The translations under genes were made by a program, and so were the position numbers. Below the pieces are notes generated by a model. The model searched no databases. It saw only the letters and a list, made by a program, of their open reading frames with translations, and had not been told where the DNA came from. A DNA stretch of 64,000 nucleotides, from NCBI GenBank assembly GCA_044229845.1, contig JBGASG010000003.1, forward strand, positions 288,001 through 352,000, in the 5' to 3' direction. The number at the start of each line of letters is the position of its first letter. Position 1 is the first letter of the stretch. This DNA is from Candidatus Obscuribacteraceae bacterium (GTDB lineage Bacteria > Cyanobacteriota > Vampirovibrionia > Obscuribacterales > Obscuribacteraceae). Of this stretch, positions 1-64,000 are shown piece after piece.

Positions 1-249
1 ATACTCGTTACGCACGTTTTCCAGAACATATCCGACCGCTGGCTCGGGCATCAGAGTCGATGCCTTCAGCAGCAGGCGACGCAACAGCGCCGCATGCGCA
101 TCGTAGTTTCTCAAAAGACGCCCGGCACTATGCGGTGTCAGTTCTACTGTCTGCAAATAATCAAACAATGGATGCCGACTGCACGCATGCGCGCGAGCCA
201 GATCCACCAGCTGTTTCGTCCACTGTTCGGTCGCCGATGCGGTCTGCAC
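1..249 (-). CDS. Partial (runs off window) heme-oxygenase-like iron-containing redox enzyme, TenA/PqqC/CADD-like
   Basis: Manual translation from GTG at 249: MQTASATEQW...SRHPLFDYL...GYVLENVRNEY. The HPLF and ENxxxE motifs fit this fold. Directly downstream of trxB on the same strand; not in the ORF track. Confidence 0.6.
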   Translation of the reverse strand, partial: MQTASATEQWTKQLVDLARAHACSRHPLFDYLQTVELTPHSAGRLLRNYDAHAALLRRLLLKASTLMPEPAVGYVLENVRNEY

Positions 250-257
250 GTCACTAC

Positions 258-1262
258 TTATTCGGAAACGCCGGCAGTCGCGCGTTCAGGGCTCAGGGCT
301 TTTTTTTTGGTGTCGGAACTGTCGTGCTCGGCTTCCAGTTTCTCCAGATACCATTGGGCTTCCAGAGCAGCGGCACAGCCGGTACCGGCAGCAGTTACGG
401 CTTGTTTGTAGACCTCATCCTGCACGTCGCCGGCGGCAAACACACCGGGAATTTTGGTTTTGACACCATCGGTGATGATGTAGCCGTTAGGGTTGAGGTC
501 GATTTGATCGACAAAGAGATCGGTATTGGGGCGGTGTCCGATAGCGATGAACACGCCGTCTGCTTCGATCTTCTCTACTTTGCCGGTCTTGAGATTTTTG
601 ATTGTGATGTGGGTGAGTTCGCCCTTCTCTACATCATGGAACTCTTCAATGACTGTGTCGGTCATGAACGCCACTTTCGGGTTAGCCATGGCGCGGTCGA
701 CCATGATCTTGGAGGCGCGGAAAGAATCACGACGGTGCATCAAGGTTACTGAAGAGGCAAAGCGAGTCAGGAACATCGCTTCTTCCATGGCGGTATCGCC
801 GCCGCCGACCACGAACACCTTCTTATCCTTGAAGAAGAAACCGTCGCATGTCGCGCACGCCGACACTCCATGTCCCATCAGTTTGGACTCGGACGGCAGT
901 CCAAGCAGCTTTGCCTGGGCGCCGGTGCAGATAATCAATGTGTCCGTATGAATCTCTTCGCCGGAAGTCTTGACCACAATCGGCTTGGCGTTGAGATTCA
1001 CCGACTCGGCATTGTCGTAGATGAACTGGGTGCCGAAGCGTTCCGCCTGCTTATGCATCTCTTCCATAAGAGTCGGACCGAGAATGCCGTTCGGGAAGCC
1101 GGGGAAGTTTTCAACATCGGTTGTAATGGTAAGTTGACCACCGGCTTGCAGACCTTGAATCACGAGCGGATCGAGGCTGGCGCGAGCAGCATATATTGCC
1201 GCTGTTAAGCCGGCGGACCCAGAACCTAAGATGGTGACTTTCTTTCGGATGGGCTGGGCCAT
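258..1262 (-). CDS. trxB: Thioredoxin-disulfide reductase
   Basis: GSGSAG FAD motif, CATCDG redox motif, GGGDTAMEEA NADPH motif, GVFAAGD. Confidence 0.97.
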   Translation of the reverse strand: MAQPIRKKVTILGSGSAGLTAAIYAARASLDPLVIQGLQAGGQLTITTDVENFPGFPNGILGPTLMEEMHKQAERFGTQFIYDNAESVNLNAKPIVVKTSGEEIHTDTLIICTGAQAKLLGLPSESKLMGHGVSACATCDGFFFKDKKVFVVGGGDTAMEEAMFLTRFASSVTLMHRRDSFRASKIMVDRAMANPKVAFMTDTVIEEFHDVEKGELTHITIKNLKTGKVEKIEADGVFIAIGHRPNTDLFVDQIDLNPNGYIITDGVKTKIPGVFAAGDVQDEVYKQAVTAAGTGCAAALEAQWYLEKLEAEHDSSDTKKKALSPERATAGVSE

Positions 1263-1416
1263 TGATAAAGCCTTCCTTGATGAAGAAGCGCATGCGGTGG
1301 GGCGGCTAATGTGTCATTGCCTGTGTACATTCTATCGGCGCAAACCGCGCCGCAACTGGCTTCACCACATTTTAAAATCGTAATGTAATTGTAGCGCTGT
1401 TGGCTGGAAATAACCT

Positions 1417-2355
1417 TCAGCGCTTCGTTGAATAGAGGACGGGGCGCAAGCCATACGGCAAATCGTTACGCATACGGGCAAATTCTTCCAGAAGCTGCAT
1501 CCGGCGCCTCTCCAAATTAACGAGTGCGCGCTGATTAGACTTGTCGTTATCCAGAAGTGGTGTCAAGCGATCCAGGTCGTGAATCTGCCCGAGCAGCTGC
1601 TGGGCTCGCACCAGCTCGAGATTGGTCAATCCAAAGAATTCGGTGAGTATATATCGCCAGCGTTTAATGGAAAGCCTCAAAGCATGCATCTCTTCGGCTG
1701 AAGTGGCGCTGGCAGCCATCTGGCGCACTTGCCGTTCGTGCTCGATGACATGACGGTCCAGGTGCACGTAAGCAGACTCGTGGAGCACCTTGCCGTTATC
1801 CATGGCTTTCTCGACCTTGTCTGCGCGGTTGCGCAGATATGCCGGAATCTCAGACACCATATCGCCAAGATCGAGTTCGTCGACGTAGTCGCAAAGCCTG
1901 TTTTTCAGCCGCTTGCGATCGGCCTTCCATTTTTTGATCTGCTCCTTGCTAACTTCGAGCTTTTCCCCCAGCTCCAGATTGACATCCTGGTCTCGAAGTT
2001 CACCCAGCATCGACAATAGCTTACGCAGCGGTTTGCTGATGTTCTTCTTGAACTTGCCCGACTGCCACTCGTCATCCTTCATGACCCCCCAGACGGAAAA
2101 CCAGCGCCGCAGTGCCACCCGAGACTTGTGCACGCGATCAGCATTGACCTTCCTGTTCAAGCGCTTCAACTCGACTGCCAGGCTGGTCGCAACGGCAATC
2201 GCCGCCTGCGCCTCGTAGTTTATCCAGCTACTTTGCGCCAGATGCGGCGGAACTCCGGGCGGCAGGGCGCCGGTTTTGCTTGCCGCAGCTTTCTTTTTTG
2301 CAGGTTTGGTCTCGTCGCCTTTCATCACAGGTCCAAATTTCAATGCCGATTTCAA
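1417..2355 (-). CDS. CHAD domain protein (polyphosphate-binding family)
   Basis: VHKSRVALRR, LGELRDQDV, MHALRLSIKRWRY and LGQIHDLD are CHAD signature motifs. Confidence 0.85.
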   Translation of the reverse strand: MKSALKFGPVMKGDETKPAKKKAAASKTGALPPGVPPHLAQSSWINYEAQAAIAVATSLAVELKRLNRKVNADRVHKSRVALRRWFSVWGVMKDDEWQSGKFKKNISKPLRKLLSMLGELRDQDVNLELGEKLEVSKEQIKKWKADRKRLKNRLCDYVDELDLGDMVSEIPAYLRNRADKVEKAMDNGKVLHESAYVHLDRHVIEHERQVRQMAASATSAEEMHALRLSIKRWRYILTEFFGLTNLELVRAQQLLGQIHDLDRLTPLLDNDKSNQRALVNLERRRMQLLEEFARMRNDLPYGLRPVLYSTKR

Positions 2356-2381
2356 TTCAACTAGCCGAATTCAGCTCGGCA

Positions 2382-3719
2382 TCAGCGTCCCAAAAGATCA
2401 TGCAAGACCTCTTTCCCGCGCCGCAGAACCAGATCTTTTCCACCCCTAGAGTACACAGCGTGCGCCCGCTGGAGCAGAGATGGCATGCGCACACGCTTGA
2501 AACTGGGCAATCGGTGAGGTTCCGCGCAAAATTGTCGTAACGGCGAGACAACTTGATCCCAGCGATATTTTCGCGCAAGTTGCTTGGAATTTTCAGCAAA
2601 TGTTTTTGTCAACTCGCGATCTTCAATCAGGCGTTTGATAGCCTCCGCCCATGCGCCTACATCTTCGAAAGGCAGCGAGACTCCAGCGTTCATTTCCTGA
2701 ATATCATCAGCCAACTGGTCGCCGCGCGTAGACAGAACCGGCAATCCGGCCCACAAATAATCAAGTATTCGCGTGCGAAACGAAAAACGCGTTTCCAACA
2801 CATCAAAGTGCGCCGAAACTGCCGCATCCGCATCGAGCAGATAGTTGACACGGTGTGCGTAAGGTGTCCATGTCCCGCAGAAAAAGACATGCTGATCGAG
2901 CAGATTGAGCTCCTTCGCCAGCTCAACAGATCGCCTGGCCATGGGCATCACGTCGACTTGCGGATTTGGCGACTTGAAGCCCATGAAATAGAGCTTCAGC
3001 TGCGGATAGGCAGGAGCCAGGGCCCCGACGGCTCGTATGACGGTGAGCGGGTCAAACCACTCCCAGATGCCACCACCCCAGAGCAAAAGGAAATCGTCTC
3101 TATTGATACCCTTCACATGCCCCTTGGCGCCCGGCCCCTGGGCAACGGGATCGGTAGCCGGCAAGCCAAATGGCACCACATCAATCAAGCGCCTGAATGT
3201 GGGGTCTTCGCGATATACATCGGGAGTAAGTCGCCCCAGCGCGCAATAACGGCCGAGCCAGTAGTCACGCTGGCGTTCGGACGCGCACACCGAAAAGTCT
3301 GCATTCACCATATGCCGCTCCAGCACCTGATGCATGAGGTTATAGCTGGCAGCGGAAGAAACAGTGTCTTCTGCGTACTGCGCCAGTACTGACAGCAGAT
3401 ACGGGTCGTACAGATCCACCGCCAGATATTTGCCCAGTCGCGAGAGGCGCGGATACGCTTTCAGGACATTGCCCTGGACAAAGAGGACATCGGCGTTTTC
3501 GGCACATTCGTAGAGCACCGGTCGCGCTCCGGTGATCAGCTTGAATGAAGACAGAGGGCTGAGATCTGCCGCGCTAACATCTGTCTCACGAGGCGAAAAC
3601 ACCGTTACATCAAAGTCACGAGCCAGCTCTTTGCCCAGCTCGACAGCGCGAATCGCCGGTCCTGCCATTTGTTGAGCGACCGGCTCCAGGGTGATAAGTA
3701 AAACTTTTCGGTGAACCAT
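2382..3719 (-). CDS. Glycosyltransferase, GT-B/GT4-like
   Basis: MAGPAIR N-terminus, WGGGIWEWFDP, ETRFSFRTRILDYLWAGLP. Confidence 0.85.
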   Translation of the reverse strand: MVHRKVLLITLEPVAQQMAGPAIRAVELGKELARDFDVTVFSPRETDVSAADLSPLSSFKLITGARPVLYECAENADVLFVQGNVLKAYPRLSRLGKYLAVDLYDPYLLSVLAQYAEDTVSSAASYNLMHQVLERHMVNADFSVCASERQRDYWLGRYCALGRLTPDVYREDPTFRRLIDVVPFGLPATDPVAQGPGAKGHVKGINRDDFLLLWGGGIWEWFDPLTVIRAVGALAPAYPQLKLYFMGFKSPNPQVDVMPMARRSVELAKELNLLDQHVFFCGTWTPYAHRVNYLLDADAAVSAHFDVLETRFSFRTRILDYLWAGLPVLSTRGDQLADDIQEMNAGVSLPFEDVGAWAEAIKRLIEDRELTKTFAENSKQLARKYRWDQVVSPLRQFCAEPHRLPSFKRVRMPSLLQRAHAVYSRGGKDLVLRRGKEVLHDLLGR

Positions 3720-3849
3720 GTCTGCCAGAATTAGAAGGTAGTAAAGAACATTGGCTTCGCCGAGCTGGTTAGTCGTCGTAATATATACGACGACGTGCAG
3801 GAATTAACAGAAAACTTCCGGCACCGTAAGTTTTTGGTATCTGGCAACT

Positions 3850-4956
3850 ATGACTGCAGTTCTCGAACGGGCGAAGATCGCCGCTGAATACAATTTCGAC
3901 CTCGACCTCGCTCTCGACCCCACAAAGGGCGAAACCGGCACCGGGGCGATAGAGACCGGGCTGGTCAGCGTCGTCATTCCTAACTGGAACGGCAAGAAGT
4001 TCCTGGCAGGTTGCTTAGATTCTCTTCTGGCACAAAGTTACCCACAGGTGGAGATAGTAGTCGTCGACAACGGGTCTCACGACGGTTCGGTCGACTACCT
4101 CAAATCCAACTACCCGCAGGTCAAACTGATCTGCTTCCCGGTCAACACCGGGTTCAGTCCGGCAGTCAACGCCGGTATTCGCGCATCGTGCGGCGAGTTT
4201 ATCGCACTGGTCAACAACGACACGGTTTCAGAACTAACCTGGATCGAAGAGCTGGTCAAAGCCATGACCGCCAACCCCGAATTGGGCAGCGCCGGTTGCA
4301 AGATGCTCGCCTACGACGATCATTCACTGCTTGACGGCGCCGGCGACGGTTACAGGCGCGGCGGCTTGCCCGGGCGGATCGGACATCGCGAGAAAGACCT
4401 AGGACAATTCGATGCACCACGGATGATACTGGGAGCATGCGGAGGCGCCGCACTTTACCGGCGGACCATGCTGCGCGATATCGGATTGTTCGATGAAGAC
4501 TACTTTGCGTATTTAGAAGACGTAGACATCGCGCTGCGAGCCCAGAGTCGCGGCTACAAGTGCCAATACGTTCCAAGCGCCATTATCTACCACCTCGGCT
4601 GCGGCACCACCGGCAGTGGCTATCATCCACTGGTCGTGCGCCTTTCCGCTCAAAACAACTGGAACACCATTATCAAGAACATTCCGTTGCCGCTGCTGGT
4701 CAAGTTTCTTCCCCATATTCTCTACTGGCAGGCTTATTACTTCGCAGTTGTAATCGTGAGGGGCGGGCAGGTCATCCCCTGGCTTCACGGCACCTGCCGC
4801 TCACTGATGCTCTTGCCAAAAATGCTGCGCAAACGGCAAGAGATCATGTCCAGCCGACGCGTACCGCTGGAATATCTGGAAGAGATCATCATCACTTCCG
4901 AACGCGATTTACAAAACTCCCGAGCACGCCTGATAGAACAGGCTGCCCAGAAATAA
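3850..4956 (+). CDS. Glycosyltransferase family 2
   Basis: VSVVIPNWNG, VVDNGSHD, NTGFSPAVN, LVNND, FDEDYFAYLEDVD. Confidence 0.92.
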   Translation: MTAVLERAKIAAEYNFDLDLALDPTKGETGTGAIETGLVSVVIPNWNGKKFLAGCLDSLLAQSYPQVEIVVVDNGSHDGSVDYLKSNYPQVKLICFPVNTGFSPAVNAGIRASCGEFIALVNNDTVSELTWIEELVKAMTANPELGSAGCKMLAYDDHSLLDGAGDGYRRGGLPGRIGHREKDLGQFDAPRMILGACGGAALYRRTMLRDIGLFDEDYFAYLEDVDIALRAQSRGYKCQYVPSAIIYHLGCGTTGSGYHPLVVRLSAQNNWNTIIKNIPLPLLVKFLPHILYWQAYYFAVVIVRGGQVIPWLHGTCRSLMLLPKMLRKRQEIMSSRRVPLEYLEEIIITSERDLQNSRARLIEQAAQK

Positions 4957-4981
4957 GAAACGAGACGAAACCAGACCGGTG

Positions 4982-5470
4982 TCAGTAGTCGATCTCTTTC
5001 GGACGGGTAATAGACTCCAGCTTTCCGGACTTGGGTTTTAATTCTTTCCAGAGCGGCGCGCTCAGCGTCAGGTGCGCCAGACACGCGGTGGGAAACTCTT
5101 CGAAATTGCCGGTGAAAAACTCGTGCAAGTCGGACATGCCCGGGTTATGTCCGATCATCAAGACCGAGCGATGCGGCTCTGGTATCTCGGAAAGCACATC
5201 GAGCAGGTCAGCAACATCCGCCTCGTAGATGCGCTTGTCGAACTCGATTGCGCAAGACAGTTTCGCCTTATCCTGAAACAGCTCCAGCGTTTGCCGCGTG
5301 CGTTTGGCCGGCGAGCAGAGAATCAGATCGGCAGTCAGATGGTTTTCGTCGAAGTACTTGCCCATGCGCGGTGCACTTTCACGTCCACGTTTGTTCAGGC
5401 TGCGATCAAAGTCAGATACAGGCTCGTCCCAGCTAGACTTCGCATGCCGCATTAATAGCAGTGTCTTCAT
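4982..5470 (-). CDS. sixA: Phosphohistidine phosphatase, SixA family
   Basis: LMRHAKS, DFDRSL, SPAKRTRQT, IGHNPG. Confidence 0.88.
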   Translation of the reverse strand: MKTLLLMRHAKSSWDEPVSDFDRSLNKRGRESAPRMGKYFDENHLTADLILCSPAKRTRQTLELFQDKAKLSCAIEFDKRIYEADVADLLDVLSEIPEPHRSVLMIGHNPGMSDLHEFFTGNFEEFPTACLAHLTLSAPLWKELKPKSGKLESITRPKEIDY

Positions 5471-5480
5471 GCTTCAACCG

Positions 5481-6128
5481 TTATGAATCATCTCTGAAGG
5501 AAACAGCGTTTTCCAGTTCTTCGATGATCCGCTCATGCAACTGCGAAATGACAGCGTTGATCATTTCCTTTCCCTTGGAAATCTTGCGAGCCTCGATAAC
5601 TGAAACCGCGGAGTTCAATTCTTCCATAATTTCGGAGAGAACAGAGAGGCTCTCGTTAACGCTTTTGATCAAAATCTCGGCGCGATGATCCTCATCTTTT
5701 GACCGGCAGGTGCCGCAAATTCCATAGATGTCGAAGCGGCTGCTGTGATGGTCGTAGCCTTTCCGGTCAGCAACCGCCTTTCCGAAACCGCGAATCAAAT
5801 CATCGGCGAATTCCACCGTCAGTCCGCACTTGAGACATATCAGGTGGTCGTGATCGTGTCCGTCATCCCGGGCTTCATACCGGCGTCCATGGTCGCCGGA
5901 GACTGCCGTGACATCGCCGTGCGCCTGCAACTGATTCAACGTGCGATAAACAGTTGAAAGACTTACTTCTAGACCCGAGTCGCGAGCGCGCCTGTAAACC
6001 TCGGGTGCTGTCAGGTGCACGCCGCGCGGAATGTCACGCACCAGAGCGGCTATGGCATCTTGCAGCTGCTTGTTCCGCCGAGCCCTTCCGGCTCCGTTGG
6101 CTGCATCATCACCAGTCTTTTGGTTCAC
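5481..6128 (-). CDS. Fur-family transcriptional repressor with C-terminal helical extension
   Basis: HLTAPEV, SLSTVYRTL, HDHDHLICLKCG, CGTC; about 65 extra C-terminal residues. Confidence 0.9.
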   Translation of the reverse strand: MNQKTGDDAANGAGRARRNKQLQDAIAALVRDIPRGVHLTAPEVYRRARDSGLEVSLSTVYRTLNQLQAHGDVTAVSGDHGRRYEARDDGHDHDHLICLKCGLTVEFADDLIRGFGKAVADRKGYDHHSSRFDIYGICGTCRSKDEDHRAEILIKSVNESLSVLSEIMEELNSAVSVIEARKISKGKEMINAVISQLHERIIEELENAVSFRDDS

Positions 6129-6172
6129 GCGGCACCCTTCTGAAATCCTTGTCTCAGGTTAGTGAGAAAGCT

Positions 6173-6187
6173 ATTGAGAATCATTCC
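6173..6187. promoter_or_regulatory. Putative Fur-box-like site upstream of the fur homolog
   Basis: ATTGAGAATCATTCC resembles the TGAGAATnATTCTCA palindrome. Confidence 0.4.
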
Positions 6188-6398
6188 GTACCAATTTTCA
6201 CACTTCTCGAGCAAAATTATGTCGCCTTTTATAGCCTGTGTGACATTTATCGATATACTCGGCATCCCTTATCAACTGCGACTTTTGCCAATTTTACGCG
6301 TTTTTCGCATATTGTCATCGGCGTCAGCGCCTCCCAGCAGATAAGGAAAGCTTATTTGACAAAGGAATTTGCTCGGTTGTATCTTTTTAGCGTTCACT

Positions 6399-6419
6399 AA
6401 TTGAGAATGGCTCTCAGTT
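6399..6419. promoter_or_regulatory. Putative Fur-box-like palindrome
   Basis: AATTGAGAATGGCTCTCAGTT, an imperfect inverted repeat (TGAGA...TCTCA) in the divergent fur/DUF1003 intergenic region. Confidence 0.45.
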
Positions 6420-6694
6420 ACCTCGGTCCTAATCGTCGTCCTAAATCAGAGCGGCTCTTTTCGAAGTATTGGTGTACAGGCTCAAATACATTCAATAGAA
6501 ATCGAAGGAAGGAAGAACTCGCAGTGGTCGATGACGACCAACGACCCACCTGAGAAATCCAATCAATCAAACCGGGGGGACCGCTCGTCCTCCCGGTTTC
6601 CTTTTGGACGTGCGATGCGCGAAAAACGTCTGAGTTTCGTGCGGTGCCGTACAATGTCCATCCGATACTGCACCTTACGCTATGGACGGACGTT

Positions 6695-7201
6695 ATGGCT
6701 CCGGATCAAACAGTCGTCGAGCAAGACGAAACTTCTGAAGAACTCTATCCACGCAAGCGCGTTTGTCGCAGACCAGTCGACGTCAACGACCTGCACTACG
6801 CCAAGCTCACGTTCAATGACCGAGTAGCAGTGTTGGTAACAGGCGCAATCGGCTCAATGTACGCCGTTTACTTGTTCCTCGTGTTCTCCGTAGGGTGGAT
6901 GCTCTGGCAGGCGTGGATGTCACAGACGGCATTTGATCCCTATCCATTTGCGTTTCTACTCTTTTTAGGAAACATCGTACAGCTGCTGCTGATGCCCTTG
7001 ATTATGGTGGGGCAGAACATTCAAGGTCGCCATTCCGAGCTGCGAGCCGAAGAAGAGTATGCAACTTGTGTGGCAACCTACGAAGACATTGAAGAGATGA
7101 TGGAACATCTCGCTGCGCAGGACGTGGAAATTCTCAAACAATCCGCGATGATGCGGCAGATTTTGAAGAAACTGGAAGACGCGACACCGACTTTCAATTA
7201 G
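6695..7201 (+). CDS. DUF1003-like membrane protein
   Basis: DRVAVLVTGAIGS, FDPYPFAFL, PLIMVGQN. The ORF track starts at 6644; the ATG at 6695 is more likely. Confidence 0.8.
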   Translation: MAPDQTVVEQDETSEELYPRKRVCRRPVDVNDLHYAKLTFNDRVAVLVTGAIGSMYAVYLFLVFSVGWMLWQAWMSQTAFDPYPFAFLLFLGNIVQLLLMPLIMVGQNIQGRHSELRAEEEYATCVATYEDIEEMMEHLAAQDVEILKQSAMMRQILKKLEDATPTFN

Positions 7202-9002
7202 GTGTCTCGGCGCTCAACCCTTGCATATCACGCAGCATCGTCTTCGCCTGCGGATACTCAGTGAACCCCTTGTTACCGTGGTCTACAACCCACTCAAGCA
7301 ACGGACGGGCTTCTTTTTCCTTTCCCTCGAATATGCAAGTCACCGCCACATAAGTGTTTGCTTCGGTCTTATCGTCAATACTTTGCGCAGCAGCAAGAAG
7401 CCGATCTGCGGACAAGCTGCCGTCGGCAAACTGCAAGAGTTTCTTAGACCATTCATCAGTTGTGTGGGGCAACACTTGCTGCACCACTGCTTTAGCCTTG
7501 TCCAGCTGTCCGGAACCACGATAGGCCAATGCAGCAATCGTGGCTGCGTACGCAGCATGAGGATTGTCCGCTGCTATCAAAGACAGTCCTTTCTCAGCGT
7601 CACGGGCTGCTAACAGATACTCCCGCCTCGAGAGAAAAAATTGTGACCGCAACATAACCGCCGCCTCACCGGTGTCGGCAACTCCCAGGTCGACCGCGCG
7701 ATCCAGCTTTTCGCGGGCTTTGTCATAGTCGCCCCGCAGCCAATAAATATCGCCGCGCAGCGTCTGCAAGGTACCGTCAGAAAGTGGCGGCGAACTGCTG
7801 ATGGTGGCATCATTGAGCGCCTGCTCATACTGACCCAACCATTCTTTAGCGTGAATTCTTACGGCATACGGACGCGTCAGCTTTGGCGCCAGCTTGATCG
7901 CCTCTTGTGCGTCTTCCAGAGCCTTTGCGTATTCGCCCTTACTGAGCCGAGCCTGAGCACGCAAGCTGTAAGCAACAGGTTTTGGTCCGCCCAGTTCCAG
8001 AATTTTTGCTGCGTCGTTTTCCAATCCCTGCCAGTTCTCATTTTTTTCATAGATGTACATGCGAGTGACATAGCCGTCGACTGCGGTCGGATTACTGGCG
8101 ATGCTTTTGTTGATCATCGCCAGCGCTCGTGGAGAATCATGGCGCTCGATCAAATCCATAGCCCGGTCGCGTTCATACTGATGGTCAAAATCGAATGGAC
8201 GCATCTGATCTACTCGATACATCGTAAACAACAGCCCCGCCATCGCCATGAACGAACTGACCGTCACCGCCAACTTCACGGGGCGATTAGCGGGACGCAA
8301 GAGAAATATCCCGCAGAACATGCCAACTACAAAGCCACCGGCATGGGCCGCGTTGTCCACGTCAGGTATGAACATTCCCGTGACCACGGCGATAAAGACG
8401 AAGACCGGCACAAAGCGCATAGTCGAAATGATCAGGCGTTTTGGCAGGGTCGATTGGTTGTTGATAAAGAAGGAGAGAAACGCACCCCACAAGCCGAGAA
8501 CCGCTCCGGATGCCCCCGCGCTAACCTGATAAGGGTGCGCCAACAGACTGAACAAAGAGGCACCGACCGCGCAAAACAAATAGATGGTGAGGAAACGCAA
8601 AGTGCCACCAAGTCTTTCGACATAACGGCCCACGTCCCAGAGTACAAACATGTTGACGGCCAGGTGAAATATGCTCACATGCACGAATGCAGAAGTGAGC
8701 AGTCGCCAGGGTTCCTCATTGAGAGCCAGACTTGGTGCGCACGCGCCCCAATGAATTACGAGAGATCTGCCGGCATAAATGAACGCTACACCCTTACTTT
8801 CGATAACCATCGCCAGAAACACCAGGCAGTTGATGGCGATCAAAATCCACGCCGTGTAGAAGGTCTGCTTCCTGTAGTAGCCTTCCAAGATCTTGAGCGG
8901 ATCATTGGGGTCGACGGGTTTTTCGTTGGCGTCGACGGGCTTTTCGTCGGCGGCTTTACCGTCGGCGTTGTCGGTATTTGGGATTTCCTTTTCGTCTGAC
9001 AT
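7194..9002 (-). CDS. Rhomboid intramembrane serine protease fused to a TPR/NlpI-like domain
   Basis: WRLLTSAFVH, HLAVNM, catalytic GASG and AHAGG motifs; TPR helices in the C-terminal half. Confidence 0.9.
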   Translation of the reverse strand: MSDEKEIPNTDNADGKAADEKPVDANEKPVDPNDPLKILEGYYRKQTFYTAWILIAINCLVFLAMVIESKGVAFIYAGRSLVIHWGACAPSLALNEEPWRLLTSAFVHVSIFHLAVNMFVLWDVGRYVERLGGTLRFLTIYLFCAVGASLFSLLAHPYQVSAGASGAVLGLWGAFLSFFINNQSTLPKRLIISTMRFVPVFVFIAVVTGMFIPDVDNAAHAGGFVVGMFCGIFLLRPANRPVKLAVTVSSFMAMAGLLFTMYRVDQMRPFDFDHQYERDRAMDLIERHDSPRALAMINKSIASNPTAVDGYVTRMYIYEKNENWQGLENDAAKILELGGPKPVAYSLRAQARLSKGEYAKALEDAQEAIKLAPKLTRPYAVRIHAKEWLGQYEQALNDATISSSPPLSDGTLQTLRGDIYWLRGDYDKAREKLDRAVDLGVADTGEAAVMLRSQFFLSRREYLLAARDAEKGLSLIAADNPHAAYAATIAALAYRGSGQLDKAKAVVQQVLPHTTDEWSKKLLQFADGSLSADRLLAAAQSIDDKTEANTYVAVTCIFEGKEKEARPLLEWVVDHGNKGFTEYPQAKTMLRDMQGLSAETPN

Positions 9003-9013
9003 TGAGCGCTGCG

Positions 9014-10090
9014 CTATTCACGCGGCTCAATCCCGAGACCTGGACGATCGGGTAGCACCATGTAGCCATCCTTGTATTCGGCACCGGCAAACGGATCGTT
9101 GGCTAACAGCATGGCGCCGTCCAGGTCGAGATAATCGCAGAGCGCCTGAATCTGGCAGGCGGCCGAAATGCCGACGGACGACTCGACCATACAGCCAAAC
9201 ATGATCTTCAAATTGAAAGCGCGCGCGGTGTGGATGACTTTCATGGCTTCCAGGATGCCACCAGTTTTCGCCAGCTTGACGACGACACCATCAATGGTGC
9301 CGGCCAGCCGCGCCACATCGGTAGAGCGCATGATGCTTTCGTCAGCAAACACGGGAATGGCTGTGTGTTCGCGCACGAACTGCCAGTCGGTTACCTGGGC
9401 GTACTTTGGAATCGGCTGCTCGATAAATTCGACGCCGTGATCTTGCAGGAACCTGGACATTTTGATGGCCTGCTTTGGCGTCCAACCACCGTTCGCGTCG
9501 ACTCTCAGAGGCAGATCTTTAGCGACCTTGCGAACTCGCTTGATGATTTCTTCATCGTAGCTGGTGCCCTGCTTAATTTTCAGCATCTTGTATCCGGCAT
9601 CGACAGCTTCTCGGGTCTTCTGCTCGACTACGTCGAGGCTGTCGATGCCGATAGTGAAATCGGTCATCGGATATTTCAACTCGGCCAACCCCAGAGAATG
9701 GTAGGTCGGAGTCTTGATCAGCTTACCGACAATGTCATGCAAAGCCATTTCCACAGCGGCTTTCGCCGAGCAGTTGCCGGCGATGGATTTGTCCAATCGC
9801 TGAACGATCGCCTCGATTGCAAAAGGGTTTTCACCCAAGATGTCTGTTTCCGCCCAGGTCTTCAAAACAGCCGAGACAGTGCTGGCATTCTCATTATGAT
9901 ACTCAGCCGGAGCGGCTTCACCGAGTCCCTCGATGCCTTCGAAAGACAAGCGCACCAGAATGTTGTGCGTGTCGGACGAGGTGCCATACGAAATGCCGAA
10001 AGGATGCTTCGTGCGCAGCATCAGATCTTCAAAGGAAAGTTGGATCGCAGACTTCTGCTTCGTAGCTGTCACCTTAGTTCCTCCCGCCAT
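9014..10090 (-). CDS. L-Ala-D/L-Glu dipeptide epimerase (enolase superfamily)
   Basis: GLGEAAP, KIK, RVDANGGW, IEQP, ADES, KLAKTGG, GCMVES, DLDG. Confidence 0.92.
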   Translation of the reverse strand: MAGGTKVTATKQKSAIQLSFEDLMLRTKHPFGISYGTSSDTHNILVRLSFEGIEGLGEAAPAEYHNENASTVSAVLKTWAETDILGENPFAIEAIVQRLDKSIAGNCSAKAAVEMALHDIVGKLIKTPTYHSLGLAELKYPMTDFTIGIDSLDVVEQKTREAVDAGYKMLKIKQGTSYDEEIIKRVRKVAKDLPLRVDANGGWTPKQAIKMSRFLQDHGVEFIEQPIPKYAQVTDWQFVREHTAIPVFADESIMRSTDVARLAGTIDGVVVKLAKTGGILEAMKVIHTARAFNLKIMFGCMVESSVGISAACQIQALCDYLDLDGAMLLANDPFAGAEYKDGYMVLPDRPGLGIEPRE

Positions 10091-10093
10091 AAA

Positions 10094-10954
10094 TCATACC
10101 GCCGCTTTCGAGAGCCAGTCTTTGACTGACTGGTTGAAAGCTTCCTGCACCTGTTTTACTACTGGTCCAACTTTGCCGGTTCCAACCGGTTTCTCATCGA
10201 GAGCAATGATCGGCACCACCTGAATTGTCGTCCCGGTCAAAAAGAGTTCATCCAGCTCAAACAGCTCAGCTTCGCTGATGCGCTGCTCAATCATCGGGAT
10301 GTTGTTCCGCGTGCACAGATCAACAACATGGCGCTTAGTGATACCAGGCAAAACCGCAGGTCCGTTAGGTGCCACCAAAACTTTCCCGCCTTTCACGCCA
10401 AACACACTGGTGCGACTGCCTTCGGTAACTAAGCCGTCCCGCAGCATCACAGCTTCCAGACACCCCTGTCTTTGTGCCTCGCTGGCAGCCATACAGTTAG
10501 CCAGCAAGCTCGTCACTTTCAAATCATTTCTCTGCCAGCGGACATCCCTGGCTGTAATTGCCTTAGCACCCTCAATACGCAAGGGCGCCGCCGGGTCATC
10601 GAAGTGCTCCACATAGATTAAGCAATTAGGAACAGCGTCTTCAGGAAAGTGATGGAATCGGCGGGCACCGGCTCCCCGACTGACTTGAATGTAGACAATC
10701 GCTTCGCTCTCACCACTGTTGGTCAACGTCATATGCACGCGTTCTTTAACCACATCAACCGAAAAATTGATGGATAGCTCCTGCAGTCCCCTCGCCAATC
10801 GCTGCATATGGTCATCGACACGCCAGAGCCTGCCGCCGCTCACGCGCAGCACCTCATAGACAGCATCACCGAAAAGAAACGCCCGATCGAGCGCCGGCAC
10901 CCGCACCTCATCCAGAGGCATTTCCGAACCGTTCCAATTGGCCAGCGTCTTCAA
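10094..10954 (-). CDS. Class IV aminotransferase, D-amino-acid transaminase-like
   Basis: DRAFLFGDAVYE, YIQVSRG, RW...KVTSLLAN, EGSRTS, LPGIT. Confidence 0.9.
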   Translation of the reverse strand: MKTLANWNGSEMPLDEVRVPALDRAFLFGDAVYEVLRVSGGRLWRVDDHMQRLARGLQELSINFSVDVVKERVHMTLTNSGESEAIVYIQVSRGAGARRFHHFPEDAVPNCLIYVEHFDDPAAPLRIEGAKAITARDVRWQRNDLKVTSLLANCMAASEAQRQGCLEAVMLRDGLVTEGSRTSVFGVKGGKVLVAPNGPAVLPGITKRHVVDLCTRNNIPMIEQRISEAELFELDELFLTGTTIQVVPIIALDEKPVGTGKVGPVVKQVQEAFNQSVKDWLSKAAV

Positions 10955-11343
10955 GTTAGCTACCTCTCGCAGTCATCATCTTCCAGATCGTACACTTCGC
11001 CTTGGACGCCTACGATCTTGGCGTCCAACAGAACTCAGATGCCTCCCCGACCTCCTTGAAACAGCTCAAATTGGAGCAGCCAGACCTCAAAGACGTCGCC
11101 AGGAGTGTTCATTAGAACACATATATCAGCCTCTAATTCTGGAAACGCCGGTCCTGGCAGGGTTCAATTAGTTTATCTTTTGTAAAATCAGGGCCTGTAA
11201 TGCGGGGTAATTAGGACGGTTACCGCATCCTTAGGGCACACAAGTGGAATAGAATTAGCAGGTGCGGCGTCGGCTCGCCGCTATCACGAGCAGCTGCGCT
11301 ACTTGACAAGCGTGAACGTTCGAAAGCATGAGGAAAGTACTGA

Positions 11344-12255
11344 ATGGCAAGCGATGACATGGAGCTGAAGGCCGCGGACGACGGCTCATCCGCAGGGGAA
11401 TCAGCTCAGGCGCCTGGCACGGCAGCCGCCACTCAAACCGCCAGTGAGGGGACAGAAGACAAGGACAAAGGAAGCCGCGTCGACGCTGCCAAAGCTTTCT
11501 TCCGAGCCATGTACGCGGGCGACGAAAACGCAGACGCCGCGGCAATGGATTCCGGAGCGCAGGGCGGCGGAGCCCGACCGGGAGGCGGCGGCGGTGAAGT
11601 GGGCAGCTGTCGCAATTGCACGGGCATGGAATTTGCCCTCAAGGAAGCCGAAGCCAAAGCAAACGAAGCCGACACTCTCTATCGCCGTATGGCAGCCGAT
11701 TTCGACAATTTCCGTCGGCGCATGGAAAAGCAGAGCGAAGAGTCGGCAGCAGCCGGCGTGCGCAAAGCTGTAGAAGCTTTGCTGCCGGCGCTCGATGATT
11801 TCGACCGCGCCAAAACTTTCCTCAATGCCGACATGCCGGCCGACAAGCTGTTTGAAGGCTTCAACCTGGTGTTCACACGCCTTCTCGGTTGCCTGGAGGC
11901 TACGGGCGTGAAGCGCATTCAATCGGTCGGCGAACAGTTCGATCCCAAATTCCATGAGCCTGTGCAGCAAATCACCACGACCGAGTTCCCCGATGGCGCC
12001 GTGGCGCAGGAACTGCGTGGCGGCTACATGATGCATGACAAGGTTATTCGTCCGGCAATGGTCAACGTCGCCGACAACCCGAACGGCGCGACGGTCACGC
12101 CGCCAGCAGCTGCGCCGGCAGCGGCCACGCCGCCGGCGACTGCACCACCAGCCGCTGAGGCACCAGCGGCACCGCCTCCGGCCGAAGCGCCCGCGGCCCC
12201 TGCGGCTGCCGAGACTCCAGCCGCAGCTCCAGCCGAAGAAGCTCCGAAAGAATAA
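11344..12255 (+). CDS. grpE: Nucleotide exchange factor GrpE
   Basis: RMAADFDNFRRR, LLPALDDFDRA, FDPKFHE, GYMMHDKVIRPAMV. Confidence 0.95.
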   Translation: MASDDMELKAADDGSSAGESAQAPGTAAATQTASEGTEDKDKGSRVDAAKAFFRAMYAGDENADAAAMDSGAQGGGARPGGGGGEVGSCRNCTGMEFALKEAEAKANEADTLYRRMAADFDNFRRRMEKQSEESAAAGVRKAVEALLPALDDFDRAKTFLNADMPADKLFEGFNLVFTRLLGCLEATGVKRIQSVGEQFDPKFHEPVQQITTTEFPDGAVAQELRGGYMMHDKVIRPAMVNVADNPNGATVTPPAAAPAAATPPATAPPAAEAPAAPPPAEAPAAPAAAETPAAAPAEEAPKE

Positions 12256-12419
12256 ACGCAACTGCCGACAATTGCAGTGCCACCATATTCACCACTATCA
12301 GGTGAGTTAGGGCGCCAGATTTTGCTTCATTAGCTTGTATAAATCAACATTACATAGCAACTCGCGCTTTCGCACAGCTTCTAAAGCCGGAATGCCATAG
12401 AATAGAACGAGTGAAAACC

Positions 12420-13592
12420 ATGTCCAATCGCGATTATTACGACGTTCTTGGAGTGCAGCGCAACGCCTCCGCGGACCAAATCAAGAAGTCCTTTCGCAAG
12501 AAGGCGGCTCAGCTTCACCCGGACAATTTGGATTCGGGAGATGAGTCCGCGTTCAAAGAATTAGTCAACGCCTACGAAGTACTTTCCGATGATCAGCGGC
12601 GTTCGCTCTACGATCGCTACGGCGAGGACGGTTTGCGCCGCGCGGGTGGCGGTGGGGAGCCGAACTTCGACTTCGGTGCCTTCGGCGACCTGGGCGAGAT
12701 ATTCGAATACTTTTTCGGCGGCGGCGGCCGCACTTACAGTCGGCAGAAGGCAGGCCCGCAGCGTGGATCCGATCTAAAAATGGGTCTGGAGCTGGACTTT
12801 CTGGAAGCCGTGTTCGGCTGCGAAAAGAAGATCAGCGTCAAGCATGCCATCGATTGCACCGAATGCAGTGGCACGGGCGCCGCGCGCGGCAGCAAGCGCA
12901 TCAATTGCAAAACCTGCGGCGGACAGGGTCAAGTACGGCAGAGTGCCGCAACGCTGTTCGGGCAGTTCACACAGATATTGCCTTGCCCGCACTGCGACGG
13001 GGAAGGGACGACGGTCGAGAATCCTTGCGGTGTGTGCCAGGGGCACGGACAGACTCGCAAGTCGGAAAGCATCGATTTGAAGGTACCGCCGGGCGTCGAT
13101 CACGGTGCTCGCTTGCGGGTATCTCAGGCTGGCGACCAGGGCAAGCGCGGCGCGCCGGCAGGCGATCTGTATGTGATCTTGCAAGTCAGACAGCACGCCG
13201 AATTTGTTCGAGACGGTCATAACATCCACCTCAAGCAACCCGTCAGCTTCTCCATGGCAGGACTGGGCGGCGAGTTATTGGTATCCACGGTTGACGGTCC
13301 GCGAGTTCTGAAGATACCGGCAGGAATTCAATCAGGCACGGCGTTGACCATGAAAGAGCAGGGGGTGCCGCATCTGGGCAACCCGACCAAACGCGGTGAC
13401 CAGGTGGTGCACGTTGTCGTTGAAACACCCTCGAAGCTGAGCGATGAAGAAAAAAATCTGCTACGTCAGTTAGCCGAGGTACGCGGAGAAAAGCTGACGG
13501 TCGCGGAGTCTCTGAAGAACGGTCCGAAAGACGGACAGCAATCGCTCTTCGATGTGATCGCGGGCGTATTCAAGAAAAATGATGGCGACTAG
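12420..13592 (+). CDS. dnaJ: Chaperone DnaJ (class A)
   Basis: DYYDVLGV, HPD motif, G/F-rich region, four CxxCxGxG repeats, C-terminal domains. Confidence 0.96.
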   Translation: MSNRDYYDVLGVQRNASADQIKKSFRKKAAQLHPDNLDSGDESAFKELVNAYEVLSDDQRRSLYDRYGEDGLRRAGGGGEPNFDFGAFGDLGEIFEYFFGGGGRTYSRQKAGPQRGSDLKMGLELDFLEAVFGCEKKISVKHAIDCTECSGTGAARGSKRINCKTCGGQGQVRQSAATLFGQFTQILPCPHCDGEGTTVENPCGVCQGHGQTRKSESIDLKVPPGVDHGARLRVSQAGDQGKRGAPAGDLYVILQVRQHAEFVRDGHNIHLKQPVSFSMAGLGGELLVSTVDGPRVLKIPAGIQSGTALTMKEQGVPHLGNPTKRGDQVVHVVVETPSKLSDEEKNLLRQLAEVRGEKLTVAESLKNGPKDGQQSLFDVIAGVFKKNDGD

Positions 13593-15030
13593 GCATGGCT
13601 TCCTGACTGCTTTAGCAGTATTCCTGTCAGTCACCATCTTCAGTGCACTGCTTACTCCACCCGCCCGCGCCACACGCCTTCCCGCCGAACTTCGTCAGGC
13701 GGCCGAGCAAGTCTTTCCACATGCCCAAGTGAGATTGGACGGTTCGCTGGCTCTGCCGGACGGGTCTCTGGTATTGCCTCTGGTGCCCGCAACGGCCGCC
13801 AAGAGCAAGCTGGAAAAACTCGACATCGAAGCAAAGTTTCCGGAAGCCGATCCGGTAATTGTGTTTTACTCCAACGGTTGGGCACACGTAAGAACCTGCC
13901 TGCGCGGCAAGTCACGCACCATATCGTTGCCTAAAGACACGCCTGAAAAACTGGTCAAGCATGCTCTGTCCATGCACTTTCCGTCTGACCTGATCGTCCC
14001 GGAGCATTTCGTACTGCCCAAATCGCTGAAACCTTTTATCGGCGATTTGCAGATCAATCTCATCGATGATGTGGTCTTGATGAAACCCGAGTTCGGGCAG
14101 GTGAAGAAAGAGCCGTCCGGTCACTACGATGGTCCGGGGACCGTCATGCTCACCAGCATCAACACCGGCACCATCACGCTTTTGAATGGCAACACGCTGG
14201 CCAAAGTCGCCGAGTTTCCCACCGAAGGCACGCCGTGCAGCATGCATTACCAGAACGGCATTCTATATATTGCCGACCAGGGCAAACATCGCGTGCTCAT
14301 GCTCGACGTCGGCAAACGACGATTCCTGGGGCAGATCGACCTGGTTCCCGGCAGCGCTCCCAAAGGCATCGCGGCACTGCCGAACGGAAAACTTCTCTAT
14401 GTTTCCGAGAGCGGCACCGGACATATCTCGACCATCGAGACAGCCAGCGGAAAAGTCCTGGTGCGCACCAAAGTTCCGCCCGGTCCGGGTCGCATGGTGG
14501 TGACGCCCGACGGCGTGTTTCTCATCGTCCTCAACGTTTCCTCAGGAGATCTGACGGTCATCGCCACATACAATCAGCGCGTTGTCGGTACAGTCAAGGT
14601 AGGCTCGATGCCCAGTTCGATCGCATTGGCCGGCGAAGGACGCACCGCTTACGTGAGCTGCAAAAACGCTAATTACGTAGCTGTTGTCGACGTCACCAAC
14701 AGGCGCGTCACGGGCGCCATCAAGACCGGTTCCAGCCCGACCGGCATCGCCCTCACGGCGGACGGCAGCCGCGTCTTCGTAGCCAGTGCCCGCGACAACA
14801 TGATCACCGCCTACGATACCAAGACGCTTACTCAAAATGGTGAAGCCAGATTGCCGCTCGATGTAGAGTTTCCTGGCACAATCTGTCTCTTGCCGGGAGG
14901 CAAGCGCCTGGTGGTAACCAGTCAGCAAACGGACGCCATCGGCATTATGGATGTGGAAAGAATGACCTTCGAAAGTGATTCCAGGTTGGGTCATCCCGTC
15001 CAGGAAGTAATCTGGGCACCAGTGCATTGA
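13579..15030 (+). CDS. Exported YVTN/YncE-like beta-propeller protein
   Basis: Signal peptide ending PARA; repeated PxGIAxxPDG...YV blades. Confidence 0.8.
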   Translation: MMATRHGFLTALAVFLSVTIFSALLTPPARATRLPAELRQAAEQVFPHAQVRLDGSLALPDGSLVLPLVPATAAKSKLEKLDIEAKFPEADPVIVFYSNGWAHVRTCLRGKSRTISLPKDTPEKLVKHALSMHFPSDLIVPEHFVLPKSLKPFIGDLQINLIDDVVLMKPEFGQVKKEPSGHYDGPGTVMLTSINTGTITLLNGNTLAKVAEFPTEGTPCSMHYQNGILYIADQGKHRVLMLDVGKRRFLGQIDLVPGSAPKGIAALPNGKLLYVSESGTGHISTIETASGKVLVRTKVPPGPGRMVVTPDGVFLIVLNVSSGDLTVIATYNQRVVGTVKVGSMPSSIALAGEGRTAYVSCKNANYVAVVDVTNRRVTGAIKTGSSPTGIALTADGSRVFVASARDNMITAYDTKTLTQNGEARLPLDVEFPGTICLLPGGKRLVVTSQQTDAIGIMDVERMTFESDSRLGHPVQEVIWAPVH

Positions 15031-18000
15031 AAGAGAACCTTATGAAGTACAGTCGACCGACAAACCTCCTGCTCGCCGCGTCCATAATTCTGGAGACAGG
15101 TTGTCCGCTCCCCATCCTGGCTGCACCGGCATCCGCAGCCAAACCTCAGGCAGCATCAACCGCGGTATCATCGCCCGCGCAAGCGAGAACTTTATTTAAG
15201 AGGGGGCTTTATCAAGAATCTCGCGCCGGGTACCAGAAGCTGATACCGGTTCTCGAAAAGAGACAGGCTGGGCAGCCTGCTCTGGCAGATGCGCTGGATG
15301 GCTATGGCGAAGTCCTCACCGAACTCAACGACTTCGACGCCGCCGAAAAGGCCTACAAAGAATCGCTGACGATCCGCCGCGCCAAGCAACCGGGCAGCGC
15401 GGCGCTCGCCAACACACTCAGCCTTTATGGTCGTTTTCTGCTCTTCGGGAGGCTTAACTCCGCGCAGGCAGCCACAACCTGCAATGAAGCAATGGCGATC
15501 AGGCAGAAACTGACAGCCCAGCGCGATGTGGAAATAGCCAAATCGGAGTTTGATCTCGGCGAGATCAGCAACTTTCAAAATAACTTTGTCGATGCGCTCG
15601 GACACTACCGCAAATCTATTGAAGTCAAAGAAAGAGTGCTCGGGAAAGACGATGAGAGCCTGGTGGAAGCGTACTGGGGAATGTCTCAAATCCTCGATGC
15701 CTTGCATGACTACACCGGCGCACGAAGGGCTTCGGAGCGAGCGCTGGAAATCAGCATCAAGCGCAACGGTCTCGACCACCCGATGACGGCCAATGTACAG
15801 CTTGAACATGCCGCACAACTCATGGAGTTCGACGAGTACGAACAGGCAGAAAAGGACATTCTGGCAGTGATTGCCGAAAGGCGTAGAGTCTTCGGTGAAA
15901 CCGGCATTCCCCTGGCGTCGGCATACAACTATCTGAGCCGCCTTTATCTGGATAAAGGAGATCTTGCCGGCGCCGTCCAGTTGCGACGCAAGGCTATGGA
16001 CATTTACGAGAAGTACACCACCGCGACGGTACCGTGGGCGGTGATGGGGCTGCGTCCTTACGCGATGATCGTGCTCAAGCAAGCGAAGTTCGACGAAGCC
16101 GAGAAGCTCTCGCGCCGCACTGCTGAAATGGAAGAACAGGTTTTCGGCAAAGACAGCCCGGTGGCGCTGGTCAACTCCAAGCAGCTGATGCTCAGCCTCT
16201 ACCGCGAGAGCGGCCGGTATGGCGAAGCCGAGCCGCTGGCAGAAGAGATGATTGTCGCCGGCGGCTCGAACAACCAGGACAAAGGTATTGCCCTGGCTCA
16301 GGCTCTCTCGCAACTGGCCGAGATGCATATCGATCAGGAGCGACTGGAAAGCGCCGAGTCACTGGTCAAACGCGCCATGGAAGTGCAGACGAAAGAGCTC
16401 GGTCCCAATCATCCGGATGTCGCCTACAGCCTGGAAAATCTAGGTGATATCTATTATTCGCACCGCGACTTCGTCAAGTCAAAGGAGATGTACCAAAAGG
16501 CTGCCGGCATCGTCGCGTCCTACTTCGGTAAGCACTCCGACGGTTATGCGACCGCCCTGCTCTTCCTTGCCGATAACGAACTTGCCCAATCGAATTATGG
16601 TGCGGCAGAAAAACTGTACAAAGAAGCTCGCTCCATTTATCTGGACATCCTCGGTCCCAACGCACGCGACCTGGCTCTCGTCGATCAGAAGCTTGCCCAC
16701 ATGTATTTCGAAACGGGCAACTTCGAAGAAGCCAAAAGCAAGGCGCTCAGCGCGCTCAATATTCGTGAGCACATGTACGGTCTGGAGCATCCGGCAACAG
16801 CGACCGCCCTTTCCGAGCTTGCTTATGTCTCGCTATTGAAGAGCGATGCCGAGTACTGCGAGTCGCTCTACAAGCTCTCGTTATCCATTGACAGCCAGAT
16901 TTACGGCAAGGAGAATCCGGCCATAGCGGCAGCTCTGATACGCCTCGGCAACTTTTACGCCATGCAGGGTCAGTATGCCAAAGCGGAAGATGCACTGAAA
17001 TCCGCTGTCGCAATCCGCGACAAAGTGTTCGGTGAAAACAGCGTGCTCACCGCTGATGCACTTCTTGTGCTGGGCGAAAATTACACGCAAGCCAACAAGT
17101 TCGACGAGGCAGAAGAGGCAATCAAACGCGCGATTCAGATCAGTGAGCGTTTCGCCGGCGCCGACTCTCGCGTCACAGGTCTTGCCTATCGTCGGCTCGC
17201 CCAGGCATACGCCGAGAAGGGCTCTTTCTCAGATGCCGAAAAGAATTACAAGAAGGCGCTAGACATCTTTGAAAAACTGCCTGCCAGCAAGCACACCGAC
17301 ATAATCTGGGTTTTGAAGGATATGGCTCAGTCCTATCAAGATCGCAAACAATATGCAGAGGCAGAAGCGGCTTACAAGCGCGCCATTTCGCTTTATGAGG
17401 AATCACGCCAGAAAGGCGGCGGAGTCGGCACCACCTTTTTCCTGCCGATGGTGAGCGGGCTGGCGACCTTGTATACGCAAGAGAAAAAATACCCCGAAGC
17501 GACGGAGCTGTATAAGCACGCGCTCGAGATCAACGACAAGGCAAGCGCCGATGTCGACTTCAAAGCAGCCGTACTGAGCAAAATGGCCGGCGTCGCCCTG
17601 GAGAGCGGCAACATGGATCAGGCTGAGCAATTCCTCAGCCAGGAAAAGTCCGTAATCGAAAAACAGTTCGGTCCCAACACCTATAAACTAGGACGACCGA
17701 TGCGGTCACTGGCACTGCTCACTGCCAAACGCAACCAGCCCGAACTGGCGGAGACCATGCTCAAAGACGTTATTGAGCTGTATTCGAAGACGCTTGGACC
17801 GAATGATCCCAATCTCTCCGGAGCATACGACAACCTGGCGACACTCTATGTTTCGCGAAAAATGCTGCCTGAGGCGCGTGCGGCATTTGCGCGCTCGCTG
17901 CAGATCTCATTGAAGAACGTTGGCGAAAATGACATCTCAATCGCCGAAGACTTGCGCGATCTCGCCCTCACTTACAAGCTGGAGGGGATGTATGCCGATG

Positions 18001-18839
18001 CGGAGCCGCTGCTGCGCAAGTCGGCATCGATCATGATTGAAGCCCGCGGGAAAAATCATCCGGCGCTACCCGGCGTTCTCGATCAACTCGGCGAAATTTA
18101 CGCCCGCACAGGCGATAACAAGGCGGAGGAAACTCTGAAAACCGCGCTTGCGCTGCACAAGAACGACGAGGACGCGCTCTTCACCCTGGTCAACCTGGGC
18201 ATCGCGCTCAACGTCAACAAGAAGTTTTCCGACGCCGAGCCATATCTGCGTCGCGCCATTGCCAGCCAGAAGGATGAGATTCTTGCGCACTCAACCAGTC
18301 TCTATCTGGCTGATTCGTTGATCGGGCAAAGAAAATTAGGCGAAGCGGAAGACGTGCTGGACAAATCGCTGACCTACTTCCAGGGGCACAAAGAAGGTCC
18401 GACCACCGATCGACCAATGGCGCAAACCCTGGGACGCCTGGGCAGCATCTACCTTCTGGAGAAGCGTTTTGACGACGCACAAAAGGCTTACGCACGTGTC
18501 GTCGAACTGTATAGCACCACCAACGACCGCGTCGGCAAAGCCAACTACCAGAGCGCCCTCAATTCGCTCGCCATCAGCTACTTCATGCTCAAGAAATATC
18601 CGGAAGCCGAGAAGAACTTCAAGCAATCACTGGCGCTCGGCGAAGTGCTGTACGGCGCCGATAGCAAAGATCTGGTCGAGACGCTCGAGAGTTACATTCA
18701 ACTCTTGAAGAAACTGAATCGCAAGCACGAGATGGTACAACTGCAGGAACGACTGCAGAAAATTCAACATCCGCAAGAAGCTGCCAGAGAAGACGAGAAG
18801 AAATCGACCGATTCAGAATCGGATCAAGGCGTAAAGTAA
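15027..18839 (+). CDS. Large exported tetratricopeptide-repeat protein (~42-aa TPRs)
   Basis: Signal-like N-terminus; repeats such as LGPNHPDVAYSLENLG across the whole length. Confidence 0.9.
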   Translation: MKENLMKYSRPTNLLLAASIILETGCPLPILAAPASAAKPQAASTAVSSPAQARTLFKRGLYQESRAGYQKLIPVLEKRQAGQPALADALDGYGEVLTELNDFDAAEKAYKESLTIRRAKQPGSAALANTLSLYGRFLLFGRLNSAQAATTCNEAMAIRQKLTAQRDVEIAKSEFDLGEISNFQNNFVDALGHYRKSIEVKERVLGKDDESLVEAYWGMSQILDALHDYTGARRASERALEISIKRNGLDHPMTANVQLEHAAQLMEFDEYEQAEKDILAVIAERRRVFGETGIPLASAYNYLSRLYLDKGDLAGAVQLRRKAMDIYEKYTTATVPWAVMGLRPYAMIVLKQAKFDEAEKLSRRTAEMEEQVFGKDSPVALVNSKQLMLSLYRESGRYGEAEPLAEEMIVAGGSNNQDKGIALAQALSQLAEMHIDQERLESAESLVKRAMEVQTKELGPNHPDVAYSLENLGDIYYSHRDFVKSKEMYQKAAGIVASYFGKHSDGYATALLFLADNELAQSNYGAAEKLYKEARSIYLDILGPNARDLALVDQKLAHMYFETGNFEEAKSKALSALNIREHMYGLEHPATATALSELAYVSLLKSDAEYCESLYKLSLSIDSQIYGKENPAIAAALIRLGNFYAMQGQYAKAEDALKSAVAIRDKVFGENSVLTADALLVLGENYTQANKFDEAEEAIKRAIQISERFAGADSRVTGLAYRRLAQAYAEKGSFSDAEKNYKKALDIFEKLPASKHTDIIWVLKDMAQSYQDRKQYAEAEAAYKRAISLYEESRQKGGGVGTTFFLPMVSGLATLYTQEKKYPEATELYKHALEINDKASADVDFKAAVLSKMAGVALESGNMDQAEQFLSQEKSVIEKQFGPNTYKLGRPMRSLALLTAKRNQPELAETMLKDVIELYSKTLGPNDPNLSGAYDNLATLYVSRKMLPEARAAFARSLQISLKNVGENDISIAEDLRDLALTYKLEGMYADAEPLLRKSASIMIEARGKNHPALPGVLDQLGEIYARTGDNKAEETLKTALALHKNDEDALFTLVNLGIALNVNKKFSDAEPYLRRAIASQKDEILAHSTSLYLADSLIGQRKLGEAEDVLDKSLTYFQGHKEGPTTDRPMAQTLGRLGSIYLLEKRFDDAQKAYARVVELYSTTNDRVGKANYQSALNSLAISYFMLKKYPEAEKNFKQSLALGEVLYGADSKDLVETLESYIQLLKKLNRKHEMVQLQERLQKIQHPQEAAREDEKKSTDSESDQGVK

Positions 18840-19564
18840 GCCTGATTGGGCAGTTTGAAGCACTGGTCGGCATGCAGTCCATACAGATCCGACTCTTGAT
18901 CTCCCATGTTGCAGATGATGTGGTAACCCTGCCGTTCGATCTGCCTTCGATATTCAGTTTTGAAATCTTCCGGAAAGGACGGCTTCGGCTGGGAAACTTC
19001 CATGAATAGAGCCACGTACTTGACGCCCAGCTTCTGAATATTTTGCTCAGTACCGGCTCTCAGACAGGCGTTTCTTCCAGTGATAAAAAAGATTGGAAAC
19101 CCTTTTTCGTTGCACCACTTAGCAAAGTCCAGAACAGCGGGAATCGGTGGTGCCTTGGCTTCGGCAACATATTGAGCCCAATTGCGTTCGCCGTCGGCGG
19201 CTTGCGGTCCTTCCTTCCAATCGTCGGTGGCGGCGTCATAACTCTTGGACATGTATTGCTCGGAGCTGTCGAAGAGTGTTTCGTCCAGATCGAGCACGAC
19301 CGCGCAGTTGAGATCGCCGACGAACTTTTGGCAGTAGGACTTCGCCTCATCGACGACCTTCGCCACTTCTTGTTTGTAGGCGTCTGTCTTCATATACCTG
19401 ATGCCCGGTCCCAGCTTGTATTTCGGATCATTCGGGATGGTTATTTCATTGGCCGGTCGGGCTAAGGCTGCCATCTGGCACCAGAGGAAACAACCGCACA
19501 ACATCAAAAGCGCTCTGGTCATAGGCACATCCTTTCTAGCCATGAAAAGTCCATCCAAAGTCAT
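18824..19564 (-). CDS. HAD-superfamily acid phosphatase (class B/C-like), exported
   Basis: DLDET, ITGR, FK, GDQESD, KLPN motifs; signal peptide. Confidence 0.88.
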   Translation of the reverse strand: MTLDGLFMARKDVPMTRALLMLCGCFLWCQMAALARPANEITIPNDPKYKLGPGIRYMKTDAYKQEVAKVVDEAKSYCQKFVGDLNCAVVLDLDETLFDSSEQYMSKSYDAATDDWKEGPQAADGERNWAQYVAEAKAPPIPAVLDFAKWCNEKGFPIFFITGRNACLRAGTEQNIQKLGVKYVALFMEVSQPKPSFPEDFKTEYRRQIERQGYHIICNMGDQESDLYGLHADQCFKLPNQAYFTP

Positions 19565-19567
19565 CGC

Positions 19568-20932
19568 TCATTTGGCAGCAGTTTCCTGCTGTCGGGTGCG
19601 TGTGAGGAGAAGGAACAAAGTCCCCGCTATCAGCAGCGAAGCGGACAAGAACAGTAACGCACCAGCGAAGCTCTGCGTCTTGGTTTTGACGAATGCAACA
19701 ATGGTGGGTCCGGCGAACCCTCCCAGGTTACCGATGGAATTGATCAAAGCAATGCTGGCGGCGGCCGCAGCACCACTGACGGTGGCGGTGGTGCGCGCCC
19801 AGAAAGGTCCTACCGTTCCCCAAATACCGAAAGCCGTCAGGCAAAGACATGCCAGGGCGGCCGCCGGATTAGCACTCAAAAGCGCGGTGCCGGCAAATCC
19901 GAGGGCGCCGAGTAGGGCGGCGCCGGCCATGTGATAGCGCCGGTCGCCTGTGCGGTCGGAACTGGTGCCGACGACCAATATCCCCAGTGCTTGCGAAGCG
20001 GCTGGAATCGCCGAAACCAGAGCCGTGGTGGTATCAGATAAATTGCCGAGACTCTTAATGATCTGGGGCAACCAGAGCTGAAAACCATACATTGCCACTG
20101 TCAGGCAAAAATAGCAAAGCGCAAATGACCAGACCAGCCAGTTGGTGAGCGCGTCCAGAGCATCCGGCCGCGGCTCGCCGGTTTCCGATTTGACTACTGC
20201 AGCCTTTTCAATCGCTTGCTTGTCGACCGCAATGACGTTCCCAAGAAGCTGCCGCTCATCTGGTGTCAGCCAGCCTGCCTTGAGAGGGTGATCGGCGAGC
20301 ACGAACCAGACCAGCACTCCGAGCAACACAGAAGGCAAACCCGTAATGATGAACAACCACTGCCAGCCAGCCAATCCAGCGACTTCCATGCCCAGAGCTT
20401 TCGATGCCACCAGTCCGCCGAGAACAGCGGCCGCGGGAATCGCGCTCATGAAGCCACTGACCGCTTTGCCATGCTGTTTCTTCGGAAACCAGTAAGTCAG
20501 ATACAGGATCACACCGGGGAAGAAACCAGCTTCAGCAACACCCAGAAAGAAACGCAGCCAGTAAAACTGCTCGGCAGTCCGCACGCTGTACATGGCGACC
20601 GAGACACAACCCCAGATCACCATAATGGTGGCAATCCACCGGCGAGCGCCAACCTTTTCCAGAATCAGGTTACTGGGCACACCAAAAACGCAATAACCAA
20701 GGAAGAATATACCGGTGCCCAGCCCGAACACCATGTCGTCGAACTTCAGCGCCGGTCCCATTTGCAGAACAGCAAGCGAAACATTGATCCTGTCCAGATA
20801 GGACATGATGTAGAGCACGAAGAGAAACGGTATAAGCCGCCAGGTGACCTTCTTCAAAATGCGAGTCAGCTCGGGGCTCTCTTGGGCCACCGGTGCCACC
20901 CCTTCGCCGGTCATTTCTGAAGTTTCAGACAT
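19568..20932 (-). CDS. MFS transporter (anion:cation symporter family)
   Basis: YLDRIN, VPSNLIL, RFFLGVAEAGFFPG, INSIGNLGGF. Confidence 0.93.
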   Translation of the reverse strand: MSETSEMTGEGVAPVAQESPELTRILKKVTWRLIPFLFVLYIMSYLDRINVSLAVLQMGPALKFDDMVFGLGTGIFFLGYCVFGVPSNLILEKVGARRWIATIMVIWGCVSVAMYSVRTAEQFYWLRFFLGVAEAGFFPGVILYLTYWFPKKQHGKAVSGFMSAIPAAAVLGGLVASKALGMEVAGLAGWQWLFIITGLPSVLLGVLVWFVLADHPLKAGWLTPDERQLLGNVIAVDKQAIEKAAVVKSETGEPRPDALDALTNWLVWSFALCYFCLTVAMYGFQLWLPQIIKSLGNLSDTTTALVSAIPAASQALGILVVGTSSDRTGDRRYHMAGAALLGALGFAGTALLSANPAAALACLCLTAFGIWGTVGPFWARTTATVSGAAAAASIALINSIGNLGGFAGPTIVAFVKTKTQSFAGALLFLSASLLIAGTLFLLLTRTRQQETAAK

Positions 20933-21606
20933 TAAAAGCCAGAATCGCCCGTAGGCGTCTCTTTCGGCTTATTGAAAATCGAAAGTCCGGGACCCATGTT
21001 CTTTCGGTTGTTCTGCGGAGTAGGCGCAGCCGTGCCGGTTGGTTGCACGCCTTCACCGTGTTCGATGTAGGCACTGACGATCTGGTCGCCCGGGCGCATG
21101 TAATTGACAGTCTGCATACCGCCTATCACTTTGCCAAAAACGGCATACTTGCCGTTCAGCTGGGGCATGCCGCGCTTCAAAATGTAGAACTGGCAACTTG
21201 CCGAGTTGGGATTCGCGTTGCGAGCCATGGCCACCGCACCGGCGACATTTTGCAACCGCGGATGCGCTTCCAGCCGCAGCGTGCGCGGCTGTCCCGTATT
21301 GGGATCGAGCGCATAGCCTGTGCCGTTGCCGTTAGGGTCGCCGCCCTGGATGCACCAAGTCTCAATGCGGTGGAACGTCAGCCCGTTGTAGAAGCCGCCA
21401 TCTACCAGCTCGAGGAAGTTATTGGCGGTGTATGGCACCATGCTTTGAAAAACCACCATGGCAATGTTTCCTCGCGTGGTTTTCAGCACAACCACGGGAT
21501 CCTGCCTTTGCGCGGGCGCTGGACCGGCGCAGTAACCTACCGCCAAAACGGTTGCCACCAGAGCCAATGAAGCTTTGATCCACTTAGCTGACGACATGGT
21601 GATCAC
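20932..21606 (-). CDS. Cyclophilin-type peptidyl-prolyl isomerase, exported
   Basis: FYNGLTFHR, IQGGDP, AMAR, SASCQFYI, YAVFGKV. Confidence 0.93.
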   Translation of the reverse strand: MITMSSAKWIKASLALVATVLAVGYCAGPAPAQRQDPVVVLKTTRGNIAMVVFQSMVPYTANNFLELVDGGFYNGLTFHRIETWCIQGGDPNGNGTGYALDPNTGQPRTLRLEAHPRLQNVAGAVAMARNANPNSASCQFYILKRGMPQLNGKYAVFGKVIGGMQTVNYMRPGDQIVSAYIEHGEGVQPTGTAAPTPQNNRKNMGPGLSIFNKPKETPTGDSGF

Positions 21607-21636
21607 TCCGAAAGGTCCTGAGCCTATTCTACCCTC

Positions 21637-21969
21637 CTACATGAGTTTCTCCAGATCTCGGATATCAAGTCCAACTTCGCCAAGCTGTCTTTGCTTGTCC
21701 CGCAGGGAATCGAGCTTCTTCTCCAGTTTTACGTAAAGCTCGCTGATGTCACGCCGGAGATTCAGGATGTCTTGCTTAAGACCATCCTCCTTTCTGAGCA
21801 ACCGCAGACGGCTGTCTCGCAGCGTCAGGTACCTATCGGCATCAACGCCCTGTCCAAATGAGTCGCTACCCGCCAACGCCAGTGAGAAGGCCAGCAAGAC
21901 GACGCCCGCCGCAAGTGATTTGAATCGGCAATGTTGATGGCTTTTGCTGGACATGATATTGCTCTCCAA
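21637..21969 (-). CDS. Small exported coiled-coil hypothetical protein
   Basis: Hydrophobic signal-like segment followed by heptad repeats; co-oriented with its neighbours. Confidence 0.6.
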   Translation of the reverse strand: MESNIMSSKSHQHCRFKSLAAGVVLLAFSLALAGSDSFGQGVDADRYLTLRDSRLRLLRKEDGLKQDILNLRRDISELYVKLEKKLDSLRDKQRQLGEVGLDIRDLEKLM

Positions 21970-22028
21970 GAGAGAACGATATCGATCGAAACCGACAGAA
22001 TCCCGACAAGCTGCCTCGAATCCATAAT

Positions 22029-22700
22029 CTACGGTTCGAAGCGATAACCGAGCCCATGCACTGTTCGCACAATTGAAGCAGCACCTTCGTGGTCGACCTT
22101 CTTGCGCAAGCGCCTTATGCAGATCGACACAGCCTCTTCAGAGACTTCCGCTTCCGAGTTCCAGACTCGGTCGAGCAGAGCCTGCGCACTGAACACCAGA
22201 TTGGGGTTGCGCATGAAAAACGCCAGCAACGCGAACTCTTTCGGCAGCAGTTGCAGGTCGTCGTCCCCCCGAAATGCGGTATGTGCTCGCAGGTCGAGTC
22301 GCAGATCTCCAGCCACCAATTGATCCGTGCCGGCTGAAAGTGGACGGCGCAACAGAGCCTGAATGCGGACTGCCAGCTCGCGCATTTCAAAAGGTTTCGT
22401 CAGGTAATCATCGCATCCGGAGCGAAATCCGGTTTCCTTCTCATCGATTGAGTCTTTTCTGGTCAGCATGAGGACAGGCGTCAACCCGCCGGCTGACCGA
22501 TGTCGGTTGAGCACCTCTATACCTTCGATTTCGGGCAGTTGCCAATCAAGCACCAGCACCTCGTACTGGCTATGATTGAGCTTCTCCCAGCCTTGACTGC
22601 CAGTGCAAGCAATCTCCACTTCGTGGTGCTGAGCACGAAGAAAGTCGACCATCAGTCTCCCGAGCAGTGCATCATCTTCAACTATCAGAATCTTGGCCAT
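22029..22700 (-). CDS. OmpR-family response regulator
   Basis: ILIVEDD, LDWQLP, DDYLTKPF, winged-helix RTVHGLGY. Confidence 0.95.
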   Translation of the reverse strand: MAKILIVEDDALLGRLMVDFLRAQHHEVEIACTGSQGWEKLNHSQYEVLVLDWQLPEIEGIEVLNRHRSAGGLTPVLMLTRKDSIDEKETGFRSGCDDYLTKPFEMRELAVRIQALLRRPLSAGTDQLVAGDLRLDLRAHTAFRGDDDLQLLPKEFALLAFFMRNPNLVFSAQALLDRVWNSEAEVSEEAVSICIRRLRKKVDHEGAASIVRTVHGLGYRFEP

Positions 22701-24250
22701 CAGCTCGCGATAGAAACTTGCCGCTCACCTGGAGACCTGTTTGCATTCATTCGTAACTGATTCCCGGCTCTCGGCAACACGATTGCATGTGAAGCCGGCA
22801 ATCGAAACCAGAAGGTACAACCGGACTTCGTGCCATTTTCCACCCCAATAGAACCGCCCGAGCGCTCGATTATGCTCTTGCAAATCGCAAGTCCCAACCC
22901 ACTATGGCTGGTCGGGCTGGTCGACCGGCGTTCGACCTGGCGAAACTTCTCGAATACAGTTTCTTTCATCGCATCTGGAATTCCAGGACCCTGGTCGGCT
23001 ACTCGCACTTCCACATGGTCTGCAGTCACACGCAGACTTTCGATGGTGATGATGCCCCTTTCGGGAGAAACCTCGATAGCATTGCCGACGATATTGACCA
23101 GCACCTGCGTGGCACGCGCCTTATCCACGAATACGCGCGCGTCGCCGACATAGACATCAAAGCGCAGCTGTTTGGCTTTCGTCAACGCATTCAGGGAATT
23201 CATGCAATCTATGACTATGTCAGAAACAGCGACATCTATCGGATTGTACTCCACGACCCCGGACTCAAGCCGTTCTACATCAAGTAAGTCGTTAATTAAA
23301 GAGATCAACCGCAGCACGTTGTTCCGCGATTGACTCAAGATCTCCTTCCCGTCAGGCGAGAGCGCCCCATAGGTTTCGTCCTTCAGCATGCTGACCACAG
23401 CCAGCAACGAAGTAAGCGGTGAACGCAAATCGTGACTGACCATGTTGATCAGGTCGCGTTTCAACTGATCCGTTTCTGCCTTTTTCGCGGCCATGTCATG
23501 GAACGTTGCATCGAGGTGGGCGATTTCATCGACCCCACCGACAGGCGCATGGAGCGCTCGATTTGCAGACAGCAAGTGCGTGTTGTCCATCAAAATTTTC
23601 AGCCGGGCAGAAATTCCAGTATGAAAGTAGAACGCCACCACAATCGCCAGCAAAATGTTGAATGGAACCGCCACCCAGAGGAGCGCCGCGACTGACTCAC
23701 GATAGCCTCGCTGCCGCTTCTGGCTTTCATCCTGAATGTTTCGCTGGCGGTCATTGAGGTCGTGCAGTTCGACAACAATGTCATCCATGCACTGCCGTCC
23801 TTCCTTCACGGCTCGCTGGTAACCGAGCGAACGGGTCATGATGTCGGCGTCAGGATCTATGAATACCGTCGCAAAGGATCTGGCACAATCCCGCACGCGT
23901 TGACGCAGCGAGATTATGCGTTGAGCCTCACGTTGGTCATCGCAATTGGAGGCGATAGTGCTCATATCCTCTGATACGGCTGCGATTGGATTGTGCGTGT
24001 AGGGAGACAAAGATTCAGGAACCTGCTTACCGCTATAGCGCAGGCAGGCAACATAGAAATGCAGAATTAGTTTGTTGGAAGCAACACTGAGATTTCGCGC
24101 ACGCGTTTCGCGAGCCACCTCGATTTCCGTTCGCTTTTGCAGGTCCAGCAACACCGCCACGAACAGCAGTTCGAAAACAAGCGGAACGGCAATCAAAAGC
24201 AGTGCTTTATGCCAGAGAGTCAGTCGTCTGAGCATGGTCTGATACCACAC
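22700..24250 (-). CDS. Sensor histidine kinase (2 TM, HAMP, HisKA, HATPase)
   Basis: SHDLRSPLTS, NIVGNAI, DQGPGI, FEKF, GLGLAICK; its stop overlaps the regulator start. Confidence 0.95.
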   Translation of the reverse strand: MWYQTMLRRLTLWHKALLLIAVPLVFELLFVAVLLDLQKRTEIEVARETRARNLSVASNKLILHFYVACLRYSGKQVPESLSPYTHNPIAAVSEDMSTIASNCDDQREAQRIISLRQRVRDCARSFATVFIDPDADIMTRSLGYQRAVKEGRQCMDDIVVELHDLNDRQRNIQDESQKRQRGYRESVAALLWVAVPFNILLAIVVAFYFHTGISARLKILMDNTHLLSANRALHAPVGGVDEIAHLDATFHDMAAKKAETDQLKRDLINMVSHDLRSPLTSLLAVVSMLKDETYGALSPDGKEILSQSRNNVLRLISLINDLLDVERLESGVVEYNPIDVAVSDIVIDCMNSLNALTKAKQLRFDVYVGDARVFVDKARATQVLVNIVGNAIEVSPERGIITIESLRVTADHVEVRVADQGPGIPDAMKETVFEKFRQVERRSTSPTSHSGLGLAICKSIIERSGGSIGVENGTKSGCTFWFRLPASHAIVLPRAGNQLRMNANRSPGERQVSIAS

Positions 24251-24419
24251 TTAGTGTTTGTTAGCACAATCCAGGGGAACACGACGGCGATCAGCCGTCT
24301 TCACACCAACACTAATTGCCGGACAATCGGTTGTCTATGTGAAAAATACGGCACACCATAGCTGCTGAGATGCGCTGCCCGTGTCAGTTTTGTGAAATGC
24401 AAGCCACTGCCGCTTTGGG

Positions 24420-26978
24420 CTAGACCGGGTAAGGATTGCCGACTGCCTTGTTGAGGAACCTCGTGATGCTGCCTTGGAAGAGCAGATCGACGGTGCCGAC
24501 TGGACCGTTACGCTGCTTAGCGATGATGATTTCAGCCTCGCCGCGCCGGTCGCTTTCCGGGTTGTAGTACTCGTCGCGGTAGATGAACATGACCACGTCC
24601 GCGTCTTGCTCAATAGATCCTGATTCGCGCAAGTCCGACAACATCGGACGCTTGTTCTGTCGGGCTTCCACCGCGCGCGACAGCTGCGACAGCGCCAGAA
24701 CCGGCACGTTCAGTTCGCGGGCCAGCGTCTTCAGTCCGCGCGAAATCTCCGAAACTTCCTGCACGCGGTTATCGGTGCCGCCCTTCCTTCCCTGCATCAA
24801 CTGAATATAGTCGATGATGATCAAGCCCAGACCTTTGTATTCCGCCTTCAATCGCCGCGCTTTGGCGCGGATGTCCAGCGCCGTCACTACCGGTGCGTCG
24901 TCGATGAAAATCGGTGCTTCACCAAGCCTGCCCATGGCCGATGCCAGGTTGGCCCAGTCACTGCTTTGCAGAAGACCGCTGCGCAACTTGTTGGCATCGA
25001 GCTTGGCTTCGGCGCACAGGAAACGCTGTACGAGCTGTTCCTTCGACATTTCCAACGAGAAGATGGCGCACGGAATGTTGTGTTCGACGGCTGCGTGCTG
25101 AGCTATGTTCAGCACGAACGCCGTGTTGTGCACGCAAATATCGTTGGCCACGAAGTTGTGCGTCTCGGGGATGGTCAGGTCGTAGACCTGTTTCTCACCG
25201 ACAGATTCGATTGAGACGATTTCATCCCAATAGACATCTTCGGTGGACAGGTCTTGTAAAAGTTTCCGGCGCAGAGCGGAGGAGAATTCGACAAGCTGCG
25301 CCGGGTTTGAAGTACGCCTGCAAGAGCGTTGCTTCATGTCATTTTGCTCGCGCCACAGAGAATCAAATTGAGAGATTCCAGAGTGCGAACTCTTGACCGC
25401 CTTCATTTTGCTGCGGTCTTCTAAAACTATGAGGTTGTTTTCAGATGGCGCCTGTCTGGCTGCCAGCGCGTGCAATATCTGATCGATTGAGTCTTCGCTG
25501 CCGATCATGCCGATCTCGTTGCAGAATATCTGCAGCGAACGGACTTCGGAGATGCCCAGCAACCACAGACAATGCCGCTCGGATCCGCTGCGCACGAATC
25601 GGCGGCGCAACTTTGCCACTACTCCGAAACGCAAAAGCAAATGCTGGACTTGCTTGGCGATGCGCTCGCTCGGCGTGGCATAAGCGATCCACGGCTGTCC
25701 GCTGGATGAACGCACTGTCCACCCATCGCACGCAAACAAGCGATTAATAAAGATAGCCAGCTGATCTTCGGGCAAAGTGAAAACGGAAGGCGGGATTACT
25801 TTGTCTTCCGGGTCGCGTCCCCAGATGTCGTGCTGTTTGCACCAGAAATCCAGTCGCGAATTGGTGCAAGAGCTGAATTCAGTTGCGGCTTCCAGAAAGT
25901 CTGTCTGCACTTCCGAGTTATCGACAGTCAGGCTGATGGTGTTACCGGTGATGCAGCCATCGCCGAGCATGAACGCCAGCAGTTTGACCTCACACTCGCG
26001 CAGCGGCTGGCAGCCGAACACAGGCAGGCGGCGCGGCACTGCCACCGGGCTGCCCGGGCGCAGCTCGGAGAGTTTCTTCCAGCCGTCCGTGGTCAAAAAC
26101 GGGTGCGACGCAGTCGTCTCGATTACGCGCCCCAGTCTGGTCGCCACGCGGAAGACCGGCTTAACACCATCGTCGACGAAGGCTGTCGGCTTGGTCCAGT
26201 CGAGTTTGTAGTTGGGCAACAGCGTGAGCAGGCGCGCTGTGCCGCGTTCGTAGATTTCTTGAATCGTCGAGACGCTGCCGTCGGCCAGCACGATTTCTGA
26301 GTCGTACGCCAGGCACTTACCCATGGATGGACGGGCGGCAATGATCACGAGATCGGACGGTTGCCAGCCTGATGTCATCGTATCGAGATCATAGAAACCA
26401 GACGGTACGCCCGAAAGCGAGTCACGCTCTTCATAGCGCTTTTCGATGCGGGCAAACGAATCGGCAACGATATCGCGGATGTGCACTAGCTTCGACATGT
26501 TGCGATTCTGGGCAATACCGAAGATCAAACTCTCCGCGCGATCTACCGCCGTGTCGGCGTCGGTGTCTTCGTAGGCGCCCTGCACAATTTCCGTACCGGC
26601 TTTGATCAAATTACGCAGCAGAGCTTTCTCGTTGACTACCTTGGCGTAGTATTCAACGTTGGCTGTGGTTGCCACCGAGAGGGCGAGGTCCGCCAGATAC
26701 TGGCGTCCGCCGACAACATCCAGCTTGCCCTGATCTTTCAGATATTGGGATGTGGTGACGATGTCGATTGGCTCGTTCTTCTCGAAGAGGTCGAGGATCG
26801 CCGCAAAAAGCACCTGGTGTGCCTTGCGATAAAAATGCTCCGGTTCTAATTGATCGACAACTCTCGAGATAGCGTCGGTGGCGACGAGAATCGCACCCAG
26901 AACCGCCTGCTCTGCATCCACTGATTGTGGCGGCATGCGCTCCAGTGCGGAATCGGCTACATTGACATCGACGCTCAT
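24420..26978 (-). CDS. dnaB: Replicative DNA helicase DnaB containing an intein
   Basis: PPQSVDAEQAVLG, AARPSMGK|T Walker A split by the intein, IDYIQL, LSQLSR, SDLRESGSIEQDAD, KQRNGP. Confidence 0.97.
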   Translation of the reverse strand: MSVDVNVADSALERMPPQSVDAEQAVLGAILVATDAISRVVDQLEPEHFYRKAHQVLFAAILDLFEKNEPIDIVTTSQYLKDQGKLDVVGGRQYLADLALSVATTANVEYYAKVVNEKALLRNLIKAGTEIVQGAYEDTDADTAVDRAESLIFGIAQNRNMSKLVHIRDIVADSFARIEKRYEERDSLSGVPSGFYDLDTMTSGWQPSDLVIIAARPSMGKCLAYDSEIVLADGSVSTIQEIYERGTARLLTLLPNYKLDWTKPTAFVDDGVKPVFRVATRLGRVIETTASHPFLTTDGWKKLSELRPGSPVAVPRRLPVFGCQPLRECEVKLLAFMLGDGCITGNTISLTVDNSEVQTDFLEAATEFSSCTNSRLDFWCKQHDIWGRDPEDKVIPPSVFTLPEDQLAIFINRLFACDGWTVRSSSGQPWIAYATPSERIAKQVQHLLLRFGVVAKLRRRFVRSGSERHCLWLLGISEVRSLQIFCNEIGMIGSEDSIDQILHALAARQAPSENNLIVLEDRSKMKAVKSSHSGISQFDSLWREQNDMKQRSCRRTSNPAQLVEFSSALRRKLLQDLSTEDVYWDEIVSIESVGEKQVYDLTIPETHNFVANDICVHNTAFVLNIAQHAAVEHNIPCAIFSLEMSKEQLVQRFLCAEAKLDANKLRSGLLQSSDWANLASAMGRLGEAPIFIDDAPVVTALDIRAKARRLKAEYKGLGLIIIDYIQLMQGRKGGTDNRVQEVSEISRGLKTLARELNVPVLALSQLSRAVEARQNKRPMLSDLRESGSIEQDADVVMFIYRDEYYNPESDRRGEAEIIIAKQRNGPVGTVDLLFQGSITRFLNKAVGNPYPV
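25125..26315 (-). mobile_element. 397-aa intein with LAGLIDADG homing-endonuclease region in the DnaB P-loop
   Basis: Starts CLAYDS after GK. Block B TTASHPF; LAFMLGDG and LFACDG motifs; ends VYDLTI...NFVANDICVHN followed by Thr +1. Confidence 0.95.
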
Positions 26979-27315
26979 AAGCGTTGCTATCCCTTTTGCA
27001 AATGGGGGACTCGAATGGGGCTATCTCTAATACGTTGGAGGCGGGTAAAAAGTTCAATCGCCCGGACAAAACGCCTGGAGACTTAATGCACAATATTCAG
27101 TTTGTTCGATTGCCATCAATAATAATGGAACACCCGCGATAAAACCGGGAGATAATCTTCTTTTCCCCGCACGATCAGCTATCCAAGCCGATCCTCGGCT
27201 ATAGCGCTTGGATATATCGACTCACTTTCCTTAGTAACTCTCATACAGACGCAACACTGCGCATAGCCTTCGCCATGATGCCAGTAGATGCCACCATGCG
27301 TGATGGCAATAAAAT

Positions 27316-27380
27316 TCCGGGTCAGCTGGCGGAGTCGGGGTTCGCCGCACGTGGCGAACCGGCTCCGCGACTGACCCGGA
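27316..27380. other. 65-nt GC-rich stem-loop; terminator or structured RNA
   Basis: Three stacked stems: TCCGGGTCAG/CTGACCCGGA, GCGGAGTC/GGCTCCGC and GGTTCGCC/GGCGAACC. ATTTTATT follows it on the minus strand. Confidence 0.7.
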
Positions 27381-27479
27381 GTAGTTGTGTATTACTTAGA
27401 TACGCTGGGAAGTGTGTGGTGTGGAGTGGAACAGGTGGTGAAAACTAGAACTAGGACAGGAGGGATCGAGTTTTTCAGG

Positions 27480-27740
27480 TCAATTGAACTTGGCTGTACC
27501 GCCATCCTCTATGGCAGCATTGAGAATCAGTCTGTCAAACCATGTGCTGCGATCTGAAAGGACTTTGATTACCTTGTTGGCTCGTCTGAGCTCTACATGC
27601 AAGGACCCATTTTCCATTTGGACAGATGCCAGAGCCGAACGGAGGTCATTCAGCTCTTTTCGGAGTGATTTGATCTCTTCCGAATCTCCTTGTATTGCCG
27701 AATTCATCGTCATCGGCGCCGTAACTGTAATGCCCGTCAT
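27480..27740 (-). CDS. Small coiled-coil hypothetical protein (86 aa)
   Basis: ATG at 27740 after AAAGG; heptad pattern EEIKSLRKELNDLRSAL. The track's longer start at 27965 spans non-coding hairpins. Confidence 0.65.
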   Translation of the reverse strand: MTGITVTAPMTMNSAIQGDSEEIKSLRKELNDLRSALASVQMENGSLHVELRRANKVIKVLSDRSTWFDRLILNAAIEDGGTAKFN

Positions 27741-27779
27741 ATAGATGCCTTTTGGAGAACTCGCCCGGGGTCGTAAAGA

Positions 27780-27853
27780 CCCACGTAGAGGATTGTATGC
27801 GCGGATGTCAATAATGCAACTTAGATTTGCCTTAACCGTTGCCTCTACGTGGG
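27780..27853. repeat. Perfect 12-bp inverted repeat flanking a putative minus-strand promoter
   Basis: CCCACGTAGAGG (27780-27791) and CCTCTACGTGGG (27842-27853). The 50-bp spacer reads TTGCAT-N16-TACAAT on the minus strand. Confidence 0.7.
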
Positions 27854-27928
27854 AATTACCGCCCTCGACACGCTCACACGGGCACGCGAAATGCGGATGT
27901 TTTTCGCGCGTTCCGGACCTGCATGACT

Positions 27929-27958
27929 GAGAGGCAGCCACTTTCGAGGCTGCCTCTC
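27929..27958. terminator. Hairpin downstream of acs
   Basis: GAGAGGCAGCC-N8-GGCTGCCTCTC 11-bp stem; weak U tail. Confidence 0.55.
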
Positions 27959-27989
27959 CCTTCAATCAAATTACGGACTGGGCTGCAGA

Positions 27990-29819
27990 TTAGTCTTCTT
28001 CAAGGGAAGAAGTGTCGCCGGTGGGTAGTCCGAGTTCCCAGGCTTTCAGCAATCGGCGCATGATTTTGCCGCTACGGGTCTTGGGCAGAGATTCTTTCAC
28101 TTCAATCTCGCGCGGGTAGGCGTGGGCAGCCAATTGGCGCTTGCAGTGATCTTTGATCTCTTCGATCAGGTCTTCGCTGAAGGTCACGTCGTTGGCCAGC
28201 ACAACAAAGGCCTTGATGATTTCACCCCGCTCTTTGTCGGGCTTGCCGATTACACCAGCCTCAGCAACTGCGACGTGTTCTACCAGAGCCGACTCGACTT
28301 CGAATGGTCCAACACGGTGTCCGGCAGTGTTGATCACGTCGTCGGCGCGGCCAACAAACCAGATATAGCCTTCGTTGTCTTTCCACGCATTATCGCCGCT
28401 GAAGTACCAGCCGGGAATGCGGAAGTATTCGCGGTACTTTTCTTCGTTGCGCCAGATTTCTCTGAGCATCGACGGCCAGCCTGGACGCACCACCAGACGA
28501 CCCAATTGTCCGGGTTGCATCTCATTGCCTTCGTCATCGACCACGGTGACATAGACGCCGGGCAGCGGACGTCCCATCGAGCCCGGCTTGACCGGCAGGC
28601 AGGGCAGGTTTGCCACCAGTTGCATGCCGGTCTCGGTTTGCCACCAGTTATCGTGAATCGGCAGACCATAGACTTTCATGCCCCAGCGCACCACTTCCGG
28701 ATTGAGCGGTTCGCCGACGCTGCAGATATGGCGCAGCGATTGCAGAGAGTAGCGGTAGACAGTTTCATCACCAGCTTTCATGAGCATGCGCAGCGCTGTT
28801 GGTGCCGTATACCAAACAGTGACGCGCAGACGGTCGATGAGTTGATACCAGCTATCGGCATCGAACCGTCCTTCGTAGGTGACCATCGAGGCACCCAGCG
28901 ACCAGGGTCCGAACAAACCATATACGGTGCCCGTTACCCAACCTGGATCGGCTGTACACCAGTACACATCATCGTCGCGCAGGTCGAGCACCCATTTGGT
29001 GGTCATATGCATGCCGATGATGTCGTTGTGCACATGCAGCACACCTTTCGGCTTGCCGGTGGTGCCGGATGTATAAAGCAGGTAGAGAGGATCTTCCGGA
29101 TCCATGTGAGCAACTTCCAGTTTCTCGGAAGCTTCCACCATCAGTTCTTCGTAGCTCAGCTCGCCGCGCTTGAGCTTTTCATCGCTACGCACCACAATCA
29201 CGTATTCCAGATCGGGCAGTTGATCGCGAATCTGATCTAGTTTCGGTTTGAGTTGTGGTGTCGTGATGATGACTTTAGCCTGGCTGTCTTGCAGACGGTC
29301 ACGCAGAGCGTCCGGACCGAATGCTGAGAACAAGGGACCGACCACAGCGCCGATTTTCGCAATTGCGAGAGTGGAGATATAGAGTTCGGGAATGCGCGGC
29401 ATGAAGACGAACACGCGATCGCCTTTTTGCACACCAATCGACTTGAGCGCGTTGCCCAGACGATTGGACATCAAATACATGTCCTGATAAGTGAACAGCT
29501 CGAGTTTGTTCTCGGCATCGATGCAATACAGAGCGACTTTGTTGCGGCGACCATCGTGCATGTGCCGGTCGATGGCGTTGTATGCCGCGTTCAGCTTGCC
29601 TTCGGCAAAGTACGAGATTTCGGATTTCGCCTGATCCCAAGAAAATGACGCGTAAGTCGCCTCGTAATCTTCGACGTTGGCGCGGACGGGAAACTTTTTG
29701 ATTACTTCAGCGCGCCCGCTCGGCACGCTGACACTACCGGAGGCAAGAAACTGCGTCGGGGCCGTTGCGGTCGCCCCGGACTTGGAACTCTTACCGCTTC
29801 TGTCAGCTACTTTTGCCAT
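27990..29819 (-). CDS. acsA: Acetate--CoA ligase (AcsA type)
   Basis: YTSGTTGKPKG, ADPGWVTG, SVGEPLNP, DNWWQTETG, LPKTRSGKIMRR. Confidence 0.95.
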   Translation of the reverse strand: MAKVADRSGKSSKSGATATAPTQFLASGSVSVPSGRAEVIKKFPVRANVEDYEATYASFSWDQAKSEISYFAEGKLNAAYNAIDRHMHDGRRNKVALYCIDAENKLELFTYQDMYLMSNRLGNALKSIGVQKGDRVFVFMPRIPELYISTLAIAKIGAVVGPLFSAFGPDALRDRLQDSQAKVIITTPQLKPKLDQIRDQLPDLEYVIVVRSDEKLKRGELSYEELMVEASEKLEVAHMDPEDPLYLLYTSGTTGKPKGVLHVHNDIIGMHMTTKWVLDLRDDDVYWCTADPGWVTGTVYGLFGPWSLGASMVTYEGRFDADSWYQLIDRLRVTVWYTAPTALRMLMKAGDETVYRYSLQSLRHICSVGEPLNPEVVRWGMKVYGLPIHDNWWQTETGMQLVANLPCLPVKPGSMGRPLPGVYVTVVDDEGNEMQPGQLGRLVVRPGWPSMLREIWRNEEKYREYFRIPGWYFSGDNAWKDNEGYIWFVGRADDVINTAGHRVGPFEVESALVEHVAVAEAGVIGKPDKERGEIIKAFVVLANDVTFSEDLIEEIKDHCKRQLAAHAYPREIEVKESLPKTRSGKIMRRLLKAWELGLPTGDTSSLEED

Positions 29820-29951
29820 TTCTACCTCCGGCTAAATTGGCAGCCAGCGATTATGCATAGTTGAATATCTTAACGCGTACGCGCGTCAATGTTTAGCTAT
29901 CCTATTCAACCTCTGATTTATTCATCGGCAGCTTCTAATCGGAAAAGTCAA

Positions 29952-30995
29952 ATGGCCAACAGAACAATGAAAGCAGTGGTCGTCCGCGAGCAGGGTCCGC
30001 CCAGCGTCCTCAAGAACGAAGAGGTACCGGTGCCGCCGCCAGAGCTGGGAGAAGTAATGGTCAAGGTGCGAGGTTGCGCGCTCAATCATCTGGACATCTG
30101 GTGCCGGTCGACATTGCCCAGCGTCAAGTTGCCTCTCATTCTCGGCTGCGATGTTGCGGGAGAGGTTGTGGAAGCCGGCGCCGATGTAGCGCATGTGAAA
30201 GTCGGTGACAAGGTTTTGGTTTCGCCCGGTCTGAGCTGCAACACCTGCAAAGAATGTCTCTCAGGCAGAGAAAATCTCTGTCGCTACTATCACATTCTCG
30301 GTGCGGCAAGAAACGGTGGATATGCTGAATACGTGAACGTTCCCGCCATCAATTGCTTCCCCGTGCCGATCGGACTGAACTTTCACCAAGCCGCATCTAT
30401 TCCCCTGGTCTTCATGACCGCGTGGCACATGCTGGTAGCTCGTGCGCAGGTGAAGACGAATGAAACCGTCCTTGTGATCGCAGGCGGCAGTGGCGTCGGT
30501 TCAGCGGCGATTCAAATTGCCAAGCTCTTTCAGTGCCATGTCATCGCGACCGTGGGCAACGACGAGAAGTCGAAGTTGGCAAAGTTTCTCGGTGCCGACG
30601 ATGTGATCAATCACAGCAAGCAAGACATTGCTGAAGAGGTGAAGAAACTGACCGAAAAGCGCGGCGTCGATGTCGTCATTGAACACGTCGGTCCGGCCGT
30701 TTTCGAACAGTGCCTGCAGTCGATGGCGACGGGCGGTCGCCTGGTCACATGCGGTGGCACCACGGGCGCCAAAGTCGAAATCGACATACCCCGTCTGTTC
30801 ATGAAGCATCAGACTATCTACGGCTCTGTGATGGGGACGAAACGCGAACTTGCAGACATGTTGCCGCTGTTCGAGAAAGGGCATCTCAAGCCGGTGGTGG
30901 ACAATGTGTTTCCTCTGCACGAAGCGCGCGAAGCGCACGAGATGATGGAAGCCCGCAAGCAATTCGGCAAAATCGTAGTCGACCCGACCGCATAA
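29952..30995 (+). CDS. MDR-family (zinc-binding) dehydrogenase/quinone oxidoreductase
   Basis: ALNHLD, structural Zn site CNTCKEC...C, GGSGVG, FGKIV. Confidence 0.9.
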   Translation: MANRTMKAVVVREQGPPSVLKNEEVPVPPPELGEVMVKVRGCALNHLDIWCRSTLPSVKLPLILGCDVAGEVVEAGADVAHVKVGDKVLVSPGLSCNTCKECLSGRENLCRYYHILGAARNGGYAEYVNVPAINCFPVPIGLNFHQAASIPLVFMTAWHMLVARAQVKTNETVLVIAGGSGVGSAAIQIAKLFQCHVIATVGNDEKSKLAKFLGADDVINHSKQDIAEEVKKLTEKRGVDVVIEHVGPAVFEQCLQSMATGGRLVTCGGTTGAKVEIDIPRLFMKHQTIYGSVMGTKRELADMLPLFEKGHLKPVVDNVFPLHEAREAHEMMEARKQFGKIVVDPTA

Positions 30996-31055
30996 CTATG
31001 CAACTGTGCGCGGTGCTACTGTACCACTTGCACCAGCTCCGATATCTCACTGCGC

Positions 31056-31313
31056 TTAGTAGGTCGTGTCGGAAAAATGTTTCTCGTCGGTCAGCCAACC
31101 GATGATGTAGCCGAACAGAGCACCGACCAGGAAACCCCAGACAGCGCCCACCGGCCATTCGTAATAAGGAGCGACAGCCACAGGCAGAGGCCAGTAGTTG
31201 ATTACCCAGAAGCTGACGGCGCAGACAACAGCACTCACAATCGCGCAAAACATCATGGCCACGAGGGATACTGGAAGCCCGTCATCTGCCTGTTTTTTGT
31301 CTGTCTTAGCCAT
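31056..31313 (-). CDS. Small two-TM membrane protein
   Basis: Two hydrophobic segments; upstream AGGAG RBS. Confidence 0.7.
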   Translation of the reverse strand: MAKTDKKQADDGLPVSLVAMMFCAIVSAVVCAVSFWVINYWPLPVAVAPYYEWPVGAVWGFLVGALFGYIIGWLTDEKHFSDTTY

Positions 31314-31434
31314 AGTTCTCCTGGGTCTCTCTTTCGGTCTGGTCGCTCACAGTATAAAACGGCTGCCCCGCGGCCACTTCGCCGCCGCCAAATAAGATTG
31401 CTGATGTTTTATTAGTTCTTCTTTATGCCGGCGC

Positions 31435-31965
31435 TCAGGTCAGATAGATAAAGCCCAGACCAGCCACGGTTTTTGCGTCCCGCACTTTGCCGTCAAGGAC
31501 CAGTTGCCAAGCTTCTTTGAGAGTCAGCCTCATAACATCTGTTTCTTCGTCTTCATCCAGCTTTTTGCCGACAAACCGAAGATCATTGGCGTGATGAAAA
31601 GTGAGCAGTTCGTCGCAGAAGCCCGGAGCGGAATACATAGCGGCTATTTGCTTCCAGTTACGCCCTTCGAAGCCGGTTTCTTCAATCAATTCACGTGCCG
31701 CGGCAACAGCCCTGTCTTCGCCCTTCTCAAGCCGGCCCGCGGGCAACTCGATTAATTCCTCATCTACTGAATACCGGTACTGACGGATAAGCAGAATTTC
31801 CTGGTCGGTGGGCTGCCCAAGAATTACTACACCACCGTTGTGTTCGACGATTTCCCGTTTAAACTGTTTGCCGTCCTGTTGGACTGTATCCACGTGGACG
31901 TTAAAGATGAGACCTTCGTAAATTTGCTCGCTGCCGGTTTTGTGTTGCCGCGTAAATAGTGCCAA
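31435..31965 (-). CDS. NUDIX hydrolase, ADP-ribose pyrophosphatase-like
   Basis: QYRY, ELPAGRLEKGE...AARELIEETG Nudix box, SAPGFCDE, DAKT. Confidence 0.92.
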   Translation of the reverse strand: MALFTRQHKTGSEQIYEGLIFNVHVDTVQQDGKQFKREIVEHNGGVVILGQPTDQEILLIRQYRYSVDEELIELPAGRLEKGEDRAVAAARELIEETGFEGRNWKQIAAMYSAPGFCDELLTFHHANDLRFVGKKLDEDEETDVMRLTLKEAWQLVLDGKVRDAKTVAGLGFIYLT

Positions 31966-32030
31966 GGTTTCCTCCGTTTCTGAAAGGCGAACGGCGATTG
32001 TCGCGCAAAATCCTTGAGATAATCAACTGA

Positions 32031-35000
32031 ATGAATTACGACCAGACTATCGCCTATCTAGAGAGCCTGATGCCCACGGACACCCATCCGGGGTTGGAAA
32101 GGATCGAACTGTTTCTTTACGAGCACGGCTCGCCGCAGGACAAGTATGCAGCGATTCATGTAGCCGGAACCAACGGCAAGGGGTCGACTGTTGCTCTTCT
32201 GGATTCAGTGCTGCGCGAAGCGGGACTGAGGGTCGGGCGGTTTGTCGGACCGCACCTGCTCAACTGGAACGAGCGCCTGCACGTAGACGGTCGTCCGATC
32301 AGCGACGAATCATTTGCGGCGCTGGCGACTGACGTGCGTCAAAAATCGGAAGATTTCGCGCGTCGCAATCCCAGCCATGGTCGCCTGACCTGGTTCGAGT
32401 TTCTCACTGCCATGGCATTTTTCTATTTCCAGCGGGAAGCAGTCGATGTGGCTGTCATCGAAACCGGTCTGGGCGGTCGCTGGGATGCGACAAACACAAT
32501 CCATCAACCAATCGCCTCCGTGATTACGACGATCGATCTCGATCACACGCACTTACTCGGCACGACCATCGAGCAAATCGCTCAGGAAAAGGCCGGTATC
32601 ATCAAAGCCGGTGTGCCCGTAATTACCGCCACCACAGGCAGTGCATTGACTGTTATCGAAACAGTCGCTCAGTTCGTGGGCGCGCCCGTGATCCAAATCG
32701 ATGACCCGGAAGCTGTGCCGAGCGAGGTTTACTCGCAGCTCGCCGATGCCATGTATGTAAGCAACCTGCACGGGTTGTATCAGCGACAAAACATGCACAT
32801 CGCTTTCGTCACTTTAGTGCAGTGCATCACGCGCGACAAGCTGCCAGGGCGTGTACTGAAAGCGCTGCCGAACGGCTTCGCCAAGGTATTCTGGCCTGGG
32901 CGCATGCAATACATCCTCGACCTGGATGCAGTGCTCGATGGCGCACACAACGTCGCCGGTGCCAAAGCTTTACGCGCCACTCTCGACGACATGTATCCGG
33001 ACCGCCCGCGCGTCTTTGTGCTCAGTTTCTTCAAGAACAAAAACGTCGAGGAGTTTCTGCAGGCGCTCTTGCGCCCGGAAGACAAGGCGTTTTCAGCCGA
33101 GGCAAAAACACATCGCGAAGTGTTTTCCGCCTCCAGCATTACCGCCATTGCCTGCTCAAAGTGCTCGGATGCCCGCACGTTCCCCAGCATTCCACAAGCC
33201 TTCAACGCGGCGATTAAAGGATCTGCGGCCGACGAGCTGGTGGTCTGCACCGGCTCCTTTTCTACCGTCAAAGAAGTGATGCTCGCGCTGGGATGGAAGC
33301 ATGTCGAAAGCTGCTTGCAGAATGCGCACACCTACGCAGAAAGGCGAGGCAGCGATGTGCAGCCGGAGCCAGAGGCAGCCGACCCCGCCCCACCAGACAC
33401 GGCTGCGGCGAACGCAGTCAGCACGGGCGAAGTTACCTACAACTTGAAAGGGGTGGTTCGCAACCAGAGCTTGCCCATCGCCAATACGCGAATTCTTCTG
33501 TACGATCACTGGACGACCAGCAAAGGACTGGTCAAACACTTCCTCGCCGAACAAACGACCAACTCGAAAGGCGAGTATTCATTTGACGTGCGTCTGGGTT
33601 CGTATGCCATCGATGTGGTACCAAACCCGGAAACCCGTTTCGCACGACAGTCGATCGAAAACATCAAGATCTTCAACAACTTCGATCAAAACATCACCCT
33701 GAAGACAGGCAGCATCCTCTCCGGCACTGTGCGTACGGCGCTCGGTGACGTGGAGCGCGATGTGGAGATTCTGGTTTTCGGCTTTGAGAAGACCAGCCTG
33801 GAAACAAAAGTCCGCAATGACGAAAACGGTGAGTTCAACATTACCTTGCCCAAAGGCAAGTATCACCTCACCTGCCGGCATGTGGGGTCCAGTACTCTGC
33901 CGTTTGTTTCACCGGTCTTCGAGACCATCGAGATCGACGGCGATACCAAATACGATATCAGCCTGCCTGGCTTCGTTCGTTTGACGGGCGTGGTCAAGGA
34001 TTATCAGGTCCGTCCGGTCTCTGCTGCTATCGCCACCGTGACGCCGACCAACCCTCCGGATGATCTGCATCTGTCCGCCTCGACTTGGATCGCGCAGTGC
34101 ATCACATCCGACATGGGCCAATTCGAGTGCGATGTTATTCCAGGTTCTTACGACATAAAAATCGAAGCCCCGGATCAGGCACATCTAGCTGGTCGCAAAA
34201 TCAGTGGATTGTTGGTCGAACAGGCGCGCACGCGTAACTACGACCTGGAAAAGGGATTCCAGATCTCGGGTTTTGTCAGCTATAAGGGCGAACCGGTTCC
34301 TGATGCTCTGGTTTTCGCCGCCGGCGGCAAACTCGATGCCACCTGCGAAACGGATGAGGAAGGCTTTTTCGTCCTCACCTTGCCGAGCGGGCTGTATGAA
34401 CTGAATGTCTGCCCCCAGCCAGATTCTCTAGCGCGGCTGCCATTTCGCATGCTGGCTCCCTGGTCGACGACAATACCACTGGGCAAAGATACCGAAGCAA
34501 ATGTCGAGCTGGAAGAAGGCATTCCACTCAACGGCAAGGTGGTGGATAAAGCTCAACAGGGACGTCCAGGTGTGCACCTGGCTATCTATAGGGCCAAAGG
34601 CGATGAAAAGGAATTGCCTGAGGGCAGCACCGCCATTGCCTATGCTCTGTCAGGGGAAAGTGGTGCCTACGAATTCCGTGTCAGTCAGGGCAAATACTGG
34701 CTGGTCATCAACGGACAAATGTCGACGGCACGCATGTTTGATGTCTCGGATGACAATGATGCGGAGAGCAACGTACTCTGGGACAGCTCGTGCCTGATCC
34801 ACTTTCAGGTGGTATCGGAATTCGATGAGCCGGTGCCGAAGTGCCAGATTAGCTTCGAGCAATATGGTGCCAAGCACAAGAATGGCGACGCCGATCTTCA
34901 CGACCGCATGGTCAGCCTCACGGATGATGACGGAGTATGCAGACTGGCCCTGCAAGCCGGTATCTACAGTTTTTACTTCGATCCGCCCGAGCATGGTTCG

Positions 35001-35099
35001 TATGAACCGAAGCAAATTCGCCAGCTCTCACTCAACTCGGATGTCTCACGCAAAGTGAAATTGGCGCTCAAGACACAGCCGAAGGGTTCGCGCACTTAG
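32031..35099 (+). CDS. folC: Folylpolyglutamate/dihydrofolate synthase fused to tandem carboxypeptidase-regulatory-like beta-sandwich repeats
   Basis: GTNGKGS, TWFE, ETGLGGRWDATN, DLDH, EKAGIIK, WPGR, DGAHN in the first ~430 aa. Then repeats of LxGxV...P+xxA...TDxxGxFx+xLxxGxY. Confidence 0.9.
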   Translation: MNYDQTIAYLESLMPTDTHPGLERIELFLYEHGSPQDKYAAIHVAGTNGKGSTVALLDSVLREAGLRVGRFVGPHLLNWNERLHVDGRPISDESFAALATDVRQKSEDFARRNPSHGRLTWFEFLTAMAFFYFQREAVDVAVIETGLGGRWDATNTIHQPIASVITTIDLDHTHLLGTTIEQIAQEKAGIIKAGVPVITATTGSALTVIETVAQFVGAPVIQIDDPEAVPSEVYSQLADAMYVSNLHGLYQRQNMHIAFVTLVQCITRDKLPGRVLKALPNGFAKVFWPGRMQYILDLDAVLDGAHNVAGAKALRATLDDMYPDRPRVFVLSFFKNKNVEEFLQALLRPEDKAFSAEAKTHREVFSASSITAIACSKCSDARTFPSIPQAFNAAIKGSAADELVVCTGSFSTVKEVMLALGWKHVESCLQNAHTYAERRGSDVQPEPEAADPAPPDTAAANAVSTGEVTYNLKGVVRNQSLPIANTRILLYDHWTTSKGLVKHFLAEQTTNSKGEYSFDVRLGSYAIDVVPNPETRFARQSIENIKIFNNFDQNITLKTGSILSGTVRTALGDVERDVEILVFGFEKTSLETKVRNDENGEFNITLPKGKYHLTCRHVGSSTLPFVSPVFETIEIDGDTKYDISLPGFVRLTGVVKDYQVRPVSAAIATVTPTNPPDDLHLSASTWIAQCITSDMGQFECDVIPGSYDIKIEAPDQAHLAGRKISGLLVEQARTRNYDLEKGFQISGFVSYKGEPVPDALVFAAGGKLDATCETDEEGFFVLTLPSGLYELNVCPQPDSLARLPFRMLAPWSTTIPLGKDTEANVELEEGIPLNGKVVDKAQQGRPGVHLAIYRAKGDEKELPEGSTAIAYALSGESGAYEFRVSQGKYWLVINGQMSTARMFDVSDDNDAESNVLWDSSCLIHFQVVSEFDEPVPKCQISFEQYGAKHKNGDADLHDRMVSLTDDDGVCRLALQAGIYSFYFDPPEHGSYEPKQIRQLSLNSDVSRKVKLALKTQPKGSRT

Positions 35100-35245
35100 A
35101 TCAAAGCTCAACAGAACGCGGATCATAAGTTCCGCATTCCCCGGGCAGCAGCACAGCTGGATCGGACTTAGAGCAAGGTTTTGGTTGCCAAAGACTTGCA
35201 CCCCCCCTGTATTTCCGTTGTATATTTTCCGGGCGCATTCGAGAG

Positions 35246-35719
35246 GTGTCCGTAATGCAAAACTGCGGCAGTTATAGATACAAAGATAAATCCGCGATCT
35301 GCAGGCGAAACGTCACACAGCTATCAGCCAAACGAGTGCCCCTCGTTATCTTCATCGCGGTGGTTCTGGTTCATCTCAATTCAATGTTCGCGCTGGCAGC
35401 TATCCGCGATCCGGTATTCAGCATTCCAGACGGAACGGTATTATCCAGCCCGCGGCAGCTGGCAATCTCGGTTCCGTTTGACGGGGAAGTCAGATTCACA
35501 CGCGACGGCACGACGCCCGGACCCGCAAGTACCTTGTATTCCGGGCCACTGTTAATCCGCTGGTCGGAGACTATTCGCGCGGTGGCTATTGTCGGCTCAT
35601 CATCGAGCAATGTTGTCAGCGCCAGCTACACACTAAGTTCCACGAAATTCCCGCCGCCTTCGTCCGGTGGCACCACCCCGCCTGTAATTAACCTCCAGTC
35701 GCCAACGCCGGCTCAGTAA
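35246..35719 (+). CDS. Exported protein with chitobiase/beta-hexosaminidase C-terminal (Fn3-associated) domain
   Basis: PVFS.PDG...VRFTRDGTTP...STLYSGPL.I...TIRAVA...SNVVSASY; the true start is probably later. Confidence 0.8.
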   Translation: MSVMQNCGSYRYKDKSAICRRNVTQLSAKRVPLVIFIAVVLVHLNSMFALAAIRDPVFSIPDGTVLSSPRQLAISVPFDGEVRFTRDGTTPGPASTLYSGPLLIRWSETIRAVAIVGSSSSNVVSASYTLSSTKFPPPSSGGTTPPVINLQSPTPAQ

Positions 35720-35743
35720 CCACGAAGGACCCAGAGAGAAACA

Positions 35744-36484
35744 ATGTCAGAAAGCAAGGCAAATTCTTCGCGTTCATTCATGTTCCGCTTGATCGCGACC
35801 ATTATGGCTCTCTTCCTCAGTTGTGCAAGCAGCTGCCTGCCGGTGTTGGCGATTGAAAGTTCGCAGCGCCCCCCTGCCGCTGCGGAAAAACCTCGAAAGC
35901 CTATCGGGAGTGTAAGTGCGCAAGAGAGAGCAGCTCGCCACACCGCCAAGAAACTGCAACTTTCGCTGCCTGCCTCACCTTCAGATGCAGAGCTGGAGTG
36001 TTGTCATATATTTCCCGAGCCCTTCACACCCCTGGTGGCTCCCGAAGTATCCGGTGAAAATGCATCTCTGTCCCGTGCCTTGACTGCCTTCAACGCACGC
36101 AAGAATGTTGATGACTTGAGCGCTCTCCAGCTCTTCGTAAAAACCTTGCCCACATCTCGCTGGAACGCCAGCCTCGAACTCAATATGGCAATCTTGCGCC
36201 AGGAATCAGGTCGGACGGCAGACGCGCTTTCTCTTTTCAAATCGGCCTGGGACAAATCAAAGAGTCAAACGGGCAAGCCTCAATCACTCATTGCCCAACG
36301 TGCAATCTCCGAACTCTTGTACATACAAGGGACGCTCGGGCGTGTTGAGGATTTGAAAAAAGGACTTGCTGAAGTCGGCAAGCGCCCGATGCAGGGTTCC
36401 GCTCAACAAAGGCTCGCGGCTGTTCGCGACACGTCATGGAGCACGATCCGGGCTCGTCCTTTCGTTGCGGACCATATGCAGTAG
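35744..36484 (+). CDS. N-terminal exported helical segment of the RHS protein (split by frameshift)
   Basis: Signal peptide; overlaps the next ORF in a different frame just before the C39 cysteine. Confidence 0.65.
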   Translation: MSESKANSSRSFMFRLIATIMALFLSCASSCLPVLAIESSQRPPAAAEKPRKPIGSVSAQERAARHTAKKLQLSLPASPSDAELECCHIFPEPFTPLVAPEVSGENASLSRALTAFNARKNVDDLSALQLFVKTLPTSRWNASLELNMAILRQESGRTADALSLFKSAWDKSKSQTGKPQSLIAQRAISELLYIQGTLGRVEDLKKGLAEVGKRPMQGSAQQRLAAVRDTSWSTIRARPFVADHMQ

Positions 36485-39400
36485 CGGCGCTGCTCCGCTT
36501 GAGCGGCAAGCGCCCTAAAGATATGTCTGTGATCAAGAAGGCGTCCTCCACCAGCAAAGGAACATCACTTTTTCAGCTTAAGACCTGGGCTGAGCAGTCC
36601 GGCATGAAGACGCAAGTAGCAAAGCGAACTGCCGGCGCACAAATCGCAGTGCCGTCCGTGATGCATCGAAAACTCGCCCACTTTGGAGCGATAACGGCTT
36701 TTCGTCAGAACCGCTACCGAGTGCAAGATCCGACATTCAGCAAAAGCTCGAATCTCTGGATGACACCTGAAGCTATAGACTCTGAGAGCAGCGGATATTT
36801 TCTTGTCCGTGCAGGCAATTTGCCGTCCGGCTGGCAAAAGGTTTCAGATGCCGAGGCAAAAACCATCTGGGGCAAAGGTTTCATGGAGACAAGATATGAA
36901 GGCAAAACAGAATCTGAGCCTCAAACAGACATGGGCGACCGAGGCGGCGGCGAAGGCAGTTGCAACACAGGCATGCCCACTGTCAACGCGTTCACAATGC
37001 AGGCAGCCCTTGCAATTAATGATGTGCCGCTCTCCTATAATTGCCCGATTTTCGCTTCGCCCATGGAGTTTCGTCTGCATTGGAATCAGAATCAAGAAGA
37101 TGAGCCCTCCATCTTCGGGTTCACAAATCTCGGCGCCAACTGGAGTTTGAATTGGGTTTCCTGGGTTCACGTCGATGGCTCAAACAATGCCCTCGTCCAT
37201 GTTCGCGGTGGTGGCGTCGATCATTATCCGTACACCGGCAGTCCTTCCACCCCATACGATGCCAGTATTCTGTCGCAGGCGCAACTTACGGTGCCCAGCA
37301 CAGGTGTTTACCAGCGCCTGCTTCCGGATGGCTCCATCGAGGTCTTTGATCTAGCCGACGGCACCGGCAACTACATGCTCACCGCTCTGATCGATCCGCA
37401 GGGTAATGAGGCGTCCGTGCAGTACGACAGCAACCTGCGCGTAACCGCGGTTCTTGATCCCAGCTCGAACGCCAGCACCTTCACTTATGTCTCGAACACC
37501 GTCGGCAACAGTGGCTTTTACAAAATAGCCGCGATCACCGATGCGTTCTCGCGCTCTTGTTCATTTTCCTATGACGGCACGAACACATTTCTGACCGGTA
37601 TCACAGATAGTGTCGGCAATGTTTCGTCTTTCCAATACAACACGTCCACTTCTTTCATCGACTCAATGACGACAAACTATGGAACGACGAGCTTTGAGAC
37701 CTCAACGATTACCAGCGGCTATGTCCACCCGGCTCGACAGTTAAAATTCACTTTCCCGGACGGCACCACTTCGGTACTTCAGAATTTGCTCGACCACATG
37801 TACTCCTACTTCTGGGACCGAGAAGCAATGGCGCGCTATCCCAATGATCCGAACAACCGCATTTTCACGCACTGCAAGACCACGCAGTTCATGTCGGAGC
37901 AGAACACTACCAACGAATACCCGGTAATGTATTGGATAAAGCCTGCGCTGAAGGCGCCCGTGTATTTTACTTATCCGGACGCCTTCTTTGAGCAGTTTTA
38001 TGGAACAATCAACAAGCCAACGCAAACGACGCGCGATACGGCTTTGAACAAAACTTGGAATTTCACCGTTGGCGGTACCATCAATGCCGGCAACGTCTTC
38101 TCCCTGAACATATTCAACAGTCTGATTCCAGGTGGTTCTACCGTAGTGCAATACACCGCGCAGGCAGGTGATACCGCGCAGGTAGTTGTGAGCAGTCTGG
38201 CGACAGCCGCCAGCAGCAATGCCGGTCTAATAGATGCCGGCATCTATGCGAGGTCGAGCGGATCGAGAGTGTCCATCGTCCCTACTTGTACTAACCTGGC
38301 AGCAACAGGGATTACGCATAGTGTCTCCGGCTCCGGCTCAACTTTTACCGGCTTCTATGAAGGAAACTCCTGGTTTGTCGGACAACTTGGCGGGACGCTG
38401 ACAAACGGCGATGTCCTGACTGCATTCATCGATGCACCGACCCCGTTTCCGGATGAAGAAGTCACGCACACGGTGCAATCCGGAGACACGCTTGAGAGCA
38501 TCGCTCAAGATATCGCCGTTAAGGTAAATGCCTTGCAATCTGTCCAGTCAAATGATCTCTCAGTCTCCGCGATCGGCTCGAAAATCATAACGCGAAGGCT
38601 CAACAGCGGGACTTATTACCCCAGCTTTTTCTGGAACAGCGGCGCCACAGAGACCATTACCGATGCTGGAAGCGATGCGAACGAAATTAACAGTTATGAG
38701 TGGAATAGCCAGGGCAAGCCTACTCGAACTGTTGCCCCCTATGGCCGCGAATTCTCATACAGCTATGCAAGCAACGGCATCGACCTCGAAGAGATCCGCG
38801 AAACAAAGGACTCCGACAATTTCCTGCTCGGCAAGTGGACTTACAACAGCCAGCACGAACCCCTCACGCAAATTGATGGTTCCGGGCAACAGACGGTCAA
38901 CACGTATAACGTGTTCGGACAGCTCACGTCGACGACGGATGCTCTCAGCAATGTCACAAGCTACCAGTACACGTCGACCGCAACTGCCACTGTCGGCGGT
39001 ACCGTCAACAGCGGCAACCAGGTAAACCTCACAGTCTCCGACCCAGCCTTGCCTGGCGGGTCCGTCACCGTGTCTCATACTGCCGGCAGCGGAGAAACAA
39101 AAGCTCAAGTTGCCGCAGCCCTGGTCACCGCCATCAACAGCAACTCTGACCTGCAAACGCTCGGCGTCACGGCCTCCCGCACTGGAGCTGTTATCACGCT
39201 CAAGTCAACGTCCGTGAATGCAACCTCGTACTCAAGAACAGTGACCGGCACCATCACGCTTGCGCTTTCAAATGTTGCTTATGGCTTCCTGACCAAAATC
39301 ACGGGACCGCTGCAGCAAAATGACATCACCACCCTCTCCTGGAATCCGAACGGGACCCTTGCCTCCTCGACGGACTCCGAAGGCTATTCGCTCGCCTTCC

Positions 39401-42400
39401 AGTACGATGCCATGGACCGGCTCACGCAAACTACACATCCTGACGGCACAAGCGATCAAATCAAGTATCAGGACCTTGATGCCATCTTCTTCATCGACAG
39501 GCTCGGCAGAACAACACAACGCTCGTTCGACGCCATGGACCAGCTCGCTTTTGAAATTGACCCGCTTGGCCGCAAGACGAAATACACCTGGTGCTCCTGC
39601 GGCTCGCCCAGCACTCTCACCGACCCAGCAAACAATGTAACGACGTGGAATCATGACCTGGAAGGGCGCATTATCAAAAAGGTGCTCGCAGATAGCACCA
39701 CAACTTCCTACTTGTGGGAGGACAACACCGGCTGGTTGCGCTCGCGCACCGACGCGCTCGGGCAAGTCACCCGCTACAACAACCTTCTCGACGGCAGCCT
39801 CGGCTCTGTCATGTATCCCAACGCCAACAACCCCACTTCGCCTGTCACCTATTTCCTCGCCCCCAACTTCCGTCGCCTGCAAGCTGCGCACAATGCCTGG
39901 GGACAATATAATTATGCTTACAACGACTACATTACCGACCCGCTTGCGCCACCCATCACAGGTGGTGGCAGAATTTCTCAAATCACCAACTCCGTAATCC
40001 CCAACTCCGCTGTAACCTACTCATATGATGCGCTCGCCAGGATGACCAACCGCTCAATTAACGGCAGCAGCAACTCCATCACCTGGAGCTACGACGCCAT
40101 GAGCCGCGTTACCCAGGAGGTCAACGCGCTCGGCACCTTCGGCTTCACCTATGTCGACGACGTCTCTCCGAATTCGAAAGGCGTCAGTCGCCTGGCAAGC
40201 ATCTCGTACCCTAATGGCCAGCAGACCAAGTTCTCCTGGTTCGATAACACCCGCGACCAACGCTTGCGCGAAATCACAAATCTCGATCCAAGTTCACAGA
40301 CCCTGTCACAGTTTGATTACTCCTACGATTCTGCCGGGCAGATCACTCGCTGGCTCCAGCAGCAAAAGGGCAGCCACCAGAATTTCGCCCTGGATTACGA
40401 CCTGGCTGGACAACTCACTGGCGCCGCCGCCGGACGCGGTAGCACAGCGCCACCATTCGCCAACCAAAACTTCTACAGCTACGATGCCGCCGCCAACCGT
40501 ACCTCCGCTCAACAAAGTCAGGTGCAGAATTTAGTCGTCGCCGGCACTAAAACCACTGGCGACGTGTTGACGGTCACCGTTATCGACAGCGCGCTCTCCG
40601 GTGGGCAGCTGGCAGTCCCCTACACCGTCGCATCCGGAGATACGCTTACCACCATCGCCCGCAAGCTTGCCGCCACCATCACCTCAAAGGCAGCGCTGCA
40701 GACTATAGGCGTTGATGCTGTTGCGAGCGGCACCACCATCACTTTGCGCTCAAAGTCCCCGAATATAACGATCTATACCACCAGCCTCAGCGGTGGTGCC
40801 ACAGAGACAATTACTGCCGGCATCAACTCCGCCACCCATAACATCACCATTGGCGGTACCGCTCACGACGGCGATCAGTTGCAAGTTATTGTCCGCGATC
40901 CAGCTCTCTCCGGCGGGCAAACAACCGTTAACTATACAGTCCCCACCGGAGCATCCCTCAATACCATCGCTTCCGGGCTGGCCAGCGCCATTAACGCGGG
41001 CAGCGGACTGGCGGCGCTTGGCATTACGGCTACCTCGAAGCAGCGCGTGATTACGGTGAAAACCCTCTCGCCCAATGTCACCAACTTCACAGGCTCTGTG
41101 TCGGGTGCTGGTGCCACAGTGACCATGTCCCTCGGCGTCAGCCTTAACGGCTCGGTTACAGCGCTTATTTCCGGAACCGCAACCGGCAACGACATCCTCA
41201 CCATTTCAGTTTTCGATGCAGGGCTCTCCGGCGGGCAGCACGATATCTCCTACACCGTGCTCCCTTCCGACACGCTTGCCACCATCACCAGCGCGTTGGC
41301 AGCAGCCATAAATGCCGACAGTCAACTGCGACTGATCGGTGTCAAAGCGTCAGCCTCTTCGACAAAGTTGACGGTCACTTCCGTCTCAACCAACGACACC
41401 ACGTACCTGCCATCCAAGAGTGCGGGCGCTACCGAAACTATCCTCTGGGGACTGCCCGCCAACGGCACCATCACCGCATCCGTTGCCGGCTCGATCACCG
41501 CAGGTGATGTCGTAACCATCAATGTGTTTGACGCCGGTTTGAGCGGCGGCTCCACATCCGTATCCCACACGGTAGCGGCTGGAGATACGCGCAAAATAAT
41601 CGCCGCCTCTCTCGCTAGCCAGATCAACGGCAATGCCGGTCTTGCCGCTATTGGAGTCACTGCTCTCGCCGTCACGCCGGCCGGCTCAGTCAATGTGGTA
41701 AACATTACTTCTGCATCCTCCAATGCCACCACGTATGCCAAATCTACAAGTCCCGGCGCCACCTTATCGCTAACCTTGAGCAAGAGTGTTGGCGTAACGA
41801 AGGCAACCTTCAACAACGTCAACGAACTCACCTCGCTATCTGCGGGCGGCGCCACCAGGTTTCAAGGCACGACAGATCGTCCAGTGCTGCCGGTCACCAT
41901 CGATGGAAATGCCGCAGAAATGACTACCTCGCAAAGTTTCAATGGCACCGCCGTTCTAGATGTGAACCCGGATAGCGTCCCCGTCAGCGCCACCGCTGGC
42001 GGCGGCAGCGGTACAACCACCAACGATTACAAACTAGACCATGTCGGTGCCACCGCAACGCTAACCTTCGATGCCAACGGCAACATGACGAGCGATGGCA
42101 CTAACTCGTTTTCGTGGGACGCCGAAAACAGGCTAATTCAGATCACGTTTCCTGGCACTGGCAATAACAGCAGCTTTCTGTATGATGCACTTGGCGATCG
42201 CGTGCGAATTATTGAAACAAGAAACAGTTCCGTGTTGACCACGCAACAGTTCATTTTCTGCGGACTCACAGCTTGCGAAGAACGTGATATCAGCGGTAGT
42301 TTAACTAAAGAGTTCTTCTCGTTCGGACAAACCGTGGGTGGAACCACAAGCAAATACTTTTATTGGTTCACACATCGTGGCGACGTCTGCACAGTCACAG

Positions 42401-43140
42401 ATAGCGGGGGCGACAATGTTTCAGAGATCGCCTACGACCCATACGGACGAGTGCGCCTCATGTCTGGAAGCTTCACCCCAGATTTTGCCTTTGCCAGCAT
42501 GTATTTCCACGCACCTAGTGGACTAAATCTGACAAAATTTCGCGCTTTCAGCCCAGGTTTGTGTAGCTGGATCAGTCGCGACCCGCTCAATAATGAATCG
42601 TTCCCATATGCATACTGCCAGAACGAACCGACTGGTCGAATTGACCCTAGCGGCTTATTTCACTTCGACCCAAAAGTCTGTTGCCAGGTTAGGGACAAGC
42701 TTAAGGAACTGGCATCCCAATCTCGAGAAAACAATCGAGAAATGGGAATCCCCTTCAATATCGATTCAGAGGGAAACGTTACGTTCGGCCTGCCTGAAAC
42801 CGGAAAGACACCAGAAGGTCCGATTAACGGCCAAGCGGGATTCTCTAATGTTGGGATGACACACGTTATAGGGGGCATGGGCGGCACTTATGACATCCTC
42901 GGCCAAAAGGTAACCATTCCAAACGAACTTGGAGCACCGTTTGGCGCGAATTCTGGATTTAGCGCAAAGAAAGGAGACTTCAAGCCCAAACCGTTCATTC
43001 CTTGGACCATTAATGGAACCGGTGATATTTTCCTGATTGAAAACGGACACACTTATCACATGACCCCGGATTGTAAAAAATGCTGGGACTTAGGCACACC
43101 TACGGAACCGATCTTTGACGGTGTCAAACCCTGCCCCTAA
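36436..43140 (+). CDS. RHS/YD-repeat polymorphic toxin with N-terminal C39-like peptidase and inserted repeat domains
   Basis: FRCGPYA/HF/DP peptidase-like motifs; YDAMDRLT-type YD repeats; YDPYG...WISRDP...YAYCQNEP..IDPSGL core; 160-aa C-terminal toxin region. Confidence 0.93.
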   Translation: MEHDPGSSFRCGPYAVAALLRLSGKRPKDMSVIKKASSTSKGTSLFQLKTWAEQSGMKTQVAKRTAGAQIAVPSVMHRKLAHFGAITAFRQNRYRVQDPTFSKSSNLWMTPEAIDSESSGYFLVRAGNLPSGWQKVSDAEAKTIWGKGFMETRYEGKTESEPQTDMGDRGGGEGSCNTGMPTVNAFTMQAALAINDVPLSYNCPIFASPMEFRLHWNQNQEDEPSIFGFTNLGANWSLNWVSWVHVDGSNNALVHVRGGGVDHYPYTGSPSTPYDASILSQAQLTVPSTGVYQRLLPDGSIEVFDLADGTGNYMLTALIDPQGNEASVQYDSNLRVTAVLDPSSNASTFTYVSNTVGNSGFYKIAAITDAFSRSCSFSYDGTNTFLTGITDSVGNVSSFQYNTSTSFIDSMTTNYGTTSFETSTITSGYVHPARQLKFTFPDGTTSVLQNLLDHMYSYFWDREAMARYPNDPNNRIFTHCKTTQFMSEQNTTNEYPVMYWIKPALKAPVYFTYPDAFFEQFYGTINKPTQTTRDTALNKTWNFTVGGTINAGNVFSLNIFNSLIPGGSTVVQYTAQAGDTAQVVVSSLATAASSNAGLIDAGIYARSSGSRVSIVPTCTNLAATGITHSVSGSGSTFTGFYEGNSWFVGQLGGTLTNGDVLTAFIDAPTPFPDEEVTHTVQSGDTLESIAQDIAVKVNALQSVQSNDLSVSAIGSKIITRRLNSGTYYPSFFWNSGATETITDAGSDANEINSYEWNSQGKPTRTVAPYGREFSYSYASNGIDLEEIRETKDSDNFLLGKWTYNSQHEPLTQIDGSGQQTVNTYNVFGQLTSTTDALSNVTSYQYTSTATATVGGTVNSGNQVNLTVSDPALPGGSVTVSHTAGSGETKAQVAAALVTAINSNSDLQTLGVTASRTGAVITLKSTSVNATSYSRTVTGTITLALSNVAYGFLTKITGPLQQNDITTLSWNPNGTLASSTDSEGYSLAFQYDAMDRLTQTTHPDGTSDQIKYQDLDAIFFIDRLGRTTQRSFDAMDQLAFEIDPLGRKTKYTWCSCGSPSTLTDPANNVTTWNHDLEGRIIKKVLADSTTTSYLWEDNTGWLRSRTDALGQVTRYNNLLDGSLGSVMYPNANNPTSPVTYFLAPNFRRLQAAHNAWGQYNYAYNDYITDPLAPPITGGGRISQITNSVIPNSAVTYSYDALARMTNRSINGSSNSITWSYDAMSRVTQEVNALGTFGFTYVDDVSPNSKGVSRLASISYPNGQQTKFSWFDNTRDQRLREITNLDPSSQTLSQFDYSYDSAGQITRWLQQQKGSHQNFALDYDLAGQLTGAAAGRGSTAPPFANQNFYSYDAAANRTSAQQSQVQNLVVAGTKTTGDVLTVTVIDSALSGGQLAVPYTVASGDTLTTIARKLAATITSKAALQTIGVDAVASGTTITLRSKSPNITIYTTSLSGGATETITAGINSATHNITIGGTAHDGDQLQVIVRDPALSGGQTTVNYTVPTGASLNTIASGLASAINAGSGLAALGITATSKQRVITVKTLSPNVTNFTGSVSGAGATVTMSLGVSLNGSVTALISGTATGNDILTISVFDAGLSGGQHDISYTVLPSDTLATITSALAAAINADSQLRLIGVKASASSTKLTVTSVSTNDTTYLPSKSAGATETILWGLPANGTITASVAGSITAGDVVTINVFDAGLSGGSTSVSHTVAAGDTRKIIAASLASQINGNAGLAAIGVTALAVTPAGSVNVVNITSASSNATTYAKSTSPGATLSLTLSKSVGVTKATFNNVNELTSLSAGGATRFQGTTDRPVLPVTIDGNAAEMTTSQSFNGTAVLDVNPDSVPVSATAGGGSGTTTNDYKLDHVGATATLTFDANGNMTSDGTNSFSWDAENRLIQITFPGTGNNSSFLYDALGDRVRIIETRNSSVLTTQQFIFCGLTACEERDISGSLTKEFFSFGQTVGGTTSKYFYWFTHRGDVCTVTDSGGDNVSEIAYDPYGRVRLMSGSFTPDFAFASMYFHAPSGLNLTKFRAFSPGLCSWISRDPLNNESFPYAYCQNEPTGRIDPSGLFHFDPKVCCQVRDKLKELASQSRENNREMGIPFNIDSEGNVTFGLPETGKTPEGPINGQAGFSNVGMTHVIGGMGGTYDILGQKVTIPNELGAPFGANSGFSAKKGDFKPKPFIPWTINGTGDIFLIENGHTYHMTPDCKKCWDLGTPTEPIFDGVKPCP
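40165..42090 (+). repeat. Copy 1 of a ~1.9-kb direct repeat (RHS 3' region)
   Basis: Near-identical to 44041-45966 (offset 3876). Confidence 0.95.
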
Positions 43141-43207
43141 TCAATGGGAACAACCGTGTGGCTAAGAAAAGCAGGAACTGTTAAGCTGTTCAACGAGGTA
43201 CCAAGCT

Positions 43208-43486
43208 TTGAAAAAGATCGCCAGTCTGAGTTTGATTGCTTCTCTCGCGGTTTTATCACTTCTGCTGCTATCCACGTACTTTTTCGAAGATCTTCCAATG
43301 GAGTTAGCAGTGGACAGTTGGGAACGCGGACATCCTGATCGAGCAGCCTTCTATAAAACTGGTGTGTTGCACACGCTCGTTGCCAATGTTCAGTGGAATG
43401 TTTTGCATTGCCCCGAGTCCCATCTGCCCGACGCAGCTACTCTTTATCGACTTTATCGAGATTTTCGGGATCACGAAGCCAACTGA
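43208..43486 (+). CDS. Candidate immunity protein (membrane-anchored, possibly truncated)
   Basis: TTG start, MKK plus hydrophobic leader; directly downstream of the RHS toxin. Confidence 0.5.
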   Translation: MKKIASLSLIASLAVLSLLLLSTYFFEDLPMELAVDSWERGHPDRAAFYKTGVLHTLVANVQWNVLHCPESHLPDAATLYRLYRDFRDHEAN

Positions 43487-43592
43487 GATCGACGTCATCC
43501 CTTCTCCACAGGAGTCGGCAGACTCACAGCGGCGCCTCGACATGACTTCGTCTTCCTAACAGGCAACGAGAGGCGAGGGCGAGCGCGAAGGC

Positions 43593-44039
43593 AGATATCG
43601 TCTTCGCGTCAAGCAGCCATGAAGTCCGCGCAGAACGGCTTTCCGGTTTTGAGCACTCCGAAAACTATATGCAGAAGCTTTCGCCCCTGATATCTGGTGG
43701 GGACGCTTAGAGAGCCAGCATCGCCCGAACCAACGGCAAAGCCAGGGAAAGCTGGTGACCGCTTGCGGCTTGATGGTATCGACGATTTCGCCTTCGTGAG
43801 ACTTGAGTGCAGTGAGGTATTACCACCATGGCTGGAGGCATCCAAAGCACCCAGAACTCCTGGAGCTGAGGAATTTTGGTTTTGCCATCGGTGTTGGACC
43901 AACCCTTTTTACGCCCAACACCTCGATACGAAGAGGGCGGTCTGTCCATCGGAGTGGCTCCGCGGACCAGGGCCCCCCGCTGCTACTCCTTACGCCAAGC
44001 TGGAGACCGAACGGGACGGTTGACTCTGCCCGGCTTCAG
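43593..44039 (-). mobile_element. Internally deleted IS110-family element
   Basis: Minus strand encodes RKLLHIVFGVLKTGKPF (IS110 C-terminus) followed by TTGAC-N-GACGATATCT. Degenerate VLGALDASS N-terminal motif. CT at both candidate ends; the left end is less certain. Confidence 0.7.
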
Positions 44040-44040
44040 A

Positions 44041-45966
44041 TCTCCCAATTCGAAAGGCGTCAGCCGCCTGGCAAGCATCTCGTACCCTAATGGCCAGCAG
44101 ACCAAGTTCTCCTGGTTCGATAACGCCAGGAACCAACGCCTGCGCGAAATCACCAATCTCGATCCGAACTCGCAGACGCTCTCACAGTTTGATTATTCCT
44201 ACGATTCTGCCGGGCAGATCACTCGCTGGCTTCAGCAACAAAAGGGCAGCCACCAAAACTTTGCCCTGGATTACGATGCTGCCGGTCAGCTCACTGGCGC
44301 CGCCGCCGGACGCGGTAGCACAGCGCCACCATTCGCCAACCAAAACTTCTACAGCTACGATGCCGCCGCCAACCGTACCTCCGCTCAACAAAGTCAGGTG
44401 CAGAATTTAGTCGTCGCCGGCACTAAAACCACTGGCGACGTGTTGACGGTCACCGTTATCGACAGCGCGCTCTCCGGTGGGCAGCTGGCAGTCCCCTACA
44501 CCGTCGCATCCGGAGATACGCTTACCACCATCGCCCGCAAGCTTGCCGCCACCATCACCTCAAAGGCAGCGCTGCAGACTATAGGCGTTGATGCTGTTGC
44601 GAGCGGCACCACCATCACTTTGCGCTCAAAGTCCCCGAATATAACGACCTATACCACCAGCCTCAGCGGTGGTGCCACAGAGACAATTACTGCCGGCATC
44701 AACTCCGCCACCCATAACATCACCATCGGCGGTACCGCTCACGACGGCGATCAGTTGCAAGTGATTGTCCGCGATCCAGCTCTCTCCGGCGGGCAAACAA
44801 CCGTTAACTATACCGTTCCCACCGGAGCATCCCTCAACACCATCGCTTCTGGGCTGGCCAGCGCCATTAACGCGGACAGCGGCCTGGCGGCGCTTGGCAT
44901 TACGGCTACCTCGAAGCAACGCGTGATTACGGTGAAAACCCTCTCGCCCAACGTCACCAATTTGACGGGCACTGTCTCGGGCACTGGCGCCACGGTGACC
45001 ATGTCCCTCGGTGTCAGCCTTAACGGCTCGGTTACCGCGCTCATTTCCGGGAACGCAACCGCCAACGACGCCCTCACCATTTCAGTTTTCGATGCAGGGC
45101 TCTCCGGCGGGCAGCGCGATATCTCCTACACCGTGCTCCCTTCCGACACGCTTGCCACCATCACGAGCGCGTTGGCAGCAGCCATAAATGCTGACAGTCA
45201 ACTGCGACTGATCGGTGTCAAAGCGTCAGCCTCTTCCACAAAGTTGACGGTCACTTCCGTCTCAACCAACGACACTACCTACCTGCCATCCAAGAGTGCG
45301 GGCGCCACCGAAACTATCCTCTGGGGTCTGCCCGCCAACGGCACCGTCACCGCATCCGTTGCTGGCCCGATTACCGCCGGCGACATCGTGACCATCACCG
45401 TGTTTGACGCCGGTTTGAGCGGCGGCTCCACGTCCGTATCCCACACGGTGGCAGCCGGGGATACGCGCAAAATAATCGCCACCTCCCTCGCTAGCCAGAT
45501 CAACGGCAACACCAGTCTTGCCGCTATTGGAGTTAGTGCTCTCGCCGTCACGCCGGCCGGCTCAGTCAATGTGGTAAACATTACTTCTGCGTCCTCCAAT
45601 GCCACCACGTATGCCAAATCCATAAGTCCCGGCGCGACCTTGTCGCTAACCTTGAGTAAGAGCGTCGGCGTAACGAAGGCAACCTTCAACAACGTCAACG
45701 AACTCACCACGCTGTCTGCCGGCGGCGCCACCAGGTTTCAAGGCACGACAGATCGTCCAGTGCTGCCGGTCACCGTCGATGGAAACGCCGCAGATATGAC
45801 TACCTCACAAAGTTTCAACGGCAATGCAGTGCTAGATGTGAACCCGGACAGCGTCCCAGTCAGCGCCACCACTGGCGGCGGCAGCGGTACAACCACCAAC
45901 GATTACAAACTAGACTATGTCGGTGCCAACGCAACGCTGACCTTCGATGCCAACGGCAATATGACG
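44041..45966 (+). repeat. Copy 2 of the ~1.9-kb direct repeat
   Basis: Matches 40165-42090 with scattered substitutions. Confidence 0.95.
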
Positions 45967-46971
45967 TCCGATGGGACGAATTCGTACTCCTGGGATGCGG
46001 AAAATAGGTTGGTGCAAATCACGTATTCGGGGAGCGGCAACAATAGTCAGTTCGCGTACGATCCATTGGGTCGGAATGTGAAGATTGAGGAACGGACCGC
46101 TGGCAGTGTGACGAGCACAAAGCAATATGTTTGGGTCAGATGGGACCGGCGGGAGGAACGCGACGCATCTGGGAACTTAACGAAAGAGTTTTTCAATGCA
46201 GGGCAGCTTAACGGCAGCACCAAATATTTCTATGCGACCGATTGGCTGGGTTCGATTCGAGAGTTAACTGACAACAGTGGTGCTATCCAAGCTGAGTATT
46301 CTTATGACCCATATGGTCGCCCGACGAAGATTGTTGAGTCCTCGCCTTCAGATTTTGGCTACGCGGGGTTGTTCGTGCACAGCCGTAGTGGTCTGAACTT
46401 TGCCGCCGTTAGGAATTACAACCCCTCCCTTGGTCGCTGGCTGAATCGCGATCCGATTGGCGAACGCGGCGGCCTAAATCTCTACCGTTATGCCAGGAGC
46501 AATCCCATATCCTTCTTTGATCAACTGGGAATGATGGCATCCCAAGGGGGAACAGCAGCCACTCCCCCAGATCCTGGTTCCATAGGCGAGCAAGCAGCAA
46601 GTTCTGCGATGGGTGGTGGTGGTGGTGAGCCCCCAAATCCAAATAAGAAGCCACCAGAGAAAAAAGATCCCGATCCAAAGGATCCGATCGATAAGGAACT
46701 GGAGGATTGCCTCGACGAAGCTGAGCATTGGCTTGAGGCGGCCGAGGAAATCCTGAAGAGACCGGACAATCAAAAACCGAAATGCAGCTCCAAAAAAGGG
46801 AGAAGAGTAACACACGAAGATCTGCTAGAGCAATTTGCGAAAATGATTGCTGACTGTATCGAAGAAGCCGATGAAAAGCGGGAAAAGAGAAACGACCAGG
46901 ATGAGAAAATCCTTCAAAAGATGCGAGAATGGCACAAGTGGTATGTCGAAAACATCAAAAGCAAACTCTGA
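44041..46971 (+). pseudogene. Orphan, 5'-truncated RHS cassette with a different toxin domain
   Basis: Homology to the upstream RHS starts abruptly at 44041. Core YDPYG...GRWLNRDP...NLYRYARSNP..FDQLGM, then an unrelated 145-aa C-terminus. Confidence 0.9.
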
Positions 46972-46983
46972 TTCGAGGTTTTA

Positions 46984-47343
46984 ATGGCGAACAATCAAGC
47001 CGAAGGAAGCGATGGGATCAAAGAAAGTGACATTGTTGCAGAAACGAAGGTTATCTTCATTCGCGCATCTGATGGCGAGCGCCTGTTCGTCCGCCTGGGA
47101 ATCGGGCGTCCATTCTTCATTGCAAATGATCTGTGTTCATACTGCTACATCTTTATGGATGGGCATCTCAAACCATTGAAAGTCAGCGGCACAGATTCGC
47201 TCCAGGCGCTTTGTCTTGCGGTCCAGTTCTTGCGAAAGCAGCTGGAGACGGTGCGTAAGATGGGGTGGACGATTCTCGAAGATGATCCAAGTTCGGAGAC
47301 TGCCGAAACTTTTGACATCGACGCCTGCTTTGGTCGGAAATAG
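46984..47343 (+). CDS. Candidate immunity protein, DUF6968-like
   Basis: GAGG RBS; 12 bp after the toxin stop; IGRP...C..GTDSLQALCLA motif. Confidence 0.75.
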   Translation: MANNQAEGSDGIKESDIVAETKVIFIRASDGERLFVRLGIGRPFFIANDLCSYCYIFMDGHLKPLKVSGTDSLQALCLAVQFLRKQLETVRKMGWTILEDDPSSETAETFDIDACFGRK

Positions 47344-47371
47344 GAGTCTTAGCAATCGCACGTTTTGTGAG

Positions 47372-47473
47372 GCATTTGCATTTCTCGATCGCGCACCGGT
47401 TCCTTCCGTGCTTTTGGCGCGACCGAACTTGAGATGCTATCATCCTGAAACAGCCTGCTGGACAGCGATTCCC
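47372..47473 (+). pseudogene. Degenerate third RHS-core relic
   Basis: AFAF-x16-RCYHPETACW has the same spacing as DFGY-x16-RNYNPSLGRW in the orphan RHS. Confidence 0.45.
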
Positions 47474-47626
47474 AATACCACCACTTCTGTCCGGTGAGGC
47501 GCATTTCTGCGTGGAGCCGCTTGGATGCTGGGAGTTAAGTAAGCGTTCCAGCAACACCACGTTGACTCAGATCAGAGATCACGTAAGTTGAAATGGAGGG
47601 GTGCAAGGGTACCCCAAAAGCCGACG

Positions 47627-47717
47627 TCGAAGGCACCATATTCGGAAACCCGCAACAGGGCGTTGTTTGAAAAAGTCACGAATGAAACTTAATCGTTTTG
47701 ATCAGACACTGGTAGAT
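47627..47717 (+). repeat. Left arm of a 91-bp perfect inverted repeat
   Basis: Exact reverse complement of 50078-50168; extends 10 bp outward with 2 mismatches. Confidence 0.95.
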
Positions 47718-47728
47718 AAATATGCCAC

Positions 47729-49220
47729 TTAATGCGGTGCGAGACTTGAGGCGAGCTGAGACGCGAGCCACCGGTCCGGTAGCAAATCACCAATCTCCTC
47801 GTAGTCCTGGTTTGTCAGCGTTTCCAGAACGTCTTTCCAGTATTGGAATGGATTCACGGAAAGCAGCTTACAACTATTGGTCAAACTGGCAAGGATTGAG
47901 AAAGTGTCGCCTGCGTCTTCGTCTCCCAAGAACACCAGTTTTTCCTTCCTACCGCTACTGGGCGCAGGGCCCGTTCCGCTGCATTGTTATCGATCGGAAG
48001 AAATCCTCGTTCAGTGTAGCGCGTCAAGTTGGACCAGCGCGAGACCGAGTACTGCAGGGCCTCTCCAATTGCACTTTTCGGCAGTGTGCGAGTCTGAACG
48101 TCGCGCATCCAGTCGTGCATTTCAACCAATCTCGGCACCGCTTCTCGCTGACGAAGTTGGTGGCGGTCATCCTCCTCAAGAAGATTTCCTTGTCGCTCAA
48201 TTTCATACAGGACGTGGATTCTTGCCAAAGCTTCGTCTGCAATCCGAGGATTGTTTCCCTGCGCTCGTTCGAAGTAGCGACGCGCATGCGCCATGCAACA
48301 GAGCCGTTTCGCCTGCGTGGCGCTCGCCAACGCGTCATAACCACCGTAGGCGTCCGCTTGCACGTATCCGGCGAAGTCATTCAAAAAGTCTTGTGCATGC
48401 TTGTGTCCTCGGTCTGGGTGCCACTCAAATATTACGTAGGGGTGGTCTTCGTGACCGAGATAGGTCCAGGCATAACCGGTTGGTGCTTTACCGGCACCCT
48501 TCCTCTGAAACTTCACAGGCGTCTCGTCTGCATGGATTATCCGCGACTGCAATACCTCATCTCGCATTCGCTCGTAAATGGGTCGAACCTTTCTGCACAG
48601 ACTGCAAGCCACCGACTCATGCTGGAACGAGCAACCTTGACTCCCTGGCGTTCATACATCTGCTCTTGTCGGTATAGTGGCAGATGGTTCGCATACTTGT
48701 TTTCGATTGTGTTTGCAAGCAATCCAAATCCTGGCATGCCCTTCGCGATCGGCTGGGCACTTGTTCGGGGTGCTAACACAATATGTCCGTCGCACGTCCT
48801 GCATCCGTATTTAACTTGGCGGTGGTCAGTCACCGCGAACCTGCCTGGAATGTACTCCAGCTCTTTCCATGATTCGTGCCCAATGATCTGCCGCACGTCG
48901 GTGCACTTTGGACATCGCCGCTCTTCATCCGAAAGCGTGTACTCCTGAACAGCTTCTGGAGCGGTCACGGATGTCACCCTCCCTCCACCTCCACGCCGTC
49001 TTTCTGACGTGGCCGATCGCCCGTCGGTATACCCCGAAGCTATTTGTTGAGCGAACAGAGTAAGCTGATTCGGATCTATCTTTTCCGACTTGCTGCCAAA
49101 CTCTTCTCTGAGAAACAATTCAAGACGACGCCCCAGTCGTTCATTGTCTGCCCGCAGCTCCACAATTATTTGATGGCACAAGCTAATATCGTTTGGTAGT
49201 TTTTCCGGACTTACTGGCAT
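47729..49220 (-). pseudogene. tnpC: IS66 transposase TnpC with two frameshifts
   Basis: FGSKSEK, CPKC zinc ribbon, KYANHLPLYRQ, HADETP, QADAYGGY, CMAHARRYF, IDNNAAERALR, LLP. Frame breaks near 48585 and 47935. Confidence 0.92.
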
Positions 49221-49629
49221 ATCTTGTCTCGCTGCAAGAATCTTGCAAGGTCGTATCATGCACCATATGCGGTGTCGACGGTCTGCGAAATCTCTGTCGC
49301 CGGCGGATACTGCTCAAATCAATTCCGTCCAGGATCATTCGCAGTGTGGATGCTTCGATTTCCACGCCGGCGGATGAAAAGTTCTCTAAGTCAGGAAACT
49401 CAAAAGTGCCTTTTGGAAGCATTTTGTACCACATGGCAAAGCCGTCGTTGTCCCAGTACAGCACCTTGATTCGGTCGCCTCGTTTGTTGCGGAAGACGAA
49501 CAGATAACCGGACTGCGGGTCCAAGTTCATCGCACTGCCGACGATGCCGGAAAGTGCATCAAAACTTTGTCGCATGTCAATGTCCGACGTGCAAATGAAT
49601 ATCCTCGTACCCAGAGCAGAACTCAGCAT
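49183..49629 (-). CDS. tnpB: IS66 accessory protein TnpB
   Basis: DMRQSFDAL, LFVFRNKRGDRIKVLYWDNDGF. Confidence 0.92.
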   Translation of the reverse strand: MLSSALGTRIFICTSDIDMRQSFDALSGIVGSAMNLDPQSGYLFVFRNKRGDRIKVLYWDNDGFAMWYKMLPKGTFEFPDLENFSSAGVEIEASTLRMILDGIDLSSIRRRQRFRRPSTPHMVHDTTLQDSCSETRYASKSGKTTKRY

Positions 49630-49630
49630 T

Positions 49631-50019
49631 TCACTTTCCCACAAATCGTTCAAGCAAGATATCTAGCAACTGAGGGTCGACCCCCTCATAAACTCGGAGA
49701 ACCATTTCATCAATCCAAGTCACTTCGGCAAGCAAACGCTCTTGCATCTCAATCGGTTGCGGCGTGTCCGGTAGCACGACGGGAACGAAGGAAGACTGAG
49801 TTCCACGTGTCATCTTGCGGCGCCGTTTCAATCGATCAGCGGCTGCGGCCGCATCGGTTCTCTTGATTCGAGTAACCCAATGTCCCAGTGTATTGACATT
49901 GAGCTTTCCCTTTCGCAAAACGCTTTCTGCGACAGATCAGAAGCCCGCCATTGAAGCAATATGGATCTCCACATCGCCTCCTTTTCTTCGTCCGGCGCGC
50001 CCCGAGATTTACGCGGCAT
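49631..50019 (-). pseudogene. tnpA: IS66 accessory protein TnpA, frameshifted
   Basis: WRASDLSQKAFCERE continues as LNVNTLGHW...SFVPV in another frame (break near 49905). Confidence 0.85.
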
Positions 50020-50077
50020 CGAAGCACCGATCACCGACACCAGCCGTTGCGAAAACACTCCATTCAGCGCTAATATG

Positions 50078-50168
50078 ATCTACCAGTGTCTGATCAAAAC
50101 GATTAAGTTTCATTCGTGACTTTTTCAAACAACGCCCTGTTGCGGGTTTCCGAATATGGTGCCTTCGA
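50078..50168 (-). repeat. Right arm of the 91-bp perfect inverted repeat
   Basis: Exact reverse complement of 47627-47717. Confidence 0.95.
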
Positions 50169-50820
50169 TGGCGGCTTTATCACTGGCGATGTACGCAGTG
50201 ATTGCGCTGGTTGTTTTTTTTCATCGCCGGCACGGCCAATTTGCCTTATATCTGGGCGACCCTGTCCACTCAACTGATCGCTGGGCTGATAGCTGATAGG
50301 CGTCTTCACGCTTGATGAAGATCTCATGCGCGAGCGTTTTCGTCCGCGTGGCAAAGACGAGGACCCACTGGCTCCTGCAATACTCAGCATCTTGCTATTA
50401 GCAATCATGGTGCTGTCCGCACTCGACGCCGGTCGTTGGCATCTATCCCAGATCCCAGCCTTCATTTGCATCATCGCCGAAATATTCCAGACAATTGGTT
50501 GGCTCGGATTTCTCTGGTCCATGAAAGTGAACGCGTTTTTTTCATCTGCAATTCGCTTGCAACCAGACCGCGGACAGTACGCCATCAGCGAGGGTCCGTA
50601 CCGATTCATGCGCCACCCTGGTTATGCGTTCGCTTCTCTGGCGTTTCTTACGCAAGGTCTCTCGATGGGCTCATGGCTCGCTGTCGCGCCGGCTTTGATT
50701 GTCGTTCTATACCTTTTATATAGGACGCAGCTTGAAGAGAAAATGTTGAGGGAGGGCTTGCCGGGCTATCATGACTATGCCGAGCGAGTGCGCTACCGAT
50801 GGCTGCCGGGCGTGTGGTAA
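50156..50820 (+). pseudogene. Isoprenylcysteine carboxyl methyltransferase/PEMT-family membrane protein with 5' frameshifts
   Basis: NAFFS, GPYRFMRHPGY, EEKML..LPGY..Y..RVRYRWLPGVW in 50326-50820. The upstream TM segment is rejoined by removing one T from a T8 run and one copy of a tandem GCTGATA. Confidence 0.75.
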
Positions 50821-50831
50821 AACGCGGTGTT

Positions 50832-51317
50832 TCAACCGGCGGCGCGCTGTCCGTGTGTATGACTTTTTGCTGTAGTGTCTGTTAGACGAATGATTTCTAC
50901 TGAACAATGGGCACGAGCCAGCACAGCTTCCGCAATGCTGCCGATGAAGAATTTGGCCAGTCCGGTTCTGCCGTGCGAGCCGACAATAATCATATCTGCC
51001 TGCCATTCATCAGCAATCTGCACTATGCGACCTTCAATCGATCCGGCGGTTACCAATCCGGCGATGTTGGTGCCGCACGTTTCTGTCAGTTGAGCGACCG
51101 CTTTTGAGACCATCTGCTCACCGAACGTACGCCCCGCTTCATGCACCATCGCCGAGACATCACCGAAGCTGTGACTCAGACCTATATAGGTAGCCGGCAA
51201 TGGTTGCACCACATGCAAAACCAAGAACTGCGTGTCATCAGCCCACTCGCGCTCTGCCACCGAATCCAGTGCAGCCTGAGCAAAGCGAGACCCGTCCGTA
51301 GCGATTAGAACTTTCAT
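50832..51317 (-). CDS. Universal stress protein
   Basis: MKVLIATDGS, IVGSHGRTG..FIGSIAEAV, CSV; GGAGG RBS before the ATG at 51317. Confidence 0.93.
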   Translation of the reverse strand: MKVLIATDGSRFAQAALDSVAEREWADDTQFLVLHVVQPLPATYIGLSHSFGDVSAMVHEAGRTFGEQMVSKAVAQLTETCGTNIAGLVTAGSIEGRIVQIADEWQADMIIVGSHGRTGLAKFFIGSIAEAVLARAHCSVEIIRLTDTTAKSHTHGQRAAG

Positions 51318-51516
51318 AAAACCTCCTCGCCTGGCGGTAGCAGGGTGTATGACGCGAGTCTGAACCGGGTGTTTCCCCAAAAGCTCTCAACTCAGCCATA
51401 CTGCTGCGCATAGGACTGCACGAGAATTATACTGCTACCGCAGATGGTGGCACTCAGATGAGGAACCATTGTCCGAGGCGGTGCGTCTGTGCCAGAAGTA
51501 TAGGGGAGGATAGATA

Positions 51517-51894
51517 ATGAAACGGTTCAGTTTCGCTTTAACACTTATTGCTCTTATGGGCATTCTGCCTGCGGCTAACGCTGATTCGCTGAAAGGTCCG
51601 CTGGAAGGTTCGGTTTCGGAAGACGGAATGAGCCTCAACTTCTGGCTGAACAGCCCGGTTGGCTCCGACGATCGCGGCCGCTATCTGCGTTTCGTGACCG
51701 ATGACCGTCTGCATCGAGATAATGTGGGTCTGCGCAATCGCGACTTTGAAAACTTCAGCAGCGATACGTTCACCGCGTCAGCCAGCGCCAACATGGGGAC
51801 GAAAACCAGAGGCATCGCGCGCGCCGCTCGCGAAAGCCAAACCCATCGTACGACCGCCAACCGCGCGATCTACATCACTGGTCCCTGGTTCTAA
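51517..51894 (+). CDS. Exported hypothetical protein
   Basis: GGAGG RBS; signal peptide ending ANA. Confidence 0.75.
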   Translation: MKRFSFALTLIALMGILPAANADSLKGPLEGSVSEDGMSLNFWLNSPVGSDDRGRYLRFVTDDRLHRDNVGLRNRDFENFSSDTFTASASANMGTKTRGIARAARESQTHRTTANRAIYITGPWF

Positions 51895-51916
51895 ACACCT
51901 CCGGAAATCAGCAATG

Positions 51917-51950
51917 ACGAGCAGCTCACTCAGGTGGGCTGTTTCGTTTT
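51917..51950 (+). terminator. Intrinsic terminator
   Basis: CAGCTCAC-TCAG-GTGGGCTG stem followed by TTTCGTTTT. Confidence 0.7.
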
Positions 51951-52056
51951 GTCGACTAGCGGTTACAGCGCTTTGCTACCGCGTTGTCAGTTGCAAGCAG
52001 GAAGCAAAGCTTCCAACATAGCTCTTCACTAAAGGATCCACTGCCTGGTTGAGCAT

Positions 52057-53406
52057 GTGATGATTGTTGAGGTACCCACGCTATCGTCTACTGCCCCACC
52101 GACCAAGGAAGTCACTCCTATGGATGACGCAGATTGGCTCAAGTTCTTTGAGCAGGCCAAAAAGGCCACGGCGGAAGGAAAGTTTGGTTACGCTGAAACC
52201 AGCTGGTCAGCTGCTTTGCAAGAAGCCGAGACTTTCGGCCCCACGGATGAGCGCCTTGTAAAAACGCTGGAAGGTCAGTCTGAGACCTTTTGCTTGCAAG
52301 GCAAGTTCAGGCAGGCCGAAAGACCTTGCTTTCAGGTTTTGGAAATCTTCCGCAAACTGCATGGTGACACCCATGTGAAGAGCGGTTTTGCCGCTCACAA
52401 TCTGGCCAATGTCTATCACATGCAGCAAAAGTACGGGCAGGCGGAGCCGCTCTACAAGCTGGCTCTGTCGGTTAAAACTAAGGAGCTGGGAGAAACGCAT
52501 CCCGACGTCGGCAAGTTGCGAGACAGCTACATCGATCTTTTGATCAAGACCAATCGACAACCAGAAGCCGACAAGATCAAGTCTCCAGTTGCCCAGCCGG
52601 CAGCAGCTGTGGCTGCTGAAAAGCCAGGCGGCACCGGACAGCTGTTCCGCAACAAAGCGATTTCTGCGGAGTCGCTTGCCGGTCTGGCGGAGGAAAAACA
52701 ACCAGCGGAAGTCGAAAAGAATTCCATCCAAGCCGATGAGGAACTCTGGGAAGACTTAAAGAACCGCGCCGAAAAATTTCTCGCCACCGGACACAAGAAT
52801 GAGTCGCTCGATCTGTGGAATCAAGCGATCAACTTAGCCGAGCGCTTTCCGTCGCAAGAGAAACTCTCCTATTCGCTCGATCGCATCGGAGACATCATGT
52901 TCTCCACCGAAAAATATGGACAGGCAGAAATGGCCTGGTGGCGTTCTCTGCAAATCAAGCTGGCAGCCATCGGAGAAGCGCATCCGGCCGTTGCTTACAC
53001 CGCCAACAAACTGGCCGGATTGCACTATTTGCTCGGTCGCTATTCCGAAGCAGAAGCGTACACAAAGAAATGCCGGGACATTTACACTGCCACCACCGGA
53101 AAAGAGCATCCGAACGTAGCCACGTGCTTAAATAACCTGGCAAGCCTCTATCACGTGCAAGGCAGATACGCAGAAGCTGAGGAAAACTACCTGGGAGCGA
53201 TGACCATCAGGAGAAAAATCCTCGGCACAGACCATGCGGAAACGCTCGCTGTCACTAAGAACTACGCAGCCTTGCTGAGAACTGTTGGTCGCGATCGCGA
53301 AGCTGCTGACCTCGACAAGGAGACCAGCGGCTTGATTACAGGCAGCTGGAAAGCCATTTCAATCGATGCTGATTCATTGCTGCGAGGCAAGAATCTCGAC
53401 GATTGA
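52057..53406 (+). CDS. Tetratricopeptide-repeat protein
   Basis: HPNVATCLNNLASLY.VQGRYAEAE repeats in two duplicated halves. Confidence 0.9.
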   Translation: MMIVEVPTLSSTAPPTKEVTPMDDADWLKFFEQAKKATAEGKFGYAETSWSAALQEAETFGPTDERLVKTLEGQSETFCLQGKFRQAERPCFQVLEIFRKLHGDTHVKSGFAAHNLANVYHMQQKYGQAEPLYKLALSVKTKELGETHPDVGKLRDSYIDLLIKTNRQPEADKIKSPVAQPAAAVAAEKPGGTGQLFRNKAISAESLAGLAEEKQPAEVEKNSIQADEELWEDLKNRAEKFLATGHKNESLDLWNQAINLAERFPSQEKLSYSLDRIGDIMFSTEKYGQAEMAWWRSLQIKLAAIGEAHPAVAYTANKLAGLHYLLGRYSEAEAYTKKCRDIYTATTGKEHPNVATCLNNLASLYHVQGRYAEAEENYLGAMTIRRKILGTDHAETLAVTKNYAALLRTVGRDREAADLDKETSGLITGSWKAISIDADSLLRGKNLDD

Positions 53407-53446
53407 CGGCGCGTTTCGAGCTATCGAGAGCAGCGCCGCTCCCACA

Positions 53447-53476
53447 GAAAAAGCCCACCTTTCAGTGGGCTTTTTC
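53447..53476. terminator. Bidirectional intrinsic terminator
   Basis: GAAAAAGCCCAC-CTTTCA-GTGGGCTTTTTC between convergent genes. Confidence 0.85.
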
Positions 53477-53538
53477 CGGCTTTTTCTCCCATACAGGCGT
53501 TCAGGCGAGGACTCCTTCACACCCGTATCGAAGTCTGT

Positions 53539-54312
53539 TTAGCAGGCTTGAGCTGGCGTCAAGCTGCGAATGCTGAGCGAAGAGCTGGCGACAGATTCCG
53601 CGCACACCGAGGCGTACTGTCTTTCAGTGCTCTGCCATTTGGCTTTTACGATGCCGTTCTTGTAGATATCCTGGTGCGTCACGAACGCGATGCGCTGGCA
53701 GATGCTGGAGCCAGCCAGTTCGTTTTGAACTGCTTCTTGATGAGCATCATCGCGCGAGACAATCCAGATCATGTCGATCTCACCGCTCTCCAGCGCCTTT
53801 TCGCAGACGGCGGTCAGTTCCGCGCGATCAGCTTTCGGCTGGTTGATGATACCGATACGGTGATCTACACCATTGCGGTTAAAAGAGATCTTGGCATCAA
53901 TTGCCGTCGTGCCGGGAACCGCTTTCGTGGTTGTCCAAGCGACATTGCTGATCAACCCGTCCTTTTGGTCGACCAGGAAGAGCATGCGAAGATTAGCCAC
54001 TTCCAGAAGGTGGCGCTGGCTGTCGCAGTTGCCCAGGTCGATGTCGGTGCTCTGTGCAGTCAACAACTCGCGCGTCATCGGCGAGAGCATATACACAAGC
54101 GGTTTCGTGGGGGTTGTCCACCACGGAAGTTTGCCGCCGTGCCGTTCGCACAGGAGGTAATCGAGGTAGAAGAGTTTGCGTAGACGGTCGCGGATCAATA
54201 CCGGTTTATCGTCGCAAGAGATAAACCAGGCGATGTGTTTTTCGAGGAGAACTTGATGCTCTTCAATCAGTTTGAAGATCATCATGTCTCTGTCGCTTAG
54301 TTGAATGGCCAT
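53539..54312 (-). CDS. Replication-relaxation (Replic_Relax)-like wHTH protein
   Basis: LSDRDMMIF.LI.EH..L, RDRLRKL, P.VYMLS, HLLEVANL match the family pattern as I recall it; C-terminal nuclease-like motif degenerate. Confidence 0.6.
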   Translation of the reverse strand: MAIQLSDRDMMIFKLIEEHQVLLEKHIAWFISCDDKPVLIRDRLRKLFYLDYLLCERHGGKLPWWTTPTKPLVYMLSPMTRELLTAQSTDIDLGNCDSQRHLLEVANLRMLFLVDQKDGLISNVAWTTTKAVPGTTAIDAKISFNRNGVDHRIGIINQPKADRAELTAVCEKALESGEIDMIWIVSRDDAHQEAVQNELAGSSICQRIAFVTHQDIYKNGIVKAKWQSTERQYASVCAESVASSSLSIRSLTPAQAC

Positions 54313-54422
54313 TGGGGGTGGTCCTCGTTTTGTTGTTTTGCCAGCGATCTTTCGGGGGTGTGCTTCTTGGTGTGGGGGGAGTCTTGCGACTCAGTTAGAC
54401 TCTATATGTTTTCAACCGTTCT

Positions 54423-55118
54423 TCATAGGTTAGGATCACGTGTTGTGTATTGCAAAAGTGCATCATCATGACGCGGTTGGTGAAGGTTGTAAGTGACTCT
54501 CATTTTGGAATCCATCATTTTTAGAGAGCGATATTGCTGTCTGAGCCCTTCGACACGGGTATGAATTTCTTCCAGCGAGGCTTGCAGTTCTTCTTGAGTC
54601 TTGGCCGCCTTGCGTGGGCGAATCATATCTTCGAAAACCGCAGCGGAATCGTCGTACCAGTCCGCCATGTTCTGCATGTAGACTGTGCTTTCCGGCATTC
54701 CATTGCAGGGCGGCATCGAACGAATGGTCTTAGCTAGCAGACGGTATCTCTTCGCGATTCCGGCAGCAGTGCGCGACCATTCCATGACCCGCTCGACTTC
54801 TTGATTGAGCGGCTTTTTCATAATCACGGCTTCGCTGACCGTCACTTTGTAGTGACCAACAGCGTCGTCATAGGCTTCCATCCACTCCAACGGTTTCGAT
54901 TGCGGAGTTACTCGCGGCATGACCCACGGGGGAGTCGGACGCTTGTAGGTGTTGGCAGCAGCATTCGGCACAGGTGCCGTGGTGCGGTTGAAAACGTCTC
55001 CTTTTTGTTGCGGATGACCGCCGTTCGGCTGCGTCGCTTGCGCCATGGAGGAGGCGAAAGTGGTGGCAGCGAAGATGGCGCTGGTCAATGCAATTTGGAT
55101 ACGTTTCGTGGCTGTCAT
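54423..55118 (-). CDS. Exported alpha-helical hypothetical protein
   Basis: Signal peptide ending MAQA, Pro-rich linker, helical domain. Confidence 0.8.
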   Translation of the reverse strand: MTATKRIQIALTSAIFAATTFASSMAQATQPNGGHPQQKGDVFNRTTAPVPNAAANTYKRPTPPWVMPRVTPQSKPLEWMEAYDDAVGHYKVTVSEAVIMKKPLNQEVERVMEWSRTAAGIAKRYRLLAKTIRSMPPCNGMPESTVYMQNMADWYDDSAAVFEDMIRPRKAAKTQEELQASLEEIHTRVEGLRQQYRSLKMMDSKMRVTYNLHQPRHDDALLQYTTRDPNL

Positions 55119-55185
55119 GTCCGTGGTCTGCTGCTAGTTGTCTGTCGGTAATACTGATGTTTTTCGCGCAGTGTGAGTTTCTTGC

Positions 55186-56673
55186 TTACGGTCCTGGGTT
55201 CGCTGGTCCACCCGGGTTCGCTGGTCCTGCTGGTCCTGCTGGTCCTGCTGGAGCCGGTCCCGGATTGGTCGGCGGAAGGAACGGTCCACCCGGTCCACCA
55301 CCGCCCGGTCCTGGAATGTTCATGCGCGTGCCGTCTTGGTACTGCGCCCAGGTGTCAGTAGAGTTGAAATCAAAGGTGTTCATCTGGACGATCTTCCAGA
55401 TGGTGTAGCCGGCGAGCAGGAGGAGCAAACCACCGACTGCACCGATGACTCGCGAACCGCCGTACGGGCTGCCGAAGACCATCGACCACGCTGCCAGAGC
55501 AACGATGATGGTGGCCATAACGACGCCCAGGATAACCAGATAGCGAGAGAAGACTCTTACTGTCGGGAGCGGTCCCATGAAGTCATATTTTGGTTGTTGT
55601 TTTTGACGGTTGAGTTGGGTGTCTTGTTCGCCGTTGGCTCCAGCTTTGGCTCCGCCGTTGTTAACGATGCCGAGACCATTGTTGTTGCCGCCGTTGTTGA
55701 CGACTTGTTGTCCGCCGTTGCCGCCGCCGAAGTCGTTCTGACGTGTGCCACCATTGCCGGCACCACCTTCGAACTGACCGTTGCCGCCGTTGCCGGCACC
55801 ACTTTCAAATACGCCGCGTCCGCCGTTGCCCTGGCCGCCTTCGAACAGTCCCTGACCGCCGTTGCCGCCACCGCCTTCGAACACGCCTTGACCGCCGTTA
55901 CCAGCGCCGCCTTCGAAGAAACCACGGCCACCGTTGCCCTGACCGCCTTCGAACGTGCCGCGACCGCCATTGCCCTGGCCGCCTTCGAACAGTCCTTGAC
56001 CGCCATTGCCGGCGCCGCCTTCGAACATGCCCTGACCGCCGTTGCCATAGCCACCTTCAAAGGTGCCTTTGCCATTGTTGCCCCAGCCGCCTTCGAAGAG
56101 TCCCTGTCCGCCGTTGCCGGCGCCGTTTTCATACTTGCCCTGACCGCCGTTGCCGTAGCCGGGTTCGTAGGTGTTTTTGCCGCCGTTGCCCCAGCCGCCT
56201 TCGTAGAGACCTTGACCGTTGATCGGCGCGCCGTTTTCATACACACCGTCCATTTGACCGTGTTGTGTTTGATAACGACCGTAGTTGTTGATGACTGGAC
56301 CTTTGGTGCCCGGGGCGCCACGGGTTCCGAAAATGTTGCCGTGTGTCGGATCGGCAAAGCTGGACGGAGGCAAGCTCGAAGCGCCTTGATCGCCGGGAAT
56401 GACACGCGGAGCCATGGAGCCATCGCCGACCGGCGGCGGTTGTCCTTGCGGAGCAGCTTGGTTAGGACGCTGCCAGGAAGCACCATGGATCAAAGGAGTA
56501 CGCAATGTCGATTGTTGCGTCGGACCGGACAAGCATGGCTTGGTCGGGTTGTACAGCATCTCGGCATATTCAGCGCGAGCGGTTGTCGGTGCGAACAGCA
56601 TCACCACACCAGTGATGATCAGGCTGATCGCCGTCAACGCTTGTTTTACTCCAACTCTATCCTTGCCTGACAT
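55186..56673 (-). CDS. Exported Gly-rich tandem-repeat protein with a C-terminal two-TM, pilin-like segment
   Basis: AGGAGA RBS overlapping the rpoB-like stop; signal peptide ending ARA; 13 x 12-aa repeats; two hydrophobic helices; Pro/Gly tail. Confidence 0.85.
   Translation of the reverse strand: MSGKDRVGVKQALTAISLIITGVVMLFAPTTARAEYAEMLYNPTKPCLSGPTQQSTLRTPLIHGASWQRPNQAAPQGQPPPVGDGSMAPRVIPGDQGASSLPPSSFADPTHGNIFGTRGAPGTKGPVINNYGRYQTQHGQMDGVYENGAPINGQGLYEGGWGNGGKNTYEPGYGNGGQGKYENGAGNGGQGLFEGGWGNNGKGTFEGGYGNGGQGMFEGGAGNGGQGLFEGGQGNGGRGTFEGGQGNGGRGFFEGGAGNGGQGVFEGGGGNGGQGLFEGGQGNGGRGVFESGAGNGGNGQFEGGAGNGGTRQNDFGGGNGGQQVVNNGGNNNGLGIVNNGGAKAGANGEQDTQLNRQKQQPKYDFMGPLPTVRVFSRYLVILGVVMATIIVALAAWSMVFGSPYGGSRVIGAVGGLLLLLAGYTIWKIVQMNTFDFNSTDTWAQYQDGTRMNIPGPGGGGPGGPFLPPTNPGPAPAGPAGPAGPANPGGPANPGP
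55756..56223 (-). repeat. 13 tandem 36-bp coding repeats (NGGxGxFEGGxG)
   Basis: Strict 12-aa periodicity in the translation. Confidence 0.9.
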
Positions 56674-56686
56674 TATGTGGTCTCTC

Positions 56687-59600
56687 CTATGAGTCCTGAT
56701 TGTGATTGTCAGAATTGCCATCTTCCTTTTTGGCAGGCGCGACGGTCACCGTCTGGGTGAGTTGCGCAAGTTGTCGCGAGAGCGACGCGAGTTCACTGAT
56801 CGACGGGAAGTCGAGCATCTCGTCGGATTCATCGGCCCAGAGGCTGGCGGCCAGCGATCTGGCGACATCCTGGGCGGTGGAAGGAGCTTCAGTCGCCGGA
56901 ACTTGCAGTTCTTCAGCGTGCACCACTTCCGGTTCTACTTGTTCGGCGCAGGGGATGCCCTGAGCGGCAGCACCAATTACGGTGGCTTCGGGTTCCAGCC
57001 CCATTGGTTGCACCAGTTCGGCCAACTCTTCCAGAGTTTCTGGGCTCATTTCGAGCATCGCCGGATCCATCACGTCTTTCTCGGCACGAGCCGGCATGTC
57101 GGTGAGGATGTCGGTTGTTTGTTCGCTGATGAATGCATCGAGCAGGTCGGAAGAAACCGGTTCGTCTTCGATATCGTCGATGAGCGGCTCCATGGACATT
57201 TCGAATTTGGTTTTGACGGCGCCCTTGGCGTTGGTGACGGAGGTGATGATCGGTGCCGTCGGCGTCGGGCGCACGACAGGCTCGTAATCGCCAGCCGGAA
57301 TCTCGATGATGTTTCTGCCTTCTTCTTCGAATTGAGCAACTTTGGAGACCATGTACTCTTCTTCGAGCGACTTGGCAGCGGCTTCGCGAGCGTCTTTCTC
57401 GGCAGCCTCTTCTTGGGCTTCGACGTATTTGCCCAGAGTCACTTCCAGACCGAGACCGCGCAGTTCGCAGCACAGTCCGTCGAAAGCAGCGGTGCGTCCG
57501 CCGGCGGTGACTTCCTTGCCTTGCACCATATCGGCATAAGCTTGATGGCGGCCTTGAATGTCATCGGACTTGATGGTCATCATTTCGTGCAGCAGGTGCG
57601 AGGCGCCGTAGGCTTGAATTGCCCAGACTTCCATTTCGCCCATGCGCTGTCCGCCGTGGTTGGCTTTGCCGCCGACCGGCTGTTGTGTAACAGCGGCGTA
57701 CGGTCCGCCCAATCCGGAGCGGGCATTGATTTTGTGCAGAACCAACTGGTTGAGCTTCAGCATGTACTGTCTGCCGACCAGGACCGGCGAGTCGAAAGCT
57801 TCGCCTGTTCTGCCGTCAAACAATTGCACTTTGCCGGATTCGGTAACCCACTCATAGCCGGGCAGTTTGCGCACTTCGGCAAGAGCTTGGGTGACGAGCT
57901 TGAAGGAAGCATCTTTTTCCAGCGATTCGTCGAACTGGTGAATGCGATAGTGACGATTGAGGATGCTGGAATAAAGACCTAGTTGTGTGTCGAATACTTG
58001 ACCGACGTTCATACGGCTGGGGACGCCCAGTGGATTCAACACGATGTCGCACGGAGTGCCGTCCGGCAGGTAAGGCATGTCTTGATCAGGAACTACGATC
58101 GAGACGATACCTTTGTTGCCGTGGCGTCCAGCCAGCTTGTCGCCGACTTCGAGCGGGCACAAACGCGCGATAAGTACTTCGATTTCGCAGATGATGCCAG
58201 CTTTCAATTCCGGTGTGGTTTCCGGTGTGAAGATGCGGACATCGATAACGCGACCACCCGAGCCGTGCGGAACACGCAGGCTGCTGTCAGCCATTTCTTC
58301 CGCCACTTTACCGAAGATAGCTTGCAAGAGTTCTTCTTCAGCGGAGAGAGCGCGAGCTTCTTTCGGGCTCAATTTGGCGACGAGAATATCGCCCGGGTTG
58401 ACGTAGCTGCCGACCATGGCGATGCCGCGTTCGTCGAGATGCTCGAGGTCTTTACCGGCGACGTTCGGCAGTTCCGGCGTCAGAATTTCTGGTCCGCGCA
58501 GGGTCTGGTGAACACCGATGGAGTGCTTTTCGATTTCGATGTGCGAAAGTTTGTGGTCGCGGATCAAACCTTGACGGACGACAATCGCGTCTTCGAAGTT
58601 GTAGCCGTTCCATGGCACGAAGGCGACGAGAAGGTTTCTTCCCAGAGCCAGTTCGCCTTGATCGATACCAGGACCATCAGCGATGATCTGTCCGGCTTCG
58701 ACGCGATCGCCCTGTCTGACGATCGGGCGCTGGTCGAGAATTGTGTTCTGGTTGGTGCGGTCGAAGCGAATCATGTTGTAGGTGCGCGATTCGCCGGAAG
58801 CTTGGGTGATGACGATCTGATCGCCGTTGACCAGGCTGACAGTACCGGCGCGACGGGCGACGACTGAGTGACCGGACGAGCGAGCGACGATTTTTTCCAT
58901 GCCGGTGCCGACGCGCGGACGTTCCGGCTTGATCAAAGGCAGAGTTTGGCGCATCATGCCGCCACCCATGAGAGCGCGGTTGGCGTCATCATGCTCGAGG
59001 AAAGGAATGAGAGCCGATCCGACCGAGATGAAACCTTGCGGAGCAATACCGATCATGTCTACTTGATCTGGTGTCACTTCGAAGAACTGTTCGCCGCAGC
59101 GTGCCGAAACGAACGGTCCTTGAATCATGTCGTTTTCGACTTTGGTGTCGGGCGGTGCAAGCGTGAAACGCTTGTCGTCTGATGGTGTCAGGTAACGGAC
59201 TTCATTGGTCACATGTCCGTTTTGCACGACGCGATAGGGAACGGTCATGAAGCCGTCGTCATCGATACGGCAGTAGGTTGCCAGATATGCCACCATACCG
59301 CAGTTTTTACCTTCAGGCGATTCCACCAGGCACACGCGACCGATTTGCGAAGGATGCACATCGCGCATTTCGTTCGGAGCGGCGTTCGGGTCGATGCCAC
59401 CAGGACCGAAGGAGGTGATTCTTCTTCTGTGCGACAGTTCGGAAAGTGGGTTCTGTTGGTCGAGGTATTGAACCAGGGGGTTGCCGGCGAAGAACTTGCT
59501 CATGGCATTGACGAACGGGCGCGAATCGACGAAATCATTGGCGCTGCCGATTTCATCTTCTTCGAACAGTTCGAGGCGGGTGCGAATCGAGCGCGACATT

Positions 59601-60598
59601 TGTGCCAGCGCCGGACGCAGCCCCTTGGTCATCACATCGCCGATACCGCGCAGGTGGCGGTTTTCCAAGCTGTCGATATTATCTGTTTGTCCAGAGCCGA
59701 GCGGCAAAAGCAGAATGTATTCGATAGCAGCAAGAATATCTTCAGCGGTCAGTTGCGAAGAGCGCTCTTCCAGACGCAGCTTATCGTTGAAGCGGCGACG
59801 ACCGAGCGAACCGAGTGAATAACGACGTTTGTCGGTGAGTTCTTTCAGGGCAGCATGACCGGATTGCGAACCGCCGCCACCATCTGGTTTCCACGCGCGA
59901 CCGACGACGGAAAGCGCTTCTTGCTGAGTGACTTGTTTCCACTCGATGCGATTCTTTTCCAGAAGCGGAGCGAGACGTTTTTGAATGGTGGACAGTTCGA
60001 CGCCCATGGCGGTCAACACTGTGGTGGCAGCCACCCAACCACGTTTGGGCAATTTGATACGGCATTTGGCGCGGCTGGTTTTGCCACTGCCGGTTTCCAG
60101 ATCCAGTTCGACGGAGACCGGAGCGCCGAGTTCAGCCAGGATAAGAGCTTTGTAGAGCATCGGGTTGTTCATTTGGAAATAGACGCCTGGTGCACGCACC
60201 AGTTGTCCGAGGACGACGCGCTCGGAACCGTTGATGACGAAGGTTCCACGATCGGTGATCACCGGCAGGTCGCCCATGTAAGCAGTCGACTTGCGCAGTT
60301 CGTTGGTTTGCAGGTCACGCAGCCACACATCCATGAGCAGGCGACGGGCATGCGTCATGTTAGTCTTGCGAGCTTGCTCGGCAGAACTGGGATAACCGGA
60401 ATCAACTGCATAATCTTCGAACTTCCAGTGAGCTTTGCCGTCGGGTCCGACGAACGAAAGTTCAAGGCGCGGATTGAATTCGCTGGCAATCGGAGAGATT
60501 TCAGCGAAGAGGGCGCCCAGGGTTTCTTCCAGAAAACGTCGGTATGAACGTCTCGGGAATTCTGCCAGATCTGGAGGCTGGAAGTAGAAGTTACTCAT
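56687..60598 (-). CDS. rpoB: Divergent DNA-directed RNA polymerase subunit beta (probable paralog) with acidic C-terminal tail
   Basis: GTFVINGSERV, PFLEHDDANRALMG, GYNFEDA, GDKLAGRHGNKG, NPLGVPSRMNVGQ, QQPVGGKA..GGQRMGEMEVWA, TIKSDD. No rplL or rpoC neighbours. Confidence 0.95.
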   Translation of the reverse strand: MSNFYFQPPDLAEFPRRSYRRFLEETLGALFAEISPIASEFNPRLELSFVGPDGKAHWKFEDYAVDSGYPSSAEQARKTNMTHARRLLMDVWLRDLQTNELRKSTAYMGDLPVITDRGTFVINGSERVVLGQLVRAPGVYFQMNNPMLYKALILAELGAPVSVELDLETGSGKTSRAKCRIKLPKRGWVAATTVLTAMGVELSTIQKRLAPLLEKNRIEWKQVTQQEALSVVGRAWKPDGGGGSQSGHAALKELTDKRRYSLGSLGRRRFNDKLRLEERSSQLTAEDILAAIEYILLLPLGSGQTDNIDSLENRHLRGIGDVMTKGLRPALAQMSRSIRTRLELFEEDEIGSANDFVDSRPFVNAMSKFFAGNPLVQYLDQQNPLSELSHRRRITSFGPGGIDPNAAPNEMRDVHPSQIGRVCLVESPEGKNCGMVAYLATYCRIDDDGFMTVPYRVVQNGHVTNEVRYLTPSDDKRFTLAPPDTKVENDMIQGPFVSARCGEQFFEVTPDQVDMIGIAPQGFISVGSALIPFLEHDDANRALMGGGMMRQTLPLIKPERPRVGTGMEKIVARSSGHSVVARRAGTVSLVNGDQIVITQASGESRTYNMIRFDRTNQNTILDQRPIVRQGDRVEAGQIIADGPGIDQGELALGRNLLVAFVPWNGYNFEDAIVVRQGLIRDHKLSHIEIEKHSIGVHQTLRGPEILTPELPNVAGKDLEHLDERGIAMVGSYVNPGDILVAKLSPKEARALSAEEELLQAIFGKVAEEMADSSLRVPHGSGGRVIDVRIFTPETTPELKAGIICEIEVLIARLCPLEVGDKLAGRHGNKGIVSIVVPDQDMPYLPDGTPCDIVLNPLGVPSRMNVGQVFDTQLGLYSSILNRHYRIHQFDESLEKDASFKLVTQALAEVRKLPGYEWVTESGKVQLFDGRTGEAFDSPVLVGRQYMLKLNQLVLHKINARSGLGGPYAAVTQQPVGGKANHGGQRMGEMEVWAIQAYGASHLLHEMMTIKSDDIQGRHQAYADMVQGKEVTAGGRTAAFDGLCCELRGLGLEVTLGKYVEAQEEAAEKDAREAAAKSLEEEYMVSKVAQFEEEGRNIIEIPAGDYEPVVRPTPTAPIITSVTNAKGAVKTKFEMSMEPLIDDIEDEPVSSDLLDAFISEQTTDILTDMPARAEKDVMDPAMLEMSPETLEELAELVQPMGLEPEATVIGAAAQGIPCAEQVEPEVVHAEELQVPATEAPSTAQDVARSLAASLWADESDEMLDFPSISELASLSRQLAQLTQTVTVAPAKKEDGNSDNHNQDS

Positions 60599-62697
60599 TA
60601 CTTAGCCACCTCGACATCGCCATTACCGCTCACCATGGAGCGTTTGTGAATCGCAAGCGCCCGGGCCAGGTCTTCGGCGTAAGCGCGATTTGCTGGTTCG
60701 AGAGCAGACGCGATCCGGAATTCAGAGATTGCATCAGCGATGCGACCGGCGGCCAGCATGTTGACGGCCAGGCGGTGGTGCACTTCGCTGTTTTGAAGGA
60801 ACTTAGCGGCCACGCCTTGCAGGATGCTGATGGCTTGGTCGTAGTTCTTGTCGCCTTCGGCTTGCGCAGCTTTCGAAATCGCTTCGGCGACTTGGCTGTT
60901 TGCTGAGTTTGCTGCGTTCGGCTTCTGGGCGGCTTGCTGTTGAGCAGCCAGAGCTTGTTGTTGGCGAGCTTGCTGCTGTTGGGCGGCGATTGCTTGTTGC
61001 TGGGCAGCCACGGCTTGCTGTTGCATCATTTGCTGTTGCGACATTTGCTGCGGCATGGCGCCGGCAGCCGGCATTGACTCGTTGTGCGTGCGCAGACCAT
61101 ACTGGTTGCCGGCCATTTGCATGCCGTTACCGCCTTCGAACACGTTCTTTTGCGGAACGGGCGGCGGGTAGGCAGCTTGTTGCTGCATCGGTTGCTGCTG
61201 TTGCACTTGCGGTTGTTGCATTTGCTGCTGCTGTTGCTGCTGCATTTGCACCATTTGCTGAGAAACGCTTTGTTGCGGCTGAGCGAGTTGGCTGGCCACT
61301 TGATTGACTTGCGGAATCTGCATACCGCGATTCTTCATGCCCGACTGCATTTCGCGCATGCGAGCAGCGGCTTCGCGGTTGTTTTCGGGATCGATAAGCA
61401 CGCAGGTCAGGTAGGCCTGGTAGGCACCTTGGTAGTCGCCATTGGACTCGAGGGTTTCGCCCATCAGGAATTGATACTTGGCGTTGCGGGGCTCCATCAT
61501 CACAGCCTGAGTGATTTCAGCGAGAGCTTCGCGGCGCAGACCTTGACCAAAGAATGTTTCGGCGGCGGCTTTGTGCTTTTCGGCGGAAGCGTGCTGGAGA
61601 GCTTTTTGCAGGCTGGCACGACCGGAAGGCAGACCAGGATGTTTGGGATCGAGAGCTTCCAGTTTGCGGTATTCATTGTCGGCACCAGCGAAGTCGCCGG
61701 TCAATTGCAGGGCGCCAGCCAGACCGAGGTGGTTTTCGGCGAGCAATGGATTTTGTGCCACTTGCCGGCGCCAAATTTCAACCAGTTGTTGACCAGCGGC
61801 GGCATCGCGCGGATCGCAGATGACTGCTTTGCGCAGCGAAGCACCAGCGCCGGTGTAGTCTTTTTGAGCCAGAGCCAGCATGCCCAGTTGGCGATGGGCT
61901 GGTCCGAAGTTGGGATCTTTGATCAGAGCTTGTCTATACCAGTTGGTGGCGGTGGTCAATTGACCATAACGCAGAGCCATATCGCCGACTTTGACGAAAG
62001 TGCGAGCCGTGGGCTCGATTTGCATGGCGGCCTGGTATTCAATAGATGCGCCTTCGAAGTCGCCGACAGCAGCCAGTTGGTCGCCGGTGGCGATTCTGGT
62101 CTCGGCGTTGTTGGGGTCACGACCCATCTTCTTAAGGGCTTCACCGAGCAAACGACCAGCCAGTCCGTTGTCTGGAGCGGCGGCGAGGGCTTGGCGGAAA
62201 AGGTTGGCCGCGGTGTTGAAGTCGCGGGCGTTCAGTCTTTCTTGACCGTAGGCGCAACGCGCTGCCGAAAGGTTGATTTTGTATTGCTTGTTGCTGGGCT
62301 CGTACTTGCAGGCTTCTTCGTGAGCAGCAATCGACTCGGACCAGCGACCTGCTTTTCCGAGTGACACACCTTTATTGTTTTGTTCGAGGGCGTACTGGAC
62401 GCGACGCTTGAAGTTGTCGCCGACGGCTTGTTGTTCTTTGGCTGCCTTTTCTTCAGCCGCTTTCTTAGCTTCTTCAGCAGCTTTCTTCTTTTCGGCTTCG
62501 ACAACACGGTAGTCGGGACGGCGCTGGAATCCGCTCACTACCGGAGCGCTGGTCTGACCTTCTTCGAAATTCTTCAGGTCGCGCTCGCGGGGCAGCGGCT
62601 GGGCGTTCATCTTGGTGGCATGCGCCGGGATGAACATCGTGCCCGAGAGCGTGGTGGCGAGAAGGAGAGTTGCTGCGATGGGTCGAACTTTGTGCAT
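60598..62697 (-). CDS. Exported TPR protein with Gln-rich linker
   Basis: Signal peptide MHKVR...PAHA, 34-aa TPRs, poly-Q tract; stop overlaps the rpoB-like start (TAATG). Confidence 0.9.
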   Translation of the reverse strand: MHKVRPIAATLLLATTLSGTMFIPAHATKMNAQPLPRERDLKNFEEGQTSAPVVSGFQRRPDYRVVEAEKKKAAEEAKKAAEEKAAKEQQAVGDNFKRRVQYALEQNNKGVSLGKAGRWSESIAAHEEACKYEPSNKQYKINLSAARCAYGQERLNARDFNTAANLFRQALAAAPDNGLAGRLLGEALKKMGRDPNNAETRIATGDQLAAVGDFEGASIEYQAAMQIEPTARTFVKVGDMALRYGQLTTATNWYRQALIKDPNFGPAHRQLGMLALAQKDYTGAGASLRKAVICDPRDAAAGQQLVEIWRRQVAQNPLLAENHLGLAGALQLTGDFAGADNEYRKLEALDPKHPGLPSGRASLQKALQHASAEKHKAAAETFFGQGLRREALAEITQAVMMEPRNAKYQFLMGETLESNGDYQGAYQAYLTCVLIDPENNREAAARMREMQSGMKNRGMQIPQVNQVASQLAQPQQSVSQQMVQMQQQQQQQMQQPQVQQQQPMQQQAAYPPPVPQKNVFEGGNGMQMAGNQYGLRTHNESMPAAGAMPQQMSQQQMMQQQAVAAQQQAIAAQQQQARQQQALAAQQQAAQKPNAANSANSQVAEAISKAAQAEGDKNYDQAISILQGVAAKFLQNSEVHHRLAVNMLAAGRIADAISEFRIASALEPANRAYAEDLARALAIHKRSMVSGNGDVEVAK

Positions 62698-62889
62698 CGT
62701 GGTGGAAGAACCGTGCCGGTGGCGAACTGTGAGCACAGCTTAACGATGCGGGGGGTATGCGGTCTATTGGGGTTTGTCCCACGGCATTCGTAAATCTCCC
62801 ATGCCGGATAAAATCGCGCCCCATGGGCGTTCACCCGCCGTTTTGAGTTGCGTAAAAACCGCAAGATTTCGCGTGTCGGGATGACAGAC

Positions 62890-63999
62890 TTAGCGCAAGG
62901 TCTGCAAAACGGTCGGGCGAGCCAGAACAGTGTCAGATCCAAATGGCTGTTGTTTGTTTCGTACGTCGACTGTAGGCAGAGGCGGGACCAGGTGGTTATT
63001 TTCTTCATCGCAAGCGAACCCGGCCATGTGTTGAGCATCGAACACAGGTTCTGCATATCGGGGCTCGCTTGTTTCCTCCCCTACCAGAACCGGGTGGGAC
63101 ATGGTCTTGGTCATAGCGTATTCGATATCTGCCATGGACATCGCGGGTGCAGGTGGACAGGTTCCTGGGTCCGGCACGTTTGCTTCTCTAGTTTTAAGAG
63201 CTGATGGAGTAGTGATAGCCGGTAAATTAGAAACAGGGTCAGCCTGTCTTTCAGGGAAAGCGTCTTGCTCATAGTTCTGGTTAGGACTCCACCCCACCAG
63301 TGCCGGCACGATCGACGCGCTGGCGTCGGCGGGCAGACCCTTCCCATGTTCAGGCATAAAACCGTGAATAGGCTGGCGGTCGTGAGCAATGAGCTGGTAG
63401 GGGTCGGCCATCGCCGAGGGCTTGCCGGACGGCGCCGGGGTGACAGGCTGGGGCGGCGTCGGGGTGTTTTCCTGCTCTTCGATTTGCTGGCGCAGCTGTT
63501 CCAGGGTACTGGTCAACGCCTGCTTCGCCGCAGACACGCGCATACCAAAATACATGCGGAAGTCCATGCCGCTGAGACCGGGAGTGCGACCCGCCTTCAT
63601 GTTCCAGATGGGCTCAGCGCGAGCAAAGACTTGGAAGCCGGGAATTTGTCTGAACAGTCTGCGAGCAATCTCGAAATCAGAGATCATAGTGTAATTATTC
63701 TTGGGGATGGTGGCATGTTCGCGAAATGGTTCGCGGAAGTTCTGCACGAAGGTGGAGGTGGCCGAGAACGTCCATCCACCACGTTGATGCACCATACCCC
63801 AAGTGTAAAAGGGGTCTATTTCCCGGTTTGGAGATTTGAAATAGCCGGTGCCGCGCAACTGCAAGAGACAATTGGCAAACACCACCGTATTTGGTGGCGT
63901 AGTCAGAACGCGAGTAGCGGTGATGCCGGGCAAAAAGTCGAACAATGGCAGCTGATTGGTCTGCCAGAGATCGCGGAACTGCATTTCGACTTGAACGTT
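62890..63999 (-). CDS. Partial hypothetical protein; possible outer-membrane beta-barrel segment followed by a low-complexity tail
   Basis: Frame is open to the window edge; alternating aromatic beta-strands (WTFSATSTF, FQVFARAE, FRMYFGMRVS). Confidence 0.6.
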   Translation of the reverse strand, partial: NVQVEMQFRDLWQTNQLPLFDFLPGITATRVLTTPPNTVVFANCLLQLRGTGYFKSPNREIDPFYTWGMVHQRGGWTFSATSTFVQNFREPFREHATIPKNNYTMISDFEIARRLFRQIPGFQVFARAEPIWNMKAGRTPGLSGMDFRMYFGMRVSAAKQALTSTLEQLRQQIEEQENTPTPPQPVTPAPSGKPSAMADPYQLIAHDRQPIHGFMPEHGKGLPADASASIVPALVGWSPNQNYEQDAFPERQADPVSNLPAITTPSALKTREANVPDPGTCPPAPAMSMADIEYAMTKTMSHPVLVGEETSEPRYAEPVFDAQHMAGFACDEENNHLVPPLPTVDVRNKQQPFGSDTVLARPTVLQTLR

Positions 64000-64000
64000 C

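Follow-up and report, generated by a model that had tools for sequence, protein, structure and literature searches.

We found that members of the Obscuribacterales carry a second, divergent gene for the RNA polymerase beta subunit (here rpoB2), that this gene sits in a conserved operon with genes for envelope proteins, and that the operon's promoter bears a palindromic box which is also found at a type IV secretion system (T4SS)-like cluster elsewhere in the genome. This common promoter signal suggests that Obscuribacterales swap a part of the core polymerase to run a secretion program. The gene was studied in a 64,000-nucleotide stretch of DNA (the window, to which all positions refer unless a contig is named) on contig C18 of a genome placed in that order. 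The reading we favor, with a probability of roughly 60%, is that RpoB2 is swapped in for the usual beta subunit to serve a chromosomal, type IV secretion-like program, and that a neighboring NarL-type regulator turns this program on.

The initial annotation described six co-oriented genes, and all six open reading frames are present on the minus strand. From upstream to downstream, they encode a predicted exported beta-barrel-like protein of which the window holds the 3' part (62890-64000; the 601 aa ORF runs past the window, C18:350890-352695), an exported protein with Pfam TPR families and a signal-peptide-like N-terminus (60598-62697; longest ORF from 62736), RpoB2 (56687-60598; 1303 aa, with a core of about 1060 aa and an acidic tail), an exported two-helix membrane protein placed by alignment (55186-56673), an exported helical-bundle protein of no assigned family, also placed by alignment (54423-55118; model pLDDT 82.8), and a cytoplasmic protein whose winged helix and predicted restriction-endonuclease-like fold form a Replic_Relax/MOBC-type architecture (53539-54312). 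The barrel-like protein retrieved no Pfam or NCBIfam match, and the word "barrel" describes a sequence pattern alone. An IS66-like element lies 4-6 kb from the operon. The junctions noted earlier were confirmed: the TPR stop and the rpoB2 start overlap in the sequence TAATG, a GGAG overlaps the rpoB2 stop 13 nt before the next ATG (56673), and a bidirectional intrinsic-terminator-like hairpin of 12 pairs with A and T runs at its flanks (53447-53476) is common to the operon and a convergent TPR gene. The native composition, previously judged by eye, also held (GC 0.53-0.60 versus about 0.55 for the genome), with the GC3 of rpoB2 (0.627) falling within the genome's 25-75% range of 0.623-0.680.

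Synteny across 80 loci showed an almost invariant order of TPR protein, rpoB2, two-helix membrane protein, helical protein, and winged-helix protein. Gene order had been proposed as a test of the operon, and rpoB2 was upstream of the winged-helix gene in all 69 assessable loci, with corresponding counts of 76/76 for the helical, 74/75 for the membrane, and 65/65 for the TPR protein gene. The barrel gene could not be kept as an operon member, being directly upstream of the TPR gene in only 4 of 33 TPR-bearing loci of relatives (L003, L006, L007, and L038; in L008 it lies elsewhere), and the conserved promoter sits between the two genes. The conserved unit is therefore five genes, with the barrel gene an accessory that we dropped from the core. 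An internal promoter driving rpoB2 alone seems unlikely because, in 28 of 33 loci, the TPR gene runs 1-4 nt into rpoB2. Part of rpoB2 was present in 17 RNA runs from five studies, four of these runs having a share of 0.20 or less, and contigs from four of the other runs (four studies) cover all five core genes; we take these contigs as a sign of presence only, because they carry no strand, level, or start and the libraries may contain DNA. Their cover over the barrel gene was thin and was not counted as evidence.

RpoB2 is 45% identical to the genome's housekeeping copy (C1:23731-27300, followed by rpoC1 and rpoC2), and the divergent RpoB of the initial annotation is thus a second beta subunit rather than the only one. 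It scored above the cut-offs of the NCBIfam rpoB models NF001616 (1078 bits versus 896) and TIGR02013 (1034 versus 801) and contains the Pfam domains Rpb2_2, 3, 45, 6, and 7 above cut-off, with Rpb2_1 slightly below. The gene is not directly upstream of rpoC, the membrane-protein gene coming next in 74/75 loci, and is single-copy as a rule. It was found in 34 of 39 other Obscuribacterales genomes, namely 33 of the 36 that belong to the same family and one of three from the order's second family, the matches being 72-98% identical; identity across genera is 72-81%. It was not found in the class's other orders (0/21 genomes) or in a further phylum-wide sample (n=45), and a literature search found no published description of the rpoB2 operon. 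A second rpoC was found neither by tblastn nor by PF00623 in 30 genomes, searches whose reach ends short of a very distant beta'; 30 of 31 family genomes have one rpoC1 locus each, and the source genome has a single rpoA. Its sigma70 region-2 proteins number 16, and among the 14 read by eye none stood out as a dedicated sigma factor.

Among the best 150 of 22,274 matches in a 50%-cluster library, two were about 80% identical to RpoB2 and the others 46% or less. Two quick trees, the first with 21 rows removed and the second with 15 further long or redundant rows removed, both grouped RpoB2 with bacterial RpoB and placed it basally in Cyanobacteriota (SH-aLRT 98 and 93), its stem being very long (3.5 and 4.7 changes per column). 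In the AU test, an origin by duplication within the order could not be rejected (p-AU 0.38).

Purifying selection on RpoB2 is strong, with dN/dS of 0.002-0.062 in 16 of 17 computable pairs. Residues E813, D814, K1065, K1073, R678, R687, Q688, R529, R1106, D1084, and G1215 were unchanged in 30/30 paralogs, D1084 and G1215 being residues that presumably have a role in assembly. Our reference set comprised the 466 positions invariant in E. coli and in at least 20 of 21 housekeeping copies; RpoB2 kept 265 of these, switched 113 to another near-invariant residue, relaxed 86, and gapped 2. The switched positions are spread over all domains and include DNA-bubble, flap, and switch-3 contacts, and 44/54 of the catalytic region's positions were kept, against 16/52 for the lobe and 12/34 for the protrusion. 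H1237Q (Q in all 30), W183P, D199P, R540P, and R542A are fixed in 29-30 of 30 paralogs, as is a charge reversal of the flap tip (K900E, R903Q, and E908K). In the rifamycin pocket, V146L, S512V, S531T, L533F, I572V, and S574Y are fixed and Q513, D516, H526 (30/30), and R529 are retained; S574Y and changes at L533 and V146 are ones that we assume to give resistance in E. coli. H1237 is a primer-phosphate contact in the cited portion of a structural account (10.1101/2021.04.06.438613), and because H1237Q is joined in the active-site cleft by H1244N, N684G, W183P, and R542A, RpoB2 may be less active or act differently. Class II activators make contact with the beta flap and its tip, per the cited section of PMC5101437.

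The operon is preceded on the minus strand by a sigma70-type promoter (62737-62766), which has a -35-like TAGACC (62766-62761), an 18-nt spacer, and a -10-like TAAGCT (62742-62737), was missed by a strict consensus scan, and has a predicted transcription start near 62730. As this -10 element overlaps the GTG of the longest TPR ORF, the TPR protein probably starts at the ATG at 62697. Abutting the -35 element is a promoter-proximal palindrome (62768-62781, minus strand), a predicted activator site, which lies 20 bp from an upstream degenerate copy of TGGGA-N4-(T/C)(A/C)C(G/C)A (62788-62801, minus strand). The box TGGGA-N4-TCCCA, for which 58 distinct instances were aligned, occurs upstream of the TPR gene in 31/31 assessable loci and at 19/20 loci of the T4SS-like cluster, and before the operon's three downstream genes in 1/31, 0/30, and 0/30. 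A -10-like TAnnnT begins 21-26 nt past the box in 31 of 38 cases, versus 4 and 3 in control windows; in the source genome alone, a -10 stands at the expected distance for 9 of 21 box sites. Box sites scoring at least 16 in that genome were intergenic in 17 cases versus coding in 2, and 30 permuted matrices gave a mean of 0.9 intergenic sites and a maximum of 4. A plain count of perfect palindromes over spacers of 0-10 was weak (9 versus 1-5), so the signal of the box comes from its position and not from raw number.

The box also precedes several hydrolase genes without a signal peptide, its targets including LysM, C39 and C11 peptidase, and glucosaminidase domains, and one box (C18:109158) precedes a 78 aa ORF. 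We call these hydrolases putative effectors because they combine hydrolase domains with the lack of a signal peptide. We would like to note that the common box shows co-regulation and not transcription of those genes by RpoB2. The palindrome with a sigma70-type promoter before the operon, the cluster, and the hydrolase genes is described here as new.

The VirB4/VirB6/pilin-like cluster is order-wide. Its VirB4 assignment rests on PF19044, above cut-off at contigs C17 and C13, with a best NCBIfam match to the conjugal CD1110 family below that family's cut-off; a third VirB4 copy, about 27-33% identical, comes after the cluster in 17/20 loci. The VirB6-like label comes from Atlas scores of 0.90-0.93, the PrgI- and pilin-like genes were assigned by sequence pattern and position alone, and none of these three labels is accompanied by a Pfam or NCBIfam match. 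A VirD4-like gene is present at C18:238264-242577, and a NarL/LuxR-type response regulator gene lies divergently beside the rpoB2 operon. Within the order, the VirB6-like core was found in 37/39 genomes, the regulator in 34/39, and VirB4 in 27/27; the counts in other orders were 0/21, 0/21, and 0/13, the VirB4 and VirB6-like queries finding no match in those sampled. Genomes G014 and G037 have boxes, and the regulator, rpoB2, and the winged-helix gene were not found there, while G038 has the regulator with no rpoB2 nearby, patterns that fit either assembly gaps or losses. The interpretation in the initial annotation is therefore partly supported: the proposed link to a secretion apparatus is strengthened by the shared promoter box, with the reprogramming of transcription being something we infer, and the alternative of a domesticated mobile-element module fits in that the parts resemble a conjugation module, the unit now being chromosomal and order-wide.

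The other operon proteins were characterized in a similar manner. The membrane protein was previously described by its Gly repeats, which are present in the window and are a trait of a few lineages, most orthologs having another N-terminal domain; the conserved part is a hydrophobic two-helix core, in an architecture of signal peptide plus two helices. None of 30 members matched PF18895 or PF04956. Its Atlas neighbors were ICE/T4SS pilin-type clusters (0.80-0.86), and the T4SS-like cluster has two genes that share its N-terminus (E 6e-8 and 2e-6), making a VirB2/T4SS-pilin-like identity a lead only. The helical protein retrieved generic helical-bundle matches only (best Z 10.2, rmsd 3.4 over 141), and VirB5 was not among the fold matches listed. 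The earlier "Replic_Relax-like" label for the last gene is apt at the level of fold and not at that of family, since the window protein had no Pfam match and only one of 28 orthologs did (E 0.0043). Its model (pLDDT 79), with a near-invariant N-terminal domain, gave middling matches to MarR-type wHTH proteins (Z 7.9, rmsd 3.0 over 71), to FokI (Z 7.5, rmsd 3.1 over 117), and, by Foldseek, to type IIS nucleases (best E 1.5e-3), pointing to a winged helix and a restriction-endonuclease-like fold. For D...E-x-(D/E), which we take to be the catalytic motif of Replic_Relax/MOBC relaxases, D139 is found in 23 of 28 proteins, and the next motif strand is without an acidic residue (153-158, IGIINQ). 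PF13814, the one relaxase family looked for, had no match in the source genome (88% complete). The relatives of this protein among the best 120 of 301 matches were all at least 50% identical, and none was found in PDB sequences, plasmids, or viral contigs.

We propose the following sequence of events. A signal would activate the divergent NarL/LuxR-type regulator, the predicted binder of TGGGA-N4-TCCCA beside the -35 of the sigma70-type promoters, and the regulator would then turn on the rpoB2 operon, the VirB4/VirB6/pilin-like cluster, and the putative secreted hydrolases. RpoB2 would combine with the alpha, gamma (RpoC1), and beta' (RpoC2) subunits that both enzymes share into a second active polymerase; with its altered surfaces at the lobe, fork loop, flap, and switch-3, this enzyme may respond differently to sigma region 4, class II activators, bubble DNA, and pause or repair factors. 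The second enzyme could thereby sustain or lock in the secretion program, most likely one for attacking other cells on contact or attaching to them. The exported proteins of the operon would be surface parts of the secretion machine, and the winged-helix protein would be an accessory that binds DNA, with a relaxase fold and no nuclease activity. That RpoB2 enters an active polymerase and reprograms transcription is what we infer. In a bolder version, the RpoB2 polymerase is the dedicated transcription machine of a predatory or cell-contact state: the regulator, acting as a master switch, would turn on rpoB2, the secretion-like machine, and its hydrolase cargo at once, and the RpoB2 enzyme, rewired at flap, fork loop, and clamp, would read that regulon selectively and lock the state in. 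We offer this version tentatively, as somewhat less likely than not.

Several other roles for RpoB2 were considered. It could be a shut-off device, either a poorly active or promoter-blind enzyme or one that titrates alpha and beta', damping housekeeping transcription during the secretion state. The fixed substitutions H1237Q, W183P, D199P, R540P, and R542A, the reversed flap tip, the failure to find a dedicated beta', and the ordinary look of the 14 sigma factors read all fit this, but residues on the metal and NTP side do not vary, conservation is highest in the catalytic region, and at the 113 fixed switches the new residue is as well conserved as the one it replaced, so changed function fits better than lost function; we consider a shut-off role unlikely. 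Effectors are expected to evolve fast and patchily. This tells against RpoB2 being itself secreted to poison or redirect the polymerase of a prey or host, a very improbable idea to which its place in an exported-protein operon, in the same regulon as the signal-less putative effectors, lends some color; its identity of 72-81% across genera and dN/dS below 0.07 are unlike such evolution, and no immunity-like partner was seen. The fixed rifamycin-pocket changes would suit an antibiotic-resistant spare like the actinomycete rpoB(R)/rpoB2, though we find this improbable too, as four pocket residues are retained, the switches extend across all domains, and the operon and box are left unexplained. 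In the cited part of the description of the actinomycete paralog, the differences amount to five substitutions, H526N being the central one, and a six-residue deletion (PMC5431353).

The neighboring genes raise the question of whether the system moves DNA instead of toxins, as a domesticated conjugation-like machine that exchanges chromosomal DNA; the DNA at transfer origins would then be opened or primed by the RpoB2 polymerase together with the relaxase-fold protein. The VirB4s are closest to the conjugal CD1110 family, a VirD4-like gene exists, and the last gene has the architecture of PF13814, given as the MobC relaxase domain in the cited part of PMC5357655; however, the second acidic motif is missing, PF13814 is unmatched in the 88% complete genome, the box targets include LysM, C39/C11 peptidase, and glucosaminidase domains, and the relaxase-less chromosomal T4SS of Patescibacteria is regarded as co-opted for other uses (PMC12102498, cited section). 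We judge DNA transfer unlikely, to much the same degree as the shut-off device. A recent or decaying mobile-element or prophage passenger could be suspected from the pilin-like and relaxase-fold neighbors and the nearby IS66-like element, but this reading is largely refuted by the same order in 69/69 loci, native GC3, strong selection, and a last gene without relatives in plasmids or viral contigs.

Specialized multisubunit polymerases include those with the second-largest subunits of plant Pol IV/V and the two-subunit polymerases of phages, and Francisella reportedly has non-identical alpha subunits, both in one enzyme. These resemble the present case in achieving specialization via a paralogous core subunit; the phage enzymes bring their own beta' partner, whereas Obscuribacterales duplicate beta only, and it groups with bacterial RpoB. 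In Nonomuraea gerenzanensis (rpoB(S)/rpoB(R)) and Nocardia farcinica (rpoB2), the paralog is linked to a global transcriptional switch, according to the cited passages of PMC5431353, and, as far as these go, actinomycetes and Obscuribacterales both have two beta subunits per genome, other core subunits in common, and an altered fork/rifamycin region. Unlike the actinomycete paralogs, RpoB2 has 45% identity, keeps H526, has 113 invariant positions switched, is order-wide, and lies in an envelope-protein operon whose promoter box is common to a T4SS-like cluster. The T4SS of Patescibacteria, in the cited section (PMC12102498), is likewise chromosomal, with a monoderm-conjugation-type VirB4 and VirB6-, PrgI-, and VirB2-like genes, lineage-wide, and usually without relaxase; Obscuribacterales differ in genome size (2-9 Mb), in having two to three paralogs of VirB4, and in the shared promoter box, and the cited section mentions no RNA polymerase paralog. 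Vampirovibrio chlorellavorus is a bacterium of the same taxonomic class as the Obscuribacterales; its T4SS, for which hydrolase delivery to prey has been proposed, is in the cited portion of its report of the VirB4_T type, partly plasmid-borne, and accompanied by relaxases (PMC4451040). Replic_Relax/MOBC relaxases (PF13814; PMC5357655, cited part) share with the last gene's product a winged helix followed by a restriction-endonuclease-like fold. Unlike them, this product falls below the Pfam threshold and is without the second acidic motif, and its gene has no adjoining coupling-protein gene and a fixed chromosomal position.

To our knowledge, the accepted view is that bacteria have a single core RNA polymerase, retargeted by sigma swaps, with a few actinomycetes as the known exception, in which the second copy departs from the main one at only a handful of residues. 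If the tie to secretion is true, the more than 100 changes fixed on surfaces that face DNA, sigma, and factors would show specialization by core-subunit exchange, a layer of gene control above sigma exchange and across a whole order. RpoB2 is also a natural mutant set for the roles of W183, R540/R542, H1237, and the flap tip. Since rpoB is not single-copy in Obscuribacterales, the finding bears on phylogenies built from marker genes, on contamination scores of bins, and on counts of rpoB amplicons. The regulon gives a first handle on the lifestyle of the Obscuribacterales and suggests contact-dependent secretion.

The minus strand of the window carries six open reading frames running from past position 64000 down to 53539, closed by a terminator-like hairpin of 12 base pairs between A and T runs (53447-53476). 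One of them, rpoB2 (56687-60598, minus strand), encodes a second RNA polymerase beta subunit of 1303 aa, in which profile searches found the Rpb2 domains and which passed both curated rpoB models. As described in the initial annotation, the rpoB2 start overlaps the stop of the upstream TPR gene (60598-62697) as TAATG, and the ribosome-binding site of the next gene, GGAG, overlaps the rpoB2 stop. The possibility that this is the genome's only rpoB can be set aside: exactly two rpoB matches were found in the source genome (88% complete), the other being a housekeeping rpoB on contig C1, 45% identical to RpoB2 and followed by rpoC1 and rpoC2. The acidic tail of RpoB2 (window 56687-57400, residues about 1070-1303) is variable apart from two short conserved motifs around residues 1099-1107 and 1265-1277, which are possible binding sites.

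A search of 60 related genomes retrieved rpoB2 matches of 72-98% identity, some partial and at contig ends, in 33/36 genomes of the same family, in one of three genomes of a second family in Obscuribacterales, an order of the non-photosynthetic Vampirovibrionia, and in 0/21 genomes of other orders. Completeness of the three same-family genomes with no match is 58, 71 and 85%. Sampling 45 genomes across the phylum, some of them shared with the 60, yielded housekeeping-level matches only. An alignment of the last gene of the operon (winged-helix gene, 53539-54312) was searched against 185,579 species genomes, giving 91 relatives, of which 80 were kept for synteny. Among loci with enough upstream DNA, a helical gene (54423-55118) was present upstream in 76/76, a membrane gene (55186-56673) in 74/75, rpoB2 in 69/69 and TPR in 65/65, and the gene order never varied; the surveyed genomes are kin, and these counts measure conservation, not independent events. 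Of the six-gene envelope operon first proposed, five genes are thus kept in order, whereas the barrel gene precedes TPR in only 4/33 TPR-bearing loci. Genome G007 (8% contaminated) has two regulator-TPR-rpoB2 loci (L009 and L012), which may be a binning artefact. Eight operon-bearing records (L072, L080, L081, L086, L092, L094, L113 and L132) are titled as unrelated taxa (Proteobacteria, Planktothrix, Drouetiella, Bryobacterales, Actinobacteria, Flavobacterium); since their sequences group among Obscuribacterales orthologs, they are likely mislabelled or mis-binned.

No second rpoC was found in the source genome, which has one copy of rpoA, and rpoC1 occupies one locus each in 30/31 family genomes; a working polymerase containing RpoB2 would therefore have to share the remaining subunits. 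In trees RpoB2 branches at the base of Cyanobacteriota, separated by a very long stem, and a duplication within Obscuribacterales is not rejected. Among 1.84 billion representatives searched, the 150 top-ranking hits included no intermediate relatives.

The structural model of the last gene's product combines a winged helix with a restriction-endonuclease-like domain (middling structure matches, Z 7-8). This is the architecture of Replic_Relax (PF13814, a MobC relaxase domain according to the available text of PMC5357655), and to that extent the label Replic_Relax-like was apt; the profile itself matches only 1/28 orthologs (E 0.0043), and the second acidic motif is missing. For these two reasons we read the product as a putative DNA-binding protein without nuclease activity. 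Its residues 1-76 hardly vary. In alignment, the membrane-gene product opens with a signal-like stretch, varies in its middle part and conserves a two-helix core; its likeness to a pilin is offered as a lead only. The helical-gene product is predicted to be an exported bundle and has no family assignment.

A TGGGA-N4-(T/C)(A/C)C(G/C)A box lies immediately upstream of TPR in 31/31 assessable loci, mostly paired with 20 bp spacing, with a -35-like hexamer and then TAAGCT downstream; in the window, the double box and promoter occupy 62801-62737. The double box scores 37 bits at two other sites of the source genome, and the next site only 5. These two lie upstream of a 78-aa ORF without a known family (C18:109178-109512, L180) and of the gene of an 881-aa coiled-coil protein (C18:374763-377572, L181). 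A symmetric matrix trained solely on other genera found 17 intergenic and 2 coding sites scoring at least 16 in the source genome, of which 13% is intergenic by rough gene calls; 30 permuted matrices averaged 0.9 and 3.3, respectively. Among 20 genes scanned (19 near boxes and one paralog of the helical gene), ten had Pfam matches, including LysM, C39 and C11 peptidase, glucosaminidase, RHS, GGDEF and NFACT, and several genes encode low-complexity N-termini with no signal. By eye, the window also holds two large RHS/YD-repeat-type ORFs (36436-46971), one of 2234 aa with a C39-peptidase-like start and one of 1031 aa with a possible immunity gene of 119 aa after it, as well as apparently frameshifted IS66-like transposase genes (47700-49920).

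One box site heads a type IV secretion system (T4SS)-like cluster on contig C13 (C13:1-12876, L177; relatives' loci L183-L202), so the rpoB2 operon and this chromosomal cluster have a positioned promoter box in common. The cluster encodes two Pro-rich exported proteins whose N-terminus matches that of the membrane-gene product, a 138-aa two-helix protein, a PrgI-like ORF, a DUF2225-like protein and a 1572-aa protein that is VirB6/TrbL-like by Atlas scores (0.90-0.93) and had no Pfam or NCBIfam profile hit; in relatives, VirB4 belongs to it as well. The two-helix gene (80-99% identical) accompanies the VirB6-like gene in 19/20 relatives' loci, with VirB4 downstream in 17/20 and boxes in 19/20. 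The VirB6-like core occurs in 37/39 genomes of Obscuribacterales versus 0/21 others, and a second VirB4 in 27/27 versus 0/13. TAnnnT starts 21-26 nt past 31/38 boxes of these clusters, nearly always at 23-24 nt, compared with 4 and 3 in control windows; the box thus abuts the -35, the position of a class II activator. Counted against a shared promoter are the source-genome sites, only 9/21 of which have a -10 at 21-26 nt, and two genomes that retain boxes though searches found in them neither the regulator nor rpoB2 nor the last gene. Two further VirB4 genes lie amid housekeeping genes (C17:20254-33818, L178; C13:100089-102914, L179); across the order the C17 copy keeps 76-86% identity, and large exported proteins are encoded ahead of it, together with an OEP-like fragment. 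Another locus (C18:219081-245336, L182) encodes VirD4-like and HerA/FtsK-like ATPases with zinc-ribbon, LysM and 3443-aa proteins, and is possibly the coupling module of the secretion system. In G002 (58% complete; C4:479357-575512), VirB4 and VirB6-like matches are interrupted by internal stops, which points to a decaying secretion system or to low-quality sequence; neither rpoB2 nor even a housekeeping rpoB was found there.

A divergent NarL/LuxR-type response regulator (C18:353257-355776; L176:16257-18776) was present within the 10 kb fetched in 44/63 last-gene loci. It is 82-100% identical in 34/39 genomes of Obscuribacterales and was not found at E 1e-60 in 21 genomes outside the order. 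Its sequence is more conserved than RpoB2, and two conserved envelope genes often follow it. Part of rpoB2 is present in 17 sludge or bioreactor RNA runs, and contigs cover all five core genes in four runs of four studies, a presence in RNA libraries that proves neither transcription nor a single transcript.

We found no description of rpoB2 in the Obscuribacterales literature on rpoB or RNA polymerase, though a passing mention elsewhere is possible, nor among the best matches listed for Melainabacteria rpoB paralogs; the relevant ones among those listed for rpoB duplication dealt with actinomycetes or resistance genes. The accessible portions of PMC8047818 and 10.64898/2026.08.25.746930 do not mention the operon, and no paper was found on this order-wide chromosomal T4SS-like cluster.

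To weigh what RpoB2 does, 30 full-length paralogs were aligned with 21 housekeeping copies and E. coli RpoB. Invariant in all 30 paralogs are E813, D814, K1065, K1073, R678, R687, Q688, R529 and R1106, as well as Q513, D516, H526, D446, R151, R451, D1084 and G1215. Of 466 reference positions (common to E. coli and at least 20/21 housekeeping copies), 265 are kept, 113 switched (another residue is fixed in at least 28/30 paralogs), 86 relaxed and 2 gapped. Conservation peaks in the catalytic region (44/54 kept) and residues 661-830 (52/70), and is poorest in the lobe (16/52) and protrusion (12/34). Switches include K118R/E119K, on what we take to be the Mfd/CarD surface, the gate loop, R540P, and switch 3 with a two-residue insertion. 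Also switched are W183P and D199P, whose residues hold non-template DNA, and R542A, whose role comes from the same sources (available text of PMC5101437; 10.1101/2023.06.26.546588); H1237Q, a primer-phosphate contact (10.1101/2021.04.06.438613, in part); and, in the flap, where sigma region 4 and class II activators make contact (PMC5101437, in part), K844L, L845R, K900E, R903Q and E908K. Set beside the kept catalytic region and the 113 fixed switches, a subunit that shuts transcription off is unlikely, if the foremost alternative. With dN/dS of the core at 0.002-0.062 in 16 pairs (17 attempted, one not computable), a mere passenger is scarcely credible.

A part in DNA-transfer priming is a similarly doubtful reading; the secretion genes are closer to the relaxase-less chromosomal T4SS of Patescibacteria (PMC12102498) than to the Vampirovibrio system (PMC4451040), as far as the available text of each goes. 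Actinomycete rpoB(R), according to the accessible part of PMC5431353, is likewise a second beta with a link to a global switch, a role only predicted here, but is marked by near identity and H526N, neither of which RpoB2 has; a resistance spare is improbable. Export of RpoB2 itself as an effector, from an operon of exported proteins, seems slighter still. What we favour, at a probability of roughly 0.6, is that the divergent regulator binds the box and RpoB2 forms an active second polymerase serving a secretion state; the box is probably bound by the regulator rather than by the winged-helix protein. Obscuribacterales hold, across the order, a selected beta paralog with no beta' of its own in a fixed operon of exported proteins, and the polymerase it would form, with altered sigma, activator and bubble contacts, may serve their secretion state.

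Follow-up and report, generated by a model that had tools for sequence, protein, structure and literature searches.

Plant RNA polymerases IV and V, which are associated with RNA-directed DNA methylation, contain in NRPD2/NRPE2 a duplicate of the second-largest subunit of Pol II, and the RNA polymerase of Francisella holds two different alpha subunits in one enzyme. Multisubunit RNA polymerases of phages include beta-like proteins, which are encoded by the phage genome, are split in most cases and have diverged very far from bacterial beta. Among the compounds that bind beta close to the active centre are those of the rifamycin/sorangicin pocket, streptolydigin, which binds at fork loop 2, and GE23077, which occupies the i/i+1 site. 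Second beta genes have been described in actinomycetes, where rpoB(R) of Nonomuraea gerenzanensis and rpoB2 of Nocardia farcinica occur beside the housekeeping gene and a single beta-prime (PMC5431353). According to the accessible part of that article, the duplicated rpoB is said to give two RNA polymerase forms per cell, and a role in global expression switching has been proposed for it; the only differences between rpoB(R) and rpoB(S) are six residues deleted from the lobe and five substituted in the fork, the resistance changes being H526N, the key one, and S531Y (PMC5431353).

Here we describe a complete second RNA polymerase beta-subunit gene, RpoB2 (1303 aa; 56687..60598, minus strand), in a window of 64,000 nucleotides of a Candidatus Obscuribacteraceae genome, to which all coordinates refer unless another contig is named. 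A literature search found no report of this divergent second beta. In the list of open reading frames and in translation the gene begins with ATG and has no internal stop, all six Pfam Rpb2 domains (1, 2, 3, 45, 6 and 7) are matched in canonical order, and two NCBIfam equivalog models are exceeded (PRK00405, 1078.3 bits against a cut-off of 896; TIGR02013, 1034.2 against 801.15). The match to Rpb2_1 is weak (25.8 bits, cut-off 28.2); for canonical RpoB and RpoB2 the scores are 68 and 26 bits for Rpb2_1, 153 and 68 for Rpb2_2, and 438 and 330 for Rpb2_6. Among solved structures, the top match to the core (residues 1-1057; 57428..60598, minus strand) is the cyanobacterial beta chain 8syi_C, whose residues 12-1069 align in a single stretch with residues 6-1067 of RpoB2 (914 bits), and the best genomic matches are likewise cyanobacterial-type. 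RpoB2 is of full length, is 41-46% identical to bacterial RpoB and has no signal peptide. It is not adjacent to rpoC: its flanks are a TPR gene and, downstream, the gene of a glycine-rich membrane protein. The initial annotation had thus correctly described a core of about 1056 aa collinear with compact cyanobacterial-type RpoB, an uninterrupted frame of 3.9 kb and the lack of a following rpoC.

RpoB2 resembles canonical compact cyanobacterial RpoBs (8syi_C, 8h3v_A, 8gzg_C and the copy of its own genome) in length class and domain order, and shares with them identical or near-identical active-centre motifs and three phylum-specific insert blocks; it differs in lying apart from rpoC1 and rpoC2, in its tail, in the sub-cut-off Rpb2_1 and in a core that evolves 2.0 times faster than the canonical copy. 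As with the actinomycete duplicates, in so far as the accessible part of PMC5431353 describes them, a second rpoB is found together with the wild-type rpoB in a genome with a single rpoC, and the differences involve the lobe and the fork. Unlike those close paralogues, RpoB2 is only 42-46% identical to its partner copy (13 genomes), keeps H526 and has T at S531; further features beyond those given there for rpoB(R) are 92 changed near-invariant positions, a 245-aa tail with motifs, a dedicated operon with an operator, and occurrence in another phylum. A phage-type beta-like protein was considered and rejected, RpoB2 being chromosomal, conserved in synteny, of full length and 41-46% identical to bacterial RpoB; with the patterns used, IMG/VR held no RpoB2-type match, the single match being at 27% identity.

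The source genome also carries a canonical rpoB-rpoC1-rpoC2 locus, a search for which had been proposed as a check, on contig C1 (rpoB at C1:23731-27300), and its RpoB is 45% identical to RpoB2, which is on contig C18. All beta-prime domains are on C1, with one Rpb1_1, one Rpb1_2 and one Rpb1_5 locus and one NADFDGD in the genome, while the only rpoA lies on the RpoB2 contig (518 kb), which matches the genome in GC content. The assembly (22 contigs, 5.16 Mb, 2.35% estimated contamination) is 88% complete, which in principle leaves room for a second beta-prime outside the assembled part; in the five near-closed relatives examined, which are 94-99% complete, none was found, and rpoC1 is single in each (5/5). 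Host genomes carry only one beta-prime, split into gamma and beta-prime, and one alpha.

We consider it somewhat probable that, as the initial annotation had proposed, RpoB2 is an alternative beta with which the alpha and beta-prime of the host build a second RNA polymerase core. The single beta-prime and alpha and the retained active-centre residues of beta speak for this indirectly. RpoB2 would compete with RpoB for the alpha dimer, and RpoB2-alpha would then bind the same gamma/beta-prime and omega to give a second core enzyme. As in plant Pol IV and Pol V, a specialised polymerase would have arisen by duplication of a large subunit with the other subunits shared, and otherwise invariant residues are lost around the active centre and in cleft loops; unlike in these eukaryotic enzymes, in which both largest subunits are duplicated, the RpoB2 lineage duplicates beta alone. 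Francisella offers a bacterial parallel for a core whose make-up is altered by a diverged core-subunit paralogue, although its two alphas reside in the same enzyme, whereas RpoB and RpoB2 would have to be alternatives.

RpoB2 is present in 89 of the 107 genomes of the order, counted over those listed, and was found in none of 120 other genomes of the phylum (0/120). Both rpoB copies lie on one contig in four genomes (G041, G063, G090 and G092), the first two of which are closed single-contig genomes. A search of 1.84 billion 50%-cluster representatives returned one full-length RpoB2 representative and one fragment, with no intermediate or donor among them, the next match being 41% identical. 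Pairwise distances among the RpoB2 copies correlate with those among the canonical copies (r 0.72), a value reached in none of 2000 permutations. In the closest genome pair, which belongs to one genus, dN/dS is 0.044 for the whole RpoB2 gene, 0.019 for its core (residues 1-1060) and 0.029 for the canonical gene. RpoB2 is intact and vertically inherited across about 36 genera, it co-diverges with its hosts, and purifying selection acts on it as strongly as on housekeeping rpoB. The earlier view of an ancient copy maintained by selection is thereby borne out. It is best read as an old, family-wide second beta of non-photosynthetic Cyanobacteriota with genomes of 3-9 Mb.

The phylogeny, for which a long-branch paralog clade had been anticipated, indeed places RpoB2 in a clade of its own, with a stem of 1.9 to 3.9 changes per site in the two trees. 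In both, this clade lies at the base of the phylum, outside all its canonical RpoBs (SH-aLRT 99 under LG+G4, 92 under a mixture model). Its position there, together with a last operon gene resembling Replication-relaxation proteins, a family common on plasmids and phages, would suit lateral acquisition of RpoB2, either from a deep-branching lineage that has not been sampled or from a mobile element, in place of duplication within the order. We regard this origin, which concerns descent and not function, as rather unlikely. With such a stem, long-branch attraction towards the root is to be expected, and an AU test does not reject a single clade of RpoB2 and the canonical RpoBs of the order (delta lnL 3.9, p 0.29). 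Moreover, all three insert blocks specific to the RpoBs of the phylum are found in RpoB2 (3/3), its top solved and genomic matches are cyanobacterial-type, the cluster representatives hold no donor or intermediate, nothing resembling RpoB2 or the last operon gene was seen in IMG/VR with the patterns used, and the GC content of the region is that of the genome.

The divergence of the core was assessed over 328 columns with a conservation of 96% or more among 51 ordinary RpoBs. The consensus of 18 RpoB2 copies keeps 236 of these near-invariant columns and departs from the other 92, of which 71 are fixed; individual copies deviate at 94-101 columns, against a median of 3 and a maximum of 43 in ordinary RpoBs. 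Lobe, protrusion, Rif/fork-loop-2 region and C-terminal clamp take up most of the changes, the changed fraction being highest in the lobe (50%) and lowest in the hybrid-binding C block (7%), and the positions affected include W183, R540, R542, G544, N684, H1237 and P1320-S1322 (E. coli numbering, as below). In the lobe and protrusion they include W183P and G373D of the gate loop; switch 3 is also changed, and at the flap tip E908K and K909V occur while the hydrophobic residues L901, L902, I905 and F906 are kept. In the C-terminal clamp, 15 of 54 near-invariant columns are changed and the near-universal PES of PESF has become TAA (TAAF), alterations which could weaken or modify the binding of beta-prime.

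The remodelled Rif-cluster-I and fork-loop-2 segment (residues 370-413; 59360..59491, minus strand) reads FAGNPLVQYLDQQNPLSELSHRRRITSF, followed by GPGGIDPNAAPNEMRD. Over E. coli positions 501-575, changes affect 21 of the 49 near-invariant columns and are fixed in 19 of these; they include S508G, S509N, Q510P, S512V, F514Y, M515L, S531T, L533F, R540P, R542A and G544P; Q513, D516, H526 and R529 are unchanged. This is the most heavily rebuilt conserved segment, and S531T, L533F, G544P, F545V and N684G fall at resistance sites, as would suit an inhibitor-resistant spare beta that keeps transcription going when a compound bound to beta close to the active centre blocks the housekeeping enzyme. 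The same has been proposed for actinomycete rpoB(R)/rpoB2. As far as the accessible part of the source goes, lobe and fork are also where these copies differ from their partners (PMC5431353). We hold such a role to be unlikely for RpoB2. The main Rif contacts Q513, D516, H526 and R529 are kept, whereas the key actinomycete change given in that part is H526N (PMC5431353). A handful of substitutions would suffice for resistance, which calls neither for changes at 92 invariants nor for a new tail or an operon of its own. Moreover, lobe, protrusion, flap and C-terminal clamp, all distant from any drug pocket, are changed too.

In the active centre, the motifs NGYNFED (664-670), GDKLAGRHGNKG (819-830), PSRMN (860-864) and GGQRMGEME (982-990) are all present, and in the conserved block from GDKLAGRHGNKG to PSRMN (58007..58144, minus strand) K1065, H1070, K1073, S1105, R1106 and M1107 are kept in 18/18 copies. 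R678, Q688, E813, D814, K1065, K1073 and R1106, active-centre residues of beta, are retained in 18/18 copies, and in the E. coli 1059-1240 region 40 of 43 near-invariant columns are kept and 3 changed. The initial annotation had recognised both sides of this picture, the retained active-centre residues and the many altered near-invariant motifs; it had passed over the conserved operon, the tail with its motifs and the loss of some invariants adjacent to the active centre (H1237, N684 and fork loop 2). The positions H1237 and N684, which adjoin the initiating-nucleotide (i) site, are replaced in all RpoB2 copies (H1237Q, N684G), and the fork-loop-2 arginines and W183, presumably the nontemplate-strand stacking tryptophan, are likewise lost in all. 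Losses of this kind, and production that looks conditional from an operator-bearing predicted promoter of its own, would also fit a non-catalytic regulator or decoy, which would bind alpha, beta-prime or sigma unproductively and throttle or redirect transcription, for example in dormancy. We find this distinctly unlikely: the catalytic-centre block is the best conserved, residues such as K1065, K1073, R1106, E813, D814 and R678 would be unnecessary to a decoy, and a dN/dS of 0.019 puts the core at the low level of an enzyme.

RpoB2 belongs to a conserved five-gene operon, with synteny kept in 16/16 loci. The first gene, F2 (60598..62697, minus strand; TPR Pfam matches), lies directly upstream of RpoB2 in all 16 and encodes an exported TPR protein with signal peptides in all 16 orthologues examined; its likely start is ATG at 62697 rather than GTG at 62736, and its stop overlaps the RpoB2 start (TAATG). 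Directly downstream in 16/16 loci is F0 (55186..56673, minus strand), a glycine-rich repeat membrane protein with signal peptides and no matching Pfam family, whose likely ATG, preceded by AGGAGAG, stands 13 nt past the RpoB2 stop. The exported protein F5 (231 aa; 54423..55118, minus strand), found with signal peptides in 13/16 loci by clustering of open reading frames, has no Pfam match, no convincing Atlas match and no known family. Last comes F3 (257 aa; 53539..54312, minus strand), a cytoplasmic, Replication-relaxation-like (winged-helix) protein which has no Pfam match at E 0.01 and is related to PF13814 clusters by the Atlas (features score 0.95, structure TM 0.70); its first 75 or so residues are almost invariant in 14 orthologues, and its presence or absence tracks RpoB2 in 41/41 genomes. 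A terminator-like hairpin with a 12-bp stem (53447..53476, no strand assigned), found by a consensus scan, separates the convergent ends of F3 and a neighbouring TPR gene. That three of the four partners are exported or membrane proteins is unexpected for a transcription module.

A conserved non-coding element precedes F2 (62737..62806, minus strand). It contains two TGGGA repeats (62803-62795 and 62783-62775), CCCCAATAGACC, a -35-like TAGACC (62766-62761), an 18-nt spacer and a -10-like TAAGCT (62742-62737). A 9-mer is common to 10/15 loci and the expression CC[CA]AATAGA occurs in 11/16, the remaining 5/16 having a TGGGA..TCCCA palindrome and a GTTAAGCT-like box. The element matches no Rfam family. 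It occurs once in the 5.16-Mb assembly, which makes this predicted promoter/operator unique to the operon in the genome. Between 30 and 63% of the sequence words of the RpoB2 gene are present in six metatranscriptome runs, and the operon is covered over 53629-62713 by RNA-library contigs of at least 99% likeness from four runs, which belong to four studies; this coverage may include DNA carry-over and gives no expression level.

Beyond the core, RpoB2 has an acidic C-terminal tail of about 245 aa (residues 1058-1303; 56690..57427, minus strand), aligned over 18 copies. It evolves under a dN/dS of 0.14 and contains the short motifs EIPAGDY (1099-1105), PLIDDI (1138-1143), FI (1156-1157) and DFPS(I/L)SEL..L (1263-1277); P1101, A1102, G1103, D1104, T1119, F1156, I1157 and L1273 are invariant or near-invariant in 15 copies. 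Docking of a partner is the probable role of these conserved motifs. Such a tail, missing from the canonical core, and a compact, conserved operon in which three products are exported or membrane proteins and RpoB2 is translationally coupled to the TPR gene might point to a job outside RNA polymerase, for instance as an envelope scaffold with the tail docking to F0 or another partner. This appears quite improbable, as RpoB2 lacks a signal peptide and its conserved residues only make sense facing the active site of beta-prime; we know of no precedent for it. A wrongly binned contaminant contig or a decaying duplicate, for which the fragmentation, incompleteness and estimated contamination of the assembly might speak, was rejected and deserves virtually no credence, given the genome's only rpoA and matching GC on the contig, both copies in the single-contig genomes G041 and G063, synteny in 16 loci and a dN/dS of 0.044.

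If RpoB2 does form a second core, the catalytic contribution of beta would be kept (R678, Q688, E813/D814, K1065, K1073, R1106), while the surfaces for DNA and RNA handling and for factor docking would first have been rebuilt and later fixed. This applies to the lobe and protrusion (W183P, G373D), to fork loop 2 (R540P, R542A, G544P) and the region of Rif cluster I, to N684G and H1237Q beside the i site, to switch 3, to the tip of the flap (E908K, K909V) and, through the change of PES to TAA, to the C-terminal clamp. Because of these rebuilt surfaces, the second core should differ in promoter opening or escape, in elongation and pausing and in factor binding, and it probably also responds differently to inhibitors whose site on beta is close to the active centre. 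RpoB2 would be made conditionally, together with the envelope proteins. A fuller reading, which we offer only tentatively, is that of two multisubunit RNA polymerases sharing alpha, beta-prime and omega and swapping beta, the one with RpoB2, its cleft re-engineered and its tail docking factors, being dedicated to a distinct template, class of promoters or state of the cell and switched on with an envelope-remodelling operon. The findings suggest that a family of non-photosynthetic relatives of cyanobacteria builds two versions of its transcription enzyme. Were the two-polymerase reading true, bacteria would have their own equivalent of the specialised polymerases that eukaryotes derived from subunit duplication.

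The gene at 56687..60598 on the minus strand, which encodes the divergent beta subunit RpoB2, is open from its ATG over 1303 codons. Pfam detects the complete set of six Rpb2 domains, canonically ordered, in its product; Rpb2_1, the protrusion domain, reaches 25.8 bits, below its cut-off of 28.2, and both NCBI rpoB equivalog models place it above their cut-offs (1078 bits vs 896, and 1034 vs 801). The top match among solved structures is the cyanobacterial beta chain 8syi_C (914 bits), to which residues 6-1067 align in one stretch with residues 12-1069. The initial annotation, which described an intact, stand-alone RpoB with a core collinear with the cyanobacterial type, is borne out on these points, and the motifs that it named are all found in RpoB2. 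It is also right that no rpoC follows, the gene downstream encoding a glycine-rich membrane protein. An AlphaFold2 model of residues 1-1200, built on a 15-row alignment, was poor (mean pLDDT 41.5, pTM 0.29).

The canonical locus expected elsewhere in the genome was found on contig C1 of the assembly (5.16 Mb in 22 contigs, 88% complete, 2.35% contamination), in which the window corresponds to C18:288001-352000. The RpoB at C1:23731-27300 is 45% identical to RpoB2, and downstream of it two ORFs in the same orientation, of 599 and 1245 aa, contain the only Rpb1_1, Rpb1_2 and Rpb1_5 domains and the only NADFDGD motif of the assembly. This is the split rpoB-rpoC1-rpoC2 arrangement typical of Cyanobacteriota. 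RpoB2 is a second copy and not a relocated housekeeping gene. A single rpoA lies about 72 kb from RpoB2 on the same contig, C18, and five near-closed relatives have a single rpoC1 each, adjoining the canonical rpoB. C18 and C1 share the GC content of the genome (0.553 vs 0.555), and a contaminant contig is excluded, since both copies lie on one molecule in the single-contig genomes G041 and G063 and on contig C1 of both G090 and G092. No photosynthetic reaction-centre genes were found in the assembly at its level of completeness. The large genome, sludge as a source and sister families with genomes of 2 Mb would fit the Obscuribacter-type non-photosynthetic cyanobacteria that Soo et al. 2014 described (PMC4040986).

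A decaying pseudogene is likewise rejected by the dN/dS of 0.044 against the closest congener (dS 0.18), far from the value near 1 that would speak against purifying selection. The corresponding figure for canonical rpoB is 0.029; within RpoB2, residues 1-1060 have 0.019 and the tail 0.14. Across five more distant genome pairs, in most of which dS is near or at saturation, RpoB2 gives 0.07-0.16, and the canonical gene 0.055-0.095 in four pairs, the fifth having no computable canonical dS. The gene is not decaying, and purifying selection stands as initially proposed.

RpoB2-type matches of 72-98% identity are present in 22 of the 24 other genomes of the family Obscuribacteraceae, three of them as fragments or split, and in one of three sister-family genomes. 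Searches of the class outside the order covered 52 genomes in all; the 13 that represent six other families have no RpoB2-type match and hold a 43-45% canonical match alone. Within the order Obscuribacterales, at least 89 of 107 genomes carry a copy at 73% identity or more among the matches listed, and the remaining 18 are not all classable because 57 weaker matches fall outside those listed. No RpoB2-type match occurs in 120 further genomes of the phylum, where full-length matches to RpoB2 are 41-46% identical. The sister-family carrier, G027, has its RpoB2 on a 4.5-kb contig whose GC (0.39 vs 0.42) is close to that of the canonical locus of its genus. This copy is therefore probably genuine, and RpoB2 may thus be older than the split of the two families.

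On a broader scale, a HMMER search of 1.84 billion cluster representatives recovered one full-length RpoB2 representative (79%) and one fragment; beyond these the score falls from 2026 bits to 807, where identity is 41%, and no forms intermediate between RpoB2 and ordinary RpoB were found in that library. A contig scan with universal RpoB motifs kept 80 loci, of which one is RpoB2-type (77%, 'MAG: Cyanobacteria bacterium REEB67'); the others are mostly ordinary RpoBs and were used as named outgroups. Scans of IMG/VR with two peptide patterns each returned nothing related to RpoB2 or to F3, the last gene of its operon.

Some genomes depart from the general pattern. The family members G014 (85% complete) and G073 (92% complete) have canonical RpoB only, and G014 also lacks F3, possibly because the module was lost entirely or because the assembly has a gap there. 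G007 carries two RpoB2 genes (G007:C50:255-3755 and G007:C21:133881-137435; L007 and L134) with proteins 84% identical and dS of about 1.1; with an estimated contamination of 8%, they reflect either another round of duplication or two strains that were binned together. In G012 (G012:C3:9577-13082, L023) the RpoB2 match is split over two neighbouring reading frames (residues 3-501 in one, 500-1166 in the other), through either a frameshift or an assembly error. Contamination estimates run at 1-12% in the family vs 0-1% in the small-genome sister families of the class, whose genomes are of 2 Mb, and a duplicated single-copy marker such as rpoB may contribute to the family's figures.

The long-branch paralog clade expected from an RpoB phylogeny was recovered. 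When 68 rows aligned over 1110 columns were analysed under LG+G4, all 18 RpoB2 rows grouped together (SH-aLRT 100), and the stem leading to them measured 1.88 changes per site. Their sister group is made up of every canonical RpoB of the phylum (SH-aLRT 99), and the two together are separated from 11 outgroup rows of four phyla with support 99. Under a site-heterogeneous mixture model on 29 of those rows the topology is unchanged; the stem measures 3.9, and support is 92 and 96. Since the stem is very long, this basal position is what long-branch attraction would produce, and grouping RpoB2 with the order's canonical RpoBs is not rejected by the AU test (delta lnL 3.87, p 0.293). RpoB2 has all three short insert blocks that are common to the canonical RpoBs of the phylum and missing in at least 80% of outgroups; no class- or order-specific RpoB indels that would place it more finely were found.

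Branching within the RpoB2 clade roughly mirrors that of the canonical copies in the LG+G4 tree. Pairwise distances of the two correlate over 13 genomes (r 0.72, 78 pairs, a value reached in none of 2000 permutations), the RpoB2 core being on average 2.0 times more divergent. Acquisition by transfer from an unsampled relative is a possible but less probable origin. The most economical account is a duplication in an ancestor of the family or order, followed by a burst of change and then by vertical descent.

The nature of that change was described by comparing the 18 RpoB2 rows with 51 ordinary RpoBs (37 phylum-family rows, E. coli and 11 other outgroups included), near-invariant columns being those at least 96% conserved among the latter (n=328). 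Of these, 236 are unchanged in the RpoB2 consensus and 92 carry another residue, which agrees with the early observation that many near-invariant positions are altered, and at 71 of the 92 the replacement is itself at least 90% conserved among RpoB2 copies. By a leave-one-out control, the median ordinary RpoB departs from the conserved residue in 3 of these columns, vs 94-101 for each RpoB2; the most deviant ordinary sequences (37-43 columns) come from Saccharibacteria, Spirochaetia and one Bacilli MAG. With approximate region boundaries in E. coli residues, changed columns make up 50% in the lobe (151-445), 43% in the Rif/fork-loop-2 region (501-575) and in External-1, 33% in the protrusion part at 446-500, 29% in the flap, 28% in the C-terminal clamp (1241-1342), 16% in hybrid-binding N (661-830) and 7% in hybrid-binding C (1059-1240). 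Pfam domain scores agree with this pattern (canonical/RpoB2 bits: Rpb2_1 68/26, Rpb2_2 153/68, Rpb2_45 79/46, Rpb2_7 94/68, Rpb2_3 103/86, Rpb2_6 438/330).

Residues kept in all or nearly all RpoB2 copies include R678, M681, R687, Q688, E813, D814, K1065, H1070, K1073, S1105-M1107 and R1269-E1274, as well as the Rif contacts Q513, D516, H526 and R529 and the hydrophobic flap-tip residues L901, L902, I905 and F906. Replaced and fixed are W183P (P160 of RpoB2), at what is presumably the residue that stacks on the nontemplate strand, the gate-loop G373D, G449E and R452H. Ten fixed replacements fall in Rif cluster I (S508G, S509N, Q510P, S512V, F514Y, M515L, T525S, K527R, S531T, L533F) and five in fork loop 2 (L538I, R540P, R542A, G544P, V547M), which we take to contact downstream DNA. 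Further ones are N684G, Q686M, the flap-tip E908K and K909V, H1237Q, H1244N, S1252A, L1253A, Q1264N and, near the C-terminus, P1320T, E1321A and S1322A, which turn PESF into TAAF. K1065 and H1237 are presumably cross-link sites of the initiating nucleotide, and some of the replaced positions are presumably drug-resistance sites.

Beyond the core, RpoB2 has an acidic tail (residues 1058-1303), 121-335 aa long across the 18 copies, with blocks conserved across genera (LEE..V, EIPAGDY.P, P..TS, PLIDDI, FI, DFPSLSEL..LA.EL); it resembles a disordered linker that carries docking motifs. The order's canonical RpoBs (e.g. G000:C1:23731-27300, L002, of the same genome) also have acidic tails, of 100-250 aa with a conserved SPFGEIGLE.EL, and the other RpoBs of the phylum end about 45-75 aa past the core without such tails. 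DFPSLSEL..L of RpoB2 and SPFGEIGLE.EL are weakly alike, over too short a stretch for a call of homology. A predicted complex of the tail (15-row alignment) with F3 (14-row) scored 0.00 in both uncontrolled runs and speaks neither for nor against an interaction.

RpoB2 is embedded in a conserved operon. The order F2 (a TPR protein), RpoB2, F0 (the glycine-rich membrane protein) on one strand holds in 16 of 16 loci, from 16 genomes of about 15 genera; by ORF clustering the exported protein F5 is present after them in 13 loci and F3 comes next in 15, lying 2.1 kb downstream of RpoB2 in the 16th genome. The F2 stop overlaps the RpoB2 start (TAATG), and the ATG of F0, with a good ribosome-binding site, lies 13 nt past the RpoB2 stop. 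All F2, F0 and F5 orthologues start with signal peptides, as judged by inspection. F3, for which no Pfam family was found, is Replication-relaxation-like by Atlas (features score 0.95, TM 0.70), and its first 75 residues are almost invariant among orthologues. Presence and absence of F3 and RpoB2 agree in 41 of 41 genomes, which, as the genes are linked, chiefly indicates that the module persists or disappears as a unit. Divergent upstream genes encode a LuxR-type response regulator (11 of 16 loci), an LmeA-like protein, a GerMN-domain protein and pyrF.

Other features of the surroundings are a universal stress protein gene at 50832-51380 and, at 49183-49918 (-), a TnpB of the IS66 Orf2-like kind (Pfam, E 2e-31), overlapped by a small ORF upstream. 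This element or remnant of the IS66 family lies a few kb from the operon. A 983-aa protein at 44020-46971 (+), in which Pfam recognises RHS repeats (RHS_repeat, E 3e-15) and, weakly, LysM and GbpA_2, and whose C-terminal end past the RHS core is rich in lysine and glutamate, looks like a polymorphic-toxin-type Rhs protein.

Cross-genome conservation revealed a non-coding element upstream of F2 (62737-62806, minus strand), containing two TGGGA repeats 20 nt apart, CCCCAATAGACC, and -35-like TAGACC and -10-like TAAGCT boxes 18 nt apart. Its core motif recurs in 11 of 16 loci, the other five having a TGGGA..TCCCA palindrome and a similar -10-like box, and the element, although shared across genera, has a single occurrence in the 5.16-Mb assembly. 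The divergent LuxR-type regulator or F3 may use it as an operator. The proposed operon promoter derives from this conservation and not from the sigma-70 consensus scan, which gave 4 promoter-like sites vs 3.7 in shuffles. The element matches no Rfam family, and over 53000-64000 Rfam gave three matches, all far below gathering thresholds, hence no credible RNA family. Consensus scans placed terminator-like hairpins just upstream of the element (62817-62829) and after F3 (53447-53476, 12-bp stem).

Six metatranscriptome runs, with sludge among the sources, contain 30-63% of the sampled RpoB2-gene words. RNA contigs at least 99% alike, from four runs of four studies, span F3, F5, F0, RpoB2 and F2 (53629-62713); as such contigs give neither levels nor strands and DNA carry-over is possible, they are compatible with the operon being transcribed but do not prove it. 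Within 50000-64000, the four libraries leave 50000-51400 and 63076-64000 uncovered, zones that would fit the operon borders and are not counted as evidence.

In the textbook view, bacteria have one RNA polymerase core. Because the best-kept part of RpoB2 is the active-centre contribution of beta, which is meaningful only opposite the catalytic barrel of beta-prime, and these genomes have one beta-prime and one alpha, we rather favour the reading that RpoB2 takes the place of RpoB in a fraction of core enzymes, where its retained active-centre part would face the host beta-prime barrel. As invariants are replaced on DNA- and RNA-facing elements of the cleft and on known factor-docking surfaces, such a second core should differ in DNA loading, promoter escape, elongation, factor binding and perhaps drug sensitivity.

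In the part of the full-text literature on duplicated rpoB that was covered, duplication was not found outside actinomycetes. The two Nonomuraea copies differ from each other by a six-residue lobe deletion and five fork-domain substitutions, including H526N and S531Y (PMC5431353). Searches under Melainabacteria, Vampirovibrionia, Obscuribacter and the order and family names found no second rpoB in the texts covered; the main text of Soo et al. 2014 (PMC4040986) mentions neither rpoB nor RNA polymerase, and the searched passages of Oliver et al. 2021 (PMC8047818), who used Vampirovibrionia RpoB sequences, leave a second copy unmentioned. Whereas the actinomycete duplicates are near-identical and differ by few changes, RpoB2 has diverged from the RpoB of the same genome to the degree seen between phyla, with dozens of residues fixed throughout bacteria replaced and then frozen by strong selection across the family. 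It is therefore a new and much more extreme case of duplicated rpoB, in a phylum new for this phenomenon.

As a single-copy gene, rpoB is in standard use as a marker for phylogeny and quality control, and its presence in two copies in one lineage can distort marker-based trees, amplicon surveys and estimates of contamination. RpoB2 is also a natural experiment on how indispensable the 'invariant' W183, the fork-loop-2 arginines, N684, H1237 and the C-terminal PESF are. A dedicated operator would control its synthesis along with that of three envelope proteins and one DNA-binding protein, an arrangement that would point to a particular cell state rather than constitutive use. RpoB2 may form part of a second, specialised transcription machine in these bacteria.

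Follow-up and report, generated by a model that had tools for sequence, protein, structure and literature searches.

An ancient second RNA polymerase beta subunit in Obscuribacterales, predicted to be active and probably altered in its handling of promoter DNA

Bacteria are generally described as having one core RNA polymerase, which is redirected by sigma factors. The window analysed here, a stretch of 64,000 nucleotides from a Candidatus Obscuribacteraceae genome, carries a gene for an RNA polymerase beta subunit with unusual substitutions, which an earlier note had placed on the surfaces that contact promoter DNA, sigma factors and rifamycins. This locus raises the question of whether the gene is the housekeeping rpoB of its host and, if not, what a second beta subunit might be doing there.

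An orphan beta subunit gene and its inheritance

The gene, here called rpoB2 (56687-60598; all coordinates are window positions, and rpoB2 and its operon genes all lie on the minus strand), is an intact single frame encoding 1303 amino acids. Its product, beta2, clears the curated cut-offs for RpoB in both TIGR02013 (1034 bits, cut-off 801; housekeeping copy 1656) and NF001616 (1078 bits, cut-off 896; housekeeping copy 1618), and it contains six Rpb2 families of Pfam in canonical order, Rpb2_1 falling below the cut-off. Many database records call it simply a beta subunit, and in genome bins it could therefore pass for rpoB or look like contamination. Folding beta2 by itself in AlphaFold gave a poor model (pTM 0.46, with pLDDT <50 in the fork, flap tip and switch regions); a Foldseek search with it returned beta chains (E 1e-86, TM 0.41, rmsd 16.5), and chain C of PDB 8SYI was the best match by both sequence and Foldseek.

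The housekeeping rpoB lies on another contig (G000:C1:23731-27300) in the canonical rpoB-rpoC1-rpoC2 context and shares 45% identity with rpoB2, close to the within-genome mean of 44%. The genome census yielded two rpoB, one rpoC1/rpoC2 and one rpoA, no second alpha being found in this rpoB2-bearing genome. A search of 61 genomes of the Obscuribacterales family uncovered no second beta-prime; the N-terminal beta-prime match occurred exactly once in 55 and twice in none. Linkage of rpoB2 to rpoC was absent in all 21 loci, which had TPR and Gly-rich neighbours instead. rpoB2 is an orphan second beta subunit gene and not the housekeeping rpoB, and the larger point, absent from the earlier note, is that this family has a family-wide second beta subunit without a beta-prime of its own. 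Our literature search found no account of such a subunit.

We detected rpoB2 in 33 of 36 sampled genomes of the Obscuribacterales family and in one of three sister-family genomes, the two without a match being 94% and 88% complete. It was found in none of 21 genomes from other orders of the class, and a phylum-wide set of 60 genomes (rpoB match in 56) gave no rpoB2-like match. Database relatives, about 105 of them, share 72-100% identity, after which matches fall to 40-45%. P0107, which at 40% identity and 977 bits could have been a paralogue of intermediate position, proved to be a housekeeping-type sequence with internal duplications. In most genomes of the family the matches are full-length and without internal stops; the split rpoB2 of G012 is interrupted at a stretch of unknown bases and is therefore no sign of decay.

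rpoB2 has been inherited vertically and is under purifying selection. Its tree and that of the housekeeping copy have 13 of 20 splits in common, and well-supported splits never conflict. Synonymous distances were saturated in 5 of 22 pairs and >1 in 16 more, and the one clean pair gave dN/dS of 0.003/0.177 (about 0.02) for rpoB2 and 0.003/0.203 for the housekeeping copy. The evolutionary rate of rpoB2 is about double that of the housekeeping copy (mean identity 80% vs 90%). Columns invariant in one copy only number 290 for the housekeeping copy and 69 for rpoB2, indicating that relaxed constraint explains part of the divergence. Among 450 columns invariant within both copies, the residue differs between copies in 168. 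The stem of the rpoB2 clade measures about 2 changes per site; long-branch attraction draws the clade to the root in a tree with E. coli, and under a mixture model without E. coli it falls inside the class, its sister group not being settled.

Fixed changes and the active centre

Residues were numbered by alignment with E. coli rpoB and were counted in the 30 best-scoring rpoB2 loci against 41 housekeeping copies of the class, leaving out the partial or gap-split G008, G012, G021, G026 and G027 and the second copy in G007. Every substitution listed in the earlier note is present in the translation, and the housekeeping RpoB does not share them, having canonical residues there. W183, the T+1 stacking residue of the core recognition element (PMC5101437), is replaced by proline at 60119-60136 (W183P, 30/30; 0/41 housekeeping), with D199P nearby. 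The segment of the G+2 pocket, of which D446 is a residue (PMC5101437), carries fixed H447S, G449E and R452H (59648-59683) around D446 and R451, and the pocket core of R151, D446 and R451 is retained in 30/30. E546 of the core-recognition pocket is glutamate in 29/30 rpoB2, as in E. coli, and alanine in 41/41 housekeeping copies, so this site looks more E. coli-like than that of the host's own enzyme. At 59870-59899, in what we take to be the beta gate loop, R371K, E374G and a glycine run mark a remodelled segment.

Rif cluster I (59408-59488) has Q510P, S512V, F514Y, S531T and L533F, of which S512V, S531T and L533F had been listed earlier and are found in 30/30 loci and 0/41 housekeeping copies; Q513, D516 and H526, correctly described as kept, are retained in 30/30, and R529 is kept as well. 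Fork loop 2 (59360-59407) has L538I, R540P, R542A, G544P and V547M around the kept E546, the previously noted R540P and R542A occurring in 29/30 and in 0/41 housekeeping copies. Rif cluster II (59282-59335) has P560L, T563S, P567K, I572V and S574Y. The earlier note had missed I572V and S574Y, as well as D199P, E374G, Q510P, Q1264N and F1265H, each present in 30/30.

Further along the protein, the MGANMQRQ motif (58946-58969) has N684G and Q686M (30/30; 0/41 housekeeping), with R687 and Q688 kept and R678 kept just upstream. The charge changes reported for the flap-tip helix (58292-58342) are equally fixed: K900E, R903Q, E908K and K909V occur in 30/30 and in 0/41 housekeeping copies, L901, L902 and F906 are kept, and residues 888-915 of rpoB2 carry a mean net charge of -4, against -1 in the housekeeping copy. 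The KLNHLVDDK motif (57719-57757) has H1237Q and D1241H (30/30; 0/41 housekeeping) together with D1240L and H1244N. The following segment (57629-57715), presumably switch-3, has a two-residue insertion, S1252A, L1253A, L1259V, Q1264N and F1265H, with K1262, R1269 and M1273 kept. P1320T, E1321A, S1322A and V1325G are fixed in the C-terminal segment that meets beta-prime, and beyond it runs an acidic extension (56690-57457; 256 amino acids here) in which sequence comparison revealed two motifs conserved among paralogues and a Pfam search no family.

The proposal that these changes cluster on contact surfaces held in part. Over the whole protein, rpoB2 has fixed a different residue at 103 of 412 near-invariant positions (25%), and these fixed differences are not spread uniformly over nine domain bins (chi-square p=0.01), reaching 43% in residues 509-575 vs 9-11% in the segments of the catalytic barrel. 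Their density is highest in fork loop 2 and in the rifamycin pocket, where 9 of 18 positions are fixed as different. When the core recognition element, rifamycin and flap sets were pooled, 19/41 positions were changed vs 84/371 elsewhere (p=0.002), a value inflated because the sets follow general background on RNA polymerase and contain motifs that the earlier note had picked for differing. Contact sets and domain borders were drawn from this background rather than measured by distance, the beta2 model being too poor for mapping divergence. The enrichment is moderate against a 25% background; the flap tip taken by itself shows none (4/12, p=0.5), and its hydrophobic face is kept.

The active centre is almost intact. 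Near-invariant positions contacting NTP, Mg or RNA, a set likewise drawn from general background, are kept in 13 of 14 cases vs 236/398 elsewhere (p=0.011). R678, E813 and D814 (58583-58600), K1065 and K1073 (58109-58144) and R1106 (motif at 58007-58021) are kept in 30/30 rpoB2, and the corresponding motifs occur in 91/91 full-length database relatives. The one change in this set, H1237 to Q in 30/30 rpoB2 and 91/91 relatives, affects one of three primer-phosphate contact residues (bioRxiv 2021.04.06.438613). From the retention of the NTP/Mg and RNA 3'-end residues, we infer that beta2 would still polymerise, and a core containing it is predicted to be active. The changed sigma preference, altered pausing and rifamycin insensitivity suggested earlier may be properties of such a beta subunit.

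Operon and regulation

rpoB2 sits in a five-gene operon with the same single chromosomal context in 21/21 loci examined. Gene 1 (60598-62736, likely start 62697) encodes a TPR protein with a signal peptide by eye, and in 21/21 loci its end either overlaps the start codon of rpoB2 or directly adjoins it. Below rpoB2 follow gene 3 (55186-56721), whose sequence is Gly/Pro-rich with a two-helix hydrophobic hairpin; gene 4 (54423-55118), a 231-residue helical protein with a signal peptide by eye; and gene 5 (53539-54312), a 257-residue cytoplasmic protein. Neither Pfam nor NCBIfam returned a match for gene 3, 4 or 5, and Pfam searches with 19 members each of genes 3 and 5 gave no family (0/19 for gene 5). 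The pilin likeness of gene 3 is a weak lead, with a best feature score of 0.86 and pilin clusters at 0.80-0.82, below 0.9.

Gene 5, present in 94 of 103 other genomes of the Obscuribacterales family, resembles Replic_Relax (PF13814) and MOB-C-type relaxases in language-model features (0.95 against Replic_Relax clusters) and in predicted fold (TM 0.70); it differs in matching no Pfam family and in being chromosomal, single-copy and family-wide. Its N-terminal domain is nearly invariant and its C-terminal fold is restriction-endonuclease-like (Z 7.7 or less). The acidic and lysine motif of the nuclease looks degenerate in the consensus, judged by eye. A complex prediction of beta2 1-745 with gene 5 1-240 scored 0.00 (mark 0.32; controls not folded) and was informative neither way.

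Upstream of the operon, a conserved element (62726-62801, minus strand; 17/20 upstream regions) comprises two TGGGA half-sites 20 bases apart followed by promoter-like hexamers. A sigma-70 promoter scan returned 4 sites vs 3.8 expected, and this element was not among them. Just below gene 5, a consensus scan found a hairpin of 12 pairs lying between runs of A and T (53447-53476), possibly a terminator. The genome encodes sixteen sigma factors, and no sigma gene was found among the conserved neighbours of the 21 rpoB2 loci. Contigs from 4 of 17 RNA runs (four studies) match parts of all five operon genes at ~99-100% identity, DNA in the libraries being possible, and leave window positions 46756-52067 uncovered and the housekeeping rpoBC region covered only in patches. 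These runs were picked for containing rpoB2, the data are contigs, and the two comparisons used different likeness limits (90 and 97), so they give no expression ranking.

What the second beta subunit may do

On balance we favour, with moderate confidence, a reading in which this second, anciently diverged beta subunit joins the host's other subunits across Obscuribacterales as a second, predicted-active core with altered promoter-DNA handling. beta2 would pair with the host's single alpha, split beta-prime and omega, and the rewritten path of the non-template strand (W183P, D199P, gate loop, fork loop 2) may alter promoter melting, start-site choice and pausing. The more acidic flap tip could shift the preferred sigma or flap-binding factor, and the TGGGA element with a divergent NarL-type regulator could provide a conditional switch-on. 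This would probably go together with an envelope or secretion programme, as three of the four operon partners look exported, and such a core would likely serve a special gene set. More tentatively, it might have its own promoter class, a dedicated partner (a lineage-specific sigma, or gene 5 as a nuclease-fold DNA-binding protein) and an envelope and type-IV-secretion-like programme, a fuller version that we regard as possible rather than probable.

Alternatively, a weakly active or non-productive beta2 could tie up alpha and beta-prime, so that housekeeping transcription is damped or parked in a developmental or dormant state. H1237Q, W183P and the loss of R540 and R542 would fit this, as would a long acidic tail able to mimic nucleic acid and the lack of a second beta-prime, by which beta2, if it assembles, competes with beta1. 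However, K1065, K1073, R678, R1106, E813, D814, Q688, R529 and R1269 were all kept over the long stem, and the core as a whole is no more acidic in net charge (-9.1 vs -12.7), which makes this explanation unlikely.

Somewhat less likely still is a domesticated conjugation-type operon, in which beta2 would transcribe or prime transferred DNA with gene 5 as specificity factor, or be delivered into another cell. The relaxase likeness of gene 5 and a TGGGA palindrome upstream of an operon with two gene 3 paralogues point this way, as do VirB4/TraG-like ATPases in 36/36 genomes of the Obscuribacterales family, above the cut-off in only 2/21 genomes of other orders. However, co-occurrence with beta2 is expected of any family-specific gene, and VirB4-like genes are also present in the two sister-family genomes that gave no beta2 match. 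A TraG-D_C coupling-protein match is absent from this 88% complete genome, and neither the missing Pfam families of genes 3 and 5 nor the low pilin score favours conjugation.

A main role as a rifamycin-resistant reserve subunit, on the model of actinomycete rpoB2 and rpoB(R), seems improbable for beta2. Half of the pocket positions are fixed as different, including S531T, L533F, I572V and S574Y, and PMC7073797 gives an MIC of 500 ug/ml for E. coli with S574Y and an L533 change. However, beta2 retains Q513, D516, H526 and R529, and nothing in the annotation of its operon partners relates to resistance. Resistance needs one or few changes, whereas most of the 103 altered positions lie outside the pocket. 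Rifamycin insensitivity, if present, is likely a by-product and not the purpose. In PMC5431353, the rpoB(S)/rpoB(R) pair of Nonomuraea gerenzanensis and rpoB/rpoB2 of Nocardia farcinica likewise place a second beta with fork and rifamycin-region changes beside a normal one, and a second RNA polymerase form redirecting gene expression is proposed. As described there, six deleted residues and five substitutions (~11 residues) separate the Nonomuraea copies, and rpoB(R) depends on H526N; in contrast, rpoB2 has 45% identity to its counterpart, H526 kept in 30/30, more than 100 near-invariant positions changed, a family-wide distribution, a long acidic tail and a five-gene operon.

Finally, the idea that rpoB2 is a duplicate in decay, belongs to a phage or mobile element, or entered the bin as a contaminant, its substitutions being due to drift, can be dismissed despite the long stem, faster rate and attraction to E. 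coli in one tree, because full-length frames, a dN/dS of about 0.02, a tree congruent with that of the housekeeping copy and one syntenic chromosomal context at 21/21 loci all contradict it.

Like the housekeeping cyanobacterial-type RpoB, beta2 has the same domain order, the catalytic residues except H1237 and probably a compact architecture, but its gene is unlinked to rpoC1/rpoC2 and its lobe, fork loop 2, rifamycin pocket, flap tip and switch region are remodelled. Unlike the two-subunit RNA polymerases of phages and mobile elements, beta2 showed no beta-prime-like partner of its own in the cellular genomes searched and is vertical and syntenic rather than patchy. In plant Pol IV and Pol V, duplicated, fast-diverged catalytic subunits form a specialised polymerase while other subunits are shared; NRPD2, their second-largest subunit, may be a working analogy to beta2, although those enzymes are eukaryotic and have a duplicated largest subunit too.

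Second beta genes are known from actinomycetes; what appears to be new here is a beta paralogue of ancient origin that spans a whole family and has kept its active centre almost intact. To our knowledge, the only exceptions to the single core of bacteria are near-identical actinomycete rpoB pairs. If the preferred reading is true, Obscuribacterales would offer a natural experiment on what in beta is open to reprogramming, with the DNA-path, flap and drug-pocket surfaces rewritten, and two cores differing in one subunit would be directly testable by reconstitution. In the fuller, more tentative version, the family might possess a second cellular RNA polymerase made by a beta swap rather than by sigma, a bacterial counterpart of eukaryotic polymerase specialisation.

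A second RNA polymerase beta gene

The span (window 58295–60150) to which the earlier note had assigned altered RpoB motifs is enclosed in a single minus-strand frame, rpoB2 (window 56687–60598, 1303 aa), whose product (beta2) carries six Rpb2 Pfam families and every one of the quoted motifs. The other rpoB of the source genome, 45% identical to rpoB2 and followed by rpoC1 and rpoC2, does not share the altered residues and has canonical motifs; rpoB2 is not the housekeeping gene. The genome encodes one beta-prime N-terminal half, one C-terminal half and one alpha, and four large-subunit queries, run through phmmer and tblastn, turned up no further copy. Because this genome is only 88% complete, Obscuribacteraceae relatives were checked for beta-prime: exactly one N-terminal match was present in 55 of 61 family genomes, zero in six, all incomplete, and two in none of the 61. 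Beta2 has an acidic tail (window 56690–57457, minus strand) with a conserved beta-rich motif and, near its end, a conserved amphipathic motif; the housekeeping beta of the source genome also has an acidic tail. One relative (G007, 8% contamination) holds two beta2 copies (G007:C50 and G007:C21), reflecting duplication or a binning error.

Replaced and retained residues

The alignment set 30 paralogues against E. coli and 41 housekeeping copies from the class, and was later extended by 20 phylum sequences. The partial or gap-split paralogues of G008, G012, G021, G026 and G027 and the second G007 copy were left out; numbering follows E. coli rpoB taken from an annotated genome. All 30 paralogues and none of the 41 housekeeping copies carried W183P, D199P, Q510P, S512V, S531T, L533F, I572V, S574Y, N684G, Q686M, K900E, R903Q, E908K, K909V, H1237Q, D1241H, H1244N, Q1264N and F1265H, while R540P and R542A occurred in 29 of 30. 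Position 546 was E in 29/30 paralogues and A in 41/41 housekeeping copies. Retained in every paralogue were R151, D446, R451, Q513, D516, H526, R529, R678, R687, Q688, E813, D814, K1065, K1073, R1106, R1269 and M1273. The catalytic motifs and H1237Q were present in all 91 full-length database relatives; the remaining diagnostic motifs each occurred in 84–91. According to one review (PMC5101437), the G+2 pocket contact that matters most is D446, W183 unstacks +1T, pausing and the choice of start site are influenced by these contacts, and the flap tip is touched by sigma region 4. The primer phosphate is contacted by H1237, K1065 and K1073 (bioRxiv 2021.04.06.438613), of which the paralogues replace the first alone.

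Changes were not spread uniformly. Of 412 near-invariant positions (same residue in E. coli and in 95% or more of 61 ordinary sequences), the paralogues retained 249, were fixed for a different residue at 103 and varied at 60, with fixed changes uneven over nine domain bins (chi-square p = 0.01; p = 0.0003 for positions not kept): 22/51 in residues 509–575, 15/43 in the lobe and 3/34 in residues 1058–1120. The earlier claim that changes fall on contact surfaces was partly borne out, by the core recognition element (CRE) plus non-template strand (6/11 fixed different, p = 0.03) and the rifamycin pocket (9/18, p = 0.02) but not by the flap tip (4/12, p = 0.5); pooled, these surfaces gave 19/41 against 84/371 elsewhere (p = 0.002). 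These p-values are optimistic because the contact sets come from general background, not measured distances, and include the motifs of that note; the sites are also not independent. In an NTP, Mg and RNA contact set of like origin, 13/14 positions are retained (p = 0.011). Of 450 columns that are invariant in each copy across the same 22 genomes, 168 hold different residues in the two, and 290 columns were invariant in the housekeeping copy only against 69 in the paralogue only, so that the paralogue is under both new and relaxed constraint.

Operon, distribution and history

At all 21 loci compared (20 relatives and the source genome), the gene order was TPR protein, rpoB2, Gly/Pro-rich membrane protein (gene 3), 231-aa protein (gene 4) and 257-aa protein (gene 5), with the rpoB2 start overlapping or abutting the TPR stop. 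Genes 1, 3 and 4 have putative signal peptides, judged by eye. Gene 5 (window 53539–54312, minus strand) resembles Replic_Relax proteins, and its model weakly matched restriction-endonuclease folds (Z 7.7, rmsd 6.6, 160 aligned); tied matches include African swine fever virus RNA polymerase (8q3b chain E, Z 7.0), a curiosity within the common-fold range. A divergent response regulator, NarL-like by NCBIfam but below cut-offs, lies upstream in 20/21 loci. Between regulator and operon, the source genome has a 601-aa gene without known family (G000:C18:350890–352695; window 62890–64000 and beyond); five other loci have unrelated or weakly related genes there and 14 have none. A 76-base TGGGA element with two half-sites (window 62726–62801, minus strand) directly precedes the operon in 17 of the 20 regions compared, and the source genome has two weaker copies at other sites (G000:C18:109158 and C18:374763, both plus strand). 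All nine occurrences of the palindrome TGGGA-N4-TCCCA lay outside frames of at least 250 aa, whereas 31 of 39 matches with other spacings lay inside and eight outside, which points to a candidate regulon. The motif also precedes several large uncharacterised or secreted-protein genes, and a palindrome at C13:12863 precedes an operon (L125, G000:C13:4114–12741) with a gene for a 1572-aa protein and two genes in tandem that are paralogous to the N-terminal region of gene 3. Four RNA runs contain contigs nearly identical to stretches of each of the five operon genes, a weak sign of transcription.

Elsewhere in the window are two Rhs-repeat proteins with LysM (36436–43140 and 43876–46971, both plus), of which one starts with a Peptidase_C39 domain; after them come a fragment of an IS66 transposase (48537–49259, minus). 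The window also encodes a 1022-aa protein fusing Mur-ligase-like domains to carboxypeptidase-regulatory-like repeats (32031–35099, plus).

Among 60 relatives searched, the paralogue was found in 33/36 family genomes (73–100% identity; the three without a match are 58, 71 and 85% complete), 1/3 sister-family genomes and 0/21 genomes from other orders of the class. No paralogue-like match appeared in 60 phylum-wide genomes, of which 56 matched ordinary rpoB and four no rpoB. Among the best 120 of 7998 scored database candidates, 105 were 72–100% identical to rpoB2 and the next 40–45%, with none between 72% and 45%; one odd apparent intermediate proved to be a housekeeping sequence with duplications. 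Gene 5 occurred in 94/103 other family genomes, 38/39 high-quality genomes of the order and 0/300 genomes elsewhere in the phylum. Full-text literature searches, with most subscription papers outside their scope, found no description of this paralogue, and a study whose sampling included 11 RpoB sequences of Vampirovibrionia makes no mention of it in the available text (bioRxiv 2020.02.28.969766).

Over 253 pairs, paralogues averaged 80% identity and housekeeping copies 90%. Trees of both copies (23 genomes) shared 13/20 splits; 8/10 strong splits of each were recovered in the other, with no conflicts among strong splits. The paralogues formed a single clade (stem 2.15 changes per site), attracted to the root when E. 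coli was included and, without it under a mixture model, nested within the class, where its sister group was not resolved. The simplest inferred history is that the gene duplicated within the class and then went through a burst of change.

Predicted role of beta2

The most likely reading, which we hold at somewhat better than even, is that beta2 is an alternative beta predicted to displace beta1 and alter polymerase behaviour, given the lack of a partner of its own, the polymerising residues retained over a long branch and the fixed changes along the path of opened promoter DNA. That beta2 is instead a low-activity decoy seems unlikely. Rather less probable is that beta2 belongs to a domesticated conjugation-type machine. 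Two chromosomal VirB4/TraG-like ATPase genes (G000:C17:20254–32220, locus L124; G000:C13:100089–102914) were found, and such genes in 36/36 family and 3/3 sister-family genomes suggest a domesticated type IV secretion-like system; a TraG-D_C match was not found in the source genome. A rifamycin back-up is improbable. PMC7073797 lists H526, R529, S531, L533 and I572 as rifampicin contacts and gives E. coli S574Y with L533I an MIC of 500 μg/ml. In actinomycete rpoB pairs (PMC5431353), the two copies are set apart by the loss of six residues and by five substitutions, and the pairs depend on H526N, in contrast to the H526 retained in 30/30 Obscuribacterales paralogues. Decay or artefact is scarcely credible, with dN/dS of 0.003/0.177 for rpoB2 in the one unsaturated pair and 0.003/0.203 for the housekeeping gene.

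Divergent group-2-like sigma genes, among 16 in the source genome (G000), lie at C13:182969, C22:70584, C20:133349, C20:50276 and C3:100246 and are candidate beta2 partners. As an alternative beta, beta2 would take the place of beta1 in some of the cores when a regulated condition applies, and the resulting polymerase would differ in melting, start-site, pausing and factor-binding behaviour.
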